A stretch of 64,000 bases of DNA from Asterionella formosa (Eukaryota): contig NKIB01012814.1 in the NCBI GenBank assembly GCA_002256025.1, positions 1 through 64,000 of the forward strand, read 5' to 3'. Every line of letters begins with the position of its first letter. The first letter of the stretch is position 1. Position numbers and translations under genes: made by a program. Shown here one piece after another: positions 1 to 64,000 of this stretch. A model generated the notes under the pieces. It searched no databases. It was not told the origin of the DNA and saw only the letters and a program-made list of their open reading frames with translations.

Positions 1-1054
1 AGGGAAAGAATATTCTTGCTCCCCCCGCCGACGTGGGTGGTTGTGGCATTATGCCCAACTTTACGCGAGCAACCACCGACAACGATCGCGGCGGCATTGA
101 ACTCTTGCTTGGTTTTGTTTTGCCTGCTCATTTTAGGATATTGAGTCCATTAATTCTAAGGCTTTATGGATTCATCAAAGGATTCGGAAATCTTTCTCAT
201 TCTTGGTGGTGGAATTTATTTGGATTTGCACCCAATATGCTCCCTGCTCTTTATTGCGAAGATTTTTATGTACATATAATAGAGGATCACCTAATTATTG
301 TTGTCAATCTTGAGATTAAAAAACAAAACACTTCAATGGTGATACTCAAGCAACGAATTGTTTATTGCATCTACGAGAATGGGCATATATCTGTCGACAT
401 TAAGGTCATGCCTGATATCAAGTTGAAGGATATCCCTTCTCTCCCTCGCGTCGGCATGATGGCAATACTGGACTCGTCGATGTACAACATGATGTATTAT
501 GGACGCGGTCCTGTTGAGAACTACCCTGATCGAAAGGCTGGGACTGAGGTCGGCGTTTACACGTCAACTGCAAAAGACAACGAATTTAATTATATTGTTC
601 CAAGCGAAAATGGTAACAAGAGCAACTGTCGATGGGTTTCTTTTTTTGATAGCACTGGGAGTGGTTTGTGTATCGTGTCTGATATGGAGTCAGATGATCT
701 GAATATTGGGGCTAGTTTGAATAGTCAAATTGAGCTCCAAAATGCGTTGCACACATGTGATCTGGAGCCAAGAGGGAACGGTGAAGGGCCTATCTACGTC
801 AGTATTGATCACAGAATCATGGGCGTTGCTGGTGACGTGAGGTAAGTTCTATTTGGATCGGAAATGTATTCCTGATGTATAACCTCTCCTAGTATGCTTA
901 CGATATTGCATGTATTAGTTGGTTCCCCGCTGTTTATCCAGAGTTTTTGGTCAAGGCCGATCACGAGTTCAATTACAAGTTCTGGCTAGTTCCATTCGAG
1001 CAAATAACGATAGACTCCCTAGTAAAAGTTGCAAAGACCGTTGGAATGAATTGA
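1..1054 (+). CDS. Beta-galactosidase (GH2), C-terminal small-chain domain; 5' part lies outside the window. Exons <1-841 and 919-1054
   Basis: Motifs PNFTRATTDND, LPRVG, YYGRGPVENYPDRK, YIVPSENGNK, IDHRIMGVAGD. A GTAAG..TAG intron at 842-918 restores GDVSWFPAVYPEF and leads to TGA at 1052-1054. Confidence 0.9.
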
Positions 1055-1269
1055 TTTAAGTGAGCGTGCATCATTTTCTCAACAGATGTAATCTAACAGT
1101 ATATTGCTATCTTTTTGACGAACTGCAGCTCCGAAAACCATTCCTCAAATTCTCGTTAGATTGGTAGATATGTGTCTAGCAAATACCTAGTTAGGTTATC
1201 AACATTTCGTTAGGTGACGGACAGAACTACTTTTCTTAATGCAGTTTCACTCGACTTTCAACGAGAAAC

Positions 1270-4200
1270 TCATAATGTCGAACTTTGAGATCCCAACTCA
1301 TTTTGGCGCATATGATCTGATCCGCCAGGCACGGGCCTACTATTTGGAGACACGAAAGATTGTCCTCCTATCACCACGCCTCCTGGGTGTCGTTGATTCG
1401 AAAGATGAGCATGAAATCGCTCTAATAACATGTACTGTTAAAATGCGAAGTGCACATGTGAGAACAAATTAGTGATAGCAATGACGGAAAGTCGCAAAGG
1501 GACGCACCTGTCGTTCGGCAGCTGCCGCCGATTCTTGTTCTGATTGCTCATTTTCCAGCAGAGAAGCCAAGTGTCCATATGATGGCCCATGCGACATGGC
1601 TCCAAGTCTTCCCAACATGCTGCCAGACACACTAAGATCAGGGTCCAGTGTAGATCGGTTAAGCATCCTTTGAAGCTCGGTTGATAGGCCAGCATCAGCG
1701 TAGTGTAGAATACTTAATGCAGCCGAGTTTGGGCTTGGCGATCGAAGGGGCCGAAGCGATGCTTGTGTTGTTGAGGACTGGGTCTCGTCAAAGTCAGGTG
1801 ATGATGCAAATGGTAGTGGAGTAAGCTCTCGCTGTCGTGTTGGCTGCTCTAAGGTAGAAAAATGATTGACCATCGGCGGTGTTCTCATTTGTGAGTCGTT
1901 CTGGATTTGTCTAGCTGGCGTAAGAGGAACCAGAGGGGGCTGTGTCGTTCTTGCCGGAGCCCCGCCGCCGCTGTCTGCCCCTCCTGTTGCTCTAGTAACT
2001 GCAGCTCGTTGCCGTAGATACGATTCATTTAATCGAGAAATTCCACTTGTTATTGCGGGATCAACTCTTTTTGATTGTTGTTCCATCTGGATGAGTGTCT
2101 CCAACTGTTTAGCGGCTGCTTCCATGTGGTGTTCTTGTTCTCGGGCCAAAGCTTCAGCTTCAATCTCTCGAAAATTCTCAAGCCGATCCACAAGGGTTTG
2201 TCCAGACACAGTCGCCTTCCAGCTTGGATGCGTCGCCTTAAAACTGAAAAATGATTTCTCCATTTTTCCCATGAATGCCTTTGGCGTTGGATGGAGTCTG
2301 ATTGCCGCTTCGACGTCATGCATTTCATGAACTGAGGCAGAAATGCTGCCAGATAAATCGGCCTTCCCCATGGTCCTACCCTCCCATGTTTCGTCTCCAA
2401 ACTTGTCAAAGTCAAAGGTAGCATAACCACAAACTTCTCCAGCTCCAGGTACTTCAGCCTTGATGGCCATGACAAATTCGCAAATGGATTCAGCGCATCG
2501 TGGTAACGACACGCAAAGAACAATGGGTGCAAGTATAACTGAAACAACCTCAAATGCAAATAGTTTTGCTTTGTACATGAACATTGCGGAGACTTGGTTA
2601 TATACACTCTTTTCCCAACCGCGCCCATTCCAAATATCAGGAAAGAAATGAGTATGAACTGCAACATGTGAAAGGCAGTTGTCAATCTCGGCAAAAAGGT
2701 TGCGAGTGTATCTGGGGTGAATCTTTGGATCTGGGAGCATAGCCTTTCCTGTCGAGTAAATTACTCCTAGCATGCCGACATACCATAGAAGATTCCAATC
2801 ACCAATCTTGACATGAAGTAAAATAGCATCGTTAATTGCAGCAAAGACCAATAAAACTGCTCCAAGTGAACCACCCAAAAGCGCCAAAATTCGTCCAATG
2901 GTCGTCACAATTTCAGACTGAGTAAAAAGGTTCAAATAATTTTCTGTGGCTTTATATGAAGGCTCAAGGCGACGCTCAAGAAAGTGTGGCAATTCGTTGA
3001 ATTCACGCAGCAACCACTTTGCACTCAGGCTCCATTCTTTTGGGCCCATGTATTGTTTGGTTGACTTCCAATCATAGAGGTTTTGCATGCCAAAGTGAAG
3101 GGTCATGAAGAACAGTAGAAATGGCATAAACACAACATGAGCAATTCCACATAGCATGAATCGTCTCTTGAGAGAAATTGGATCCAAATAAAATGCAGGT
3201 CGAACCAGATACTTGTGATTGAACATGTAGTTCAAGACACAGAAATAGACACTCCATTCCAGTGACTTGGAGAAGAAGGTTCCTGGAATAAGTGGCAAGC
3301 TAAAATCTAACATGTTGCGATTGAATAAGGCAATCAAGAAATTTTCTTTTCGGAGGATACGTTGGGCAATCACCAGGCCATCCAACTCTCCGTTATGAAT
3401 GGCCACTCTGTATTCCCCACTATTCTGTAAGTCCACAATCTTTTGAACTACGTCTCGATCCCATTCAATTGCACCGCCTTCGAGCTTGTGTTGAAAAATT
3501 CCAAGACGCTCTTCAAAGAAGGCTCTTGATTCTAGGGCATCTTTGATTGTGTGTAGAAAGGACCAGACTGCGAAAACTCCGTAGCAGGTAAAGAGAAGGC
3601 AATACAAAATCACAATTGAGTTCCAGAGGCTGAATTTCGAAAATGGGCTAGTAATTAGGTACTCTCCAAATGTTTTTTTGCAGGATGCTTCATTCGTGCA
3701 GCTTGATAATTCGTTCCAATCAACGTAAGCAAACAGAAAAACAGAAAGCGCCAGCGTGAGGAACAGCGACACTAATTCGACGATGCCTTTGCAAAGTATC
3801 GGCATCAATCCTCGATGGTAGTAGTAATTGTAGAGAGACTGTTTAAAAATTAAAAAATGAGAAATCTCGTTGAAAGCGTAAACACAATGTGCCATTACAT
3901 GTCGACGTACCGTGAAGAACAAATCTAAATTAGCAACGGCCCCCCAACCATCTCGTCGGGGCAGGAGCCGAAATCGTTCCAAAAACACGAATTCGCTACG
4001 TCCAGCGCCAAGGTGGCTGCTTCCCGAAGCGAATTCCTCATATCCGTAGACTTGCTCTCCCAGCAACGGATCCGCCCTCGACTCGTCTTGAATCCCAAAA
4101 TCAGCCAGGTTTTGCGGCGGCTGGTCCACGGTGTGAACGGGTCGGTAGATTGCAGCGGAAGCGACCGACCTTAGGTTGGTGGCGGCATTATGCAGAGCTT

Positions 4201-4383
4201 GGAGGGCCATGCTTCCACGTGACGGATGTGCCATGTGCTGTTGAATCTCGCGGGATTGTTGATGTGAGAGTTCTGATTGTGTTCGATGGGAGCAGGTGTG
4301 AGCGAGCAGTGCATACTGCCTTCCTCCGTGTCGGCACCTTTTGCCTTACCATCCCACAGTCTATCATCGTCGTGTGTTACCAT
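1270..4383 (-). CDS. ATG9: Autophagy-related protein 9. Exons 4383-4350, 4272-3911, 3838-1508, 1434-1270
   Basis: ATG9 motifs NLDLFF..LYNYY, IAQRILRKENFLIA, REFNELPHFLERRL, GEVCGYATFDF, GKMEKSFFSF, plus TM segments. Three GT-AG introns (4349-4273, 3910-3839, 1507-1435) join MVTHDDDRLWDELSHQ.. in frame to a last exon YMLLERFH..SSTL*. Confidence 0.93.
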
Positions 4384-5437
4384 GCAGCCTATAAAATAGC
4401 AGCAAGTACCATTAGCAGTGAATAATGTTGAGACGAGTCAGGGAGGTGGATTGAGGATGAAGTAAACTATACCGGTATTAAACCCTGGCTTACTATGACC
4501 GATACGAACAAGATTGACTCAAAGCAACAGACACCTGTGTTAATTAGATCACGTATCATACTTCTTCCAGTCTGACGGGCATCCTCGTACGTAGGTCTTA
4601 CCTTGTAGGAGTACCAGTACCAGGCACTACTAGAAACCAGAACTGCTGTCTTGTACAGCTAGCCTTCGTGCTAATTTTCGATACTTAATCAGGGCAGAAA
4701 AATAGGGAGTTTTGTCTCCCCAAAAATTGTGCTATCAAGAAAAGAGGACGCTTGTACGAACCGCTTGTTTGTTTGATCCTGTGAATCATTTGTCGTCGCA
4801 TGCACATATGTACCGGTCCAACTATACATCATTCGGCCAATATGCAAACCCCCTTCTGAGTGATCTAAAACATCAATCTCGTTAACAAGCTTCGTGTCAT
4901 CTTGGGAACGCACCATTTGACTCATTGATCTAGTTGTGACTCGATATAGCCATTGACGCTATATTCTTGGCATCCACCTTGTTGCTGTGTCCAAGAAGAA
5001 CCAAATTAGTACCACTCAATACAGTTCCAGATGGCCTTGTATAAATCTGCTCTTTGACATTCTTGGTCATACTAATGCCAGCTGGAGTATTTTCTGATAG
5101 TCTAAAAATAATAAGTAACTCACCCTCATCTGCCTATCATGTTCTTGATGTGGTGAAAGTTAATATTGATATACTTTGTTTGTGTTCCAATCTGTTGATT
5201 TTTTGCTTTAAAAATAACTTCCAGTTTTATCTTCATGTAGAACCAAAGGATTTTTTGCTACTTTGTAATTGTATTTGATGTAGCCTTTATTTTACTTGCC
5301 TTTATAATTAGCAAAAAATGTGGTTACATATTTACATGGGAGACATATGTATCCCATATCATAACATCTTCCCTGTTGGTGAAGATAATTCAGTGGCCCA
5401 AATCATAGCCCATGCTGGTAAACTGACTCCCCATATA

Positions 5438-8400
5438 TCATCTGCAAATAAAAAGTATCTTGCATATAGGATCAAGGGTATCGTACGCTAAGTGGCACAG
5501 GATTTTCATATATATGATAATTTTTGGATCAAAACTATGATTAAGGTATCCTGTAATTATGATGATTTATTAATATTTTACCGATCTTGAAGTATAATGA
5601 TAATAAGAACATTATCGTTGTCACACAATGTATATCAACTGATCAACAACATTTCTCATCAATACCATAAACTTTCTCATTTTATTTTCACTTCTTCTTA
5701 TGATTGCCAAATGTAAATTATTACTACAACGCATCCTAACATCAGCTAAACTCTATGCTATCATGTGAATTGTTTCATCGTAAATCTATCTTAAACATGA
5801 TCATAATTCTAATCACAAGCATTATTCAAAATAGATTGAAATGAATCGTAACTTAACTATCAAATTTAGCAATGCTCTCTATGATTCTACAGGACAGCAT
5901 CCCAATGTTTCTCTCTCTACTCGGCTCAATGTATATTGTTCCTGTCTTGCCCTTTTATTCCTCTATTCTGAATCTTGTGCCAAGCAGTGCCATACTAATG
6001 TTGCGTCTCTTTCCCTGCTGTTAGTGTCATTCTGAATTCGCCGACTATTCCGTTGTTTGATCGGCTTTATTGTCCTATGCAGTTAGAGTAACAATAGTCA
6101 CGAGAAGGAATGACTTGTTAGCTAGTCATGTTACACTGACACAACATCACGCCATTCCATTGTATCCTCTTGCTTGCTTCATTTTCCACAAATCAAATCA
6201 AGTGATGTATAAGTCTGTAATAGTAAATTGTCAGTAAATTCTTGAATAAGTATGTTTCAGGTATCCAATGTTGTCGAATAAAACTTACCGATTCATTTTT
6301 GTTAGCTTACCTTTGAGAGAAGGTAAACGTGTCCGTCAGTTATTTTCCAACAGAAGTGAAGAGGTCCAAAGACATTTTCACTTGCCAATTTTGTTTTGTT
6401 TTACATTGGTGCTCCCCAACAAGCGAAATGTGCTATTGAATCTACTGAGAAAAAAGGAAACGTGCGTTTAGTTTACAGTTTGTTGTTGTCCTTCCTCCCA
6501 ACGATTGTCATCCGAGTACCACATTGATCATGGCTTCATTACCTTAAACATAACTCCATCCTTCGAAGGCGCCATTTTTCGAAGCCACAATGTTTTTCGT
6601 CATTGCATAAACTTTCCTTTCTTGTCATGTGCTTTACTACGATATTTCTTTTCATGAAGCAGGCATTGTTTGTTAACATGACAGAACGATTTCAAATACA
6701 TTTGCCATGTATATAGTTATAAAATTTGTAAATATATAAATATATCAAGAGTCGTACATTTGTAAAATTCAAAGGCACTTTCAATATGGCATGTCTGGTA
6801 GCTATTGTTGAGATGATCAAATTTGCATATAGACAATTCGAAAATATTCAATGCACCATATGTCTATTGTTTTCCACGACTTCTTGTACCAGTACTGTTT
6901 CTGAAATTTGTTTGCATTCATATTTTCTATGTCTGTTGGAACTATTTATTAAACCATTCAATTGGAGAAAGTCACAACCCATCTGTATCATTATTTATAT
7001 GCAAGGATTTTGGAAGCAAATTATTAAAGCCCCTTTTTGGGCGGGAGATCTTCATGTGTACATCATATGATCATAACATTCTATCACATATATATATAGA
7101 GTACCAGTAGCTGGTAGGAAGATATATACTGGGGGCAGTCGGAGTAGTAAGCGAGCAACAGAACACCATATGTTCAGGACTGTTGCTACTGAATTCTTCT
7201 TCATTCTCAGCGATTTCAGGAGAATGAGGAGCAAAATACGACACTGGATGGAGCTGTGACTCTGTAGGAATAGAGTCTTCATCTGCGAAGAACAACTGTT
7301 TGGGTTTCCTCTTCGAAAGCAATCTTTCCTTCTTTTCAATCTCTGCCACTATTGTATCGGCATACTTCATTATTTTTCTCAACTTTTTCAAATTCATTTG
7401 ATCTTTGAGTGTAGCTTCTGAAAGGAATCTTCGATTGATTTCATAAGTTCTTCATCTTCTTTTCCGAAAACATAAAGGCGTGTAGTGTAAACGACGGAAG
7501 TAAGTCACGTTTCTTGTTTGACTGATCCCCTGCATGAAATCCATGAAATGCCATTTGGAAAGTTGTCAAAGAGCCAGAAGAGTATGATGTAAAACAGTGG
7601 AAGAGAAACACGGAGCTTTTGCGGCGCTTGTGAAGGTGCAACTGGTGTGATGGTAACCGAGTGTAGTAATTGTTAAACAGAGCACAGTATAATAGTATGC
7701 ATCTTCCGCCAGCGTAGTGTTTACACAATACATATGCCGGCATAAATACAGCTATAACAAGGAAAAACGACACGACAATGACCGTGATGGCTGGTTGTTG
7801 AGGATACCGGTGTGGGATATGCATCAATCCATAGTAGCACAAATCACATTATGGTGATGTACATATCAACGCATCCGTATACTTAGATCCTATCATATTA
7901 GCTGTTGGCTTTTACTGTATACATTAAAAGTCGAATATATATATTAAGTAACATACTTTATGATTTATTTATTTATTTTCTACGATGTATTGATAGCGCT
8001 TGCGTACATGTTTTATCGTATTTTATTATCATATTATTATTTTAACATAATCATATTTTGATTAAAGATATATCATAAACATTTTATTATATCATCATAG
8101 CTCTATGACCAATCTATCATAGCTATGTGATATACTTTATTCAATATAACATATCATACTTTGGTGATGTATGCATCGATGCAACCCTATCGTGATATCA
8201 CATTATCATCTTATCAATCATTCAATTTTGATTGGGAACTGTATTCTGCATCGTACTACGGAGAATGATATTATAACACGCACTTTAGTAGCTAAGTTAC
8301 TCCTGTAATTTACACAAGTCGATAGTGCACGTACACACACGCTTATCAGCTTTGAGGCAATGGACAGTGGTTCCAACGAGCGAATGATGATACCGTGTGT

Positions 8401-9538
8401 ACCAATTTTTCCAGCGGCAAACCGCAATGGTGAAAGACACTTGTCCCTCTATTGATGAGGATGACACGGACACCGACTTTTCCAGGAGCAAACAACAATG
8501 AAGAAACCCACTTGTCGCTCTATTGATGGTAACAAAGATGCGGACAAGTTCAACAGTGAATACAAGAACAACATACCAATGAAAACAAGGCGGCAGTGTG
8601 TGTATGCACACGCCAAGCAGGTTTGAGGCGACAGACAGTTCCAACAAGCAAATGACGATACAGATATCAAATTTTTCCTATGGCAAACCACAATGATAAT
8701 GATGAAGGATATTCGTCCCTCTATTGTTGATGATACGGATAACGGGTTTTCCAGGAGCAAACAACAATGATGAGAGCCACTTGCTTTCGCTCTATTGATG
8801 GTATCAAAGATGCGGACAAGTTCAAAAGTAAATACAAGTACAGCATGCCAAATGCAGAAACGAGCGACATGAAAAAGAAATTGTAATCAGAATGATTCTA
8901 TAACTATAGCTATGTGGACAGTAGTCTGTTACATTTTCGTATCTCCTTCTATGCTGAATCTCAATAGTATATGTAGTATCATGTGAGAATTGAAAATGTC
9001 AACAAGAACAAGTAGAATGTGTTTGTTGACGGGTTGATTAGCGAAATTGTAATGCTGGTGGTCGACGAAACGGATTCACAATGTTTGCTTTGTGCAGAAC
9101 CATTACGAGTTCGAAAGATTTCTTCTCTGTAAAATCTTCATTGAACGATTATGAAAACAGGTTAACTGCACATGACGATTACTCAAAGATATAATGATCA
9201 CTTGACCAAAAATTGAAGACTTTATTGCAAACAATCATTCCACTTGTCATCATTGCTAGTATTTCGTTGTTGTTGCAAAAATCGGAGTGATGACGGATGG
9301 AAATGACAAGCCAAATTACATTACTTTAGCTGGTATATTGTTGGACCAAGAAATTCAAATACAGGAATCTAATAGAAACAATACATATAATAACTAAATA
9401 TACATACTTAAAAGGGTTACTATTTAATTTACAAGGGCATTTATCAAAATTATTAGATGATATAACGAAAAATTATGATCAGATGATCACAATCCTATGA
9501 TGCATCATGGAAATATGATAGTTTTTATTTGCAGACAC
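5438..9538. mobile_element. Non-autonomous PIF/Harbinger-like element with both ends; TIR consensus about GCGTCTGCAAATAAAAA
   Basis: TCATCTGCAAATAAAAA at 5438 and TTTTTATTTGCAGACAC ending at 9538. 5440-6320 matches, inverted, 34140-35659, which leads into a Harbinger-type transposase. 8650-9538 matches 44697-45566. TSD not resolved. Confidence 0.7.
8385..8850. repeat. Imperfect ~265-bp tandem duplication with ~60-bp subrepeats inside the element
   Basis: TTTTCCAGGAGCAAACAACAATGA and CGCTCTATTGATGGTA(A/T)CAAAGATGCGGACAAGTTCAA each occur twice. Confidence 0.7.
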
Positions 9539-9539
9539 A

Positions 9540-12500
9540 GCTGTGGTCCGCCATGATACCCTAACTGTTGGCCTTCCCTCTCTCGCCTCTAATCCCTTTG
9601 CCCCCCCTGTCCGCGCTGGACAACATTGATTGCCCTGATGGACAGTTTTCGTATCTAGAGCACAATGATAACCCTGGTTCAGCTCCCACCCCTCTCAGCT
9701 CGGCCTGCTGGACCGCCCTCTCTACCTCTCACAGTGGGTGTCTTGGCACGCTCCGCCATTCTCTCACTGTCGCCGACAAGTTCTGTCCTGACTCTGGCGC
9801 CTGTGGACATGTTTCCAAACCGCCTCTGTTTCACCGATGACACCCCCCTCTCTTACTACTTCGTCCGTGTGGCCAACAACCACCAGACCCCTGACCTGGG
9901 CAAAGGCACCATCTCCATCCCCCAGCTTGGTGCCACACCTGTTGTCCACCTGACTAACTGTCTCCATGTACCCAACCTCAACATAACCATCCTCCTCTCC
10001 ATGATCCGTGTCCACCATCGCCATGGTCCTGGCTGATGCTACGGGTTGTTTCCTTACATTCCCTACCTTGTTTCTCCCCATGGATGACTCCTCCGACTGT
10101 CTCCTCCCCTATTATCCTGCCCCCATGCCTCCCAGTTCTCCTATGACGACACTCTGGCTCTCCTGTCTCCGCCATGCTCCCTCCGTCCCATGGCTCAACT
10201 TACTCACAAACGCTCATCCATTATCCGCCCCATGATTTGGCCGGTCCACCACCGCGTTTTGCCTGGTGTTCAACCTCTTAGCACAGACCCCTCCCTCCTC
10301 TGCCCTGTCCAATCCCAGTCCCCTCCTCCGCTGTCAACACCTTCCTCTCCCGCTATCATAACATGTGAACGCCCCGAATTTTTTGGCCCTTGCCTCCGCC
10401 GATTCTCTTCCCATGAGCGAGCTGAACCGCTAATTTCGCAATTTTTCTGTGTTCCTTCAAGTGGCTAATCGGATTATTCTCTCTGAAAAATCTGAACCTC
10501 GCCATTGGTGATGTCGTCGACATGAAACGCAACGCGACCCCTCCGGTTATCATCTTCCCCGTCCCACTACCATCCTCCATCGTGTTGGCATTGATATCGG
10601 TTATGGCGATGGCGTCAGCCCTGGTGGCTACCGTTACTGCCTCATGCTGGTTGACCAATTTAGCAGAAAGACGTGATGCTATGGTCTCAAAGACCTTGCC
10701 AGCTTCTTTGTTGACTCCGTTAGGTTCCCACGTGTCCTTCAATTCGACTTCGACCACAAATTCCTTGGTGGCCCAACATACAAGCTCCTTGTATTCAAGG
10801 GCGCCGCCCACGTCAACGCTTCTGCCCCCTATATGCAATCCTAGAATGAGCTTGTTGAATCCCATTGGCGCATCGACGTCTCCTTGGCTCAGTCGTCCCT
10901 TTTGGCCGAGGCCAGTCTTACAGAGCGTTACTGGTTCTGGGCCGTCTGTGAAGCCTCTCTTTGCATGAACATGGTCGCATGCCTCCATGGTACTACCACC
11001 GCATATACTACCGCCTTTGAACTTTTCTATGGCATTAAGCCCGATCTCTGGACCCTCTTTTCATTTGGATGTATTGGTAACTATCGCCGCCCCTATGACA
11101 GCACCAGCCAGGTGGGGGGGGGGGCGCACCAACTTTGAAAGCCAAAGTTTCACTGGCATTGCCATAGGCTGGGCCAACACTGCCAATGGCATGCTGTTTT
11201 GGAACCCCACCCTTAGCCGATTCTGTGTCTTGGCGGATTACACTCTTGATGCCACCCAATCCATTGCTGACCCTTTCCCTGATATCACCAATGATTGTGG
11301 TCTCCACCTCCGGCTGTATACAGACTGCACCACCACTGCCTCAGAACCATACCCCCCTGGCTGCACCATATTTGTCCGCTTAAACACACAGGGCCATGTC
11401 GTGGCTGAAAGCTTAGTTAACTCCATGCCCACCACCTCTGTTCTTGCTTCCTACACCATCGATCTTCTGGATGGTGCCTCCATCAAAACCTCCTTCTCCA
11501 ACCTGATTTCCCCTGCCAAGGCCATCAATCCGGACTTCTCCCACCTCCCCCCTGATTGTCTTGACGGCGACCCCCCGGCTCCTCTCCTTCCCCCTGAGTG
11601 ACTGTCGGTGCCAAAATCACTCTTGCCCTGGATGACACCTTCATTTGGGGTACTACTCTGGACATTGATTATGATTTTGACTTGCTCTTTGTCCGCCGGA
11701 ACTCGGCCGGCCAAATCATTTTCACCAACATAGCGTGCTTGGTGGACCTTCCGTACACCTGGCGCCAGCGCCTCCACGAAGGAACCCTGTTCACTGGCTG
11801 GAACAACCTTCCTCCCCTTGGCCCCTCAACCACCATCCTGGGCAATGGCCATCATGTTTCTGCCGCCACCCTCCACCATCCCTGCCCTTTCACGCACGCT
11901 GGCATGCGCCTTTCTTCCCACCTTCCCCAACCGCCTACCAGGAGGAATATGACTCTCTTTGTGCTCAGCAGACCTTCACCATCATCACCCCAGCCGACCT
12001 CTCCCTCCTTACCTGTAAGGTCCTTACGTGGATGACGGTCCTCACTGTCAAACGTGATGAACTCGGCCACCCCACCTGTGCAAAAGCCCGGATTGTTGTC
12101 TCAGGTAACCTGAAGGACACCTACTGGACCAAGTCAGACATGTATGCGAAAGAATACATTTTTTTCATAAAAGTGTCCGAAAATGGATAAAACATCAGTC
12201 AGGGGAGTTCATGATCATTTCCGCGATGCGAAGCGTAAAGAACAAGCAGTCTATTGTTGAATGGCTTAAAGTATGTCTATAGTAAGCTGTCAAAAGACCT
12301 TATCAAGATTCCATAGAAATATGAATCACGACAATTATTGTGCACATGAAAGTCATTACAAAACTGATGTTGAGGAATTTGTTGCATCTTGAAATGTTGT
12401 ACCTTCTCCAAGAATACTGTCGCTCAGGTTTTCTCATCTATTTCTACAAAACATAGGAAACCTTATCTAGTAGTCAAAGTTATCAAGCTAGTGACTGCGG

Positions 12501-14000
12501 ACTGATTTTAACTTTTTGTTGTCAATACTAGTGCAAAAAAAATTATTATTGAACGATAATCTCGTCTATGTTAGCCTACATACACATGCGAAATAGGAAT
12601 TGTTCATTGTCAATATTGGTGAAGATATTCAAATCCATAATTTCGTCATGGTCAAGTTGGAATTGCTGTCTCATTGACTCCATACCACAGGCTGCTGTAC
12701 AAACACACATGGAGGTACTGCCTGATGGTATCTGGTACCAAGCATGTATACATAATATTTAACGCTATACATACAGAATGTAAAAAGTATATACGAGGTT
12801 TGTTGTATGTATGATGTGTTCCATGTCGAAAAGCTAAGTACATCTGATACATTATGCATCCGATTTCTTGACAAAATGTACAGTAGTACAAATATATATA
12901 TTTATTTTTCGATTTTCAATATACTAAGTAAAAAGAGTCATTGAAAATTTAGTTTGGAAAAGTTTCTATCATTGATAAAACTTATTATTGATTTGCTACA
13001 AATTTAGTCCAAGAAGTAATCCCGAGATCCCCTGACTAACTCATTATGCATTTTCCAACACTTTTATGCAAAAAGTGTAATGGACCACACTTATGCCCCA
13101 GTTCCCAGCCAGGTGTCCCTTCGTCTCCTGATCTTCCTTGTCATCGAATGCCGGCGCTTCATCAGGGCGACTGCTGTCCCCTGCCCCCACCACCAACCTT
13201 GTCTCTTTTCTGGGTTCCTCATTGTCGGCTATCCACCTCTTTACGAAGGCTATCTCCGGGCTTCTTGAACGCTTCGACCTGCTTGACTGTCGCTCTGCCC
13301 CTACGCCCTATCACTCTGGTCTTATATATGATTGTATCGCCCCCACGGGGGATGCCTCCCTCTGCCTGTGCTGCCGTCATCACCCAATATCAATCCCTCA
13401 TTGATGCCTTGAACTGGCTGGCCATCAGTACTACCCGCCCGGACATCATCTCCATGTCTGTCACTCTCCTTGCACAATATGATTCCACAGCTAGCTACTC
13501 CTGCCCACCTCCCATTGGGTGCTAAGCTAGCTACTTGTCCGGCTCTATGGATCTTGGCTTAGCATTCACCTCCCAATCGGCCTCCTCTTACCTCTCTACC
13601 ACCTTTGGGTGGCCGAACGATAACCCCCTCCTTGCCACCTACACTGACGCCAACTGGGGCCCCCAAGACGCCTCCACACCCCTCGCTACCGATCTCATCT
13701 CCCTCCTAGAATGCTGCTCGCTCCTTGGATGCATCAGCACCTTTATTGGCGGCCCCATTGCCTGGCACGTTATCTGGGAACCTTGGGTAAGCTGTCGGTG
13801 GATGAAGGCACCAAAATCACTCTATTTCTCTGCCTTCTCCTCGCAGACCTCCATATGCCCGATTGCCCATCCCACTCCCCCTCTGGAATGATTACCGCGG
13901 GGACGTTGACTGGACCCACCACTGCGCTACAAAGAAGATGCGTCACATAAACATCTGTTACATGGCTGTGCTCAATGCTCATCATCATTCTGAAATCCTG
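9540..14000 (+). mobile_element. Decayed Ty1/Copia retrotransposon pol (protease-integrase-RT-RNase H), interrupted by a MULE insertion
   Basis: In Copia order across frameshifts: DSGACGHMF protease, DIGYGDGVSPGGYRYCLMLVD and YWFWAV..A integrase, VKRDELG..KARIVVSG..YA|PV RT, YTDANWG RNase H. C-rich strand. No LTRs recognised. Confidence 0.88.
12148..13086 (+). mobile_element. Non-autonomous MULE (939 bp), deletion derivative of the 59957->64000 element
   Basis: Left arm matches 59957-60600 and right arm matches 63800-64000. Imperfect TIRs. Flanks ACATGTATGC (12138-12147) and ACACTTATGC (13087-13096) form a 10-bp TSD with 2 mismatches. Removing the element rejoins Copia RT YA-PV. Confidence 0.85.
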
Positions 14001-14717
14001 CATCTACAATGCCGATAACTGGTACAGCCGCCACAAAAAAACGCAAGTCAAATATGATCACCTAATTTAATTTTTTGGGTGGCCCAATATGAAGAATTTA
14101 GCTACATACATAATTTAAGGGTATGACATCACATAAAAAAATATGATGCATCATTCGATATGTATGAACGGAGTGAACTAAAATAATTTTGACAACTTCC
14201 ATAATTATTTTAGAAACCCACATAATCTTTGGGGCCAACTGACAATATTTTCTCGCGACATGAAGAAAAATTTGTTCAGTAATAATCTCTATAATACGGT
14301 ACTTTTCTCTAGTACAATTTGCAACATTTCCGTTCACAAATATTCTTCACTCCGACTACCATTAATTCTGTTAGTCCCATTTTATCTTTACTTTGATCAC
14401 ATTAATACCTCAAGGTTAAACAAATAGATATGCTAGTCAAACAAATAATTATGTCTAACCAATCAACGTTTCAATTAAATTCTAGCTACAATCGCAAAAT
14501 CAATCAAATTAATTGCTTCGCTTTATATCTTATATTGATACTTTCTATAGAACGTGATTCTCAAACGAATATGACAAGCAATGGATGTTCATTCTTGCAG
14601 CTGGATGCTGTAACTAATCGCAAGATTGCTTGGCTACTCATACTTGCAGGAGTCCCTGTTGCTACTATCGGTAGATCAATTCATAGCAAATAAGCCGGCT
14701 CCTCATTCGCATTGCTC

Positions 14718-15400
14718 AGATTGATTGTCTATTGTAGAAAGAGGGCAACATTTGCAGAGTGAGTTGATGAGAAAAGAAAAGTTGCGAAGCCATGATTTCG
14801 GTTCTGTTGTGCTCCTTACCATGTTACCCAATGCCCAACCCAGCCCTCGTCAAATTGATTGTCTGCAATCAGTGAACAACGGTCGCAGAGTGAGTTCATG
14901 AACAAACAATTGTTACAAAGGCATCGTTTTCGTTGTGCTTCTTACCATTCTGCCTGATTCACAACAAATCTCTTGCTCAACAGATTGATTGTTTGTAGAC
15001 AAAGAACAGCGTTTGCAGAGTAAGTTCGTGATCAACAATTAACAAGCACACAATCAAGCCCTTCTTCTAGATCATTACAAATAAGCAATTCCTGCGCTAA
15101 CAATTCCGAACAAAGACAAAGGAGAATAGGAGAGGAGAGTAGATCCACCACAACAAGCAACAGCAAACAATATCAGCAGAAGGCAAGAAAACATGGCACT
15201 TGCTTACCATGTATATAAATGTCCCCTATGCACCAGAGGAATCCTTTCAAAAATGCGAAAAACAAATGATAGATAGCTTGCCTGACACAGGCAGGCAGAG
15301 CATGACGCATTTCATTATTCCCAAGGTTCAACCCTGCCCTTTAAAAAACAGATTGATTGTCTGTAGAAAAGGAACAAGGTTCGCAGAGTAAGTTCATTAC
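14718..15400. repeat. Degenerate ~130-bp tandem repeat (3 copies plus a displaced fourth)
   Basis: ATTGATTGT(C/T)T..GCAGAGT(G/A)AGTT recurs at about 14720, 14855, 14983 and 15352. Confidence 0.65.
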
Positions 15401-16099
15401 TGACCACTGTTCCAATTCCAAATGGCACAAGCAAGAGGAAGAACAAAATGGAGGTGAAAGAACTACAACAAGAATCAAACATAATTCCGAACACAAGACG
15501 AAAAAAACGACGGTGCAGAGCAACAACAAAAACAATGTGACGACAGAAGACCTGTTTCCATTTCCCAAAATATTAACTGCTTACCATATATTTCTCGAAC
15601 TTTCAGATGCATCCTTTCTGTGATCATGACAAGGAGAAACAAAAATGCCTGCCTGTTTCTTCCAGAGTAACCGGCCCATAACAGAGTCCTTGTCATCTGG
15701 AAGCGAAGAACAAGATTCACAGAGTCAGATGATGACTGGTTTTCAAGAAACAAGACCTTTTTACATTCCATATCAAACAATGCATGTTCAAGTTCAAACG
15801 CAGGGCGATGAACACCAAGGAAGAGAAGGGTCTACAGCCACAGTAACCACAACGAAACAGTAGAATAAGAACAAGAAAAATGATAGCAGAAACAACAGGG
15901 ACAGCGATAACGACAACGAGAACACAACCATGATAGCAGAAAAGATGACAAAACCAACAACAATAACAATAACAATATCAAAAATATTATTTTACCATGA
16001 ATGTGATATTATGTTCCTTTCATTCCAGCAGCTACTTTTCATTAAGAAAACTGGCGCGGATGATCCTCCTTGCCAACATTCATTTTGTACTAAATTTGT

Positions 16100-16770
16100 G
16101 TACATTGTACTTCAAAAAAGCTGGCGCAGTCTATGCTTAGTCAGTATTGACCTAATTTGTCATAAGGATGCGTCAAATTTTCGGTGCTTGCTGTGGACTG
16201 ATGACCAGTGCTGTAGCAACCTAAATTCCAATCCATCTTTCTCAACCAATTTGAGGCCAATTTCTATCTAATATTTTATTCGATGCACTCGAAATCAAAG
16301 AAGTCTTCTTGTCGAATGTCGATATGCTCAGAACGAACGTATATTGTCCAAAGGAGGCATCACGATGTGTAAATTTTAGGTGCCTGCTGTGGACTGATGA
16401 CCACTGCTTTAACAACCAAACTTCCAATCTATCTTTCTCTACCAATTCATTGTCAATTTCTATCTAGCATAGTATTCGATTTACACGAGATCAATGCCGT
16501 TATTTCGAATGTCGATATGCTCAGAACAAACATAAATTGATCAAATTGGTCATCAGGATGGTGTGTAAATTTTCGGTGCTTGTGGCTTGATCATTAGTGT
16601 ATTAGCAACAGAAATTCCAAACCATCTTTCTCCACCAATTTAAGGCCGATTTCTATCTAGCATAGTGTTCGATCATGTACACGAAATCAATGCCATCTGG
16701 TAGAATGATGATATGCTCAGAACGATCATGTATTGATAAATGGAGGCATCAGGATGTGTAGATGGCGATT
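16100..16770 (+). repeat. Tandem array B, ~196-bp unit, about 3.5 copies
   Basis: AAATTTT(C/A)GGTGC at about 16175, 16371, 16567; GATATGCTCAGAAC in each unit. Inverted larger copy at 55590-57245. Confidence 0.85.
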
Positions 16771-17119
16771 GTGACACTTCTCATTTTTGATTTACTACCA
16801 CAGGATGTGCTGGTATGCCGTGATGATATTTAGTACATCAGCAGGGGCGCACCAAAACTCAAAGCTATTATTCTCTTCCAAATTGCATCCATCTTCTAAA
16901 CTGCTAAGAGTTTTATTGGGCAAATCAGACGTCAGCAAATATTTTTGGAGTGCATTGACTGGTGGTGTTCAGAAAAGTGCGAAATATTGCGAAAAATAGA
17001 GGTTATGGAGTGGTTGAATTCAATGAAGCTGATAGTCCTCATCTCCTTGGCCCTTGCCTTTACAACCAATTTTTTATTGCTACAGTTATCAATATTGATG
17101 TAATCTAGCCGATCGGAAA

Positions 17120-17800
17120 AGGAGAATGCCATCGCGGCACATCTCAATTTTGACTCACTATGGCAACATACAATGAATGTTAAAATATGCAACAGCTGTT
17201 CCTTAACGAATTTACGAATTCAATTGTTGTCAGCTACTCATCCTTTGCTTCTTTTTCTATATTGTGCTTGCTTAAGTTATCGCTGTGCTTGCTTAAGTTA
17301 TCGCTGTGCTTGCTAAAGTTATCGCTTCAGACTATTGCTAGCTGCTCCAAACCGGAGAAGGACATTACGGCACATCTCAATTTCAACTCACTATGGCGAC
17401 ATGCTTTGAATGTTAAAATATGCAACAGCTGTTTCTAAACAATTTTACGAATTCAATCGATGACAGCTGCTCAACCTTCACTCCTTTTTCTATATTGTAC
17501 TTGTTAGAGTTAGCGCTTTAGTCTATTTGTAGCCTCTCCAAAAAGGAGACGGCCATTGCGGCACATCTCAATTTCGACTCACTACAGCGACATGCATAAA
17601 AAAATTAAAATTATGCAACAGTTGTTTCTTTAACGAATTAACGAATTAAATTGTTGTCAGCTACTCATACTTTCCTTCTTTTTCTATGTTGTGCTTGCCA
17701 AAGTTATCGCTGTGGACTATTTGTAGCTGCTCCGAAACGGAGAAGGCTATTGCAGCACATCTCAATTTTGACTCACTACAGCGACATGCATTGAATGTTA
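17120..17800 (+). repeat. Tandem array A, ~192-bp unit, about 3.5 copies; one unit has a 21-bp triplication
   Basis: GCACATCTCAATTT..ACTCACTA at about 17137, 17370, 17561, 17755. TGTGCTTGCTTAAGTTATCGC x3 at about 17263-17325. Inverted copy at 54590-55225. Confidence 0.85.
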
Positions 17801-18019
17801 ACGTTTTCCGACTAATTCTAGAAGTATGCTAAAATCGATCCCCTCTTTTGCCCTTTGGCACGATATTGATTAATTCATTAAGCTACATGAGAATTATATC
17901 ATTTCTTTACTTGAGCATAAATTAACTTAGATCTATCCATTTAAAAAGTGACAAAAACGGTCGAAGTGGTTCAAAGCCATTGATTAAAACTTTACCATAC
18001 ATGTAATTATTTTCATAGG

Positions 18020-19125
18020 CGACGGTTAGAAAATATCATATCGTTTGCATATTTTTTCGCAGTTGTTGCAGGCTGATGGTATTCTTGTTGGTTCCATCTC
18101 ATTGTATTTTTTCGCAGCAGTTGTTGCATCATTCTTACACTTTTGGTCCTCCCATAATCATGATATCTTGTTGTGTAATAGGAGCAACAACCAAAGGGTG
18201 CCGAGGAAGTGGCGCCGTTGCAGTAGTTGCAACTGGTACTGCAGAGTTGCCACACATCAAGGTGTCATGGAATCTGATAAGTAGTAGTTGTTTCATTGTT
18301 GGTAATGGAAGATTGCCTGCTCGCTTGTACCGCATTGCCATTGTTTTCGTTTGTGCTACTGTCCACTCATCTGGCTGTTCGTAAAGCGATCTGATTGCAT
18401 AAACCTGCTTGTTTGCAACTTTTTTCCAATTCTTTTGCTCACTCTGCACTTCTTCCGCATGCCTCTTCCTTTTTAGCTGGTCTTCGACCACTTCAGGACC
18501 CAACAAGTACCTGCTTCCTGCAGCGACATGAAGACCGACTGTGTTTCTTTTATTGCTTGCAATCGCCCTTAGTAGCTACTGTTTCTTTCCATTGACGGGC
18601 AAGTTTGTCCAGATCTATTCCGTTTCTAGCGTCCTCACCACGATTAGGATACTGTACGACCTGATCAACAAGGGTTGCAGTGATGCCTCGGCTCAAGTTT
18701 AGTCCGGATGGGGGAATGAAAGAGGGGGGTTGATTATTGTTTGTTTCTGTTTGCAGATTTGAGGTACTTGACAGTTGAATTTACGGATGGAGTAATACGT
18801 TTTCGTGCAATGGACCCCAACCTCTGCCTTTCAGCTACAGAGTTTTGGTTTGTAGCGATATGGGCAAAAGATTCATCCCATGCTTTCGACACCAGGTCAA
18901 CAATATCTTCCTTTTCAAGAGCAATTGCAGCATGGCGCCTTTCCTTTTGGGTGAGTAAGTCTCTCTTGCATTTTTTGTGAGTTGGATCATCTTTAAACTT
19001 GAATTCATAGTCAGGGTAGAAATTGATAAGCTATGTCCTGCCAACGACTGGGAATCATTTATTGTCATAGTAGCATGTAACTGCACTAGTGAATTAGTTG
19101 CACTCGTTATTCTTAACTTCCACAC
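18020..19125 (-). pseudogene. Decayed pogo/Tc1-mariner-like (DDE_1-type) transposase, C-terminal part
   Basis: Frameshifted fragments KEDIVDLVSKAWDESFA..TNQNSVAER, LNLSRGITATLVDQ, WTVAQTKTM..YKRAGNLPLP resemble C-termini of pogo-like transposases. Confidence 0.6.
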
Positions 19126-20516
19126 CAGTACGGAATCTAGAGGCGCTATCAGCTACTGCTAGCTACTTACCTGGTACTCCAATGTAACACCAGTACGATG
19201 AGAAACTAGTATGGAGGAGAAACGTCCAAGCAGTAGTTGCTAATATTATGTAGTATTCAATAGGTAGGGAGTGGTACCTGTACCCTTCCATTAATTAATC
19301 ATTAAGAACATGGACACACACCCAGCCGGTCGGTCGTGTTTTTCATTTCTGACGATCATGGTGCAATGCCTACCGGCATGACGATGTCGGAACCAACGCA
19401 TCGCAGAAGGTGACCGACCCTTATCAAAAGATAGCCAATGAAAGCATGGAACAAATTGAAGTTACATATATAATGGTAATTATCGTTTCCACTATACGAT
19501 CGTGCTGCTATTCAGTTGAGCCACCTTGACTGTTGCAAACACAGTTCTACAAATCGTTTGCGCGCAGGGACAAGGTCTACTTGGAACAATGTCCACGGGG
19601 TTTGAAATGAATAATAATCGACGATGTCCATTTATGAATTAATTAGAGCGGTCATATCGGTAGCGAACCGGCATCCGGACTCTGGACAACTCATACCAAT
19701 TAATTTTTGGTACAGTACTACCGGTAGCAATTGAAATACCGTAAGTAATGATCACCAATTAGTCAACCACCTACCGGTATGCATCCGCGAAAAAACTTCC
19801 TCACCTGTAATTAATCCCAGTTCTAACAGTGGCGGTACCAGGTACCTGGTACTGGCTGAAAGAGGCTTGCTTTAACTCGCTTGTTCAGTGAATCCTTCCC
19901 CAGGTACAGGTACCGGCGTACGATTCCCTGTACATCAGCTAACTGCACTGTAACTCATGACGGTTCCTTTCTCATCATTACTGATGCCAGGTAGTCTCCA
20001 TACTTGTGATGACCTCGTTCGGACTTATGTCCTTCGAGAGGATAAAGTGTCTCATTGGACGAACAGACGCCTTATGGTCGACACCATAAGTATTCGAGAT
20101 AAATGCTTGATGTTGCGAAGTAGGTACAAAATGTCGTATGGTCAGAAAGGATGGGAGGTACAAAATGTCGTCTTGTCAGAAAGGATGCAGCTTCGACTGA
20201 GAATGACCCCACAGGTGACAAAATTGTTTTTTCACGTCTTGGCGTTTTACCTCAACTACAAAAATATCATACCAATATTCAATGGAAAGGTGGACGGATA
20301 AGTAATAAAAGGTGGCCGAACGAGAATCCGTTCTTTCCAGAATTGTTGTCACGACATTCAAAGTGATTCATGATGAGCCATGCTGAACGCTCGGCAGCAC
20401 CACCATCAGCTACGACAGATAATTAAAAGATTTGGTTCGTTTCGGTCACAACATGATTGCAAGACCAGATATTGCCCACCACTGCTTGAGCCCTCGTCCG
20501 ATCGACAAGCGATTGG

Positions 20517-21917
20517 ATGAAAATGAATATCCCACATTTAACGAGACCATTAGGTGAATACTCTACTCGAAAAGAAGGTTGTAACGAAATGCTGGAAATC
20601 CCGTTATTGAAACGAATTCGTTTGGGCTTACCGGATGACGATGATGCTCCTGTGGAACCCAATTTTTCACTCAAATTTTTCTTGAAGAATCATAACGGAT
20701 GTATGGAACCGGAGAATTGCACGTTCCATGATAGCTCATCGACGTGTGAGAGTGAAGAGCATGAGCCGGGGGTGACCAAGGATCGAATTAATGTGCTTGT
20801 CGACTATGATTTTGACATGAGTGACATAGAACCCGACCCCATACGTGAAGAAGTGACAAGAAACACCCAAGAATTCCAAGGCCTCAAGAAGCGACCTCTA
20901 GACTCTATCGCGTTTGGTAATCGCGAGAGATTATCCATTCTGCTTCTCGCGGCTATCGATGACATCGAACAAATGGAAGGCGACCCATTTGCCCCTCGAC
21001 CAATTCTTGGACAAGATGCTTTACCTCGGGTCACTCCCCTTGAAGAATCTCAGGTGAAGTTCAGTCCTAACAATTGTTCCGGTTCATGCATTCTATCAAC
21101 AAATGCATTGAACTTTCAAGCGGAGAAACGCATAGAGCATGCTGTCGCTCAAATTCATCGGGAACCATCTCAGTGCTGGGTCAGCAACATGACCAAGGAA
21201 AGACATTGTGCAAGCGTCCCGATGAACTTCAAACGCAACCATGTCCAGAATCCTTCATTCGACAGAATCTATGAAGAAAGTAATTTGCAGTTCAGTCCGA
21301 ATCATCGTTCCGGTTCAAACATTGTATCAACACATACATTGAACATGGAAGAGGAGCGACTTATATATCACGCTGCCGCTCAAATGAGCTTGGACCCTTC
21401 GCAGTGCTGGAACAGCAACCCAATCAACAGCGAGAAACGGCATCGAGCTAGTGTGCCGATGAACTTCAAGCAAAACGATTTCCAGAATCCTTCGTTAGCA
21501 AGAAACGTCGAAGATACTGCAGCTGAGCTAAACGAAGCGAGCGTTAGTGACGAGGAACCAGCAGCCCATGTGGCGGCTCGACTGGAATCTAAGATGAGAC
21601 AATCCGTTGACACGATGTTAGCCCTTCAACAATGGGATCGTGATAATGGCCTACCAAAGTCTCACTGCCAAACCATGGTAAATACATCTAGGTCCAGAAA
21701 ACAGTTGCTAGAAGGCGTTGTGATCAAGAAGTGGGACGGGAAACCCCTCATGACATTTCAAGGGGCCGAAAAGCTAGTAAAACCCATAAAGCGGCGTTCA
21801 ACAAAAGCCAGAACAAGGCAAGAAAGCATTGACCTTGATCCCACCGTCACGGAATCGAGTGGAAACCATGAACGACAATTCCAATCTACGTCGAGACGCT
21901 CGTGTACGAGTGTATGA
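20517..21917 (+). CDS. Hypothetical protein (466 aa) with an internal ~77-aa duplication and a C-terminal LQQWDRDNGLPKSHCQTMVNTSRSRKQL motif
   Basis: Long uninterrupted ORF with gene-like composition. The C-terminal motif resembles a motif I recall from diatom hypothetical proteins; function unknown. Confidence 0.8.
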   Translation: MKMNIPHLTRPLGEYSTRKEGCNEMLEIPLLKRIRLGLPDDDDAPVEPNFSLKFFLKNHNGCMEPENCTFHDSSSTCESEEHEPGVTKDRINVLVDYDFDMSDIEPDPIREEVTRNTQEFQGLKKRPLDSIAFGNRERLSILLLAAIDDIEQMEGDPFAPRPILGQDALPRVTPLEESQVKFSPNNCSGSCILSTNALNFQAEKRIEHAVAQIHREPSQCWVSNMTKERHCASVPMNFKRNHVQNPSFDRIYEESNLQFSPNHRSGSNIVSTHTLNMEEERLIYHAAAQMSLDPSQCWNSNPINSEKRHRASVPMNFKQNDFQNPSLARNVEDTAAELNEASVSDEEPAAHVAARLESKMRQSVDTMLALQQWDRDNGLPKSHCQTMVNTSRSRKQLLEGVVIKKWDGKPLMTFQGAEKLVKPIKRRSTKARTRQESIDLDPTVTESSGNHERQFQSTSRRSCTSV

Positions 21918-22436
21918 AAGGCGATAACATTTGCAGCTATTGCTTCAAAACTAGGATTGCTTTTGAGAGCAGAATTATATGTGAATTTGACAGACATACC
22001 GTTTATTTGTGTGTATTTCTACCTGATATGGAACAATTTGATACCCAGGCCACATAAATTTGTTGGCCCTCTGATGAAAACTAATATCGGTATACGATTT
22101 ATATATATGACTATTTCCATTTCTCTTCTATATGATATGCACTATGTATTACCGAAATTTTGTTGTCTCCCTGTTCTTTATACTGGACCATGGCACCTAC
22201 CAGGTTGCGGGAAAAGATCGTGCCGTCTTCGGAATTTTAAAACTCGTTGGTTCCTCGTGTCGAGACTTCTCACTTAATAATTTCAGTACTTTGTTAAATT
22301 TTCATGCATCGAACCTTGGGCAAGAGACTTTAGACCTATAAACACGGTTATGTCTACATGGTACAGGTCAGCCGGAGCATTTTGCAAATTGAAGTTCCTG
22401 CTTGCAAATATCGACATCCAGCTGTGACAAACATGC

Positions 22437-23297
22437 TCATTCCATGGTAGCAGCCTCTTCAAGCTTCTTCCCTTTCAAGACCTTTCTCATTTCAGCCTGA
22501 GGAGACAAATAACCACGTTTGTTCCAATCAATATAATATTCCATGAGTCTTGGTGGTGGTCGGGCCTGTCGTGGAATGACGTCGAATTTGTGGGGTCGCA
22601 ACAGGGCCCGAAGGGCTAGCTTGTTGTAATGCACTGTTGTGATCTCGCCGCCCACTTCTTCAACAGCAGAAATTGCCTGTTCCGAAGCTCTACTCACTTT
22701 GATGGCTAATGGAGTTCTTAATCGCTCCTTTCCCTTGGCTAGTAACTTGATCCCATGTTTGATGGAGTTGATCTTGGTCATGCCAGCATCCACCATGGAC
22801 TTGAGAGTAATTTCCTTGGAAGGATCCAGTCGGCCCATGTCGACATAATCTTGCAAAGTGCCTAAATTAATCGGAAGCATCGGCATAGCATTTGGATTGG
22901 TAAATCCTCGCTTGGGCAAAGTTTTGAAATAAGGTGTTTGTCCTCCTTCAAAGGTGGGGCGCACACCGCCGCCACTTCGCGATTTCTGACCCTTGTGTCC
23001 GCGACCACAAGTTTTCCCCTTGGAGGATCCAACTCCTCTGCCAACTCTGCGCCCCTGTGAATAAAATATCCGTTAGAAAAGTGCTTCAACAGCAACACAC
23101 GGAAACGCCCCTTTCTGTACCCGACGTACCTTCTTCTTGGCGCCCGGATTGTCGGAAATATTATTAAGCGACAGCCTCGAAACGAACTGGATTTCACCTC
23201 CTGACGCTGCCCTTGCTTGATTCCAAAGGACGCATCCTATAGTAGCTGGTGGTCTTCCCACAGAGAGCCTCGAAAGGGCCGTCAGAAGGAAAGTCAT
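22437..23297 (-). CDS. rplO: Bacterial-type ribosomal protein L15 (uL15), probably mitochondrial. Exons 23297-23130 and 23054-22437
   Basis: After removing intron 23129-23055 (GTACGT..CACAG): [47 protein letters not shown]. N-terminus is rich in S/R/L, like a targeting peptide. Start codon choice uncertain. Confidence 0.92.
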
Positions 23298-25372
23298 GGT
23301 CAGTGGTTTACAAGAAAGGGTGGATGTTGCCTGTGCTGTGGGACAAACCATCTTGTACTGCAAGCCACTACCAGGTCCAGTGTGAGCGATCCCACGCAAC
23401 TACAGGTACACATATACCTATAGGGTTAGGGTTACCTAAAATATATCAGAATTCTATTTGATCAGGAGAGAACTTGACTGACTACCCGGTACCACCTAAA
23501 AACTGAGAGTCAACGTTTCAATACTCCTTCTTTCGACTAAAATTATCGAAGTTTCTTAAATGATAAAATTCGAACCAAGTACGAACTTCATTGTAGTCGA
23601 TAGAACAGGGAGAGCTATCATTTAATCAGTTCTAAAGGAGAACACACAGTTATGAAGATCTAAGCAATTTAGTCTTACCCATTTTGACTCGTAACGTTGT
23701 CTCTCTCAATACATATTTTTTAATACGTACATAAAGATTTTTTACCCCCAAACCGTGTTTTCTAAACTCGATTGTTACCACAAAAATTATTTTCTATTGC
23801 TTTTGTTGATCCTATAATTAGCGGTACCTGCTCCGGTACCAGGTACCAGGGTTTTAAGTGCCGATCATAACAGCACTGGTAGCATATTTGTCCAGTATTC
23901 GTTCAGACCTCGCATATCAATCACTTCATGTTCTCATCTGTCCGGTGGTCCTCCTCTTGTTTCAATTCATTTCAGGGGTGATTTTTGGATTTCATGACAA
24001 ATCCTCATATGTAGTGTTTCAGGTAGTCATGCCAAGAGGTCGCAGCTGATGTTCTCCATTTAGGTAGAGGAGAATACAAAATGACGTCATTTTATATTTT
24101 ACTGTAACAAAAAAATCTATTCGGACACTAAATGAATCTACTGACAGAAATACTTTCTAATACCTGTATACATATATAAGAGGCGATGACAGCTGAATGG
24201 AGTAAAAATTAATTTAGCTTTTTATTTCATTTCTCGTCGACAGCAACCTTTGGGACCAAATACGGAAGTAACGCTAGCTAATTGACGAGTTCAAAGCACG
24301 ATCATTATTGGTTAGTACATAAATCGCTACAACATTGCTTGAATAATTGTGTTCGTATTTAGCATATTTAGCCCAGAACGTGAATTTACTCGATTTAACG
24401 TTGACTCCCAGTTCAAAATCTTTCAAACGTTGACTCTCAGAAGTTTTTTGGTGGTACCATACTGGTAACACTTATTGAATACTTCGATGTCAACCTAGGA
24501 GAATGAGTTGCACACCAGTACAAGCATTAACTAATAGGCTCATATATCCAACAAATACTACTACTTCTACTTCACTTTGAATTTAAAAAAACCAATTATA
24601 ATGAACATGGCAATGTATTCAAGGGTTCCTGTCATTCCCTTGATTAAGGCTTACAATGGATTGCCCATTACAACTAAGACGTTTTTAGTTGATTTGACTG
24701 GTTATCATTTGACCAAGATGTCATTGATGGAAGCTCTGTGGAGGCATTGTTGATTGGAGTGAGTCAATTTCATGACATGGCTAACACATGCGCTTTTAGC
24801 CCTGCAGATACCTTTTCATACTTTAAAAGGTGGCCAATATTGCCTCATCAGATTGTTAAATGCGGAAGTGCATCCATATGATCAATCTTATGACAGTTTC
24901 CATGAAGCAATTGTTTTGTGCTTGATGATCATCTTCCAAATGATAGCTTTCAACATCAACATCAGTGGACGCTTCACTATCTATCTAAACCATTTCAGAT
25001 GTTGGTAATGGACTTCAGAGCCCATATTAAAACTTTAACCCAGAAGATCAGACAGGATTGCAAAAAGAAGATATGCGTATAATCATTAACCAGTCTATGC
25101 CAAATGAGTGGTAACAAGAGTTTGAATTGAATCATGCCAAGACTTTGGACCTATAGATTCACTCAGTTCTTGCTTACTTCGAGAGTCAACATTCTCTTAA
25201 AGACAGAAACAAGCACCTTCCCAAGAGAGCTTTTCAGAATGTTGATCAAACCGTCTTCGCATCGCTGAAGGCAATTATGTGATGCATGAAGAAAACGAGC
25301 GTGTCAGTTGTAAGTTTTTTTAAGACAATGTTTCTCCAAAATGGTCGTGAAAGAGTGCATATTATTGAGAAT

Positions 25373-26853
25373 GTGTCTGCAAATAAAAACCATCATATTC
25401 TTATGATGCATCCATCATAGGATTATGATCATCTGATCATAATTTTTCGTTATATCATCTAATAATTTTGATAAATGCCCTCATAATTTAAAAAGTAACC
25501 CTTTTGACTATGCATGCTATTTAATTATTTTATTTATTGTTTCTAATAGTTTCCTTTATTTAAATTTCTTGGTAAGATAATGTACCAGCTAAATTAAGGT
25601 GGTTTGGTTCATCATCCTCTCCAATCCTCACTCCGATTCTTGCAACAACGACAAAACAGCCTTGTCAAAAAGAACGAGTGTTTGTGATAAAATCTTCATT
25701 TGTCGTTCAAGTCATCATATGTCTTCGATAAATCATCATCTACAGTGCATGGTATGTTCGTATGCAATCCGTTAAGAGCTTGAAAAGAAATCCAATGAAA
25801 AGGAAACGGCTCATCACACAAGACAAATATTTCCGGTCTGTCACTGGAGCATCGATCAGTGTTACAACCTCAATCATAGTAAACAGCATCCATGATCAAT
25901 TGTTGGGATTACAAATACGGAATGACTCGTCCCCTTTCAGTGATTCAATAGCTCCTTTTGGATTTGGTGGCCAACCATCAATGTGGACAAAAGAAATCGC
26001 TAAGTGCTATCATCTTTGGATCAATCCACAGCTGTTAGAAAACCTGACACATGTGTGTTGCTTCTTTCAGGATAATGGTAAACAAACAGTATTTGTAAGT
26101 TACAAACGGCAGGGTTGGAGCGTTTTAATTTATCGATAATTGCTTATTCAATGTTCAACTGACACGCACATTATTTTAAAGAAATAGTATGCATCAGTTA
26201 CTTCCTCAATTTGTGGTAAGTGAAGATAGAAGCGAAATGCATGTTGTTGTGTAAGCAAAACATGAACAGCTAACAATGAATTGCTTCTATTTGTTAATAT
26301 GATTGGGACAACGAAATGGATTTAATATTAATGGGAAAATGCATGAATGCAAACTAATTTCCGTCAGGAGTAAAAGGAAAGCAGGGGAACAAGGGCAAGG
26401 CAACCAGTACAACAACATTCAGAATTGGATTGGGGGGAAGGTGGAAGTGAAAGCACCATTGATTGCAATGAGAGAATTGTAGAACATTCTTTAGCCACTC
26501 AAGATATAGAAACATAGAACCATTCTTAAATATAGTTTTAAATTTCGATCCATTTCATACTATTTTAGACAGTGATATTGATGAGAATTACGATTATGTT
26601 TAGAAAGATGTGTGACAAAAGCATACACATCATAAGACCATGTTTAAGTAATTATATGATGCAATTATATTATAGCTATGATAATATCATCATACTTCAA
26701 GCTTGGTAAAATTTCACTGCATGATCATAATTATATGATACATTGATCATATTTTTGATCCAAAAAGTATCATGTAGCTATGTAAAAATCCTAGGCCACT
26801 TAGCTTACGATACCCTTGATCCTATATGCTTGATAATTTTTATTTGCAGACGT
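25373..26853. mobile_element. Short (~1.5 kb) non-autonomous copy of the Harbinger-like family, opposite orientation to 5438-9538
   Basis: Starts GTGTCTGCAAATAAAAA and ends TTTTTATTTGCAGACGT. 25895-26853 matches 57360-58335 inverted. Confidence 0.75.
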
Positions 26854-27498
26854 GCGGTCGGTCGCGCATGAGATTGACAAATGACACTTCATCATCAAGC
26901 TCTAGAAGCCAGTCGTGGTACTCAGACAGATTATCGTGGACCTTGCCCGGTACAAACTGAAGGTACACATAGCTACTTGGGGTGCCTGGGGCATTTGTTT
27001 TCAGAACCGCCATACACAATGCGGTCGAGCTGGTTGTATTGCTGGTCGTTTTAATGGCTGTGGACGTTCCGGTTTCGGTGGCCATAGAAATTTTGGTGAT
27101 CTTGGGGGCGGTTGGAGCGCAAGGGAGTCCTAGCTACAGAAAGCTACTGACATTTCTAACCCTGTTCCTGTTCCACTTGCTCGTATGTTGAACACGTGGG
27201 GTCATAACAATGAGGTACTGTGCCACGTGCCATCCCTACAGAGAATACATCAACCCAGGAAATTTCAGTGGTCACAAACCCAACTGCAGGTCAGTTAGTG
27301 GCGTTTGTCCCTACCACGCAACAGCGGAATGCTGATTGCCATCACAGAGCGAGGTATGAGCAAAACTAGGGATGCTATTCATGATGATCAATAGAGCGTG
27401 TCTCGCATCAGTCATCACCTGTATAATATTGTTTATTTACAGGGTAATTAAATTGTTGACACCGCCGTTGCCGTAACACGAAAAATGCATAAATGTAT

Positions 27499-28145
27499 GA
27501 AAGAAAACAATTTTGCATAAAAGTGTCTCAAAATGCATAAACTGTCAGTCAGAGGAGATCGTGATTATTTGTTCAATGCGAATTTTCTATTCGCGTTAAG
27601 AACAAGCAGTGTATTGTTGAATGTCTGTATGTATGTCTATATTAAAGTGCGAAATGACCTAATCAAGATTCCATGGATATATGAACCATGACAACTAGTG
27701 CGTACATGAAATTTACTACAAAATCGATGTCGAGGGATTTTCTTGTATTTTGAGATGTTGTGCTCTCTCCGAGATTTCTATTGCTCCAAGTTTTCTCATC
27801 CATTTCTACAGAAGATAGCTAGAAATAATGATCTAACAGAGGTTATCAAGCTAGTCACCTCGGACTCAACGATGTCTCTACTTTGTTCGCATCCTCAAAA
27901 CTGAGCAAACGACGACCAAAAACAACTTCCAGGAGCAGCGATTTCAACTTTTTGCTGTCAATATTGCAGCAAAAAAATTATTATTGAAAGATTATCTCGT
28001 CAATGTTAGTCTACCTATACATGCGAAATAGGAATTGTTCGTTGTCAATATTAATGCAGCTATTCAGTCCAATAATTGCGTCATGGTCGAGATGGATTTG
28101 CTGTCTCATCGTTCCCCTACTTCTGCAGTACAAGCACACATGTAG
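27499..28145 (+). mobile_element. MULE left arm (TIR plus subterminal region)
   Basis: GAAAGAAAACAATTTTGCATAAAAGTGTC.. is colinear with 12148-12720 and 59957-60600. Confidence 0.8.
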
Positions 28146-28299
28146 TACCCCCGGTGTGGAATGTATGCCAAGCATGTATAATAAACACTGCTATATATAC
28201 GGAAAGTATTAAGTATATCTGTTTCTACCGGTAGGACTAAACGTACCTAGTAGCATGTAGTACATGGCTGACACAGCACGTAATTTAACCCTGTAGGTA

Positions 28300-28720
28300 G
28301 CTATGTCATATTTCAAGGCGTTTTTTGCCACCTCTAAAAGTGCATTCTCTACCAAATCCATGCCTTCCACCTCACATTCCAAATTGGGTGGAACAGTTAG
28401 TACTACTCTAGTGGACAAATGGTGGGAACAGGCCTCAACAGACTGCAGTATGGACCGTGGGAATGGGCAGATGGAATTATTTGACTGCAAAAGGAAAAAA
28501 CATCGTTATGACTATATGGCAGCCAAAGACTTCGATGCCAAGCAACACATGGCAATATCACAGTATATCACCAGAAACACATGGTCATGTCGAAACAGGG
28601 AAATCCTTCCCCAAATCGAGGGAAACAATTTATTCAGGATAAGAAGTCTTTCATTCTGGACCAACAAACACATGCCGTAGGGAGCCAGTCAGGATCTAGA
28701 TTACTCTAGGCCTCTTCCAT
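28300..28720 (+). pseudogene. Fragment resembling a non-LTR retrotransposon (LINE) endonuclease
   Basis: SKLGGTVSTTLVDKW followed in another frame by GMGRWNYLTAKGKNIVMTI, similar to the PGGT..W..GLGRW..L.GK signature of diatom LINE endonucleases. Confidence 0.5.
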
Positions 28721-29139
28721 AAGGTTCAGGTGGTCCATTTCTGCTGGAAAATAGCTTTCCGTACCCTCCGGCTGCGGTGCATGGATCCGTGCAGGTTTAT
28801 CATGCTCCTGCAGCATCACATTCGCCGTACGACTCCTGTTACCCACATCTCACAACATAAGTATAGATACAGCAGTCCCTCCATAATGGCAAAGTAACCA
28901 ATAGACTTAGACCTGGAGGTAGTCATGGCCCATCAAACAAAGGGGGATTACTCCCCACGAGGTTTTGTGTGACCCCGTCCCTGATCAGGCAGCGAGTTTA
29001 TTACAGTAGATGGGATCACTAATTCCATTTGATTGCCCATGGGAGCTACATGCCAATGTACTATGTGTACCTGACAGGGATATTCTGGTAATGCTCAATG
29101 CAAACTAGAGACTGGTGGGAGATTCCTTTCAGAGGAGTT

Positions 29140-29800
29140 AATTGCCTATTTGCACAAAAGTGTTGTAATATGCACACTACTACGTTACTCAAAGGAATTC
29201 GTGATTATTTCTGCAATACCAAGTTTCTAGTCGTGTATACAAATGTCTAGTGTATTGTTAGATGTCTGCATATATGTCTAGTACATTCAACTCTAAAATG
29301 ACCTACTCCATAATTCCATAGAAATACAAGCCACGACAATTAGTACGTACATGAAACTCGGTACAAAATTATACCTTGAGGTATTTTCTTGCATTTTGAG
29401 ATGTTGTGCTCTCTCCGAAATTACTGTCGCTCAATTTTTCTCGTTAATTTGTACATTAGATAGAAAAAATCATTTTCTAAAAGTTATTAAGCTAGTCATC
29501 ACGGACTCAACGATGTCTCGTTTTTGTTCATATCTTGAAAACTGAGCAAACGACGATGAAAACAAATCCTAGCGGCAATTTCTAATTTCTGTTGTCAATT
29601 TTAGTGCAAAATTTTTTATCATTGAACGATTATCTCATCTATGTTAAGCTAGTTATACCTCCGAAATAGCAAAACTTCAATGTCAATTTTCAATGAGAAA
29701 TTCAGTCCAATATTTTCGTCATGGTCAATGCGGAGTTGCTGTCTCATCATTCCCATGCCACAGGAGTACAAAATCAAGTTCACTTATGTATTTCACGCAT
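29140..29800 (+). mobile_element. Diverged MULE left arm
   Basis: Shares TTCCATAGAAATA, CCACGACAATTAGT, AAGCTAGTCATCACGGACTCAACGATGTCTC and AAAACTGAGCAAACGACG with the other arms. Confidence 0.7.
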
Positions 29801-32649
29801 ATCGTCTATGCATTAGTACATGAATATCGGAATATATATCGTAATAAATTACTAGTATATTACTATGACATATGGAAATGTAAGCGTTGAGACAAACTAT
29901 CATAGATTGCCCAACCCCCCCATGTATTGAGGAATTTTTCGACGTTTTCCACGACTAAAAAAGTCAACAGCGAAAATCGCTTGTTGTTAAAAAGCCAAAT
30001 GTTAATTTCATTGTTGGTCGTCCGACCAGCTCTCACCATCGATAGCAGGGCTCATTTTGGAGTACTTCCGATGGAGAGATTGCAAAATCAGGACTCATGG
30101 GTTGAGGAATCTGCCATTTCCATAACATCGGAAATATAATTGAGTCATTTGAGTCAAAGCACGCGGAACAACAAGAGTGAGTATGCTTTGCTATGGTGAA
30201 TATGATAACGTGATTATTAACTATGTATGCTCTCCTGTTTTCAGTCATCGGTTGTGCTTCCATCACACAAGAGATTTTCAATACAAGAAGGCAGCCCCAT
30301 TCAGCTGATCACGCATCAATCAACAGTGCACAGGAACGTTTATGTTTGTTGCTGTGGGAGGATGCATTGTCTGGCTGTAAGACCAATCAAACCAGTTCCG
30401 CTTGCTTATTGCCATGAGCACATGTGATGTTGATCAGGCCGCATTGGCGAATTCAGCAGCTGAATGTGTTAGAATTTTTTGCATCATGGAGTCCGTTTGC
30501 TTGCCCCTTTGCATCTTTGCTCTCCATTAGGGGTGAGTTTCCCACCGTTGCTTGCAATTTTCTCTTGTGGCTACCACTGGTTCACCATGTCTGATGATTC
30601 AACAACCGGAAATTTCATGCTATTTCAAGTGCATTGACCTCCCTACAATGTTTCCATTTCTTATGGAACATTCGCATTTAAATTAGGACTGCTTAGATAC
30701 AGTCGTCTTTCCACAGTGTTCTGAAACAAGAACAAGGGAAATAGCAAAACTTCAATGATGCTACAAATGGATGAAAAAGTTGCTCCCTTCAGATGGTATA
30801 ATTGCGCGCCTCTTGGCCACATTTCTGGATGCATAAAAATGAAAAAAAATTTGAACAAATATTTTGTAACTGATGATAGCCCTTCTGGAATCAAATTGAA
30901 AAAGTGTACAGACTCATATCGAACTGCAGTTGAAAAGTGGAGAAGCAAAATTCTGGACAAAACGAGAAGGACCATCTTAGGTTCTTTGGGAGTGAAAAAG
31001 AACAAATAATAGACCATTGGGATCATCCAATTTCATCAATTGTTAGGACATTTTACTTTGTGAAAACCTCCTAATAACTTAACTAGTATGTGAAACTATA
31101 TTATCATTATCATTTATATTATTCTTGTATCTTTATCAACGTTTTTATTCGATGCACTACCGCAATACATAGTTTCATTACTTATTCCAGGAGCTCGATG
31201 TTCTTGCATGCAATGTCGACAGTGACCATGTGCATAAAAAACAAGGATACTACAATTTCGATTGTGAGACTCAGATGGGGATTTGTTCTTCCGAAATTTG
31301 TAGTTACACAGGTAATACCATTGCAATGTCCGCAAAGACACTGCAAATTTCAAATGATGACCAAGTCAGGATATGAACAGGATAGAACGAAAATGAATTA
31401 TTAATAATAAATTTGGCATCACTCCGAACATACTGCTGGCTGTGCTGGACAATACAGAGTCGTGAAATTATCACTCCACCATAGTAGTAAAAATGGAGGT
31501 ATACCGCTACATATTGTACAGGCGGCACTAATAGTAGTATAAAGCAGCGTCAATGTGTTCCTGACATATATGATATGGTTTGCATTGTAGAAGTCTCACT
31601 AACTATTTATTTATGATGTAACTACTAAGCATGCATTGGATTCTATTAGATCCATTCAAAATCAACATCGTCATCAATGTCCTGTTGATTAATGCGGTCA
31701 TTGTAATCAATATTCTTCTCAGGAACATTTGGTTGAAGTGGTTCAACATGTTGATGCATATCCTCTTCACTTAGTATGCTGGAAAATGAGAAGGATGAGT
31801 GTGGGTAGATGATATTTGTAGTGGAAGTAGCATTTCTACCAGAAGCTTTGTAATATCGATCCCGCTTGGTTGGATTGATAAAATTGGAAGTTCGTGGATT
31901 CTCCGATCACAAAATATATTTTTATCCATCCAATCACTTTCTTGCACCCCTTCCTCGTTGTCCACAGAAAACAAGTTTCGACATTTCAAACCACGCATTT
32001 GTTGAAGATAAATCCCAGCAGCAGCTAACATGTTCACAAATGGTCTCATATTCTTGACGTCCTGCCTCAGTCTCAGTATTATTGCCTCCACATACCTCCT
32101 CCAATTCATTTGGTGCAGTTTCAATTTCGACATCACTTGCTAACAATAATCTAAAAGCAAGGTGCATATCCAATGCAAACAAGGTCATTGCCATTGGTCA
32201 AACATTTTTCTGTAATGTTGAGAGAAACACAACACAAAGCAGGTGTACACGATTTGATGCAGCCTTCTTGAAACCCAGCTGTCAAATTTTCCCAGGAGCA
32301 TGTTGCTTCGAGATCGACAAGTGACCTGGGAAAATCTCCTCCTGTAAATGTCAACAAGCCACATTGTGTGAATCCTAAACATCCCAGGGGATCATCCAAA
32401 AAGCATTTACCGCCGTAATTATATTTCGTGAATCAGTTACTGCTTTTCACTCCTCTTCATAGCCTTTGACGCTGTTCCCATTCATCAAATCTTTTGCATT
32501 ACACGTGATATTCAAGTCATGGAGGGGTCTGAGTAAAACATTGGTTTCTGGAAACGTTATTTGATCACATGGGAGCATACTCAATGCAAGTAAAAAATCC
32601 GACGCAATTGTTGATTCTCGTCCGGAGCCATTGTCGGAACAGCATTGAC

Positions 32650-33125
32650 AATGACCATTTCTATAAGGCGATTGACAATATACATGGTTGCGTTGTGTAT
32701 TCCAGTGCATCATGATGATGAAATCTTTTATCTTCGTCACTTCCTGGGCAATTCATAGTACATTTCTTGTCATATGCTGTAGATAAAAACTAAGAGAGAT
32801 TTGTAACATGTTGGGTTATTGGTGAGGGATGAAAAACGAATTAGTAGATACAAGCATAAAGTTTTGGTATTTAAGATTGACATTGAACATTTCTAAAAGC
32901 CGATTGACGATGTACATGCTTGCGTTCTTCAATCTGGTTCATCATCATGTTGAAATCTTACATCTATGTATCTTTGCCATTTCCTGGGCAAATTTTTCTT
33001 TTCATATGTTGTAGACGACACCTAAGAGACATTTGTAACATATTGGGTTACTGGTGAGGGATGATAAATGAATGGTTGATGCAAAAAAAGTTTTAGTATG
33101 TCAGATGGACATTGACTATTTCTAT
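32650..33125. repeat. Imperfect ~235-bp tandem duplication
   Basis: TTCCTGGGCAA..CATATG(C/T)TGTAGA..ATTTGTAACAT(G/A)TTGGGTTA(T/C)TGGTGAGGGATGA occurs twice. Confidence 0.75.
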
Positions 33126-33850
33126 TGTCACAACCGAAATGCACATTTGAAACAGATACCTATAACTTTCTTTGTATGTAAAACAATGACTTCAAAGGCA
33201 AGAGTTGGTGCCTTCTCCTTTCCCTTGCATTGAGTGAGTTGTCCAGCAGGACAGCAATTCCAAAAGAAATGAACACAATCAATAGATCCAATTCAACCAG
33301 GAAATCCAACTGTGCAATAGTGGTTGTGAATATGCTTAAATGGAGTCAACTGATTCAGAAAGTACTATCCATTTGTTCAAATTTCAAGGTCATCCACTCA
33401 ACAAATCCATGAAAGAAAATCCGGCTTTCTCTGCTGATGTCAGTGAGTTCCTCAAGTGAATTGAAAGGCACATCCCTTGCCAGAACTCACATTGTTGTTG
33501 CTAAGACAAGGATGTGAGAATCATATGACTTTTGTCCCTAATTGTTGCTCTTAAGCCTGGCATCAGCTTAACTTGAATATTCCCTGCAGATGCAATCGAA
33601 GACTTCACAGGGGATTCGAAATCTGTTCTTGAAAACTGCACCAAGCCTTGAAAGTGGGTTCCATATGCTAACAGTAGATGTCCTGTTGATGCATTTGTTG
33701 GCTTTGACAATGTATTGACTGTAGAAGTATGACCTTTTTGATGATTCAGGACCAAATTGACATCTTGCCCTCTTATTTGGAACATCATTTAGCACTGATG
33801 TTGTTTCTTCATTTTCTGAGTTATCCTCAGAAAATCAAGTCCAACATGTC
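33125..33850 (-). pseudogene. PIF/Harbinger-type (Plant_tran-like) transposase, N-terminal part, disrupted
   Basis: Across frameshifts and stops: VFKNRFRIPCEVF, VLARDVPFNSLEELTDISRESRIFFHGFVEW, GFPG*IGSIDCVHFFWNCCPAGQLTQCKGKEKAPTLAFEVIV. Confidence 0.85.
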
Positions 33851-34333
33851 ATTGACTACCACATTGTAGACAATATCTTGCCAATGATCATCAGTACAAT
33901 CCCTCTGGGAGGACAGCAAGGAGGACAAGGAGGCCATGGCAGATGAGTGAGTGATTGTTGATTGCAATCATTGGGATGTATGTATCTTCATCCCTCTGTA
34001 TGATAATAACAGATTTTGATGTATAGATGAAAGAGTTGATGTAGTCAAATTTTGTAATTAATATTATTCTATCTAGTGCTTTGGGTGTGAAATCAACTTC
34101 CCAAATGTCATTGAAGTTCCTGAAGAAAATCTTCTGCATTCTCTCAAAGTTAAGCTGACAAAAATGAACCGGTAAGTTTTATTTGACAACATTGGATACC
34201 CGAAACTTACTCATTCAAGAATTTACTGACAATTTACTATTACAGACTTATGCATCAGTTGCATTTATTTGTGGTAAGTGAAGCAAGAGGATACGATGGA
34301 ATTGCGTGTTCTTGTGTCAATGTAACATGACTA

Positions 34334-34980
34334 CCGTATACTTCATTGTCCTGGACCCCCCTATGGTTGCTGGACCCCCCTGTACATTTTTCTCGAGGTG
34401 GAACCAAACACCCAATAATTTTCTTGTCATAGACAAAGTAACGTGCCATAATTCTTTTTGTCCTCGTAGGCACTAGTATGTAATAATTTAGCTACCATTT
34501 TGCGATTCTTTTGTACATACAAAACACAAGAGACGACAGGTAGTGGCTGTGAGCAGCTGGAGAATCCTTCATGATGTTGTCGCAACCTTGACCATGACGA
34601 AAATACGAATTATCTCCACGAAAATAGAGAACGACGCTTTGCTACTTGCTACCTGTATTAAGAACGACATGGAAAATACAATCGTAAAAGAAGTAAAGTA
34701 ATAACACTAATAATGACAACGAAAATTGAGATCGCCGATAACAACATGAAGTCGCGTTTTTCTTGCGAGGTGAAGAACTCTCTCATTTTTCACAAGACGG
34801 AAATAATTGTCATATTAATACATCTTAGAAAAATGTGCGCTATCCTCTAGAACTAAAGAAATTTACTTAGGTCCATTATAAGGGAAATCTCTTCATTGTC
34901 CTGGGCCCCCCTTAAGTAAAATCAGTCAAATTCAGTCACGGCAGTGTACATTGGGGGGTCCAGGACAATGAAGTATACGG
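34334..34980. mobile_element. Tc1/mariner-type MITE, 647 bp, perfect 28-bp TIR, TA TSD
   Basis: CCGTATACTTCATTGTCCTGGACCCCCC and its exact reverse complement. TA at 34332-33 and 34981-82. Empty site present in the paralogous arm at about 6115-6130. Confidence 0.95.
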
Positions 34981-35659
34981 TAGCTAACAAATCATTCCTT
35001 CTCATTGTTACTGTAACTGCATGCATAGGAAAATAAAAACAATCAAACAACGGAATAGTCGGCAAGTTCAGAATGACACTTACAGCAGGGAAAGAGACGC
35101 AGCATCAGTAAGGCACTGCCTTGCACACAATTCAGAAAAGAGGAAGAAATTGGCGAGACAGGAACAATATACATTGAGCCGAGTAGAGAGAGAAACGTTG
35201 GGTTGCTGGCATGTAGATTAATAGATAGCATTGCTTAATTTGATAGTTAAATTACAATCCATTTCAATCTATTTTGAACAACGCTTGTGATTAGAATTAT
35301 GATCATGTTTATGATAGATTTACAATGAAACAATTCACATGATAGCATAGAGTTTAGCTGGTTTTAGGATATGTTGTAGTTATAATTTACATTGGGTGAT
35401 CACGAGAAGTGAAAATAATATGAGAAGGTTTATGATATTGATGGGAAATGTTGTTGATCAGTTTATATACATTGTGTGATGATAATGTTCTTATTATCAA
35501 TATACTTCAAGGTCGGTAAAATATTAATAAATCATCATAGTTACAAGATACCTTGATCTTATTTTTGATCCAAAAATTATCATATATACAAAAATCCTGT
35601 GCCACTTAGCATATGATACCCTTGATCCTATATGCATGATACTTTTTATTTGCAGATGC

Positions 35660-36430
35660 CATTCATATCCTCAGGTAGTTCTTCCAACATTTCCTTTATG
35701 TAATCCACCATGGTGAATTTGACCTTTCCTATCTCACTTCCTCGTGTCTTGGTTGATGGTGCCTCTTTACCAAATACACCTTCAAGCTTCTGTATGATGT
35801 CATTTACCACCTCTGGGCTGACATGGGATATCTTCAAATCATTCACATGCCATAGTATTGTGCATTGTTTTCCATCCACCATTTTGTTCATTACACACCT
35901 GTCATATGGATTTGTGTTGAAACCCAATTGAAGAAGTTGTGAACTGAGCATCTTCCAGAACATTAGGGCGGCCTTCAATGTGCCATACAGTGAATTTTTA
36001 CGCTCCACACATGTAGGACTGTTCTCCCTTTCTCAATCTGGATGTGCTGTCTGTACATTTTTGGGTCCATTTGGAACAACAACTCTGCCATTTTCCCTTC
36101 TTACTTCATATGTACTCTATCCTCCATGTCAGCCTGCATAAATGCCCCAGGAATGTCGACTGTTGCCATGTCACTTCCTTCTTTTGCATCTATGACACAG
36201 GATAACATTGCTGATTCAATGGCCACTGTTGGTTAACTAGCCTCCTATTTTGTAGCAATAACTCGTTGTTTGCGCCCATTGGCGCACCCTCTTCCCTTAA
36301 TTGTTCCGTTTCTTTTCTGTTTAAGAAACATGAGATACTGTAATGCGTCCTTGCGCTGTTCTGGGGATAATTGGGCAGCAGTTTTGGGTTTGAGCACTCC
36401 ACAATCATGAAGTTGATGTGATTCTTTCAT
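35660..36430 (-). mobile_element. Decayed Copia reverse transcriptase fragment (a second lineage)
   Basis: YLMFLKQKRNGTIKGRGCANGRKQR, VDIPGAFMQAD, LYGTLKAALMFW, NPYDRCVMNK, TILWHVNDLKISH (degenerate YVDD). Confidence 0.9.
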
Positions 36431-38843
36431 TATTTTTCATGCTAATTAATCTACACCGGTAGTCGTGAAACTTCTGACATCAGTCTTGTTTTTGTTCTTG
36501 GGTGCACTTTTCTTTTTCTTCCTTCTTGCTTCAACTGTGACCCACTCGTCATCGTGTCCTAATAATTTTGTCTTACCATAATGCTATTTTTGTCTCACCA
36601 TCTGATAACTTTGTCTCACCATCTGTTAGTTCCAACACAAATATGCATGAAAAATAGTCACACAAGACTGATTGAAACAAGCATCGAAAATTTGAGAAGA
36701 TCTTTTTAAGCAACCAAAGTATGAAACGGAAATCAAAAGGTAAGAAGCAACAATGATAAGCAGGGATTAAAACATATAGTGAAAAATAAATTGAGTTGGT
36801 GGAAAATACGTGTGAAAAATTGCCAATACATGTACATCAACAATTGTCGCCTTACACTTTGTTCATGTCGTCGAAGCGAAAAAATGAAATGTTCAATCAG
36901 GCCAGGCGAAGCAGCAACTGGTAGTTAAAGCGGCTTGGGAGGCAATGGTGCTGGAAGAACGTGACTTGTGGTGGTTGTGGAGGAAGCAAGGAGCGCCGGC
37001 GTGATTGTAAACTTTGGCGGCGTTGGTGTGATGTGAAAGTTCGTATATTGTAGGAGAAGATCATGACCCGCCTGGATGGCTAAAGTTTCAAGGAACGGGA
37101 TCAAGATCATCATCATGGTGGAAATTTTGATTGTATGCAGTGATGGATTCATTTTATACAATCACAGTAGGGTTCACTCGAAAAGAAATTGAATTGAGAC
37201 AACAATCAACCTGACTTGTCAATTGCGTTGGGTGTGGTGTGGTGCTGGAACATGGTACATTGCAAGTTGTGTTGTTGGCGCAAATGATGTAGATCATAAT
37301 GATTCTGACATTGTTTTGGAAATCATTCAGTTGCTGCTTTGGCTGGTGGAATGTTCCGACTGGTGATTCTTGTTCGACAATGTGAATGGTAGTAAATTAC
37401 TAAAGTATTGAGTTTCAGAGAAGATGAATGGGAGCAAGCATATGCAACAATCAAAAGAATGTACCACGAAACTTGGGAATCGTTTTGAGACATTAGGAAC
37501 ATTGCAGCTATAAGGTGCAAGGAACAAATGTGATGCTGGCTCCTTGGATATTTGGATTGTGAGTACAATATACATTGTTGAGATGCTCTATGTGGAAAAC
37601 AATATAGTTTGATTATTGGTATTACCATGATTCACATGGAAGCGACCAAACAACAATCAACAGAACATATCATAATGAACCAACCAAGACAACAGGCACA
37701 GTTTGATGATTCCTGTTGTCCACTTGGGTGTTGTTTCTCACCTCAAGCTGATGGCTCTTTTAGGGTACCAGAAGTTGCTTCTGGTTCGCGTTGTCCTGGT
37801 CGATTTACGATAATGAAGTAATAAAAATAATTGTGATTAGATAACCTACAGAAACAATGCTATTTTAGAACAGTGGAAAAGCCAACAATTGAGCAGTAAA
37901 ACTTGCTAACGAGATCTGATTTGAGATGCTGTGGTAGGACATGTAGAAAATATACCATGGCACTATAGTTAAAATTTAACGGCTGAGTGATCATGTTTGA
38001 TGAAAATACCAAAATTTGGCGCCACCGTGATGAAGCAGGTGTCACCAGAAGTCGAATCATGCAACAACCAGCCAGATTCATTTGATGAAGATTCAGTATT
38101 TGAGACATCAATGAACAGAGTTTGTATACATTGGAGCATGCTGGAATATAGCAAGGATGTATATAGGGGAATTGCCATCAACACTTTACAGAAAATCATC
38201 ATTTTGTGCCTTCACTTGGCTCATCCTACTTTCTTCCAATTTCGGCAGGGGCTATAGATATCAGTAATCCATTTTCCTTGTATAAACAGTACCAGGTAGT
38301 CGATTTCGGAAATAGAATCTAGAGGCAATAGAAAATATATTGAAGGTAGTTTGGCAGTCAAAAAACGGAGCAAATGAAATATACAAAATATGTTTTATGT
38401 GGAGGGCAATTGCAGGATTGAGGACCGGTAATCCAAAAACTGTACCCATGAAATATACAATAAATGTTTCATACGAAAGGCAATCGGCTAGCTCGCATCC
38501 AACATACAAACTATTTAAAACCTTTTTTCAATGTTAACTGAAAGGGCAATGTAGTGGCGAAAAGCGCGCCGATAGCTACCGGTAGTTTGTGAATTGCATA
38601 GTTAAGACCCTACTCGGGAAGAGGGGGCGCCACCCGTTTGGTCAACCTACTCGCGCCTCCCAAGCCTCGAACACAAGAATAAAAAAGGCAGTCTCCACCC
38701 TCGGTCGTGTCTTACCTTCAGAAGAGTGCTATTTACGGCTCAACACTCAATTCACAAACAAGGTTACTCCTTGCACTCTCTCGTCATTCTCGCTCGCTCG
38801 ATCAGTATCCAAAGTAATAAGCAGGTAAGGCATTGGTTACATC

Positions 38844-41800
38844 ATGTCAACTCCTCCGCATACATTGGCTTTCAGGCATCCCATTGCCATGCAAAAGCGA
38901 TCCACGACTGTTCGATCGTTGCGACGGCGCCTTTGGAAGGCGCTACAGGACGAAGACATCGAGACCGCGCTACGTGCTTATACAGCGTCAAAACGTGATT
39001 TTCAAGCGTGGGAAGAGGAAGAGACTCTTGAGGAGGAGCGGCGACTTCAATGGGAAGAAGATGAGCGCCAGGTGAATAAACAGGTACGCTCTAGGTTGTT
39101 TTGTCCATGTCTATTTTTGTTCGGTTTTGAAGCTAACGTCACGCTTCCTCAACAATTGCAGCTTCGTCATCGATCTAGACCACTGGCACTCCGAAAGCTT
39201 AGTGGGCTAGGAAAATCTATGCGAAAGTCAATTAGAAATCTTGAACCGAACAACAAGAAATCAACAGAACGGCGTGATCATGACCATGGCCAACGACGAC
39301 GACGATCAACTGACTTGCGATGTAGTGATGCCCTCCCGCTCGAATACCCCTTCTGTTCCAACGGAGACTTCCCACTTTCTATTTTGCAATTGAACATGAG
39401 TCCATCAGAACCCTTCGAATTTGACGACTTCCTCTCGCACACCGACGAATATGCAGACTTTGAGCCCCCACCCCTGGTCATTCCTGCCTCGACCAAGTTT
39501 TCCAAGCAACGGAAAAAGACAGCTCCCAGAATCGCTGGCTTCTGGAACCGGTCGTCCGCCACGGATTGGGACTTGAGTGACTCGAAAAGTGATGACGACA
39601 TGGGAACGACCAAAACGAATCAAAATATGACGACACCTCTTCATGAAGCTGCGCGACTAGGTAATCCATCTTTGCTGTCACTCATGTTGCAACGTGGAGG
39701 AAATCCCAACGCAAGAAATGGTAAGCAACAAACATCACTGCATATGGTGGCGGGGGGAGTGACGAAAATCGAAGAGCTGAAAATGAAATTCAATTACTGC
39801 GAGTCTGATGATGTCATTCGACCAGATCTTGGAATGCTAGCGCCTAAATCTACAGTGGAAGGCGACGAAGTCAGTGACTTTGACGATGATCAGCCTGTCA
39901 AACGTGCAGCACGAGCCATGTCAAAATTATGGAAAACCATGAACAAAGACAGCAAAAAGGTGGACGAAATAGTGGAAAAGGAAACGTGTTTGACGGTGCC
40001 TAAGTTTTCGGATTTGCAGACACAAGAAGCGGCACGTATGGACTCTTTATTTACGATTTTAGCATGGTCTCATCCCGTCGATGATTCTCCTTCGTCTGGC
40101 GAAGGCCCATCCATTAACTCTGTTGATGCTCGTGGTCGGACAGCACTGCATTACGCAGCTGAGCTGGGCCGAAATGATGTTTGCATGACTATTTTGTCTA
40201 GCTTTGGTGTCATTTTGACTGTTGTAGATGAATTTGGACAGACGCCTTGCGAACTGGCTGGAAACCAGGGACATTCATATTTGGCATCACAGTTGGAAGC
40301 CCGGGCTCTTCTGTATATGGATCCATACGGCATGGATGATGAGCTCATGATCACCATCTTGACCGGTTCAACCATGGCCTCTAGCGGCCGTAAGTCCCTT
40401 GCACTGCCATTTTCTTGGTTTTCCACTTTGACGATGGAGGACGTAAATGTAGAGCGTGAGAAACGAATCACGAATTGCTTGCATCGAATGAAAGACATCC
40501 TTCGGCGACTGCAACAAGATACAGAAATTACCGATTTCATGCTGAATCAATACATAGATGATTCGATGGATGGCAGTCTTGCCGTTTATAAAAGTGAGAA
40601 TGATACAACTTACGATAAATACGAAGACGAAGAAATTGCCTTAGAAATCCCTCCGAATAAAAAGCCGGCAGTGGAAAATCGTGATGGTTGCGGTGAATAT
40701 TGCAGTGATCAGGAATTGACTGACGTCCACATGAACTCAAAATTCAGTGCAACTTTTGTGCCCGAAGGAGAGAGACGTTCTAGTCAAAACGCTGCAATAA
40801 TCGACGCAATTGATCCAGGACTTAAAGAATTGCTTAGTTTTGAAATTGACCGGAAGGCATCAGCTTCGGCGCGCACTGGAAATGTCGCTTATTCTGAGAA
40901 TGGTGACAAAGCAGTTAGCATCAAAGACACAAAAGTGTCATCGAATGATACCCGAGGAGATCCAGGTGGATTTTTTTTCGATTCCAAAGGTACAACTCCT
41001 TCCGTTGCAGAATACTCATATGCCATGGAATTTTTGAAGAAAACTCACGTGGAGCGTTTCTTAGCATCCGCGAAGTGGAATGTTGAAGAAGCGCTAGCTG
41101 GCTTCGAGGAAGATCCATTGCGGCTTATGGAGAAGTTGGGAATTATTATTACGCATGATCGACACCGTGAGAATCAAACTACAGGAGAAGTGAACACGAT
41201 GTGCTTAATTTGCTGTGATGAGTACAGTATACATTCCCCAAACTGGATTACCCTGAAAGGATGTCAACACTCATTCTGTTCATTTTGTCTTGGAGACTAC
41301 ATAGCAGAGTCCGCTCGGACCAAAGAAACTGGAATATACATCGAGTGCCCACATCACAATTGTGCTGTTCCCCTTGATCCCGTCGAAGTTGAGGTGCTTG
41401 CAACATCTCCTGAAATTCTTCAATCCCTCACTAGAGCTGCAAACGAGAATTTTATTGCTGCAGCAAGTGAATTGTGTTTTTGCCCACACCCTGGATGCGA
41501 AGGCGTGGTTCGTAAGCACGCTCCTCAATTCTTAATTAGCAGCTCTTTGGATCAAGATATTATGGACTATGTGGGAGCCACTTGCACGGCAGTGTCCACG
41601 ACAAACGATGACATCGTGCAATTGACGTACGAGGGAGTTCATGACGATAACTATAAAATGACAAGAAAAGCAGTCCAGCCAATAAAGGCTCATCGTTTTT
41701 GTTTTGTATGCGGCGATACCAAGATTCATTGGCCGGTTCCATGCGACGCATTAAACCAATGGAAAGACACGATTGACGAGGAGGTCGGTGCGTTGGACAA

Positions 41801-43136
41801 TGTTGAGGATACAGGCACTACTGGCCATGAATTTGATGATCTTGCTCAGCGCCTTTGGATGAAGGCAAATACTCGACCCTGTCCCAAATGCAAATGTCCG
41901 ATAGAAAAGAACGATGGCTGTAACCACATGACATGCAGTAACCGGCTCTGCAGACACGAATTCTGTTGGATTTGTCGCGAAGATTGGAAGCTTCACAATA
42001 CTGACACTGGTGGATTTTTTAAATGCAATCGATGGCAGGGCGATGATAAGCACCAATATTATGACGCTCCACCTGAGAAACGAACACCACAATCTACTAC
42101 TGAAACGGTCAGTGATCCTTCGACGTTACCAGTATTAGCGTTACAGAATTCAAACGACCAAAATGGTTACGGAACGGCACAGCATTCGTCGCGTATTGCT
42201 TTGAAGAAGGCAAAAGAAATGGACAGGTTTTTACATCATTATCGACGATGGACAGCACACAGTGAGAGTGCGATGCTTGAAAGGAACATGGCAGACACCG
42301 TTTGCGCTCGTTTGGCCCCGGTTGTTGAGGCGGCTGTAGAGTTCAATGGAAGGAAAGATTTTGATTTTAATGGAAAGGGTCTGTCTTTTGTGCACGATGC
42401 CTTCACTGAGCTACTTGAGTCGCGATCGCTTCTGCAGCACAGCTACGCGTTTGCATTTTTTCGGTACCCCACCTTTGAGCTTGTACGACGTAGTCGGGCC
42501 ATGAAGATTCGTGAACGCGAAAAGATGGGCTTTGAGCAGTTGCAGTCCGAGCTTGAAATGTTGACGGAACAAATGAGTGACATTGTTGCTAGAAAACATC
42601 TCCGCGCCACTCAAGTCCAAATCATGTTCTTGACCAATGAGACTTGCCAAAAAAGAAGTGAACTGACGTCCCTTATGTTGACATTGCTTCATCAACAACG
42701 CAAAGATGCCAAAGACGAAGTCCATGAACAGGAAGAACAGAAAAAGCAGCAAGCAAAAGATTCTGCTTCTTTTTCTCTTCCCGATTTCTTGGACTTTAGC
42801 GACCCTTTCGGCAACGTCAGCGGTGGTCATGATCAAACACCTTCCCAGCTCCGACGCTTGATGGAATCCCATCAGCGCAGGGTGACCGCATATGGTGATT
42901 CAGACGATGAAGACGATTATCTCATATTCCCAAATCGGATGCGAATGCTGCAAAGGGATGAAGAGTCTATGCAGCTAGCGATGCGAGCCAGTGTTACAGC
43001 TTATCAAAATCGTACAGAACCCACGGTGGCGGAAAATGATGGTCCACTATTTTCTGACTGGCCATGTGGTGTGTGCACATACATGAATGCTGGTGGTCAG
43101 CATTGTGCCATGTGTGGTGGTCCCAAACGAAATTAA
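38844..43136 (+). CDS. Ankyrin-repeat RBR E3 ubiquitin ligase (ANKIB1/Ariadne-like) with C-terminal UIM-like helix and RanBP2-type zinc finger; probable intron 39084-39161
   Basis: Ankyrins TPLHEAARLG and TALHYAAELG; RING1 CLICC..CQHSFCSFC; IBR CPHPGC..FCFVC..HWPVPC; RING2 CPKCKCPIEKNDGCNHMTC..HEFCWIC; Ariadne domain RFLHHYRRW..H; WPCGVCTYMN..CAMC. Confidence 0.93.
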   Translation: MSTPPHTLAFRHPIAMQKRSTTVRSLRRRLWKALQDEDIETALRAYTASKRDFQAWEEEETLEEERRLQWEEDERQVNKQVRSRLFCPCLFLFGFEANVTLPQQLQLRHRSRPLALRKLSGLGKSMRKSIRNLEPNNKKSTERRDHDHGQRRRRSTDLRCSDALPLEYPFCSNGDFPLSILQLNMSPSEPFEFDDFLSHTDEYADFEPPPLVIPASTKFSKQRKKTAPRIAGFWNRSSATDWDLSDSKSDDDMGTTKTNQNMTTPLHEAARLGNPSLLSLMLQRGGNPNARNGKQQTSLHMVAGGVTKIEELKMKFNYCESDDVIRPDLGMLAPKSTVEGDEVSDFDDDQPVKRAARAMSKLWKTMNKDSKKVDEIVEKETCLTVPKFSDLQTQEAARMDSLFTILAWSHPVDDSPSSGEGPSINSVDARGRTALHYAAELGRNDVCMTILSSFGVILTVVDEFGQTPCELAGNQGHSYLASQLEARALLYMDPYGMDDELMITILTGSTMASSGRKSLALPFSWFSTLTMEDVNVEREKRITNCLHRMKDILRRLQQDTEITDFMLNQYIDDSMDGSLAVYKSENDTTYDKYEDEEIALEIPPNKKPAVENRDGCGEYCSDQELTDVHMNSKFSATFVPEGERRSSQNAAIIDAIDPGLKELLSFEIDRKASASARTGNVAYSENGDKAVSIKDTKVSSNDTRGDPGGFFFDSKGTTPSVAEYSYAMEFLKKTHVERFLASAKWNVEEALAGFEEDPLRLMEKLGIIITHDRHRENQTTGEVNTMCLICCDEYSIHSPNWITLKGCQHSFCSFCLGDYIAESARTKETGIYIECPHHNCAVPLDPVEVEVLATSPEILQSLTRAANENFIAAASELCFCPHPGCEGVVRKHAPQFLISSSLDQDIMDYVGATCTAVSTTNDDIVQLTYEGVHDDNYKMTRKAVQPIKAHRFCFVCGDTKIHWPVPCDALNQWKDTIDEEVGALDNVEDTGTTGHEFDDLAQRLWMKANTRPCPKCKCPIEKNDGCNHMTCSNRLCRHEFCWICREDWKLHNTDTGGFFKCNRWQGDDKHQYYDAPPEKRTPQSTTETVSDPSTLPVLALQNSNDQNGYGTAQHSSRIALKKAKEMDRFLHHYRRWTAHSESAMLERNMADTVCARLAPVVEAAVEFNGRKDFDFNGKGLSFVHDAFTELLESRSLLQHSYAFAFFRYPTFELVRRSRAMKIREREKMGFEQLQSELEMLTEQMSDIVARKHLRATQVQIMFLTNETCQKRSELTSLMLTLLHQQRKDAKDEVHEQEEQKKQQAKDSASFSLPDFLDFSDPFGNVSGGHDQTPSQLRRLMESHQRRVTAYGDSDDEDDYLIFPNRMRMLQRDEESMQLAMRASVTAYQNRTEPTVAENDGPLFSDWPCGVCTYMNAGGQHCAMCGGPKRN

Positions 43137-43627
43137 TTGTTAGTTATGAGTGCTTGCTTCCCACAAACTTTTGAGTCTCTGTTATTTGTTTGACTACATC
43201 TTGTGGAAGGCATCGACAAGTCACTTGGTTAAAAATTAATGGTCAAGGTCAACTTTCAGAGGGCGTTATGATCAGCTTATTGTTCAAATTATGAACATTA
43301 GTGTGGTTGACAGTAATACTCGAGGCTACTACTTCCTTGAAGATCCAGAAAAGGACTGTTTTTACTTTGAGCACAAGTCAGCTAACTTTCTGTTTGTTAG
43401 TACTGGTACCACCAGATAACCTCATTATCTTTGGAATTTATTTATTTCTGGCATTTCTCTAGCTGCATGGGAAGTTGCACCAACATATGGCAAGCCAAAA
43501 AATGGCATCTGAATGTATCCTCACACAGTTCTGTTCACTTTGAAAACTGGCAGTAGTTTAAACCAATTTGATTCTTGAGGTGTAACATTGTGAATTTCAC
43601 CATCTTTTTCAAGACGCTCTACCATTA

Positions 43628-44097
43628 CAAGTTGTGGTAATTTTGCCGAACTAAGGATTTAGCTGTCTTTATCATGTATTAAATTGTTTATTTAAGCATA
43701 ATGACCACATCTAGTTGTTGTACCAGCAAGTTGCGGTCATTTTCCTGAAATGGACAACATGTAACCGTACAGCGACATATTTTATCATATATATATATAA
43801 AGAACATCTATTCATAGCATGATCCAGCAGAATAAATATCGAAATTCTTCTAATTGCAAAAACTAGAACACAAAGCATATGACTATGACTTTCAGTAAAG
43901 CATTGTGAGACTTTCAGGAAATACCTATGACTTTCAGGAAATGCCTATGACTTTCAGGAAACTTAAGGAAATTTCAGGAAACGTGAGGAAACCAGGCTGG
44001 TACAACAACCAGATGCGGTCATTCTGCTTAAATTAACAATTTATAATGGTAAAAGGACAGCTAAGTCCTTCTTAGTCGGCAAAATTACCGCAAATTG
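43628..44097. mobile_element. MITE-like fold-back element with ~100-bp imperfect TIRs and an internal ~20-bp minisatellite
   Basis: CAAGTTGTGGTAATTTTGCCGA..GTTGTTGTACCAGC pairs with GCTGGTACAACAAC..TCGGCAAAATTACCGCAAATTG. GACTTTCAGGAAA-type units repeat about 5 times at 43885-43990. Confidence 0.8.
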
Positions 44098-44696
44098 CTG
44101 ATATTTTCAAAGTCACTTCTTTGTTTGTACACCTTGTTCTCTTGCTTCTTTTGGGGCTCTTGGCATTTTTGGACTTAATTATCATCATCTTCATGGCAGC
44201 ATTGACTGAACTGGCTGCAGATATTAAATTGAATCACTAATTTACCGTATTCTTCCCCATCATTGTCATCAAGAAGAATGCAGGCAGCAACCGGCTTTGC
44301 ATGGAAGTAGGAGGAGGAAGGGGAACAAAAAATGCAATTTTTGCACAATCACGGGAACTAGTGACTCTCATACATGCCAGTTCATATATTTTTTAGTCAC
44401 TGAAAGAATAAGCTGGTCCTAATGTAAATGACTTGCTGCTAATTATTTTGATTAGATATGAGTTTTTGCACAAAAGTGCAGTCAGGGGAGCTAGTGAGCG
44501 ACTACTTTAAATGTATAATTACCTAGAGAATATTCTGGTCCTAGTACTTCATATGGCTCCTTGCTGCTAGTCATTTAATCTAGATTTGAAAAAATGCACA
44601 GTGAAACCGGAGATAGGCAAAGACGTGGAGTGTGACCCAGAGCTTGCCGATTTCATTTGGAATGGTTCTGATGCACTACTTCCAATTAATCAGACC

Positions 44697-45566
44697 AATG
44701 ACGATACAGATATCAAATTTTTCCTGCGGCAAACCACAATGATAATGATGAAGGATATTCGTCCCTCTATTGTTGATGATACGGATAACGGGTTTTCCAG
44801 GAGCAAACAACAATGATGAGAGCCACTTGTCGCTCTATTGATGGTAACAAAGTTGCGGACAAGTTCAACGGTTAATACAAGAACAACATCCCAAATGCTT
44901 AAATGAGTGATATGAAAAAGAAATTGTAATCAGAATCATTCTATAACTATAACTATGTGGACAGCAGTCTGTTATATTTTCGTATCTCCTTCTATGCTGA
45001 ATCTCAATTGTAGATGTAGTATCATGTGAGAATTGAAATTTTCAACGAGAACAAGTAGAATGTATTTGTTTACGAGTTGATTGGCGAGATTGTAATGCTG
45101 GTTGTTGACGAAACGGATTTACTATGTGCGCAGTGTGCGGAACCATTTCTAGTTCGAATGATTTCTTCTCTATAAACTCTTAATTGAATGATTATGAACA
45201 TAGGTTCACTGCACATGACGATTACTCAAAGATATAATGATCACTTGACCAACAATTCAAGACGTTTTTGCAAACAATCTTTCCAATTGTCATCGTCAGT
45301 ATTTCGTCGTTAATGCAAAAATCGGCGTGAAGACTGATGATGATGAGCCAAAGTATTTTACTTTAGCTGGTACATTATCCTACCAAGAAATTTAAATAAA
45401 GGAACCTAATGGAAACAATACATATAATAATTAATTATAAATAGTTAAAAGGGTTACTATTTAAATTCGAGGGCAATTATCAAAATTATTAGACGAAAAA
45501 TTATGATCAGATGATCATAATCCTATGATGCATCATAGGAATACGATAGTTTTTATTTGCAGACGC
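44697..45566. mobile_element. Harbinger-like family right arm (solo)
   Basis: Colinear with 8650-9538; ends TTTTTATTTGCAGACGC. Confidence 0.8.
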
Positions 45567-45748
45567 ACTGCTATGTTCTTATTTATATAATTGTTTGTTT
45601 ATGTTTCTGTATGTGGCTGTGGCTCTGGCTGTGTATATTTCTCATTTATCTTTGTTTTCATGTTTAGTCATGGGTCCAACGACGATAATTACATTATATG
45701 TTATTGATATATGAAAGACCTACATACATTGTTCTACCCTTTTGCTTA

Positions 45749-45809
45749 GGGGAATGGCTCAGTGGTTAGCACACCTTCTGTGATGGCGGGTTTGATTCCT
45801 GCATTCCCC
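45749..45809 (+). pseudogene. tRNA-derived sequence (pseudogene or SINE head) lacking a normal anticodon arm
   Basis: 7-bp acceptor stem GGGGAAT/ATTCCCC, A-box TGGCTCAGTGG, T arm GCGGG-TTTGATT-CCTGC. Only 61 nt long. Confidence 0.65.
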
Positions 45810-46594
45810 TCCTGTCTTTTTCATGTAGTCCCTAGTAAGGTTCTGGAGTTTGTGACTGACAAAAAGAAAGGATGAACAAAAACCGGTATTTTTTGTTTCC
45901 ATTGAAAATGTGGGTCCAAGTGCGATTAGTGGATAGCTTTAGCATACTATAAAATTTAATTCAATTTAGGTCTACTAGTACCTCTTGCCTATAACAACAA
46001 AGGTCATTGTATGCTGAGACTGACATAAAAGATGACTATTATGTCGCAGTAACTGATAGTACTTAAATACATACACAGAGCTAAATAACAATTTATGCAT
46101 AGTATGCATATAAATTCATGAAATTGTCTACTATGATATGAATGGATATGCATTTGCTTGAAGAGTATGTCTCCTCAGTTCAGTTCTGCTGGAGAAATTA
46201 CCAGGCTTCTATGCAGCTCCACTGGAAAACCGTCCTTTTTTGGAGAAAATGATCAAACTGTTAATCATCAAGACAAACACAGTGAAGCTAGGAAGTTCCG
46301 ATTGAAGCTTTCTCCAAGAAGATTGACCAGTAACCGCCTGTTACTCCAAGTAGATCGTACTAGCATTCTACCAAAGACTGCATTAATTTAGTGGATAAAT
46401 CCTGCGTTGTTTACAGGGCTAAGTTTTTCATGAGTACAAGGGTGTTTAAAAGAATTTGATATACACATGACAATCAACACTCTCACACATCATAGCCTCG
46501 TTGATTCATCATTTCAAGGCTGCATGATTCGATGGCTGCTCCCATCATTCAGCCTCTTGGCGAATGTGTATTGCACCTGGTAGCTGTAGCAGCC

Positions 46595-47125
46595 ACCCTT
46601 TCCGAGATTTCATGTTGTCAATGTTTCTCATTAATTGTACGGTGAGTAGAAAATTATCATCTAGCATAACTTATCAAGCTAGCTACTACGGATTCAATGA
46701 TGGCTCTTCTTAAGTTGCATCTTCAAAATTGAGAAAACGTTGACCAAAACAAATTCTAGCGGCGATTCCAGTTTTTGATGTCAATATTAATGAAAAGAAT
46801 TGTCATTACCGGCAAGAAATACATGCGAAATAAGGAAAGATTCATTGTCCATTTTCGTGGAGATATTGAATTAGATCATGGCTCTACTTTAATTGCATCT
46901 TCAAAATTGAGAAAACGTTGACCAAAACAAATTCTAGCGGCGATTCCAATTTTTGTTGTCAATAATCATGAAAGAATTGTCATTACCTCGTCTTTTAGGC
47001 TAGAAATACATGCGAAATAAGGAATGATTCATTGTCCATTTTCGTGGAGAAATTGAGTTAGATCAGTTCATCATGGTCAAGACAGAGAGGAAGAAAAATC
47101 ATTGACCCCCCCCTACTGCGGCAGT
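46595..47125 (+). mobile_element. Highly diverged MULE subterminal fragment with an internal ~180-bp tandem duplication
   Basis: TTATCAAGCTAG..CGGA(T/C)TCAA motif shared with MULE arms. TTGCATCTTCAAAATTGAGAAAACGTTGACCAAAACAAATTCTAGCGGCGATTCCA occurs twice. Confidence 0.6.
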
Positions 47126-48846
47126 ACAAAATCAAATTTATATATGTATACCAAACCGGTATACACATGGAGAACTTGTCGTGTACAGATACAGTAAGAT
47201 TCAGATGCTTGGGCAGTTGCATCACGTTTTGGTTGTCAGACTTGAGATTCATATATGCTAATCCCTTTAATGCTCTCCCAATTATGCAGACCATAGACTA
47301 TACCGGTACATACCGTTGTTGTTTGTCCTACATATGTAGCTACCAATAACTGGTACTACCTGGTACCACCTAAAAACGAGAGTCATCCTTATTTCTTTTA
47401 TTTACTGCTGAGAGTCATCCTTAAACAGGGTAATCACATGTTTTGGGACGAATATTGGAGATAGCTTCATTCTGTTTCAAACAGAATTTTTCCTTGGCAT
47501 GCATGGAGGAGCAATGTTTATACTTGTAAGTTGACCTTTCGTGGCCGTTCTTGCGATAAATAGGTCGAAAGGTAGCTGTCGCCAAAGTTTGGGTCAAATC
47601 AGATTACCCTATTGAGCCAGGGCAATGGATTTTTGACACTTAGAGCACATTCCAGCCATTTTTAATGTTTTAGTGATTCTTCGTTAATTATTTAGTGTCT
47701 TTTGTTTCTATATTTATTGCTTGACTACGACTGGTCACATGGAGTGCTATTGCCCCAACCTGTTCGCCATTCATACTAAATAATATCAGTATAGTTTACT
47801 ACCCATATCTATAATAATCACCATGGTGTGTGATGATGAACAAACAGAAGTCGGTTGTGCCTATGATGGTGAGTGCACGAAAAATGTACGAAGTACATGA
47901 ATATGTATGCACTGATGACAGAAGCTTACCGGTCTATAATTTTTATGCAACTGAAAATACTTTGCCGGCATTATCATGACAACCATTGAAAGAAATCAAA
48001 TTTGTTAATTTTCTAACATGAACATTTATTAGTCCTTTGAGTAGAATAGATTATTCGCTAGTATATCATGAAAAGAATGTCATTGTAGCTTGTATATTTA
48101 ATTAAATATAGTTGAATAGGTAAATTCGGAAAACTCACAATGGTGCTCAACACAAACAATGATTTCTTGATTGCTCTTTGTTGCATCAAGACGTTCAAGA
48201 CACGACGCTTTCATACCGTATATTTTATGATGGACGTAAATAAATATCACTTAAACCGTCACCAAAATAAATAACAAAAGTTGCATTGGACCCGAAACCA
48301 AGTATTTATAGTGGAGTGTCATCGAAATCGACTATTGTCATGGGAAGAAAACGTGAAAAGGGACAATAAATAATGGATAGTAATCTTTAACGGACTAATA
48401 ATTGTGTGGCATCAAAAAGTTTTTGTGGCAATACTGACGTTCAACTTGTACTAACGAGCACGCTTCCCTTGTCGAAATTTATGGCTTCTTTCTAGCGCGG
48501 TCCATTAATGCCCTGGAATGACCGGTCAAGATCATTCTCGCTCTGCTCATTTACATATCTTTTTCTGCTATATAAATACTGTCTACCGGTATTGCTGTTT
48601 AGACTTTCCTCTTCCTACATCTAGTCTTCGGACACCTGTCAACATCAACAGCCTAGCAGACTCATTCTGACATGGAATTGTTGTATTTCATGATTTGCAC
48701 AATGCATTCTGATGTCGACCGAGAAATTCTTCTGGTCGGCAGTTTCTGATTTGCCTCTTGTCCGTTTCTTCAGTCTTCCTCGACCATATCATGTACGACC
48801 ACTTTCAGTCGGTATGTGCCATGGAAAATTATGGTAACTCTGTTGC

Positions 48847-49824
48847 TTGGGAACAATTGAGCTCACAGTTTCGTTCCAAATCCATTGTTTTGTTTGGAAT
48901 CAAATGGTTTTTCTTCCCTTGGCTGCCGATGCAAAAACCGTTCTCTTTCCGAGATGGATGATGCATGCCTTGAGGGTACTTTCCAGAACCCCAAGTATCC
49001 CAATCAGTCCTGCCGGAACTGGGGTTCAAATGTGGTTAGAATTCTTGGAATGTTCCTCCATGAAGAAGATTTTGCGAGCTGTTCGAGCCTGTCAGTTGCC
49101 CCACGCACTTGACGATTGGGAGCGCCCATTACGATCGGCAACAAGACTTTTCAAACAATTGGAGGAAGAGGGGCTGGCAGATATGAATTCCGTATATCCA
49201 ACAATGTGCTTGCTGATTAAGGGACGTCATTGCATCAATGAGAGTGGAAAGAAAGGCCGTCGTCGGTTGTTCACTGAGGACCCGAATGTTGAACTGGTTC
49301 ACGCTTCAGCATCGACGGACTGTCCGGTAGGCTTCATGGAGCGGCTTCTGAAGGATCAGCGGAAACAAATGTCCCTACGAGTCAATGGAATGACACCCTT
49401 ACATGTCATCCTTGAGAAAACGTATGTCCCCTCTGAGATGCTAAAAGTTATGCTCAAAGCGGCGCCAGAATGCGCTTCCATGCCATACAAGAAAGAATTT
49501 CCCTTTCACCAAGCATGTCGTAATGGTTACCTGTGGGATACTGGACTGAAGGAGCTGTTTCAAGCTTATCCAGATGTACTACATGCTGCCGACATTCCTC
49601 CTCTCTACCTCGTCGCATTCGTATTTGCGACCAATAAACACGACGAAGAACGACGACGTTTTCTGAATTATCACTCGTACTATCATGGACGTTGCTTTTT
49701 CTTGCACCAAGAGCAAGAAACCCTTACCCTTGACACTTTTTTTGAAATCTTGACCAAGGATCCAACGATTGTGCAAAATATGAAGGTGGTGAATTCTCAC
49801 AAATTCTACTTCTCTTATCGTTGA
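48847..49824 (+). CDS. Hypothetical protein with degenerate ankyrin-like repeats; 5' structure uncertain
   Basis: NGMTPLHVIL..LKAAPECASM..FPFHQACRNGYLWDTGLKELFQAYPD..TFFEILTKDP resembles an expanded diatom ankyrin-like family. Confidence 0.6.
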   Translation: MGTIELTVSFQIHCFVWNQMVFLPLAADAKTVLFPRWMMHALRVLSRTPSIPISPAGTGVQMWLEFLECSSMKKILRAVRACQLPHALDDWERPLRSATRLFKQLEEEGLADMNSVYPTMCLLIKGRHCINESGKKGRRRLFTEDPNVELVHASASTDCPVGFMERLLKDQRKQMSLRVNGMTPLHVILEKTYVPSEMLKVMLKAAPECASMPYKKEFPFHQACRNGYLWDTGLKELFQAYPDVLHAADIPPLYLVAFVFATNKHDEERRRFLNYHSYYHGRCFFLHQEQETLTLDTFFEILTKDPTIVQNMKVVNSHKFYFSYR

Positions 49825-50051
49825 GCAATAACGAATGGATGGTATACTACAATTAGTGGAACATCATTAACGGTTGCTGTCAGACAGGATTTCTCTATCC
49901 GGACTTTATTAGTAACATAGCAAACCCAATCATAACACGCAAAATAATGCAATCATATTCATTGATGTTTCGCTACTTGTTCCTTTTGATAGGGAGGTGA
50001 TTATTTTAACAAAGTAGAGCTCAAGGCAGCAAAAACATGAAAATGCAGGTA

Positions 50052-51296
50052 TCAATTCTCCTTCTTCGTTCCATTGGTCTTGATCGCGACGTCTTGTGTT
50101 TCGCCTTTCTTGTGCTCACTCAAATCATGAGCTTCTCCCTTGAAAACCAAGAGATAGCCCATTTGAAGAAACATGTAAAACCATAAGACATGCAACAGAA
50201 TAATCAACCCTACCAATGTAACGAAAAAAGGCCCATATGCACAGAAGTAAATTGGATCAATCCTTCCTCCTTCCATCACCATGTATGATTCAAAAATGAC
50301 ACTTCGATAAATGACGAAGGGCAAGATCGTTAATCGAAAAATAAGCCAAAAAATCACCATGGTAATGAAACAAATCGAAGTGCTCAACTTCCATTTCAAG
50401 AAATTGGCCAACTTCGAAAGATCCACAGGCACATCACTAATGTCGTGCACCAAGAAAACCATGCTTCCAACTCTAGTTAACCGAAACATGGACGACCCAA
50501 TAATAAGCAAGTTGGTAACTACGTGGTGAATGGCCATTTCTCGGAAATCTCCTCGAACAGTCTTACTCCACGATATCAAAATGGGAAATTTGATTATGCC
50601 GTTCTCGAATGGATTTTGAAACTTGACAAAAAAGGATAGCTCCGCTAAGCTCACAAGTGCTTCTACGTTGTATGCTGACTGTACCAAGTAATACCACGCC
50701 ATACCCGAATCAACAGGGTGCAAGGGGTATCCTCTAAACAAGACTGTGGTTCCGCCCCGGTTCTCATCCCACCATTCTTTGTCGCAAAAGTACCAGACTC
50801 CGTAGAGACTGATAATGAAATGGTAGGCCAATCGAAAGACGTACTCCCCAAACTTTTGAATCCGAATTTCATTTTGCAGCTCCCAACCCTTTCCGTGTGT
50901 CTTTCTGCCGATTTCTCGACCTATAGAAGAAAATATAGGCAGGAGAATGCCCTTGATGAGCCGTAGTAAGCAAACCAAGATCAGCAGGACCACAATGGAC
51001 GTCACAGTCGTCAGATCGCCCAAGGATGTACTTGGCGTCTCGAAAGCGTAGCTGAAAGCGGATGCCCATCCAACGCCCTGGGAACTTTGCACCAAGTAGT
51101 CATTGTAAGACAGCATGGATGGAAAACTATTTCTTACATCGCCGACCTTGTACTGAACCCATGAGCTCAAGGCAGATGGGACAAAAGAACGCCATTCGTC
51201 AGAGCATCCAAGAAGGGAGCACACTGAGTCGATACCTTTCGTTGCCAACAAAATCGGACTTGCGGGATAAATGGAAAGATCATAATCTTCGGACAT
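50052..51296 (-). CDS. LAG1: Ceramide synthase, Lag1/TLC domain
   Basis: Lag1 motif RGDFREMAIHHVVT..GSMVFLVHDISDVPVDLSK; KFGEYVFR; multiple TM helices. Confidence 0.92.
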   Translation of the reverse strand: MSEDYDLSIYPASPILLATKGIDSVCSLLGCSDEWRSFVPSALSSWVQYKVGDVRNSFPSMLSYNDYLVQSSQGVGWASAFSYAFETPSTSLGDLTTVTSIVVLLILVCLLRLIKGILLPIFSSIGREIGRKTHGKGWELQNEIRIQKFGEYVFRLAYHFIISLYGVWYFCDKEWWDENRGGTTVLFRGYPLHPVDSGMAWYYLVQSAYNVEALVSLAELSFFVKFQNPFENGIIKFPILISWSKTVRGDFREMAIHHVVTNLLIIGSSMFRLTRVGSMVFLVHDISDVPVDLSKLANFLKWKLSTSICFITMVIFWLIFRLTILPFVIYRSVIFESYMVMEGGRIDPIYFCAYGPFFVTLVGLIILLHVLWFYMFLQMGYLLVFKGEAHDLSEHKKGETQDVAIKTNGTKKEN

Positions 51297-52382
51297 GGTT
51301 GCCGAGGTATGTTAATTCGGTGTATTGTACCCTGGAGTATAGTCGATAACTTCTGGAAGAGCAAAATGAAAAGAGAGCCAATGATGCTGAAAATATGCTG
51401 GTACAAATGTAGTATTGGTACCAGTAAAAAACTGCTTTGACCCACTGGGAAAATTATCGAACAGCATTGACCCACTGACGGTGTAAAAAACACGTTTTGC
51501 TATGAATTATCATTTATTTTCTATTTCTTAAGCGCTAGGATGTAATGGAGTTCTCAGCCGGCTTAACCCTAGTTTGGAGAAAATATCAGTAGGGTTGTAA
51601 ACACGGCGTGGAACAGGGAGTTTACTACTATGAATTCCCATGATTCGAGTGTCAAGTTGAATATTTGAATTAAAAAGGAATCGGCGCCAGATTGATGGAG
51701 TTATATTTAAAAAATACAAAAATGAATTTTAAACGTGAACACTTTATCTACATTACTGAATGTAGACATGATTCTGCTCAACGCCAAAACACATATATAA
51801 ATCAGGAGTACTCCAACATGTACGCTCATGGTTCGTGTTTATACGTTAAATCGAATCTACGCTGCTGTATGTAGGTTTAATAAAAGCAGCACGTTACGAG
51901 GTAACGAAGTACCTGGTACCAGAGTACCGGTGTGCCGTTAGTACATAATCTCGGTTCATGACGATAGAAGACAGGATGAAACTCGCACTGGTGTACCGGC
52001 AGTCTACTGATTTTGCCTGCTGGTGTGGTACGTCTAACACGTGTGGATCAAGTGTGGCTGGCGTGATTTTACAAGACCGGAGTACTTCAGCCAATCTGGA
52101 GCAGGTGAGTAAATTCAATTCGACCAATCAGAATATGTGTAGTGACGCGGCAACGAACCCTGGAGTCTTGTCGGACTGAGAATTAAGCAGCAAAACACAC
52201 AACTGCGCAGGACTCTCAGTCTACGAGAACGTTTTGCACATACAAATTCCGATTCCAATATTTTGGCGACTGTTGAAAAAGCCGATCGGGTCGACTTTTT
52301 GGAGGAGGATTGCTCTACATCTGCGGGGTTTCATCAAGATTAAAGTAGACAGCCGTGTACCCTTTAACGTCAGGAGTTAACG

Positions 52383-52496
52383 TCTGGAGAGAAACTGCAG
52401 TTATGTATCGTGGATTTTTAAAAAAGCTTCGAAGCCCCTTTTTTGACTATTTTTGCGATAGTTACGAAAGATACATAACTGCAGTTTCTCTCCAGA
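52383..52496. repeat. Perfect 27-bp inverted repeat with 60-bp spacer
   Basis: TCTGGAGAGAAACTGCAGTTATGTATC (52383-52409) and its exact reverse complement (52470-52496). Confidence 0.9.
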
Positions 52497-53011
52497 AATG
52501 AGGTCCTTAACATATCCGTAGATAGAACATACCCCGAAGTCGGCGCATGACTGTATCTAAGCATGTGCAAAGTGGTCGTAATGGTGAAAGCTATTTTTAC
52601 CCTAACTATTTTCTTTACTTGTACGTAATGTGTCTATGAAGGTACATCATCAAATTTGGAAGAAACGGACCTCGCAGTGTGTACCTGCGGGGCTGCAACC
52701 TTAATTTAGGTCCAAAGTGGTGATCGAAAAAAAGCGAAAAGCACAGATTGTCCCAAGTTTGGAGCTCTCATCTTATATTGTGTACAATGATGGGTATAAA
52801 GTTCTTGCATTTTATGTTTTATCCATAACCTTGCCAATAATTATTCTATAAATAAACATAAATGAAACAATGTGCCCAAATATTATTTAGAATAGGATAC
52901 GTATGTATATGCATGAGATAGAATAGATACTAGAAAAGCAAAATTACCCTGATGGGTATGTATGATGTATTTTATGCTTTGCTTACATTACCACTCATAA
53001 TATTGAGCATC

Positions 53012-53800
53012 ATGCCAAAGACAAGAAAAGTCACCTGGCGCAAGCCTGATCTCACTTAAGAGATGATAGATAGATGTTTACTTGGCATTGCTACTGAAAT
53101 GGAATTGTTGAAAGCCAACAACAGAGATAAACTTCCATATGGCGCACTCACCAAAGCAGTCAATGAAATGAAGGGTATACTCCCATGGTTGACGGTTTTT
53201 AAAGTCAACTACTACCTCACCAAGATCAACAAAAATGCGGTTCCAAGGCCAGATGTTGGCTCTGCACCTAGCTAATCCCAACAGCCAGCAGCATAATGAA
53301 TCAAAAACAAGTACACTATCTGATTTGTCAATGGATGGAATAAATGTAAAGCTGTCTAATAAATTTGAGAGTTTCTCCTACATGATTGATGAAGACTCTC
53401 TATCTGGTGTAGTGTTGGAAAAATACGAAGAAAATAGTTCTACTATGAACGACTTAACTACAGCACCCTCTACAATTGTCACTACTAGCACAACTTCATT
53501 TGGAGGTCCTCCAAACGGAACTACAACTGTCCTTACCACTGCCATGGCGAACTTGACCAAGCAGTGCATTGCGAACTCAGCAGAAGAATTTATAAGTGTG
53601 AGAGAGGAAGAAAGAAATACAAACGAGCAGGCAAAAACACACTAAACTGCATAATTGAGAGGTGGAATGAGGCGCTTGGTATTCCTCTTGCTGTTGATAT
53701 TAAGAAAGAAACATTTAGATCAAGGGCAAAACGATTCAACACCAGAGGGCTGAAAGAAGCAGTCACCTCACCAATGTTGGAAGTCGAACCATACTGGGAT
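53012..53800 (+). pseudogene. Decayed pogo-like transposase, N-terminal part
   Basis: KLPYGALTKAV..LPWLT, GGPPNGTT (like GGRPKGTT), IKKETFRSRAKR..SPMLEVEP, with stops and frameshifts. Confidence 0.55.
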
Positions 53801-54589
53801 GAAGTTGAAGCGTTGGTGGAGAAGTTTTGGAACATGATTTCATTCTCACAAGAATGAAGGATGAATGCAACAACAAGTCGTCAAAAGTGCGCAATCTTTC
53901 ACGTTTTTGATCAGAACTTTTTGTGGACCATTGGGTAAAGGTGTTTGGCAGGAATTCCCTGACCTTTTCTTTGAAAGGGGTTCGATCCCTATTAAAAAAT
54001 GATAACCCTAACGAAGAGTACACTGGTTTCAAACCGAATCTCAAACATTCTAAACATTATAAAACAAGTACATCTAAGACGCCATTTACGGCACAGTTTC
54101 AAATTTATGTCTAAAGTGATGTATTTATGCTACTTTTCTAAAATATTATGTTACTTTGAAATATTATGTTACTTTTTCCCTAATTTATTCGGGTCAAACA
54201 AAAATGTATTTCACTTATCAAATAATTATGTGATCATACCAATAATTATGTGTGTTCGTGACAATATATGTTGACCAACAAGCCATCACGACAGTATAAA
54301 AGCGAAATTATGCTGCTCCACTTCAATATTATGCTGGCTTCGATATATAATGAACGAAAGAGTTGCCAATTCCGATTCACTTATTATTTTTTCTGCTCCA
54401 ACATATTCCTTTGATCTCAACTGGCAAATAACAACACATGCAAGAGGAAGATTCACACAGTAGAATTCAGCGCACGTAGTAGTAGGTGCTGTTGTAGAAA
54501 CATTGTTTAGTCATTGTTGATTGTAGAGTTCACAATAGCCTGCCAGATTAGAAATAAAGCACTGTTGGTCATCATTGAGCATCGTTGAG

Positions 54590-55225
54590 CATTGCATGTC
54601 GCCGTAGTGAGTCGAAATTGAGATGTGCAACAATGGCCTTCTCCTCTTCGGAGCAGCCACATATAGTCTACAACGATAACTCTAGAAAGTTAAATATAGA
54701 AAAGGAGCAGAAGATGAGCAGCTGTCAACGACTGAAGTCGTAAAATCGTTTATTTACAGCTGTTGCATATTTTAACCTTGCATGTCGCCGTGGTGAGTCA
54801 AAATTGAGATGTGCCGCAATGGCCCTCTCCTTTTCGGAGCGGCTACAAATAGTCTACAGCGATAACTCTGGCAAGAAGTACAATGTATAAAAGTACCAAA
54901 GGATGAGTAGCTGTCAACGATTGACTTCGTAAATTTGTTTAGAAACAGCTGTAGCATACTACTTCAACATTCAATGCATGTCGCTGTAGTCAGTCGAAAT
55001 TGAGATGTGCCGCAATTGCCTTCTCCGGTTTGGAGGAGCTAGCGAAATTCTGAAGCGATAACTTTAGCAATCACAAAATAGAAAAATAAGCAAAGGATGA
55101 GTAGCTGACAAAAATTGAATTCGTAAACTGGTTAAGAAACAGCTGTTGCATATTTTAACATTCATTATATGTCGCCATAGTGAGTCAAAATTGAGATGTG
55201 GCTGCCCCAATGGCATTCTCCTTTC
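54590..55225 (-). repeat. Tandem array A (~190-bp unit), inverted copy of 17120-17800
   Basis: AAATTGAGATGTG recurs at about 54615, 54800, 54997, 55188. Confidence 0.85.
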
Positions 55226-55589
55226 CGATCGGCTAGTAGATTACATCTATATTGATAACTGTAGCAATAACAAATTGGTCGTAAACGCAATGGCCAAGTA
55301 GATGAGGACTATCAACTTCATTGAATTCAACCACTCCATACTAGCTAACCTGTATTTTTCGCAATATTTCGCACGTTTTCAGCACACCACCAGTCAATAC
55401 ACTCCAAAAGTACTTTCTAATGTCTGATTTGACCAATAAAACACTTAGCAATTTAGGAGATGGATGCAATTTGGTATAGAATAATAGCTTTGAGTTTTGG
55501 GGCATCCCTGCTGATGTCCTAACTATCATCACGGCATAATAGTACATCCTATGGTAGTAAATCAAAAATGAGACGTGCAACAATCGCCA

Positions 55590-57245
55590 TCTACAAAGTC
55601 TGATGCCTCCTTTGATCAATATATGTTTGTTATGAGTATATCGAAATTCACCTTGATGGCATTGATCTTTTGTACATCGAATACTATGCTGTATTGAAAT
55701 CAGCCTTAAAATCATGGTGGAGCAAGATGGTTTGGAATTTCCGTTGCAACAGCACCTGATGATCAGTCCAACATCACCGAAAATTCGCAAAACTTACAAA
55801 TCCTGATGCCTCCTTTGATCAATATATGTTCGTTCTCAGAATATCAACATTCGCCATGACGGCATTGATCTCGTGTACATCGAATACTATTCTGGATATT
55901 AATTGGCCTTAAATTGGTGGACAAAGATGGCTTGGAATTGTTGTTGCCATAGCACTGATGATCAGTCCACAAGCATCCGAAAATTTACACATCCTGATTC
56001 TTCTCAGAATATCGAGATTCGCCATGACTACATTGATCTCGTGTACATCGAATACATTACTGAATAGAAATCGGCCTTAAATTGGTGGAGAAAGATGGTT
56101 TGGAATTTCCATTGCAACAGCACTTGTCCTTAGGAATTTTTGTTGCCACAGCACTGATGATAAGCCATTCCACAAGCATCCGAAAATTTAAGCATCCTGA
56201 TGACTAACTTGATCAATATATGCTTGTTCTGGGAATATTGTTGTTTTAAATGAAGGCAATGATCTTGTGTACATCGAATAATATGCTGGATACTAGAAAT
56301 CGGCCTCAAATTGGTGGAGAAAGATGGTAAGGGATTTTTGTTGCCACAGCACTGATGTTCAGTCAAGAAGCATACGAAATTCACAAAACTTACACATCCT
56401 GATGCCTTCGTTGATCAATATATGTTTGTTCTGATCATATCAACATTCAACCTGACTGCATTGATCTTGTGTACATCTAATACTATGCTAGAGGGAAGCC
56501 GGCCAAAATTGGTTGCGAAAGATTGTTTGTATCCTACATCATTGATGATCATTCCACAAGCACCGACATTTTACACACATCCTAATGACCAATTTGATCG
56601 ATATATGTTCGTTCTAAGCATATCGCCATTAACAATGATGGCACTGATCTCGTGTACATCGAATACTAGCTATGCGAGATAGAAATCGGCCTCAAATCGG
56701 TAGAGAAATATGTTTTGGAATTTTGGCTGCTACGGCACCACTTGTAATGCATCAGTCCACAGCAAGCACCGAAATTTTACAATCCTGATGCCTCCATTGA
56801 TCAACATATGTTTGTTCTGAGCATATAAACATTCGAACTGACGGCATTGATTTCGTGTACATGATCGAACACTATGCTAGATGGAAATCTGCCTTAAATT
56901 GGATGAGAAGGGTTGTTTGGAATTTTTGTTGCTACTGCACTTAATGATCAGGCCACAAGCACTGAAAACTTACACAACATCCTGATGACCAACATTCTAA
57001 ATAACGGCATTGATCTAGTGTACATCGAATACTATGCTAGATAGAAATTGACAATGAATTGGTAGAGAAAGATAGGTTGGAAGTTTGGTTGTTAAAGCAG
57101 TGGTCATCAGTCCACAGCAGGCACCTAAAATTTTAGAATCCTGACGCCTCCTTTGGACAAAAAACGTTCGTTCTGAGCGTATCGACATTCGACAAGGAGC
57201 CTCTGATCTCGGGTACATCGAATAATATATAAGATAGAAATTGGC
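55590..57245 (-). repeat. Tandem array B (~195-bp unit, about 8-9 copies), inverted and expanded relative to 16100-16770
   Basis: Repeated GTGTACATCGAATA, AAATTGGTGGA, ATCCTGATG and GATCAATATATG. Confidence 0.88.
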
Positions 57246-57359
57246 AATTGTTTCAAAAACTTCTAGAAGTGAGGTGGCATGAAATAACAAATAGAGTTTT
57301 AGTTTTACATGTTCTAACAAATCGACAACAAAAACAACATTTACAACTAAGAGAAAACA

Positions 57360-58335
57360 TCGTCTATAAATAAAATTTATCATGAATATAGGATCATGGG
57401 TATTGTACGCTAAGTGGCACAGGATTTTTACATATATGATAGTTTTTCGATCAAAAATATGATCAATGTATCATATAATTATGATCATGAAGTAAACTTT
57501 TACCGAGATTGAAGTATGATGATACTACCATAGTTATAATTCCATTGCATCATATAATTAGATAAACATGGTCATATGATGTGTATACTTTTGTCATACA
57601 TCTATCTTAGCATGATCGTAATTCTCATCGATATCACTGTCTAAAATAGGATGAAATTGATCGAAATTTAGAAGTATATTTAGCTAAGAATGGTTTTATG
57701 TTGCTATATCTTGAGTGGCTACAGAATGTTCTACAATGCTCTCATCGCAATGATTGGTGCTTCAGCTTTCACTTCCAAATTCCCCCCAATCCAATTCTGA
57801 AGGTTTTTGTACTGGTTGCCTTGCCGTTGTTCCCCTGCGTTGTTCCATTTACTCCTGAGGGTTCTGAGTTTGCATTTCACGCACTATTGAATCCGTTTCG
57901 TTGTTCCAATTAGCCATACTAACAAAGAGAAGCAATTCATTGTTAGCTGTTCATGTTTTGCTTACACAACAACATGCATTTCGCTTCTATCTTCACTTAC
58001 CACAAATTGAGGAAGTAACTGATGCATATTTCTGTAAAAGAATGTGTCAGTTGAAGATTGAATGAGAAGCAAAGTATCGATCAATAAATGGGCTCCAACA
58101 CTGCTGTTTGTAACTTAAAAATACTTTTTGTTTACCATTATCCTGAACTAAGCAACACAGCACATGTGTCAGTTTTTCTAACAGTTGTAGATTGATCCAA
58201 AGATGGCTGATAGCACTTACCGATTTCTTTTGTCCACCACATTGATAGTTGGACAGCCACCAAATCGAAAAAAATCTATTGAATCACTGAAAGGGGAAGA
58301 GTCATTCCGCATTTTTAATCCCAGCAATTGATCAT
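57360..58335. mobile_element. Harbinger-like family left arm
   Basis: CGTCTATAAATAAAA..GTACGCTAAGTGGCACAGGATTTT; inverted match to 25895-26853. Confidence 0.78.
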
Positions 58336-60852
58336 CCTGGCATTTGCTCTTGAAAAACCGTGATGCTGTTCACAGCTTGTTGATTCTGCCCTTCTCCATC
58401 GTATTCACTCAATCTTAGCTGCATGTTGTATCATCATGCTGTTTTGTCACTTCAGTTTTTCGCATCATGTGTTGCTTGAGATCCTTCATTTCACTAAGTG
58501 TATGCATGACAAGGAACATGAAAAGCATTTGCTCTTGACTTGTTACCATCAATGGATCCTTCCCTTCTCTTCTAAGCCGCAAGTATCATTGTGCTGTATT
58601 ATCACTTTTGTTTTCCGTGTCATCATGTGTGATGATCCTTCATTTCAGGAGCAAAGTGGCTGTATGCATTACAAGGAACATGAAAACATGATTTCAAATG
58701 TTTCAGCCATGAATACATATATGTAAAGATTTTTAAGAAGTTTAAATGTATATATAGTTGAACATTTGCATAGTTTTAAACACGCTCATTATACAGCACA
58801 TCCTGTGTATACTAATATCAATTTGATTATACATAATTCAAATATATACAATGCATGATGAGTTCATAGTGTTCCACGACCTGTTGAATTTTTTCAATTT
58901 GTTCTGTGTCAATTCTTGTACCTACAAGTCAGTGGCTGATTTAATTAAGCCCCTTAATAAACAAGAGTCATCACCAATTTTTTAAATGGTCGAAATCATA
59001 CATTTATGTAAATAGACATATTGACCAAAATTCACATGGCCTACCGGTAGTACTGTATACTTGCTAGGAATTATTTTTTATCATGGAAATGCCACAATAG
59101 TGCAGCGGGAAACTGAAAATGCTCATGTGTTTAGGATCATTCGATCATATTTTTAAGATCAATTAATCCTGATTCCTGAAAATAAATTTTGATCTTTTAT
59201 TTTTTCATCAACGACACCGTCCATCATATGATCAATATGTTATCATCAAAGGTATAGGATAAATGAATCAAAATTGATTGATTAAAGATCATAGTTTATA
59301 CCGGAGTAGTTGCTCATGCATGCAATCCCTTCCCCCCTGTATTTAATTACGGAAGTGATAACCCCCAAGCTACCAAATTTTTATGTCTTGTAAGAATTAT
59401 CGCAGCATGCATGCATACATGACTCCTACTCGTATATATAATGCGGATATGATGACCACCAGACTCCCAATCCTATAGGTATCATTGAGGAGAAAACTTA
59501 TTAGGATTCTCTGTCTTTGCCCTCGCCCGTTCGGCATTCTACCATTGCTTCCTCTCAATCAATACTAGCTAGTAGTATAGCTAATGAAAACCGTAATTAG
59601 ATGAAATGTGACTTCCGGTTTCTAATATTTTAAATTGTTGCACTACTGAAACTTGAATCCATAGATGGGCATTCAACTTGTGCTTGCTTCTTGCATTTTT
59701 GCAGTATAGACTGGCTGGTGATCGATAGGCCAAAGTGTCTTGCTTTTCATGAACATCTACAAAGTACTAGTGCTTTTGTCGAGGTTTGAGTCTAAATCCA
59801 ACTGCTATCATCCATTGAACTATTCCAGATACATCAAAGAATACGCTCCTGTCTTCAAAGGTAAGGAACTAGTACGATGACAAAGGAAATCTGATGAGAC
59901 ACGAAAATTAGGAAACCAGAGTCACTCTGTTACTATAAATAGACAGTCTCATGCTTGAAAGAATACAATTTTTGCATTAAAGTGTCGGAAAATGCATAAA
60001 CCGTCAGTCAGGGGAGTTTGTGATCATTTCCGCGATGCGAAGTTTTTATCCGTGTAAAGAGCAAGCCGTCTATTGTTAAATGGCTTAAAGTATATCTATA
60101 GTAAGCTGTCAAATGACCTTATCAAGATTCCATAGAAATATGAACCACGACAATTAGTGTGTACATGAAAGTCACTTCAAATTGACGTAGAGGAATTTGT
60201 TGCATCTTGAAATGTTGTTCCCTCTCCGAGAATACTGTTGCTCTGGTTTTTCTCATCTATTTCTACAAAACATAGGAAACCTTATCTAGTCAAAGTTATC
60301 TAGCTCATCACCGCGGACTCAACACTGTCGCTACTTTGGTCGTATCTTCAAAACTGAGCAAATGACGACCAAAAACAACTGTCAGCGCCGATTTTAACTT
60401 TTTTTGTCAATACCAGTGCAAAAAGTTTTATTATTGAACGATAATTTTGTTTATGTCAGTCTGCATAAACGTGCGAAATAGGAGTTGTTCATTGTCAATA
60501 TTCGTGAAGATATTCAAACCCATAATTTCGTCATGGTCAAGATGGAGTTGCTGACTCATCGACCCCATACCACAGGCAGCTGTACAAACACACATGTAAG
60601 TACTGGTAGTACATAACCAGTAGTATGTATGCAAAGCATATTACTTATGCATGCCAAGGATATTGAATATTCATCACTCTATACATATGTTGTGGTACCA
60701 GAAGTTGGAATTAACATGTAATCCTGTAGGTCTGTCATTACTACATACTCGGCAGTAAAAGTCCACATCATACATCATATCGGCATTATATTTGGAATTG
60801 TTGTGTGTATCCATGAATTACTTTTTGTCAAAAGTCGCTCCACAAATACGAA

Positions 60853-62352
60853 ATGTCTAGTTCTTCCAACTCATCTCACAATTCACCCTCCTCTGAGGAG
60901 GATGATAGCATCTTGCAGCGTTCAGGAGATAGTTTGTCAGATGATAGTGCTTCCTCTTCTGGGAAAAAGGGGTAGACGCCATTAACTTTTCCATCCTGCC
61001 ATTGTCACCTGCAGGCGACACTCCAGCATGCACTGACAATTTTCCTCTTCCCCATGGCGACACTCCTTGGTGCTGGGAACCGGACTCACCAGACTTATCA
61101 TACAGACAATGACTGATTATACATTAGCTTGTCGCAAGGCTGTCAAGAAGATTTGGCCAAATGCCGAATTTACATTTGGTATGTGCTCTTATCATGCCTG
61201 GAATGCATGGGTAAAGAAGCATAGAGGAAAGTTCAAGAAATACGACAAAAACAAGAAGAGAATGGGTGAAGACTTCGAGGCGTATAAAAGAAGTCCCTGG
61301 ATACAGCTAGTTCCAATCCTTCACGATTTGATGATTTTCAAGTGGATCAACACATACAAGGAAAAGGAAGTTGCAACTGCGTAGTTGACACAATGGGGTC
61401 CCACCATTCACACCAGAATTGAATTGAACATTTCCAATCTACTTCGTGGTGGTTTGCCTGCACACAACAACAATTCAGAGGGCATCAACAGTGGTGATAA
61501 ATCATTCTTTGACCATAGGAAGCCTTTAACAGCTTACTTCATTCATAACATGACTTACATGTTAGAGGATTGTTCCAAAGGGGATCTATCATTTTGCTCC
61601 ACTTTACACTCATCGGTACACTCGATAAATTTCTACAAGTCTATTTATAAGCTTCTTGAGAAAAGCCAAAATGGGGAAGCTACATTTCTAACAGTGACAT
61701 TTGATTTCAAGTGTGATTCAATTAGAATCGGAGAGGGTTCATTGTTGATTGCGACATCGTCATTTGTGGACCTAAATATTATGTCCTCTATGCAAACAAT
61801 GCAGTCCCAGAGTACTGCAACTGCATTGTCACAGCACAGTCAACTATCCCAATCTCGAAAGAGATATCTTTATATTGGGAACACAGAATCAGTTACTGCA
61901 CTAACTGTTATGCAATTGATAAAGAAGAACAAAATGCATGATGAATACAAGAGCCTTCTCCGAAATCCTGAACAGTATTCTGCTAACCACACATTTGATG
62001 ATGTCCTTTCCCTCACCTGCAGGTTTCACCTTATTGTATTGAACCTATTGTTTCCAAGAGTGAAAACTATGATGTTGCTGTTACTAACTTTTTAGAAATT
62101 TTGGGAGCATGTGGATTGGGTTCCATTTCGATTAATAGCTTGAAAGCAATGGGCAATGAAGGCCTCATATCTTGCCATTGTCATGCGTATTTAGCAAACG
62201 CGTGGTGTAAACATGCATGTGCTTTTGCATTTGACCATGGAATTATTTCTACCTTTCCAAAGACAATGCATCCAAAGCCTAGTATTAAGAATAAAGGTTC
62301 TGGATGAATCAAAAATGTGAAATGTGTAGGTAACTTAGATATTAAAGGATGA
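60853..62352 (+). pseudogene. MULE transposase C-terminal half gene (second D, CxxH, E, SWIM), disrupted
   Basis: MSSSSNSS leader, WEPD/TMTDYTLACRKAVKKIWPNAEFTFGMCSYHAW, GLPAHNNNSEGIN, SWIM CHCHAYLANAWCKH. Confidence 0.8.
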
Positions 62353-62420
62353 TAACGTGGAGGTAACTTAGATATCAAAGGATGATAACGTGGAAGTAAC
62401 TTAGATATTAATAGATGATA
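62331..62420. repeat. 33-bp tandem repeat, about 3 copies
   Basis: GTAACTTAGATAT(T/C)AAAGGATGATAACGTGGA repeated. Confidence 0.85.
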
Positions 62421-62468
62421 AATTTAGAAAAGCACTAGTAGTAGTGCTGATTATAAAAGTTATCATTA

Positions 62469-63692
62469 CTAGATAGGAATATCATGAGTTTTCCTATATC
62501 TAACGAGCTCTTCCAAGGCAGACTGAATCGACGCAAATATGAATTTTTTGCGCTTTGTGGTGATCATGGCTTATCACTCCATATGCAATCGTTTTTGTTT
62601 GTTGAGCCAAGTTGGTTGTAATAACTGGAAAAACGCCGTTTCCTTCTTGTGTGAGTCTGTAAGATGCATCAGCAGCAAAGAAGATTGGATTGCCCCAGAA
62701 TCGCTGTCAGTACGCATTCAGCAACAAATTCTCGGTTGTTAGTACAGCTACCAAAGAGTTGTCTTCTGGTCGACAGTCTATGCCAAGTAGGTACATCGAA
62801 TGTTGCGTGAAATTAAAGATATTTCCCTTCTTATACGATTCAAGGACAGCAGCGATTCCTCCCCAGTTATTGCCTTGACCATTTATTAGCCCAACCGATT
62901 TATTGCGTAAGCGAGTGAGTTGTCCTTTAATGCACTTTTTCAACTTTTCATCAACAGGAATTCCTTTTGCCCTATAGCCTCAGCAATGTAGCGTGCTGGT
63001 TTCATGTTCAATTTATTCGGGGAAGTAATTAACACAGACTGATAGTATTTGTGAATACGTTTCCTTATGCCATCCTTGACAACATTATGTTGTGTGTGTT
63101 TTAAGTCACCAATCTCAATTGTGGTCAAATTTGTTTTGGTATTGAATAATTCCCGAATTACAAAGGGACATTTACAGGAATGGAAAAATGTGCATCTTTT
63201 CTTTGTAACTCTAATGCCGTCAGCTCTAAGGTATGGACGATCTTTTGATAACCACATGAGACTCCCGCCACCTCCAAAATTCCGTTTTCCCAAATCGCAA
63301 AGGATACCTTCAACCTCCCCAATCTTGACATCCGTAGCAAAATAATTATTCACCCACACCTCGACTTTTGTATCATTTGGTGGATTGAAGAAACACAGTC
63401 ATCAAGTGCTAAAAGAACCTCGCTTTCCAAGATACCAGGCTCTTCTGTGACAGTTCCCATTACACCTTCGATTTCTTCGATATCACAGCTGTTGAAATCT
63501 TCCTCGTTACCCTCTTCAAATTTAGGCTATTTTTCGATACCAGAACTGTCAGTACTATCACTGTCGCTATGACTGGGACTGTGATTGGGAATGTCATCTT
63601 CGTCAACCACTTCTTCGCTTTCTTCTGATATCTTCCATCCCAGTGGTTTTCAAACCACTGGGTCGGGATGTAAACAAGTTTCGTCTCAACAT
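62469..63692 (-). pseudogene. MULE transposase N-terminal half gene (WRKY/GCM1-like zinc finger plus first catalytic D), disrupted
   Basis: Acidic leader; RCTFFHSCKCPFVIRE..KHTQH; VLTTENLLLNAY*QRFWGNPIFFAADASYRLTQEGNGVFPVITT..IAYGVIS; ends FIFASIQSALEELVRYRKTHDIPI then TAG TAA TGA. Confidence 0.75.
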
Positions 63693-64000
63693 GGAGGAGC
63701 GTCTATAATTTAATTTAATACCGGTATGTAGTTTTCTCCTCTATATCAACCCAAAAATTCCTTCCTTGGCGGTATATCAATGTGGGTACCGGTACATCGC
63801 TATGCATCCGATTTCTTGACAAAATGTACAGTAGTACAAATATATATTTATTTTTCGATATTCAATATACTAAGTAAAAAGAGTCATTGATAATTTAGTT
63901 AGGAAAAGTTTTAATCATTGATAGAACTTATTATTGAATTGCTACAAATTTAGTCAAAAAAAGTAATCCCGAGTTCCCCTGACTAACTCATTATGCATTT

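Follow-up and report, generated by a model that had tools for sequence, protein, structure and literature searches.

A decayed Mutator-like element of Asterionella formosa from a lineage whose transposase appears to be encoded by two convergent genes

Results

Structure of the element

The window analyzed here is the whole 64,000-nt stretch of the Asterionella formosa contig NKIB01012814.1, which is rich in repeats and element fragments. An element of about 4 kb with terminal inverted repeats (TIRs) and a GC content of 39% spans positions 59957->64000, and two genes face each other within it: one on the minus strand, corresponding to the N-terminal part of a Mutator-like element (MULE) transposase (N half), and one on the plus strand, corresponding to the C-terminal part (C half). 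The features are listed below by window position.

12148..13075, plus strand: non-autonomous, internally deleted copy of the same element, with both ends present and both genes gone
59957..60030, plus strand: left TIR (inverted repeat I1, 59990-60029 against 63961-64000; four left and two right ends aligned)
59957..60605, plus strand: left subterminal region (87-89% identity with window 12148-12720)
60853..62307, plus strand: C-half gene (HMM matches of 1e-29 to 1e-53; 55% identity to the intact 522-aa protein P0008)
ATG at 60853, plus strand: start of the C half, followed by a Ser/Asp-rich leader and 'FPLP..WCWEP'
C-half lesions, plus strand: frame change near 60948-60975; one base missing after 61094; TAG at 61382-61384; five extra bases near 62032
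61115-61117, plus strand: second Asp, within 'MTDY', C half
61184-61186 and 61193-61195, plus strand: C and H of CxxH, C half
61478-61480, plus strand: Glu, within 'NNSEG', C half
62173-62214, plus strand: SWIM cysteines and histidine, C half
62305-62307, plus strand: TGA stop of the C half
62321..62419, plus strand: three tandem 33-nt units between both stop codons (direct-repeat family D1)
62463..63692, minus strand: N-half gene (HMM matches of 1e-29 to 1e-34; 62-65% identity to the intact proteins P0003 and P0004)
62463-62471, minus strand: stops TAG TAA TGA, after the N-half tail '...RKTHDIPI'
62668-62670, minus strand: first Asp, within 'AADAS', N half
63087-63194, minus strand: WRKY-like C..C..H..H finger of the N half
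63192-63194, 63174-63176 and 63168-63170, minus strand: zinc-finger Cys codons of the N half
63096-63098 and 63087-63089, minus strand: zinc-finger His codons of the N half
About 63353-63649, minus strand: acidic leader of the N half
N-half lesions (stops), minus strand: TAG at 63527-63529; TGA at 62707-62709
N-half lesions (indels), minus strand: two extra bases near 62973; one extra base at 62545/62546
N-half lesions (frame changes), minus strand: one within 63353-63398; another near the gene start
63801..64000, minus strand: right subterminal region and inner 40 nt of the right TIR (93.6% identity with window 12853-13053; I1)

The first-pass annotation of this DNA had read an acidic leader, a finger, the first Asp and a triple stop on the minus strand, and a separate ATG, a Ser/Asp leader, a WEP motif, an Asp, CxxH, a Glu and SWIM on the plus strand, and all of these lie where it had placed them. 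It had also called the copy decayed, in agreement with the about ten lesions found across both genes. The one-base slip that it had seen in an A-run is real, given that other copies have one base fewer at 62545/62546. Other copies from the same genome were sampled through the window itself and public sequencing runs, and both the N-half indel lesions and the C-half lesions are missing from the sequencing-run contigs. HMMs made from relatives matched the window pieces at 1e-29 to 1e-53 and nothing elsewhere in the 64 kb, and chance resemblance of these pieces to both halves is excluded.

The two genes had been described as lying between one pair of TIRs, which held for the left TIR and the inverted repeat, while the right TIR is represented by only its innermost 40 nt (63961-64000, 75% complementary to 59990-60029), its tip lying beyond the window end. 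The 12148-13075 deletion derivative supplies the sequence of the complete right end, and an imperfect TIR in the window is common to two right ends and four left ends when these are aligned. The imperfect core of the left TIR reads '...TTTTTGCATAAAAGTGT..GAAAATGCATAA..GTCAGTCAGGGGA'. The left subterminal region (59957..60605) is kept in internally deleted, MITE-like derivatives, and its depth in the DNA run X1 is 2-10 times the interior depth. The family is very abundant in that run (12117 contigs), deletion derivatives among them, and two deletion joints found there (60609->63868 and 60610->63801) match the 12148..13075 copy; no strand-changing junction, the sign of a fused copy, was among the X1 joints listed. 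The right tip of the main copy is outside the window. Target-site duplications (8-11 bp expected) were sought around the deletion derivative, where no matching direct repeat flanked 12148-13075 at any end point tried, the exact tips being uncertain.

The 33-nt spacer units are absent from some copies, as in a contig of run X18 that joins 62352 to 62440 via 19 other letters, and the spacer is covered by contigs from two further studies, one of which bridges it. Contigs from RNA libraries (X17, X18) cover both halves, carry no strand, end or level information and may include DNA; X17 cover is absent at 62390-62524 and 63335-64000, gaps that are no evidence for transcript ends.

Relatives of the two halves

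Four long homologs of the N half (328-377 aa) are 47-65% identical to the window N half, and all four end where it ends. A profile search recovered 48 proteins, of which 47 matched again in an HMM re-scan; wherever a match extends to the end of the profile, 0-9 residues follow it, and a C-half match is present in none of the proteins. Likewise, among 44 metagenome loci that reach the end of the N profile, 43 have a stop 0-24 nt past the match end and the remaining one runs off its contig. The first Asp (D278) is invariant in 20/20 N halves, among which the C..C..H..H pattern is also conserved. Estimates of dN/dS had been proposed for each half: the N half gave 0.13-0.26 in pairs with dS of 0.39-1.2, whereas the C half offered only 60-120 codons, with dS saturated or near zero. 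The N-half profile was also used on viral contigs, where none of the 158 pattern matches encoded a relative.

The search with the C half returned 162 matches at E<=1e-3. The N part is missing in 88 of the 89 cluster representatives that cover the second Asp, and 81 of the 89 have a Met start. These proteins begin with Met and an acidic or Ser-rich leader, very variable in length and sequence, followed by a conserved 'PRxD..FPLP..WxWEP' stretch and then by the second Asp. Residues D132, C155, H158 and E253 are invariant in 35/35 C halves, and the SWIM pattern CxC...CxH, which the window copy has at 62173-62214, is conserved to at least 90%. The split is conserved across relatives that are only 25-35% identical.

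Genomic context was examined in 53 metagenome loci, in view of the proposal that independent copies might keep the convergent split. The N half on the plus strand faces a C half on the minus strand in 12 of them (L005, L006, L007, L013, L017, L018, L019, L021, L023, L036, L041, and L043), and the C half lies downstream on the same strand in none of the 53. In the subset of 14 loci that extend at least 1200 nt beyond N, the C half is on the opposite strand in eight and on the same strand in none, and it was not found in the other six (L014, L030-L032, L045, and L047); in L011 the C half lies upstream of N on the same strand. The contigs of the convergent loci have 46-54% GC, against 39% for the A. 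formosa element. In L023 both genes begin just inside inverted repeats of 201 nt (1-201 and 3474-3674) that are 98% complementary and cut off by the contig end, and the N gene has a GT..AG intron. No poly(A)/poly(T) was present at the ends of the 53 contigs. Since the same layout recurs in many distant relatives, we regard the two-gene organization as an inherited design rather than an accident, in line with the earlier suggestion that it was not a one-off inversion: both the N-half stop and the Met and leader of the C half recur across relatives.

Fused relatives

Contiguous relatives are rare, namely P0099 (859 aa, a cluster) and P0240 (865 aa), which make up two clusters in one small clade. 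They have domains and order identical to those of the split halves, but in one polypeptide: P0099 aligns to the N half at 83-407 (2e-22) and to the C half at 445-852 (3e-28), and the 'REDNDLF...W/F..P' stretch that opens the C half serves as the linker in the fused proteins. These two proteins show that the halves are complementary. When fused, N and C proteins were aligned together, C rows were thinned until both Asp columns aligned. An AlphaFold2 model of P0099 connects the helix 395-416 and the strand 448-452 by a low-confidence loop (416-447), within which the split point lies.

It had been reasoned that contiguous close homologs would speak for a private inversion. The fused proteins do not indicate one here, since they share about 26% identity with P0004 and P0008, the intact proteins that represent the two halves, and form a single small clade. 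A quick tree of 62 C parts groups them with the fragment P0149 in one clade (support 99), which midpoint rooting puts inside the split proteins, adjoining P0089 and P0092 (98). Because this tree has no outgroup, it favors neither a fused ancestor nor a re-fusion.

Membership of the MULE superfamily

MULE transposases combine an N-terminal zinc-finger DNA-binding part of the WRKY/GCM1 type, a D-D-E core, a CxxH motif after the second Asp and, in many cases, a SWIM finger. A Pfam scan of the single open pieces of the window copy gave no match, and the assignment to MULEs therefore rests on the intact relatives. The Pfam MULE profile (PF10551) was matched at positions 2-67 by 9/20 N halves, with a best score of 27.1 bits (E 5.8e-6) against a cut-off of 27.6, and by 3/35 C halves, with a best E of 0.028, the two at E<=0.05 covering positions 56-97. 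In this Pfam check, which had been proposed for each half, the N and C halves of the relatives match opposite parts of the profile, but all these scores fall below the curated cut-off and the window pieces are unmatched. A score below the threshold is expected because each half holds only part of the profile, and the minus-strand frame, for which MULE similarity had been considered decisive, does have it through the N halves of its relatives. Besides, P0206 passes PF21056 (ZSWIM1-3_RNaseH-like; 28.3 against a cut-off of 27.2), and PF04434 (SWIM) was matched by 6/35 C halves, the best at 19.5 bits with a cut-off of 19.6.

Two further traits agree with MULEs: the D-D-E residues with CxxH shortly after the second Asp are present in the halves and in the window copy, and TIRs, which are often long in MULEs, occur as the 201-nt arms of L023 (98%) and the imperfect TIR in the window. 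Two others depart from the usual pattern, as this lineage lacks a single-polypeptide transposase and its second gene holds the second Asp, CxxH, Glu and SWIM instead of being a mudrB-like accessory gene. The element is better seen as a MULE variant than as an ordinary member, since its transposase is not one polypeptide.

Structure searches with the model of fused P0099 gave leads of low significance. The AtWRKY18 DNA-binding domain was matched by Foldseek with a probability of 0.99, a TM of 0.53 on the target and an rmsd of 2.9 over 58 columns at an E of 0.23, and AFT2 (Z 6.1) and WRKY33 (Z 5.3) were also retrieved, all below the stand-out level; the ISCth4 transposase (IS256-like) was a weak lead (Foldseek E 0.2; Z 5.5 over residues 484-558). 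Foldseek returned nothing at E<=0.001, the best hit of the wide VIA structure search (Z 7.0) was an unrelated small binder, the 859-residue model being a poor query, and profile searches of PDB sequences found no relative.

Predicted assembly of the two chains

Residues 60-343 of P0004 were co-folded with residues 95-522 of P0008, as had been proposed for the D-D-E halves. The predicted pair reached an ipSAE of 0.72, against 0.00 for the best of three controls, a score that halves of one fold may attain simply through their similarity to RNase H-like folds already solved as single chains. Of 78 solved complexes, 51 reached the pass mark, as did 2 of 108 mismatched pairs. The runs had at least 68% of contacts in common, and the pLDDT of the partner was 47-53, its fold being uncertain. 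The predicted interface includes N 271-278 with C 125-132 and C 242-255, so that the strand of the first Asp would pair with that of the second Asp, and the three catalytic segments are placed at this interface. Assembly of the two proteins is thus suggested by the co-fold prediction together with conservation, and the same two lines point to a possible activity of the two-chain transposase.

Discussion

Our analysis indicates that the window probably contains a dead copy of a MULE DNA transposon from a lineage in which two convergent genes inside the TIRs encode the transposase, with the two chains pairing into one D-D-E site. The proposal that the catalytic core is divided between the first and second Asp into non-overlapping, complementary proteins is supported by the conserved N stop, the lone C halves and the way in which the Pfam MULE profile is shared between them. 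Each gene of this lineage begins just inside one TIR. Gene N encodes a product of about 330-380 aa with an acidic leader, a WRKY-like finger, strands 1-3 and helix 1 of the RNase H-like fold and the first Asp, stopping in the loop past helix 1. The product of gene C (about 430-550 aa) has its own Met and a variable acidic leader; the second Asp follows on strand 4, then come CxxH, the Glu, a helical region and SWIM. In the mechanism that we propose, the two proteins would pair, placing strand 1 of N alongside strand 4 of C and forming one D-D-E site from two chains, and the heterodimer would move the element. The split may have arisen when an inversion turned round the 3' half of a gene that had been contiguous; the inverted half would then have become expressed from the opposite TIR, in the way that both genes of MuDR are transcribed from its TIRs. 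We consider it somewhat more probable than otherwise that this represents a widespread eukaryotic lineage with an obligate two-chain DDE transposase, in which a single RNase H-like site takes its first Asp from one chain and the second Asp and Glu from the other, each chain being expressed from one end.

Among the alternatives, this one dead copy might carry a private inversion or be misassembled, the normal gene of the family being contiguous. An inversion with breakpoints within the gene and behind its stop would give exactly this layout, and the heavy decay of the window copy and the existence of fused relatives could be taken in favor of this reading. It is nevertheless very improbable, as the same order is found in 12 independent metagenome loci, the N stop recurs in 43/44 loci and in all proteins that reach it, the N part is missing in 88/89 C-half representatives, and contigs from two further studies cover the spacer, one bridging it. 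Two unrelated truncated elements nested tail to tail, which a window rich in repeats and element fragments might invite, are hardly credible, since the N end and the C start fall at a single shared position, both in the fused relatives and in the Pfam profile, the pairing recurs in 12 loci, and both genes of L023 lie between the two arms of a single 98% inverted repeat; the possibility of nesting raised by the first-pass annotation is therefore not borne out.

Joining of the transcripts or proteins afterward, by RNA trans-splicing or protein splicing, would yield a single-chain transposase. The halves are exactly complementary, a 'GTAATG' overlaps the N stop in the window, and separate mRNA ends were not seen in the RNA-library contigs, nor poly(A) in the 53 metagenome contigs. 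We find this explanation improbable: the conserved N tail is followed by a stop among relatives with widely differing DNA, no intein-like insert is present in either alignment, and C has its own Met and a very variable leader, whereas any signal for joining should show conservation. It is also unlikely, though less so, that the two are real genes but not one enzyme, acting as regulators or DNA-binding helpers while a contiguous transposase elsewhere catalyzes. Repression by truncated transposases occurs in other families, N is present without C at some loci, and because contiguous relatives exist, a fused enzyme could act in trans. Against such a role, the two halves together keep an invariant catalytic Asp, Asp and Glu, which a pure regulator would not need, the fused clade is small (two clusters against 88/89 C-half representatives without an N part) and shares only about 26% identity with P0004 and P0008, the intact proteins nearest to the halves of this family, and the co-fold prediction sets the three catalytic segments at the interface.

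To our knowledge, every described DDE transposase or integrase carries its catalytic triad in one chain. Tn7 also depends on two different element-encoded proteins, TnsA and TnsB, for its transposition chemistry, but each of these has a complete catalytic fold, whereas one fold and one site from two chains are proposed here. In PIF/Harbinger elements, with two ORFs, and in the orfA-orfB arrangement of IS3/IS1, transposition functions are likewise distributed over two reading frames; unlike the convergent split genes, a single ORF there contains the entire DDE domain, or else ribosomal frameshifting fuses two frames that lie on the same strand. In layout, the element resembles MuDR of maize and other two-gene MULEs; MuDR is TIR-bounded, with two convergent genes, mudrA and mudrB, each adjoining one TIR (PMC6446971; PMC9168764). 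Its transposase MURA is one whole protein of which the second gene is not part, whereas the second gene of the split lineage encodes the C-terminal 60% of the transposase. An active MULE of Phaeodactylum tricornutum is an algal element of similar size (3707 bp) with TIRs and two ORFs, one with MULE and SWIM domains and the other an 'E3 ubiquitin ligase-like' zinc-finger ORF said to be diatom-specific (Abbriano et al., 10.1101/2023.01.02.522487). It differs in that its authors treat the second ORF as an accessory ligase and report no split.

The first-pass annotation knew of no description of this arrangement, and in the openly searchable literature we found no published MULE transposase split into two genes. 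Among the matches listed, 'heteromeric transposase' concerned Tn7-type or bacterial elements, apart from a meeting report and an unrelated immunology preprint, the latter alone containing 'split transposase', and 'catalytic domain is split' did not occur; 'split into two' in a barley paper refers to RepeatMasker fragments. A transposase split at strand 3/helix 1 versus strand 4 would therefore be a new arrangement within MULEs.

If confirmed, this organization would mean that the RNase H-like fold tolerates a two-chain construction in vivo, and it would provide a natural 'split-enzyme' transposase that may interest developers of controllable genome-engineering tools. It would also amount to a new self-regulation of the element, because both TIR-proximal genes must be expressed; if the two chains are obligate, transposition would need both ends to be transcriptionally open simultaneously, and a single inversion may have switched the transposase from fused to split or back. 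Annotation pipelines will miss or misname both halves, as each scores below the Pfam MULE cut-off, and the 'accessory' ORFs of algal MULEs may deserve a second look.

Organization of the element and its surroundings

The Mutator-like (MULE) element forms a single unit of about 4 kb (59957->64000), and two head-on coding regions sit between its ends exactly as the first-pass annotation had described. The element's left end (59990-60029) and the final 40 nt of the window are 75% complementary, and an internally deleted copy, listed below with the other features, shows that the right TIR extends about 30 nt beyond the window end.

Features of the element and its deleted copy
63692->62463, minus strand: N half, with an acidic leader, a C..C..H..H finger, 'FFAADASYRL' and '...RKTHDIPI', then TAG TAA TGA
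62668-62670, minus strand: first Asp, N half, within 'FFAADASYRL'
60853->62307, plus strand: C half, with ATG, a Ser/Asp leader, 'FPLP..WCWEP', 'MTDY', C..H, 'NNNSEG' and SWIM
61115-61117, plus strand: second Asp, C half, within 'MTDY'
61478-61480, plus strand: Glu, C half, within 'NNNSEG'
12148-13075: internally deleted copy of 0.9 kb, keeping the left 650 nt at 87-89% and the right 200 nt at 94%

The stop codons of the two genes are separated by 161 nt, with three 33-nt tandem units in this spacer. The copy, called decayed in the first-pass annotation, is dead and carries about ten stops and frame changes.

The window is also repeat-rich far outside this element. Segments 27498-28218 and 29149-29771, in equal orientation and about 1 kb apart, resemble the left 650 nt of the element (78% and 73-75% identical) with no right end or coding part near them, and may be older, diverged non-autonomous relatives. 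Besides, two large degenerate tandem-repeat arrays with a period of roughly 190-400 nt (16145-17800 and 54579-57250) are 70-83% identical in inverted orientation, and three other dispersed families of 0.7-1 kb are 85-88% identical (5439-6321 and 34139-35658; 8651-9539 and 44697-45567; 25892-26852 and 57361-58335).

Recurrence of the split in relatives

The N part of the window, searched with its one in-frame stop read through, recovered four proteins (328-377 aa, 47-65% identity), each of which ends where the window N half ends. A profile built from these matches retrieved 48 proteins, 47 of which were matched in an HMM re-scan; every N-half protein reaching the profile end has just 0-9 residues beyond it, and a C-half match was absent from all 47. 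The C part, searched against 1.84 billion representatives, matched 162 proteins at E<=1e-3. Matches spanning the second Asp numbered 89, of which 81 start with Met and 88 are without the N-half domain. Full-length C-half proteins have 400-580 aa, with a leader at the start that is acidic or Ser-rich and varies between proteins, followed by the conserved stretch 'PRxD..FPLP..WxWEP'.

Scanning metagenome contigs with the N-half profile yielded 53 loci, whose six frames were then HMM-searched. The N match extends to the profile end in 44 loci, and a stop follows within 0-24 nt in 43 of these, the remaining one running off its contig. A tail-to-tail C half on the opposite strand is present in 12 loci (L005, L006, L007, L013, L017, L018, L019, L021, L023, L036, L041 and L043), with gaps of about 55 to 830 nt separating the open frames. 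Where at least 1200 nt are available downstream of N (14 loci), the C half is convergent in eight and follows on the same strand in none. Since the near-copies collapse (L018/L019; L006/L007/L013/L017) and the rest have diverged in protein (<60% identity) and in GC (46-54% vs 39% in the window element), the convergent loci make up at least six to eight independent lineages, in addition to that of the window. The split, first proposed from the window copy, is not private to it, and recurs in relatives as a conserved N stop, a standalone C half and convergent loci.

Locus L023 is a nearly whole element, with arms (1-201 and 3474-3674) that are 98% complementary, the left one truncated by the contig end. 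Both genes begin just inside the arms; the N gene has a GT..AG intron and its stop at the usual place, and the C gene is intact, with 618 codons in one open frame. Gene order differs in L011 (139-2824): the two genes are separate, as in the 12 convergent loci, but share one strand, with C about 340 nt upstream of N. In L013, next to a complete N(+)/C(-) junction, the minus strand holds a second, partial N-half match (997-1545) that overlaps the C-half 3' end; nesting or rearrangement of a copy may account for it. In six of the 14 loci (L014, L030-L032, L045 and L047) the C half was not found, even with a richer profile, within the 1.3-7 kb downstream of the N-half gene. The near-identical L030-L032 keep only the last 130 residues of N. 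Possible readings of these six include solo and degraded copies.

The element family in public sequencing runs

All public runs were compared as contigs. DNA run X1 may come from the sample that also gave the window. It contains 12117 contigs matching the element, with a depth at the element ends 2-10 times that of the interior, and joints such as 60609->63868 mark deletion derivatives like copy 12148-13075. Most window lesions are missing from other copies.

Window lesions and their state in other copies
61383: A>G, TAG to TGG; almost the full depth in X1, X2 and X18
after 61094: an additional T; full depth in X2, part of the depth in X1 and X18
62973: shorter by two bases; roughly half of X1 and the whole of X17
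62545/62546: shorter by one base; X2 and X18, with part of X1
62032: shorter by five bases; X2, X17 and X18, but a single contig in X1

At 62032, five extra bases disrupt the C half; almost every X1 copy has them, against none of the X2, X17 and X18 contigs, so a master that was already defective may have given rise to most copies in the X1 genome. Contigs of X17 (poly(A) RNA library, same sample as X1) and X18 (unrelated metatranscriptome) cover both halves, though such libraries can hold DNA and the contigs show neither strand nor ends. One X18 contig spans the spacer, with 19 other letters replacing the tandem repeats.

Two parts of one MULE core

The N and C halves each supply a portion of a single MULE core. 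Both portions lie in one chain in two contiguous relatives, the P0099 cluster (859 aa) and P0240 (865 aa), and P0099 aligns at 83-407 with the intact N-half relative P0004 (2e-22) and at 445-852 with the intact C-half relative P0008 (3e-28). The Pfam comparison proposed earlier agrees: PF10551 (MULE) positions 2-67 are matched by 9/20 N halves (best E 5.8e-6), and PF10551 is matched by 3/35 C halves, at positions 56-97 for the two at E<=0.05. PF21056 is matched by four N halves, one passing the cut-off, and SWIM by six C halves. All MULE matches score under the curated cut-off, as half a domain should.

The AlphaFold2 model of P0099 (mean pLDDT 67.9, pTM 0.44) places strands 355-357, 368-376 and 382-390 and helix 395-416 before the split, and strand 448-452, helix 457-470 and strand 478-482 after it, with the split point inside a low-confidence loop (416-447); the modeled order is RNase H-like. 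Language-model look-alikes of both halves (MULE, ZSWIM1-3, FLYWCH and SWIM clusters) are leads only, and the leads from fold searches, to WRKY/AFT DNA-binding domains and an IS256-family transposase, are no more than weak.

Do the halves act together?

The catalytic D278 is invariant in 20/20 N halves, as are D132, C155, H158 and E253 in 35/35 C halves. In the suggested dN/dS analysis, N-half values are 0.13-0.26 at dS 0.39-1.2 and 0.37-0.58 between near-copies, as expected for copies decaying after insertion; the C-half comparison, limited by short or saturated data, carries little weight.

Co-folding P0004 (60-343) with P0008 (95-522), another check raised by the first-pass annotation, gave an ipSAE of 0.72 vs 0.00 for the best of three controls, above a pass mark reached by 51/78 solved complexes and 2/108 mismatched pairs. 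At least 68% of contacts are common to three runs; the partner pLDDT of at least 47 makes the partner's own fold uncertain. The confident predicted interface includes the strands ending in the first Asp (N 271-278) and the second Asp (C 125-132) and the segment around the Glu (C 242-255). Since both chains are parts of one common fold, a resemblance to solved single-chain structures may explain the pass; a profile search of PDB sequences found no relatives.

Origin and significance of the split

A single inversion, with breakpoints in the loop between helix 1 and strand 4 and behind the stop, would convert a fused gene into a convergent pair. The fused proteins, with one fragment, group as a single clade in a quick tree built from 62 C parts, so that one change suffices; in this tree without outgroup, midpoint rooting nests the clade among split forms, and the change may have gone in either direction.

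In the available portions of the literature searched, including Abbriano et al. (bioRxiv 10.1101/2023.01.02.522487), Dupeyron et al. (PMC6446971) and Gao et al. (PMC9168764), no description was found of a MULE or any DDE transposase with its catalytic core divided between two genes. According to Abbriano et al., the Phaeodactylum tricornutum MULE that was seen jumping has two ORFs: a 'MULE+SWIM transposase' and a zinc-finger ORF described as 'E3 ubiquitin ligase-like'. Altogether, at the level of architecture, the catalytic core of this family is almost certainly divided, in a conserved way, between two convergent genes that complement each other, and the best explanation is that the two halves probably assemble into one active site.
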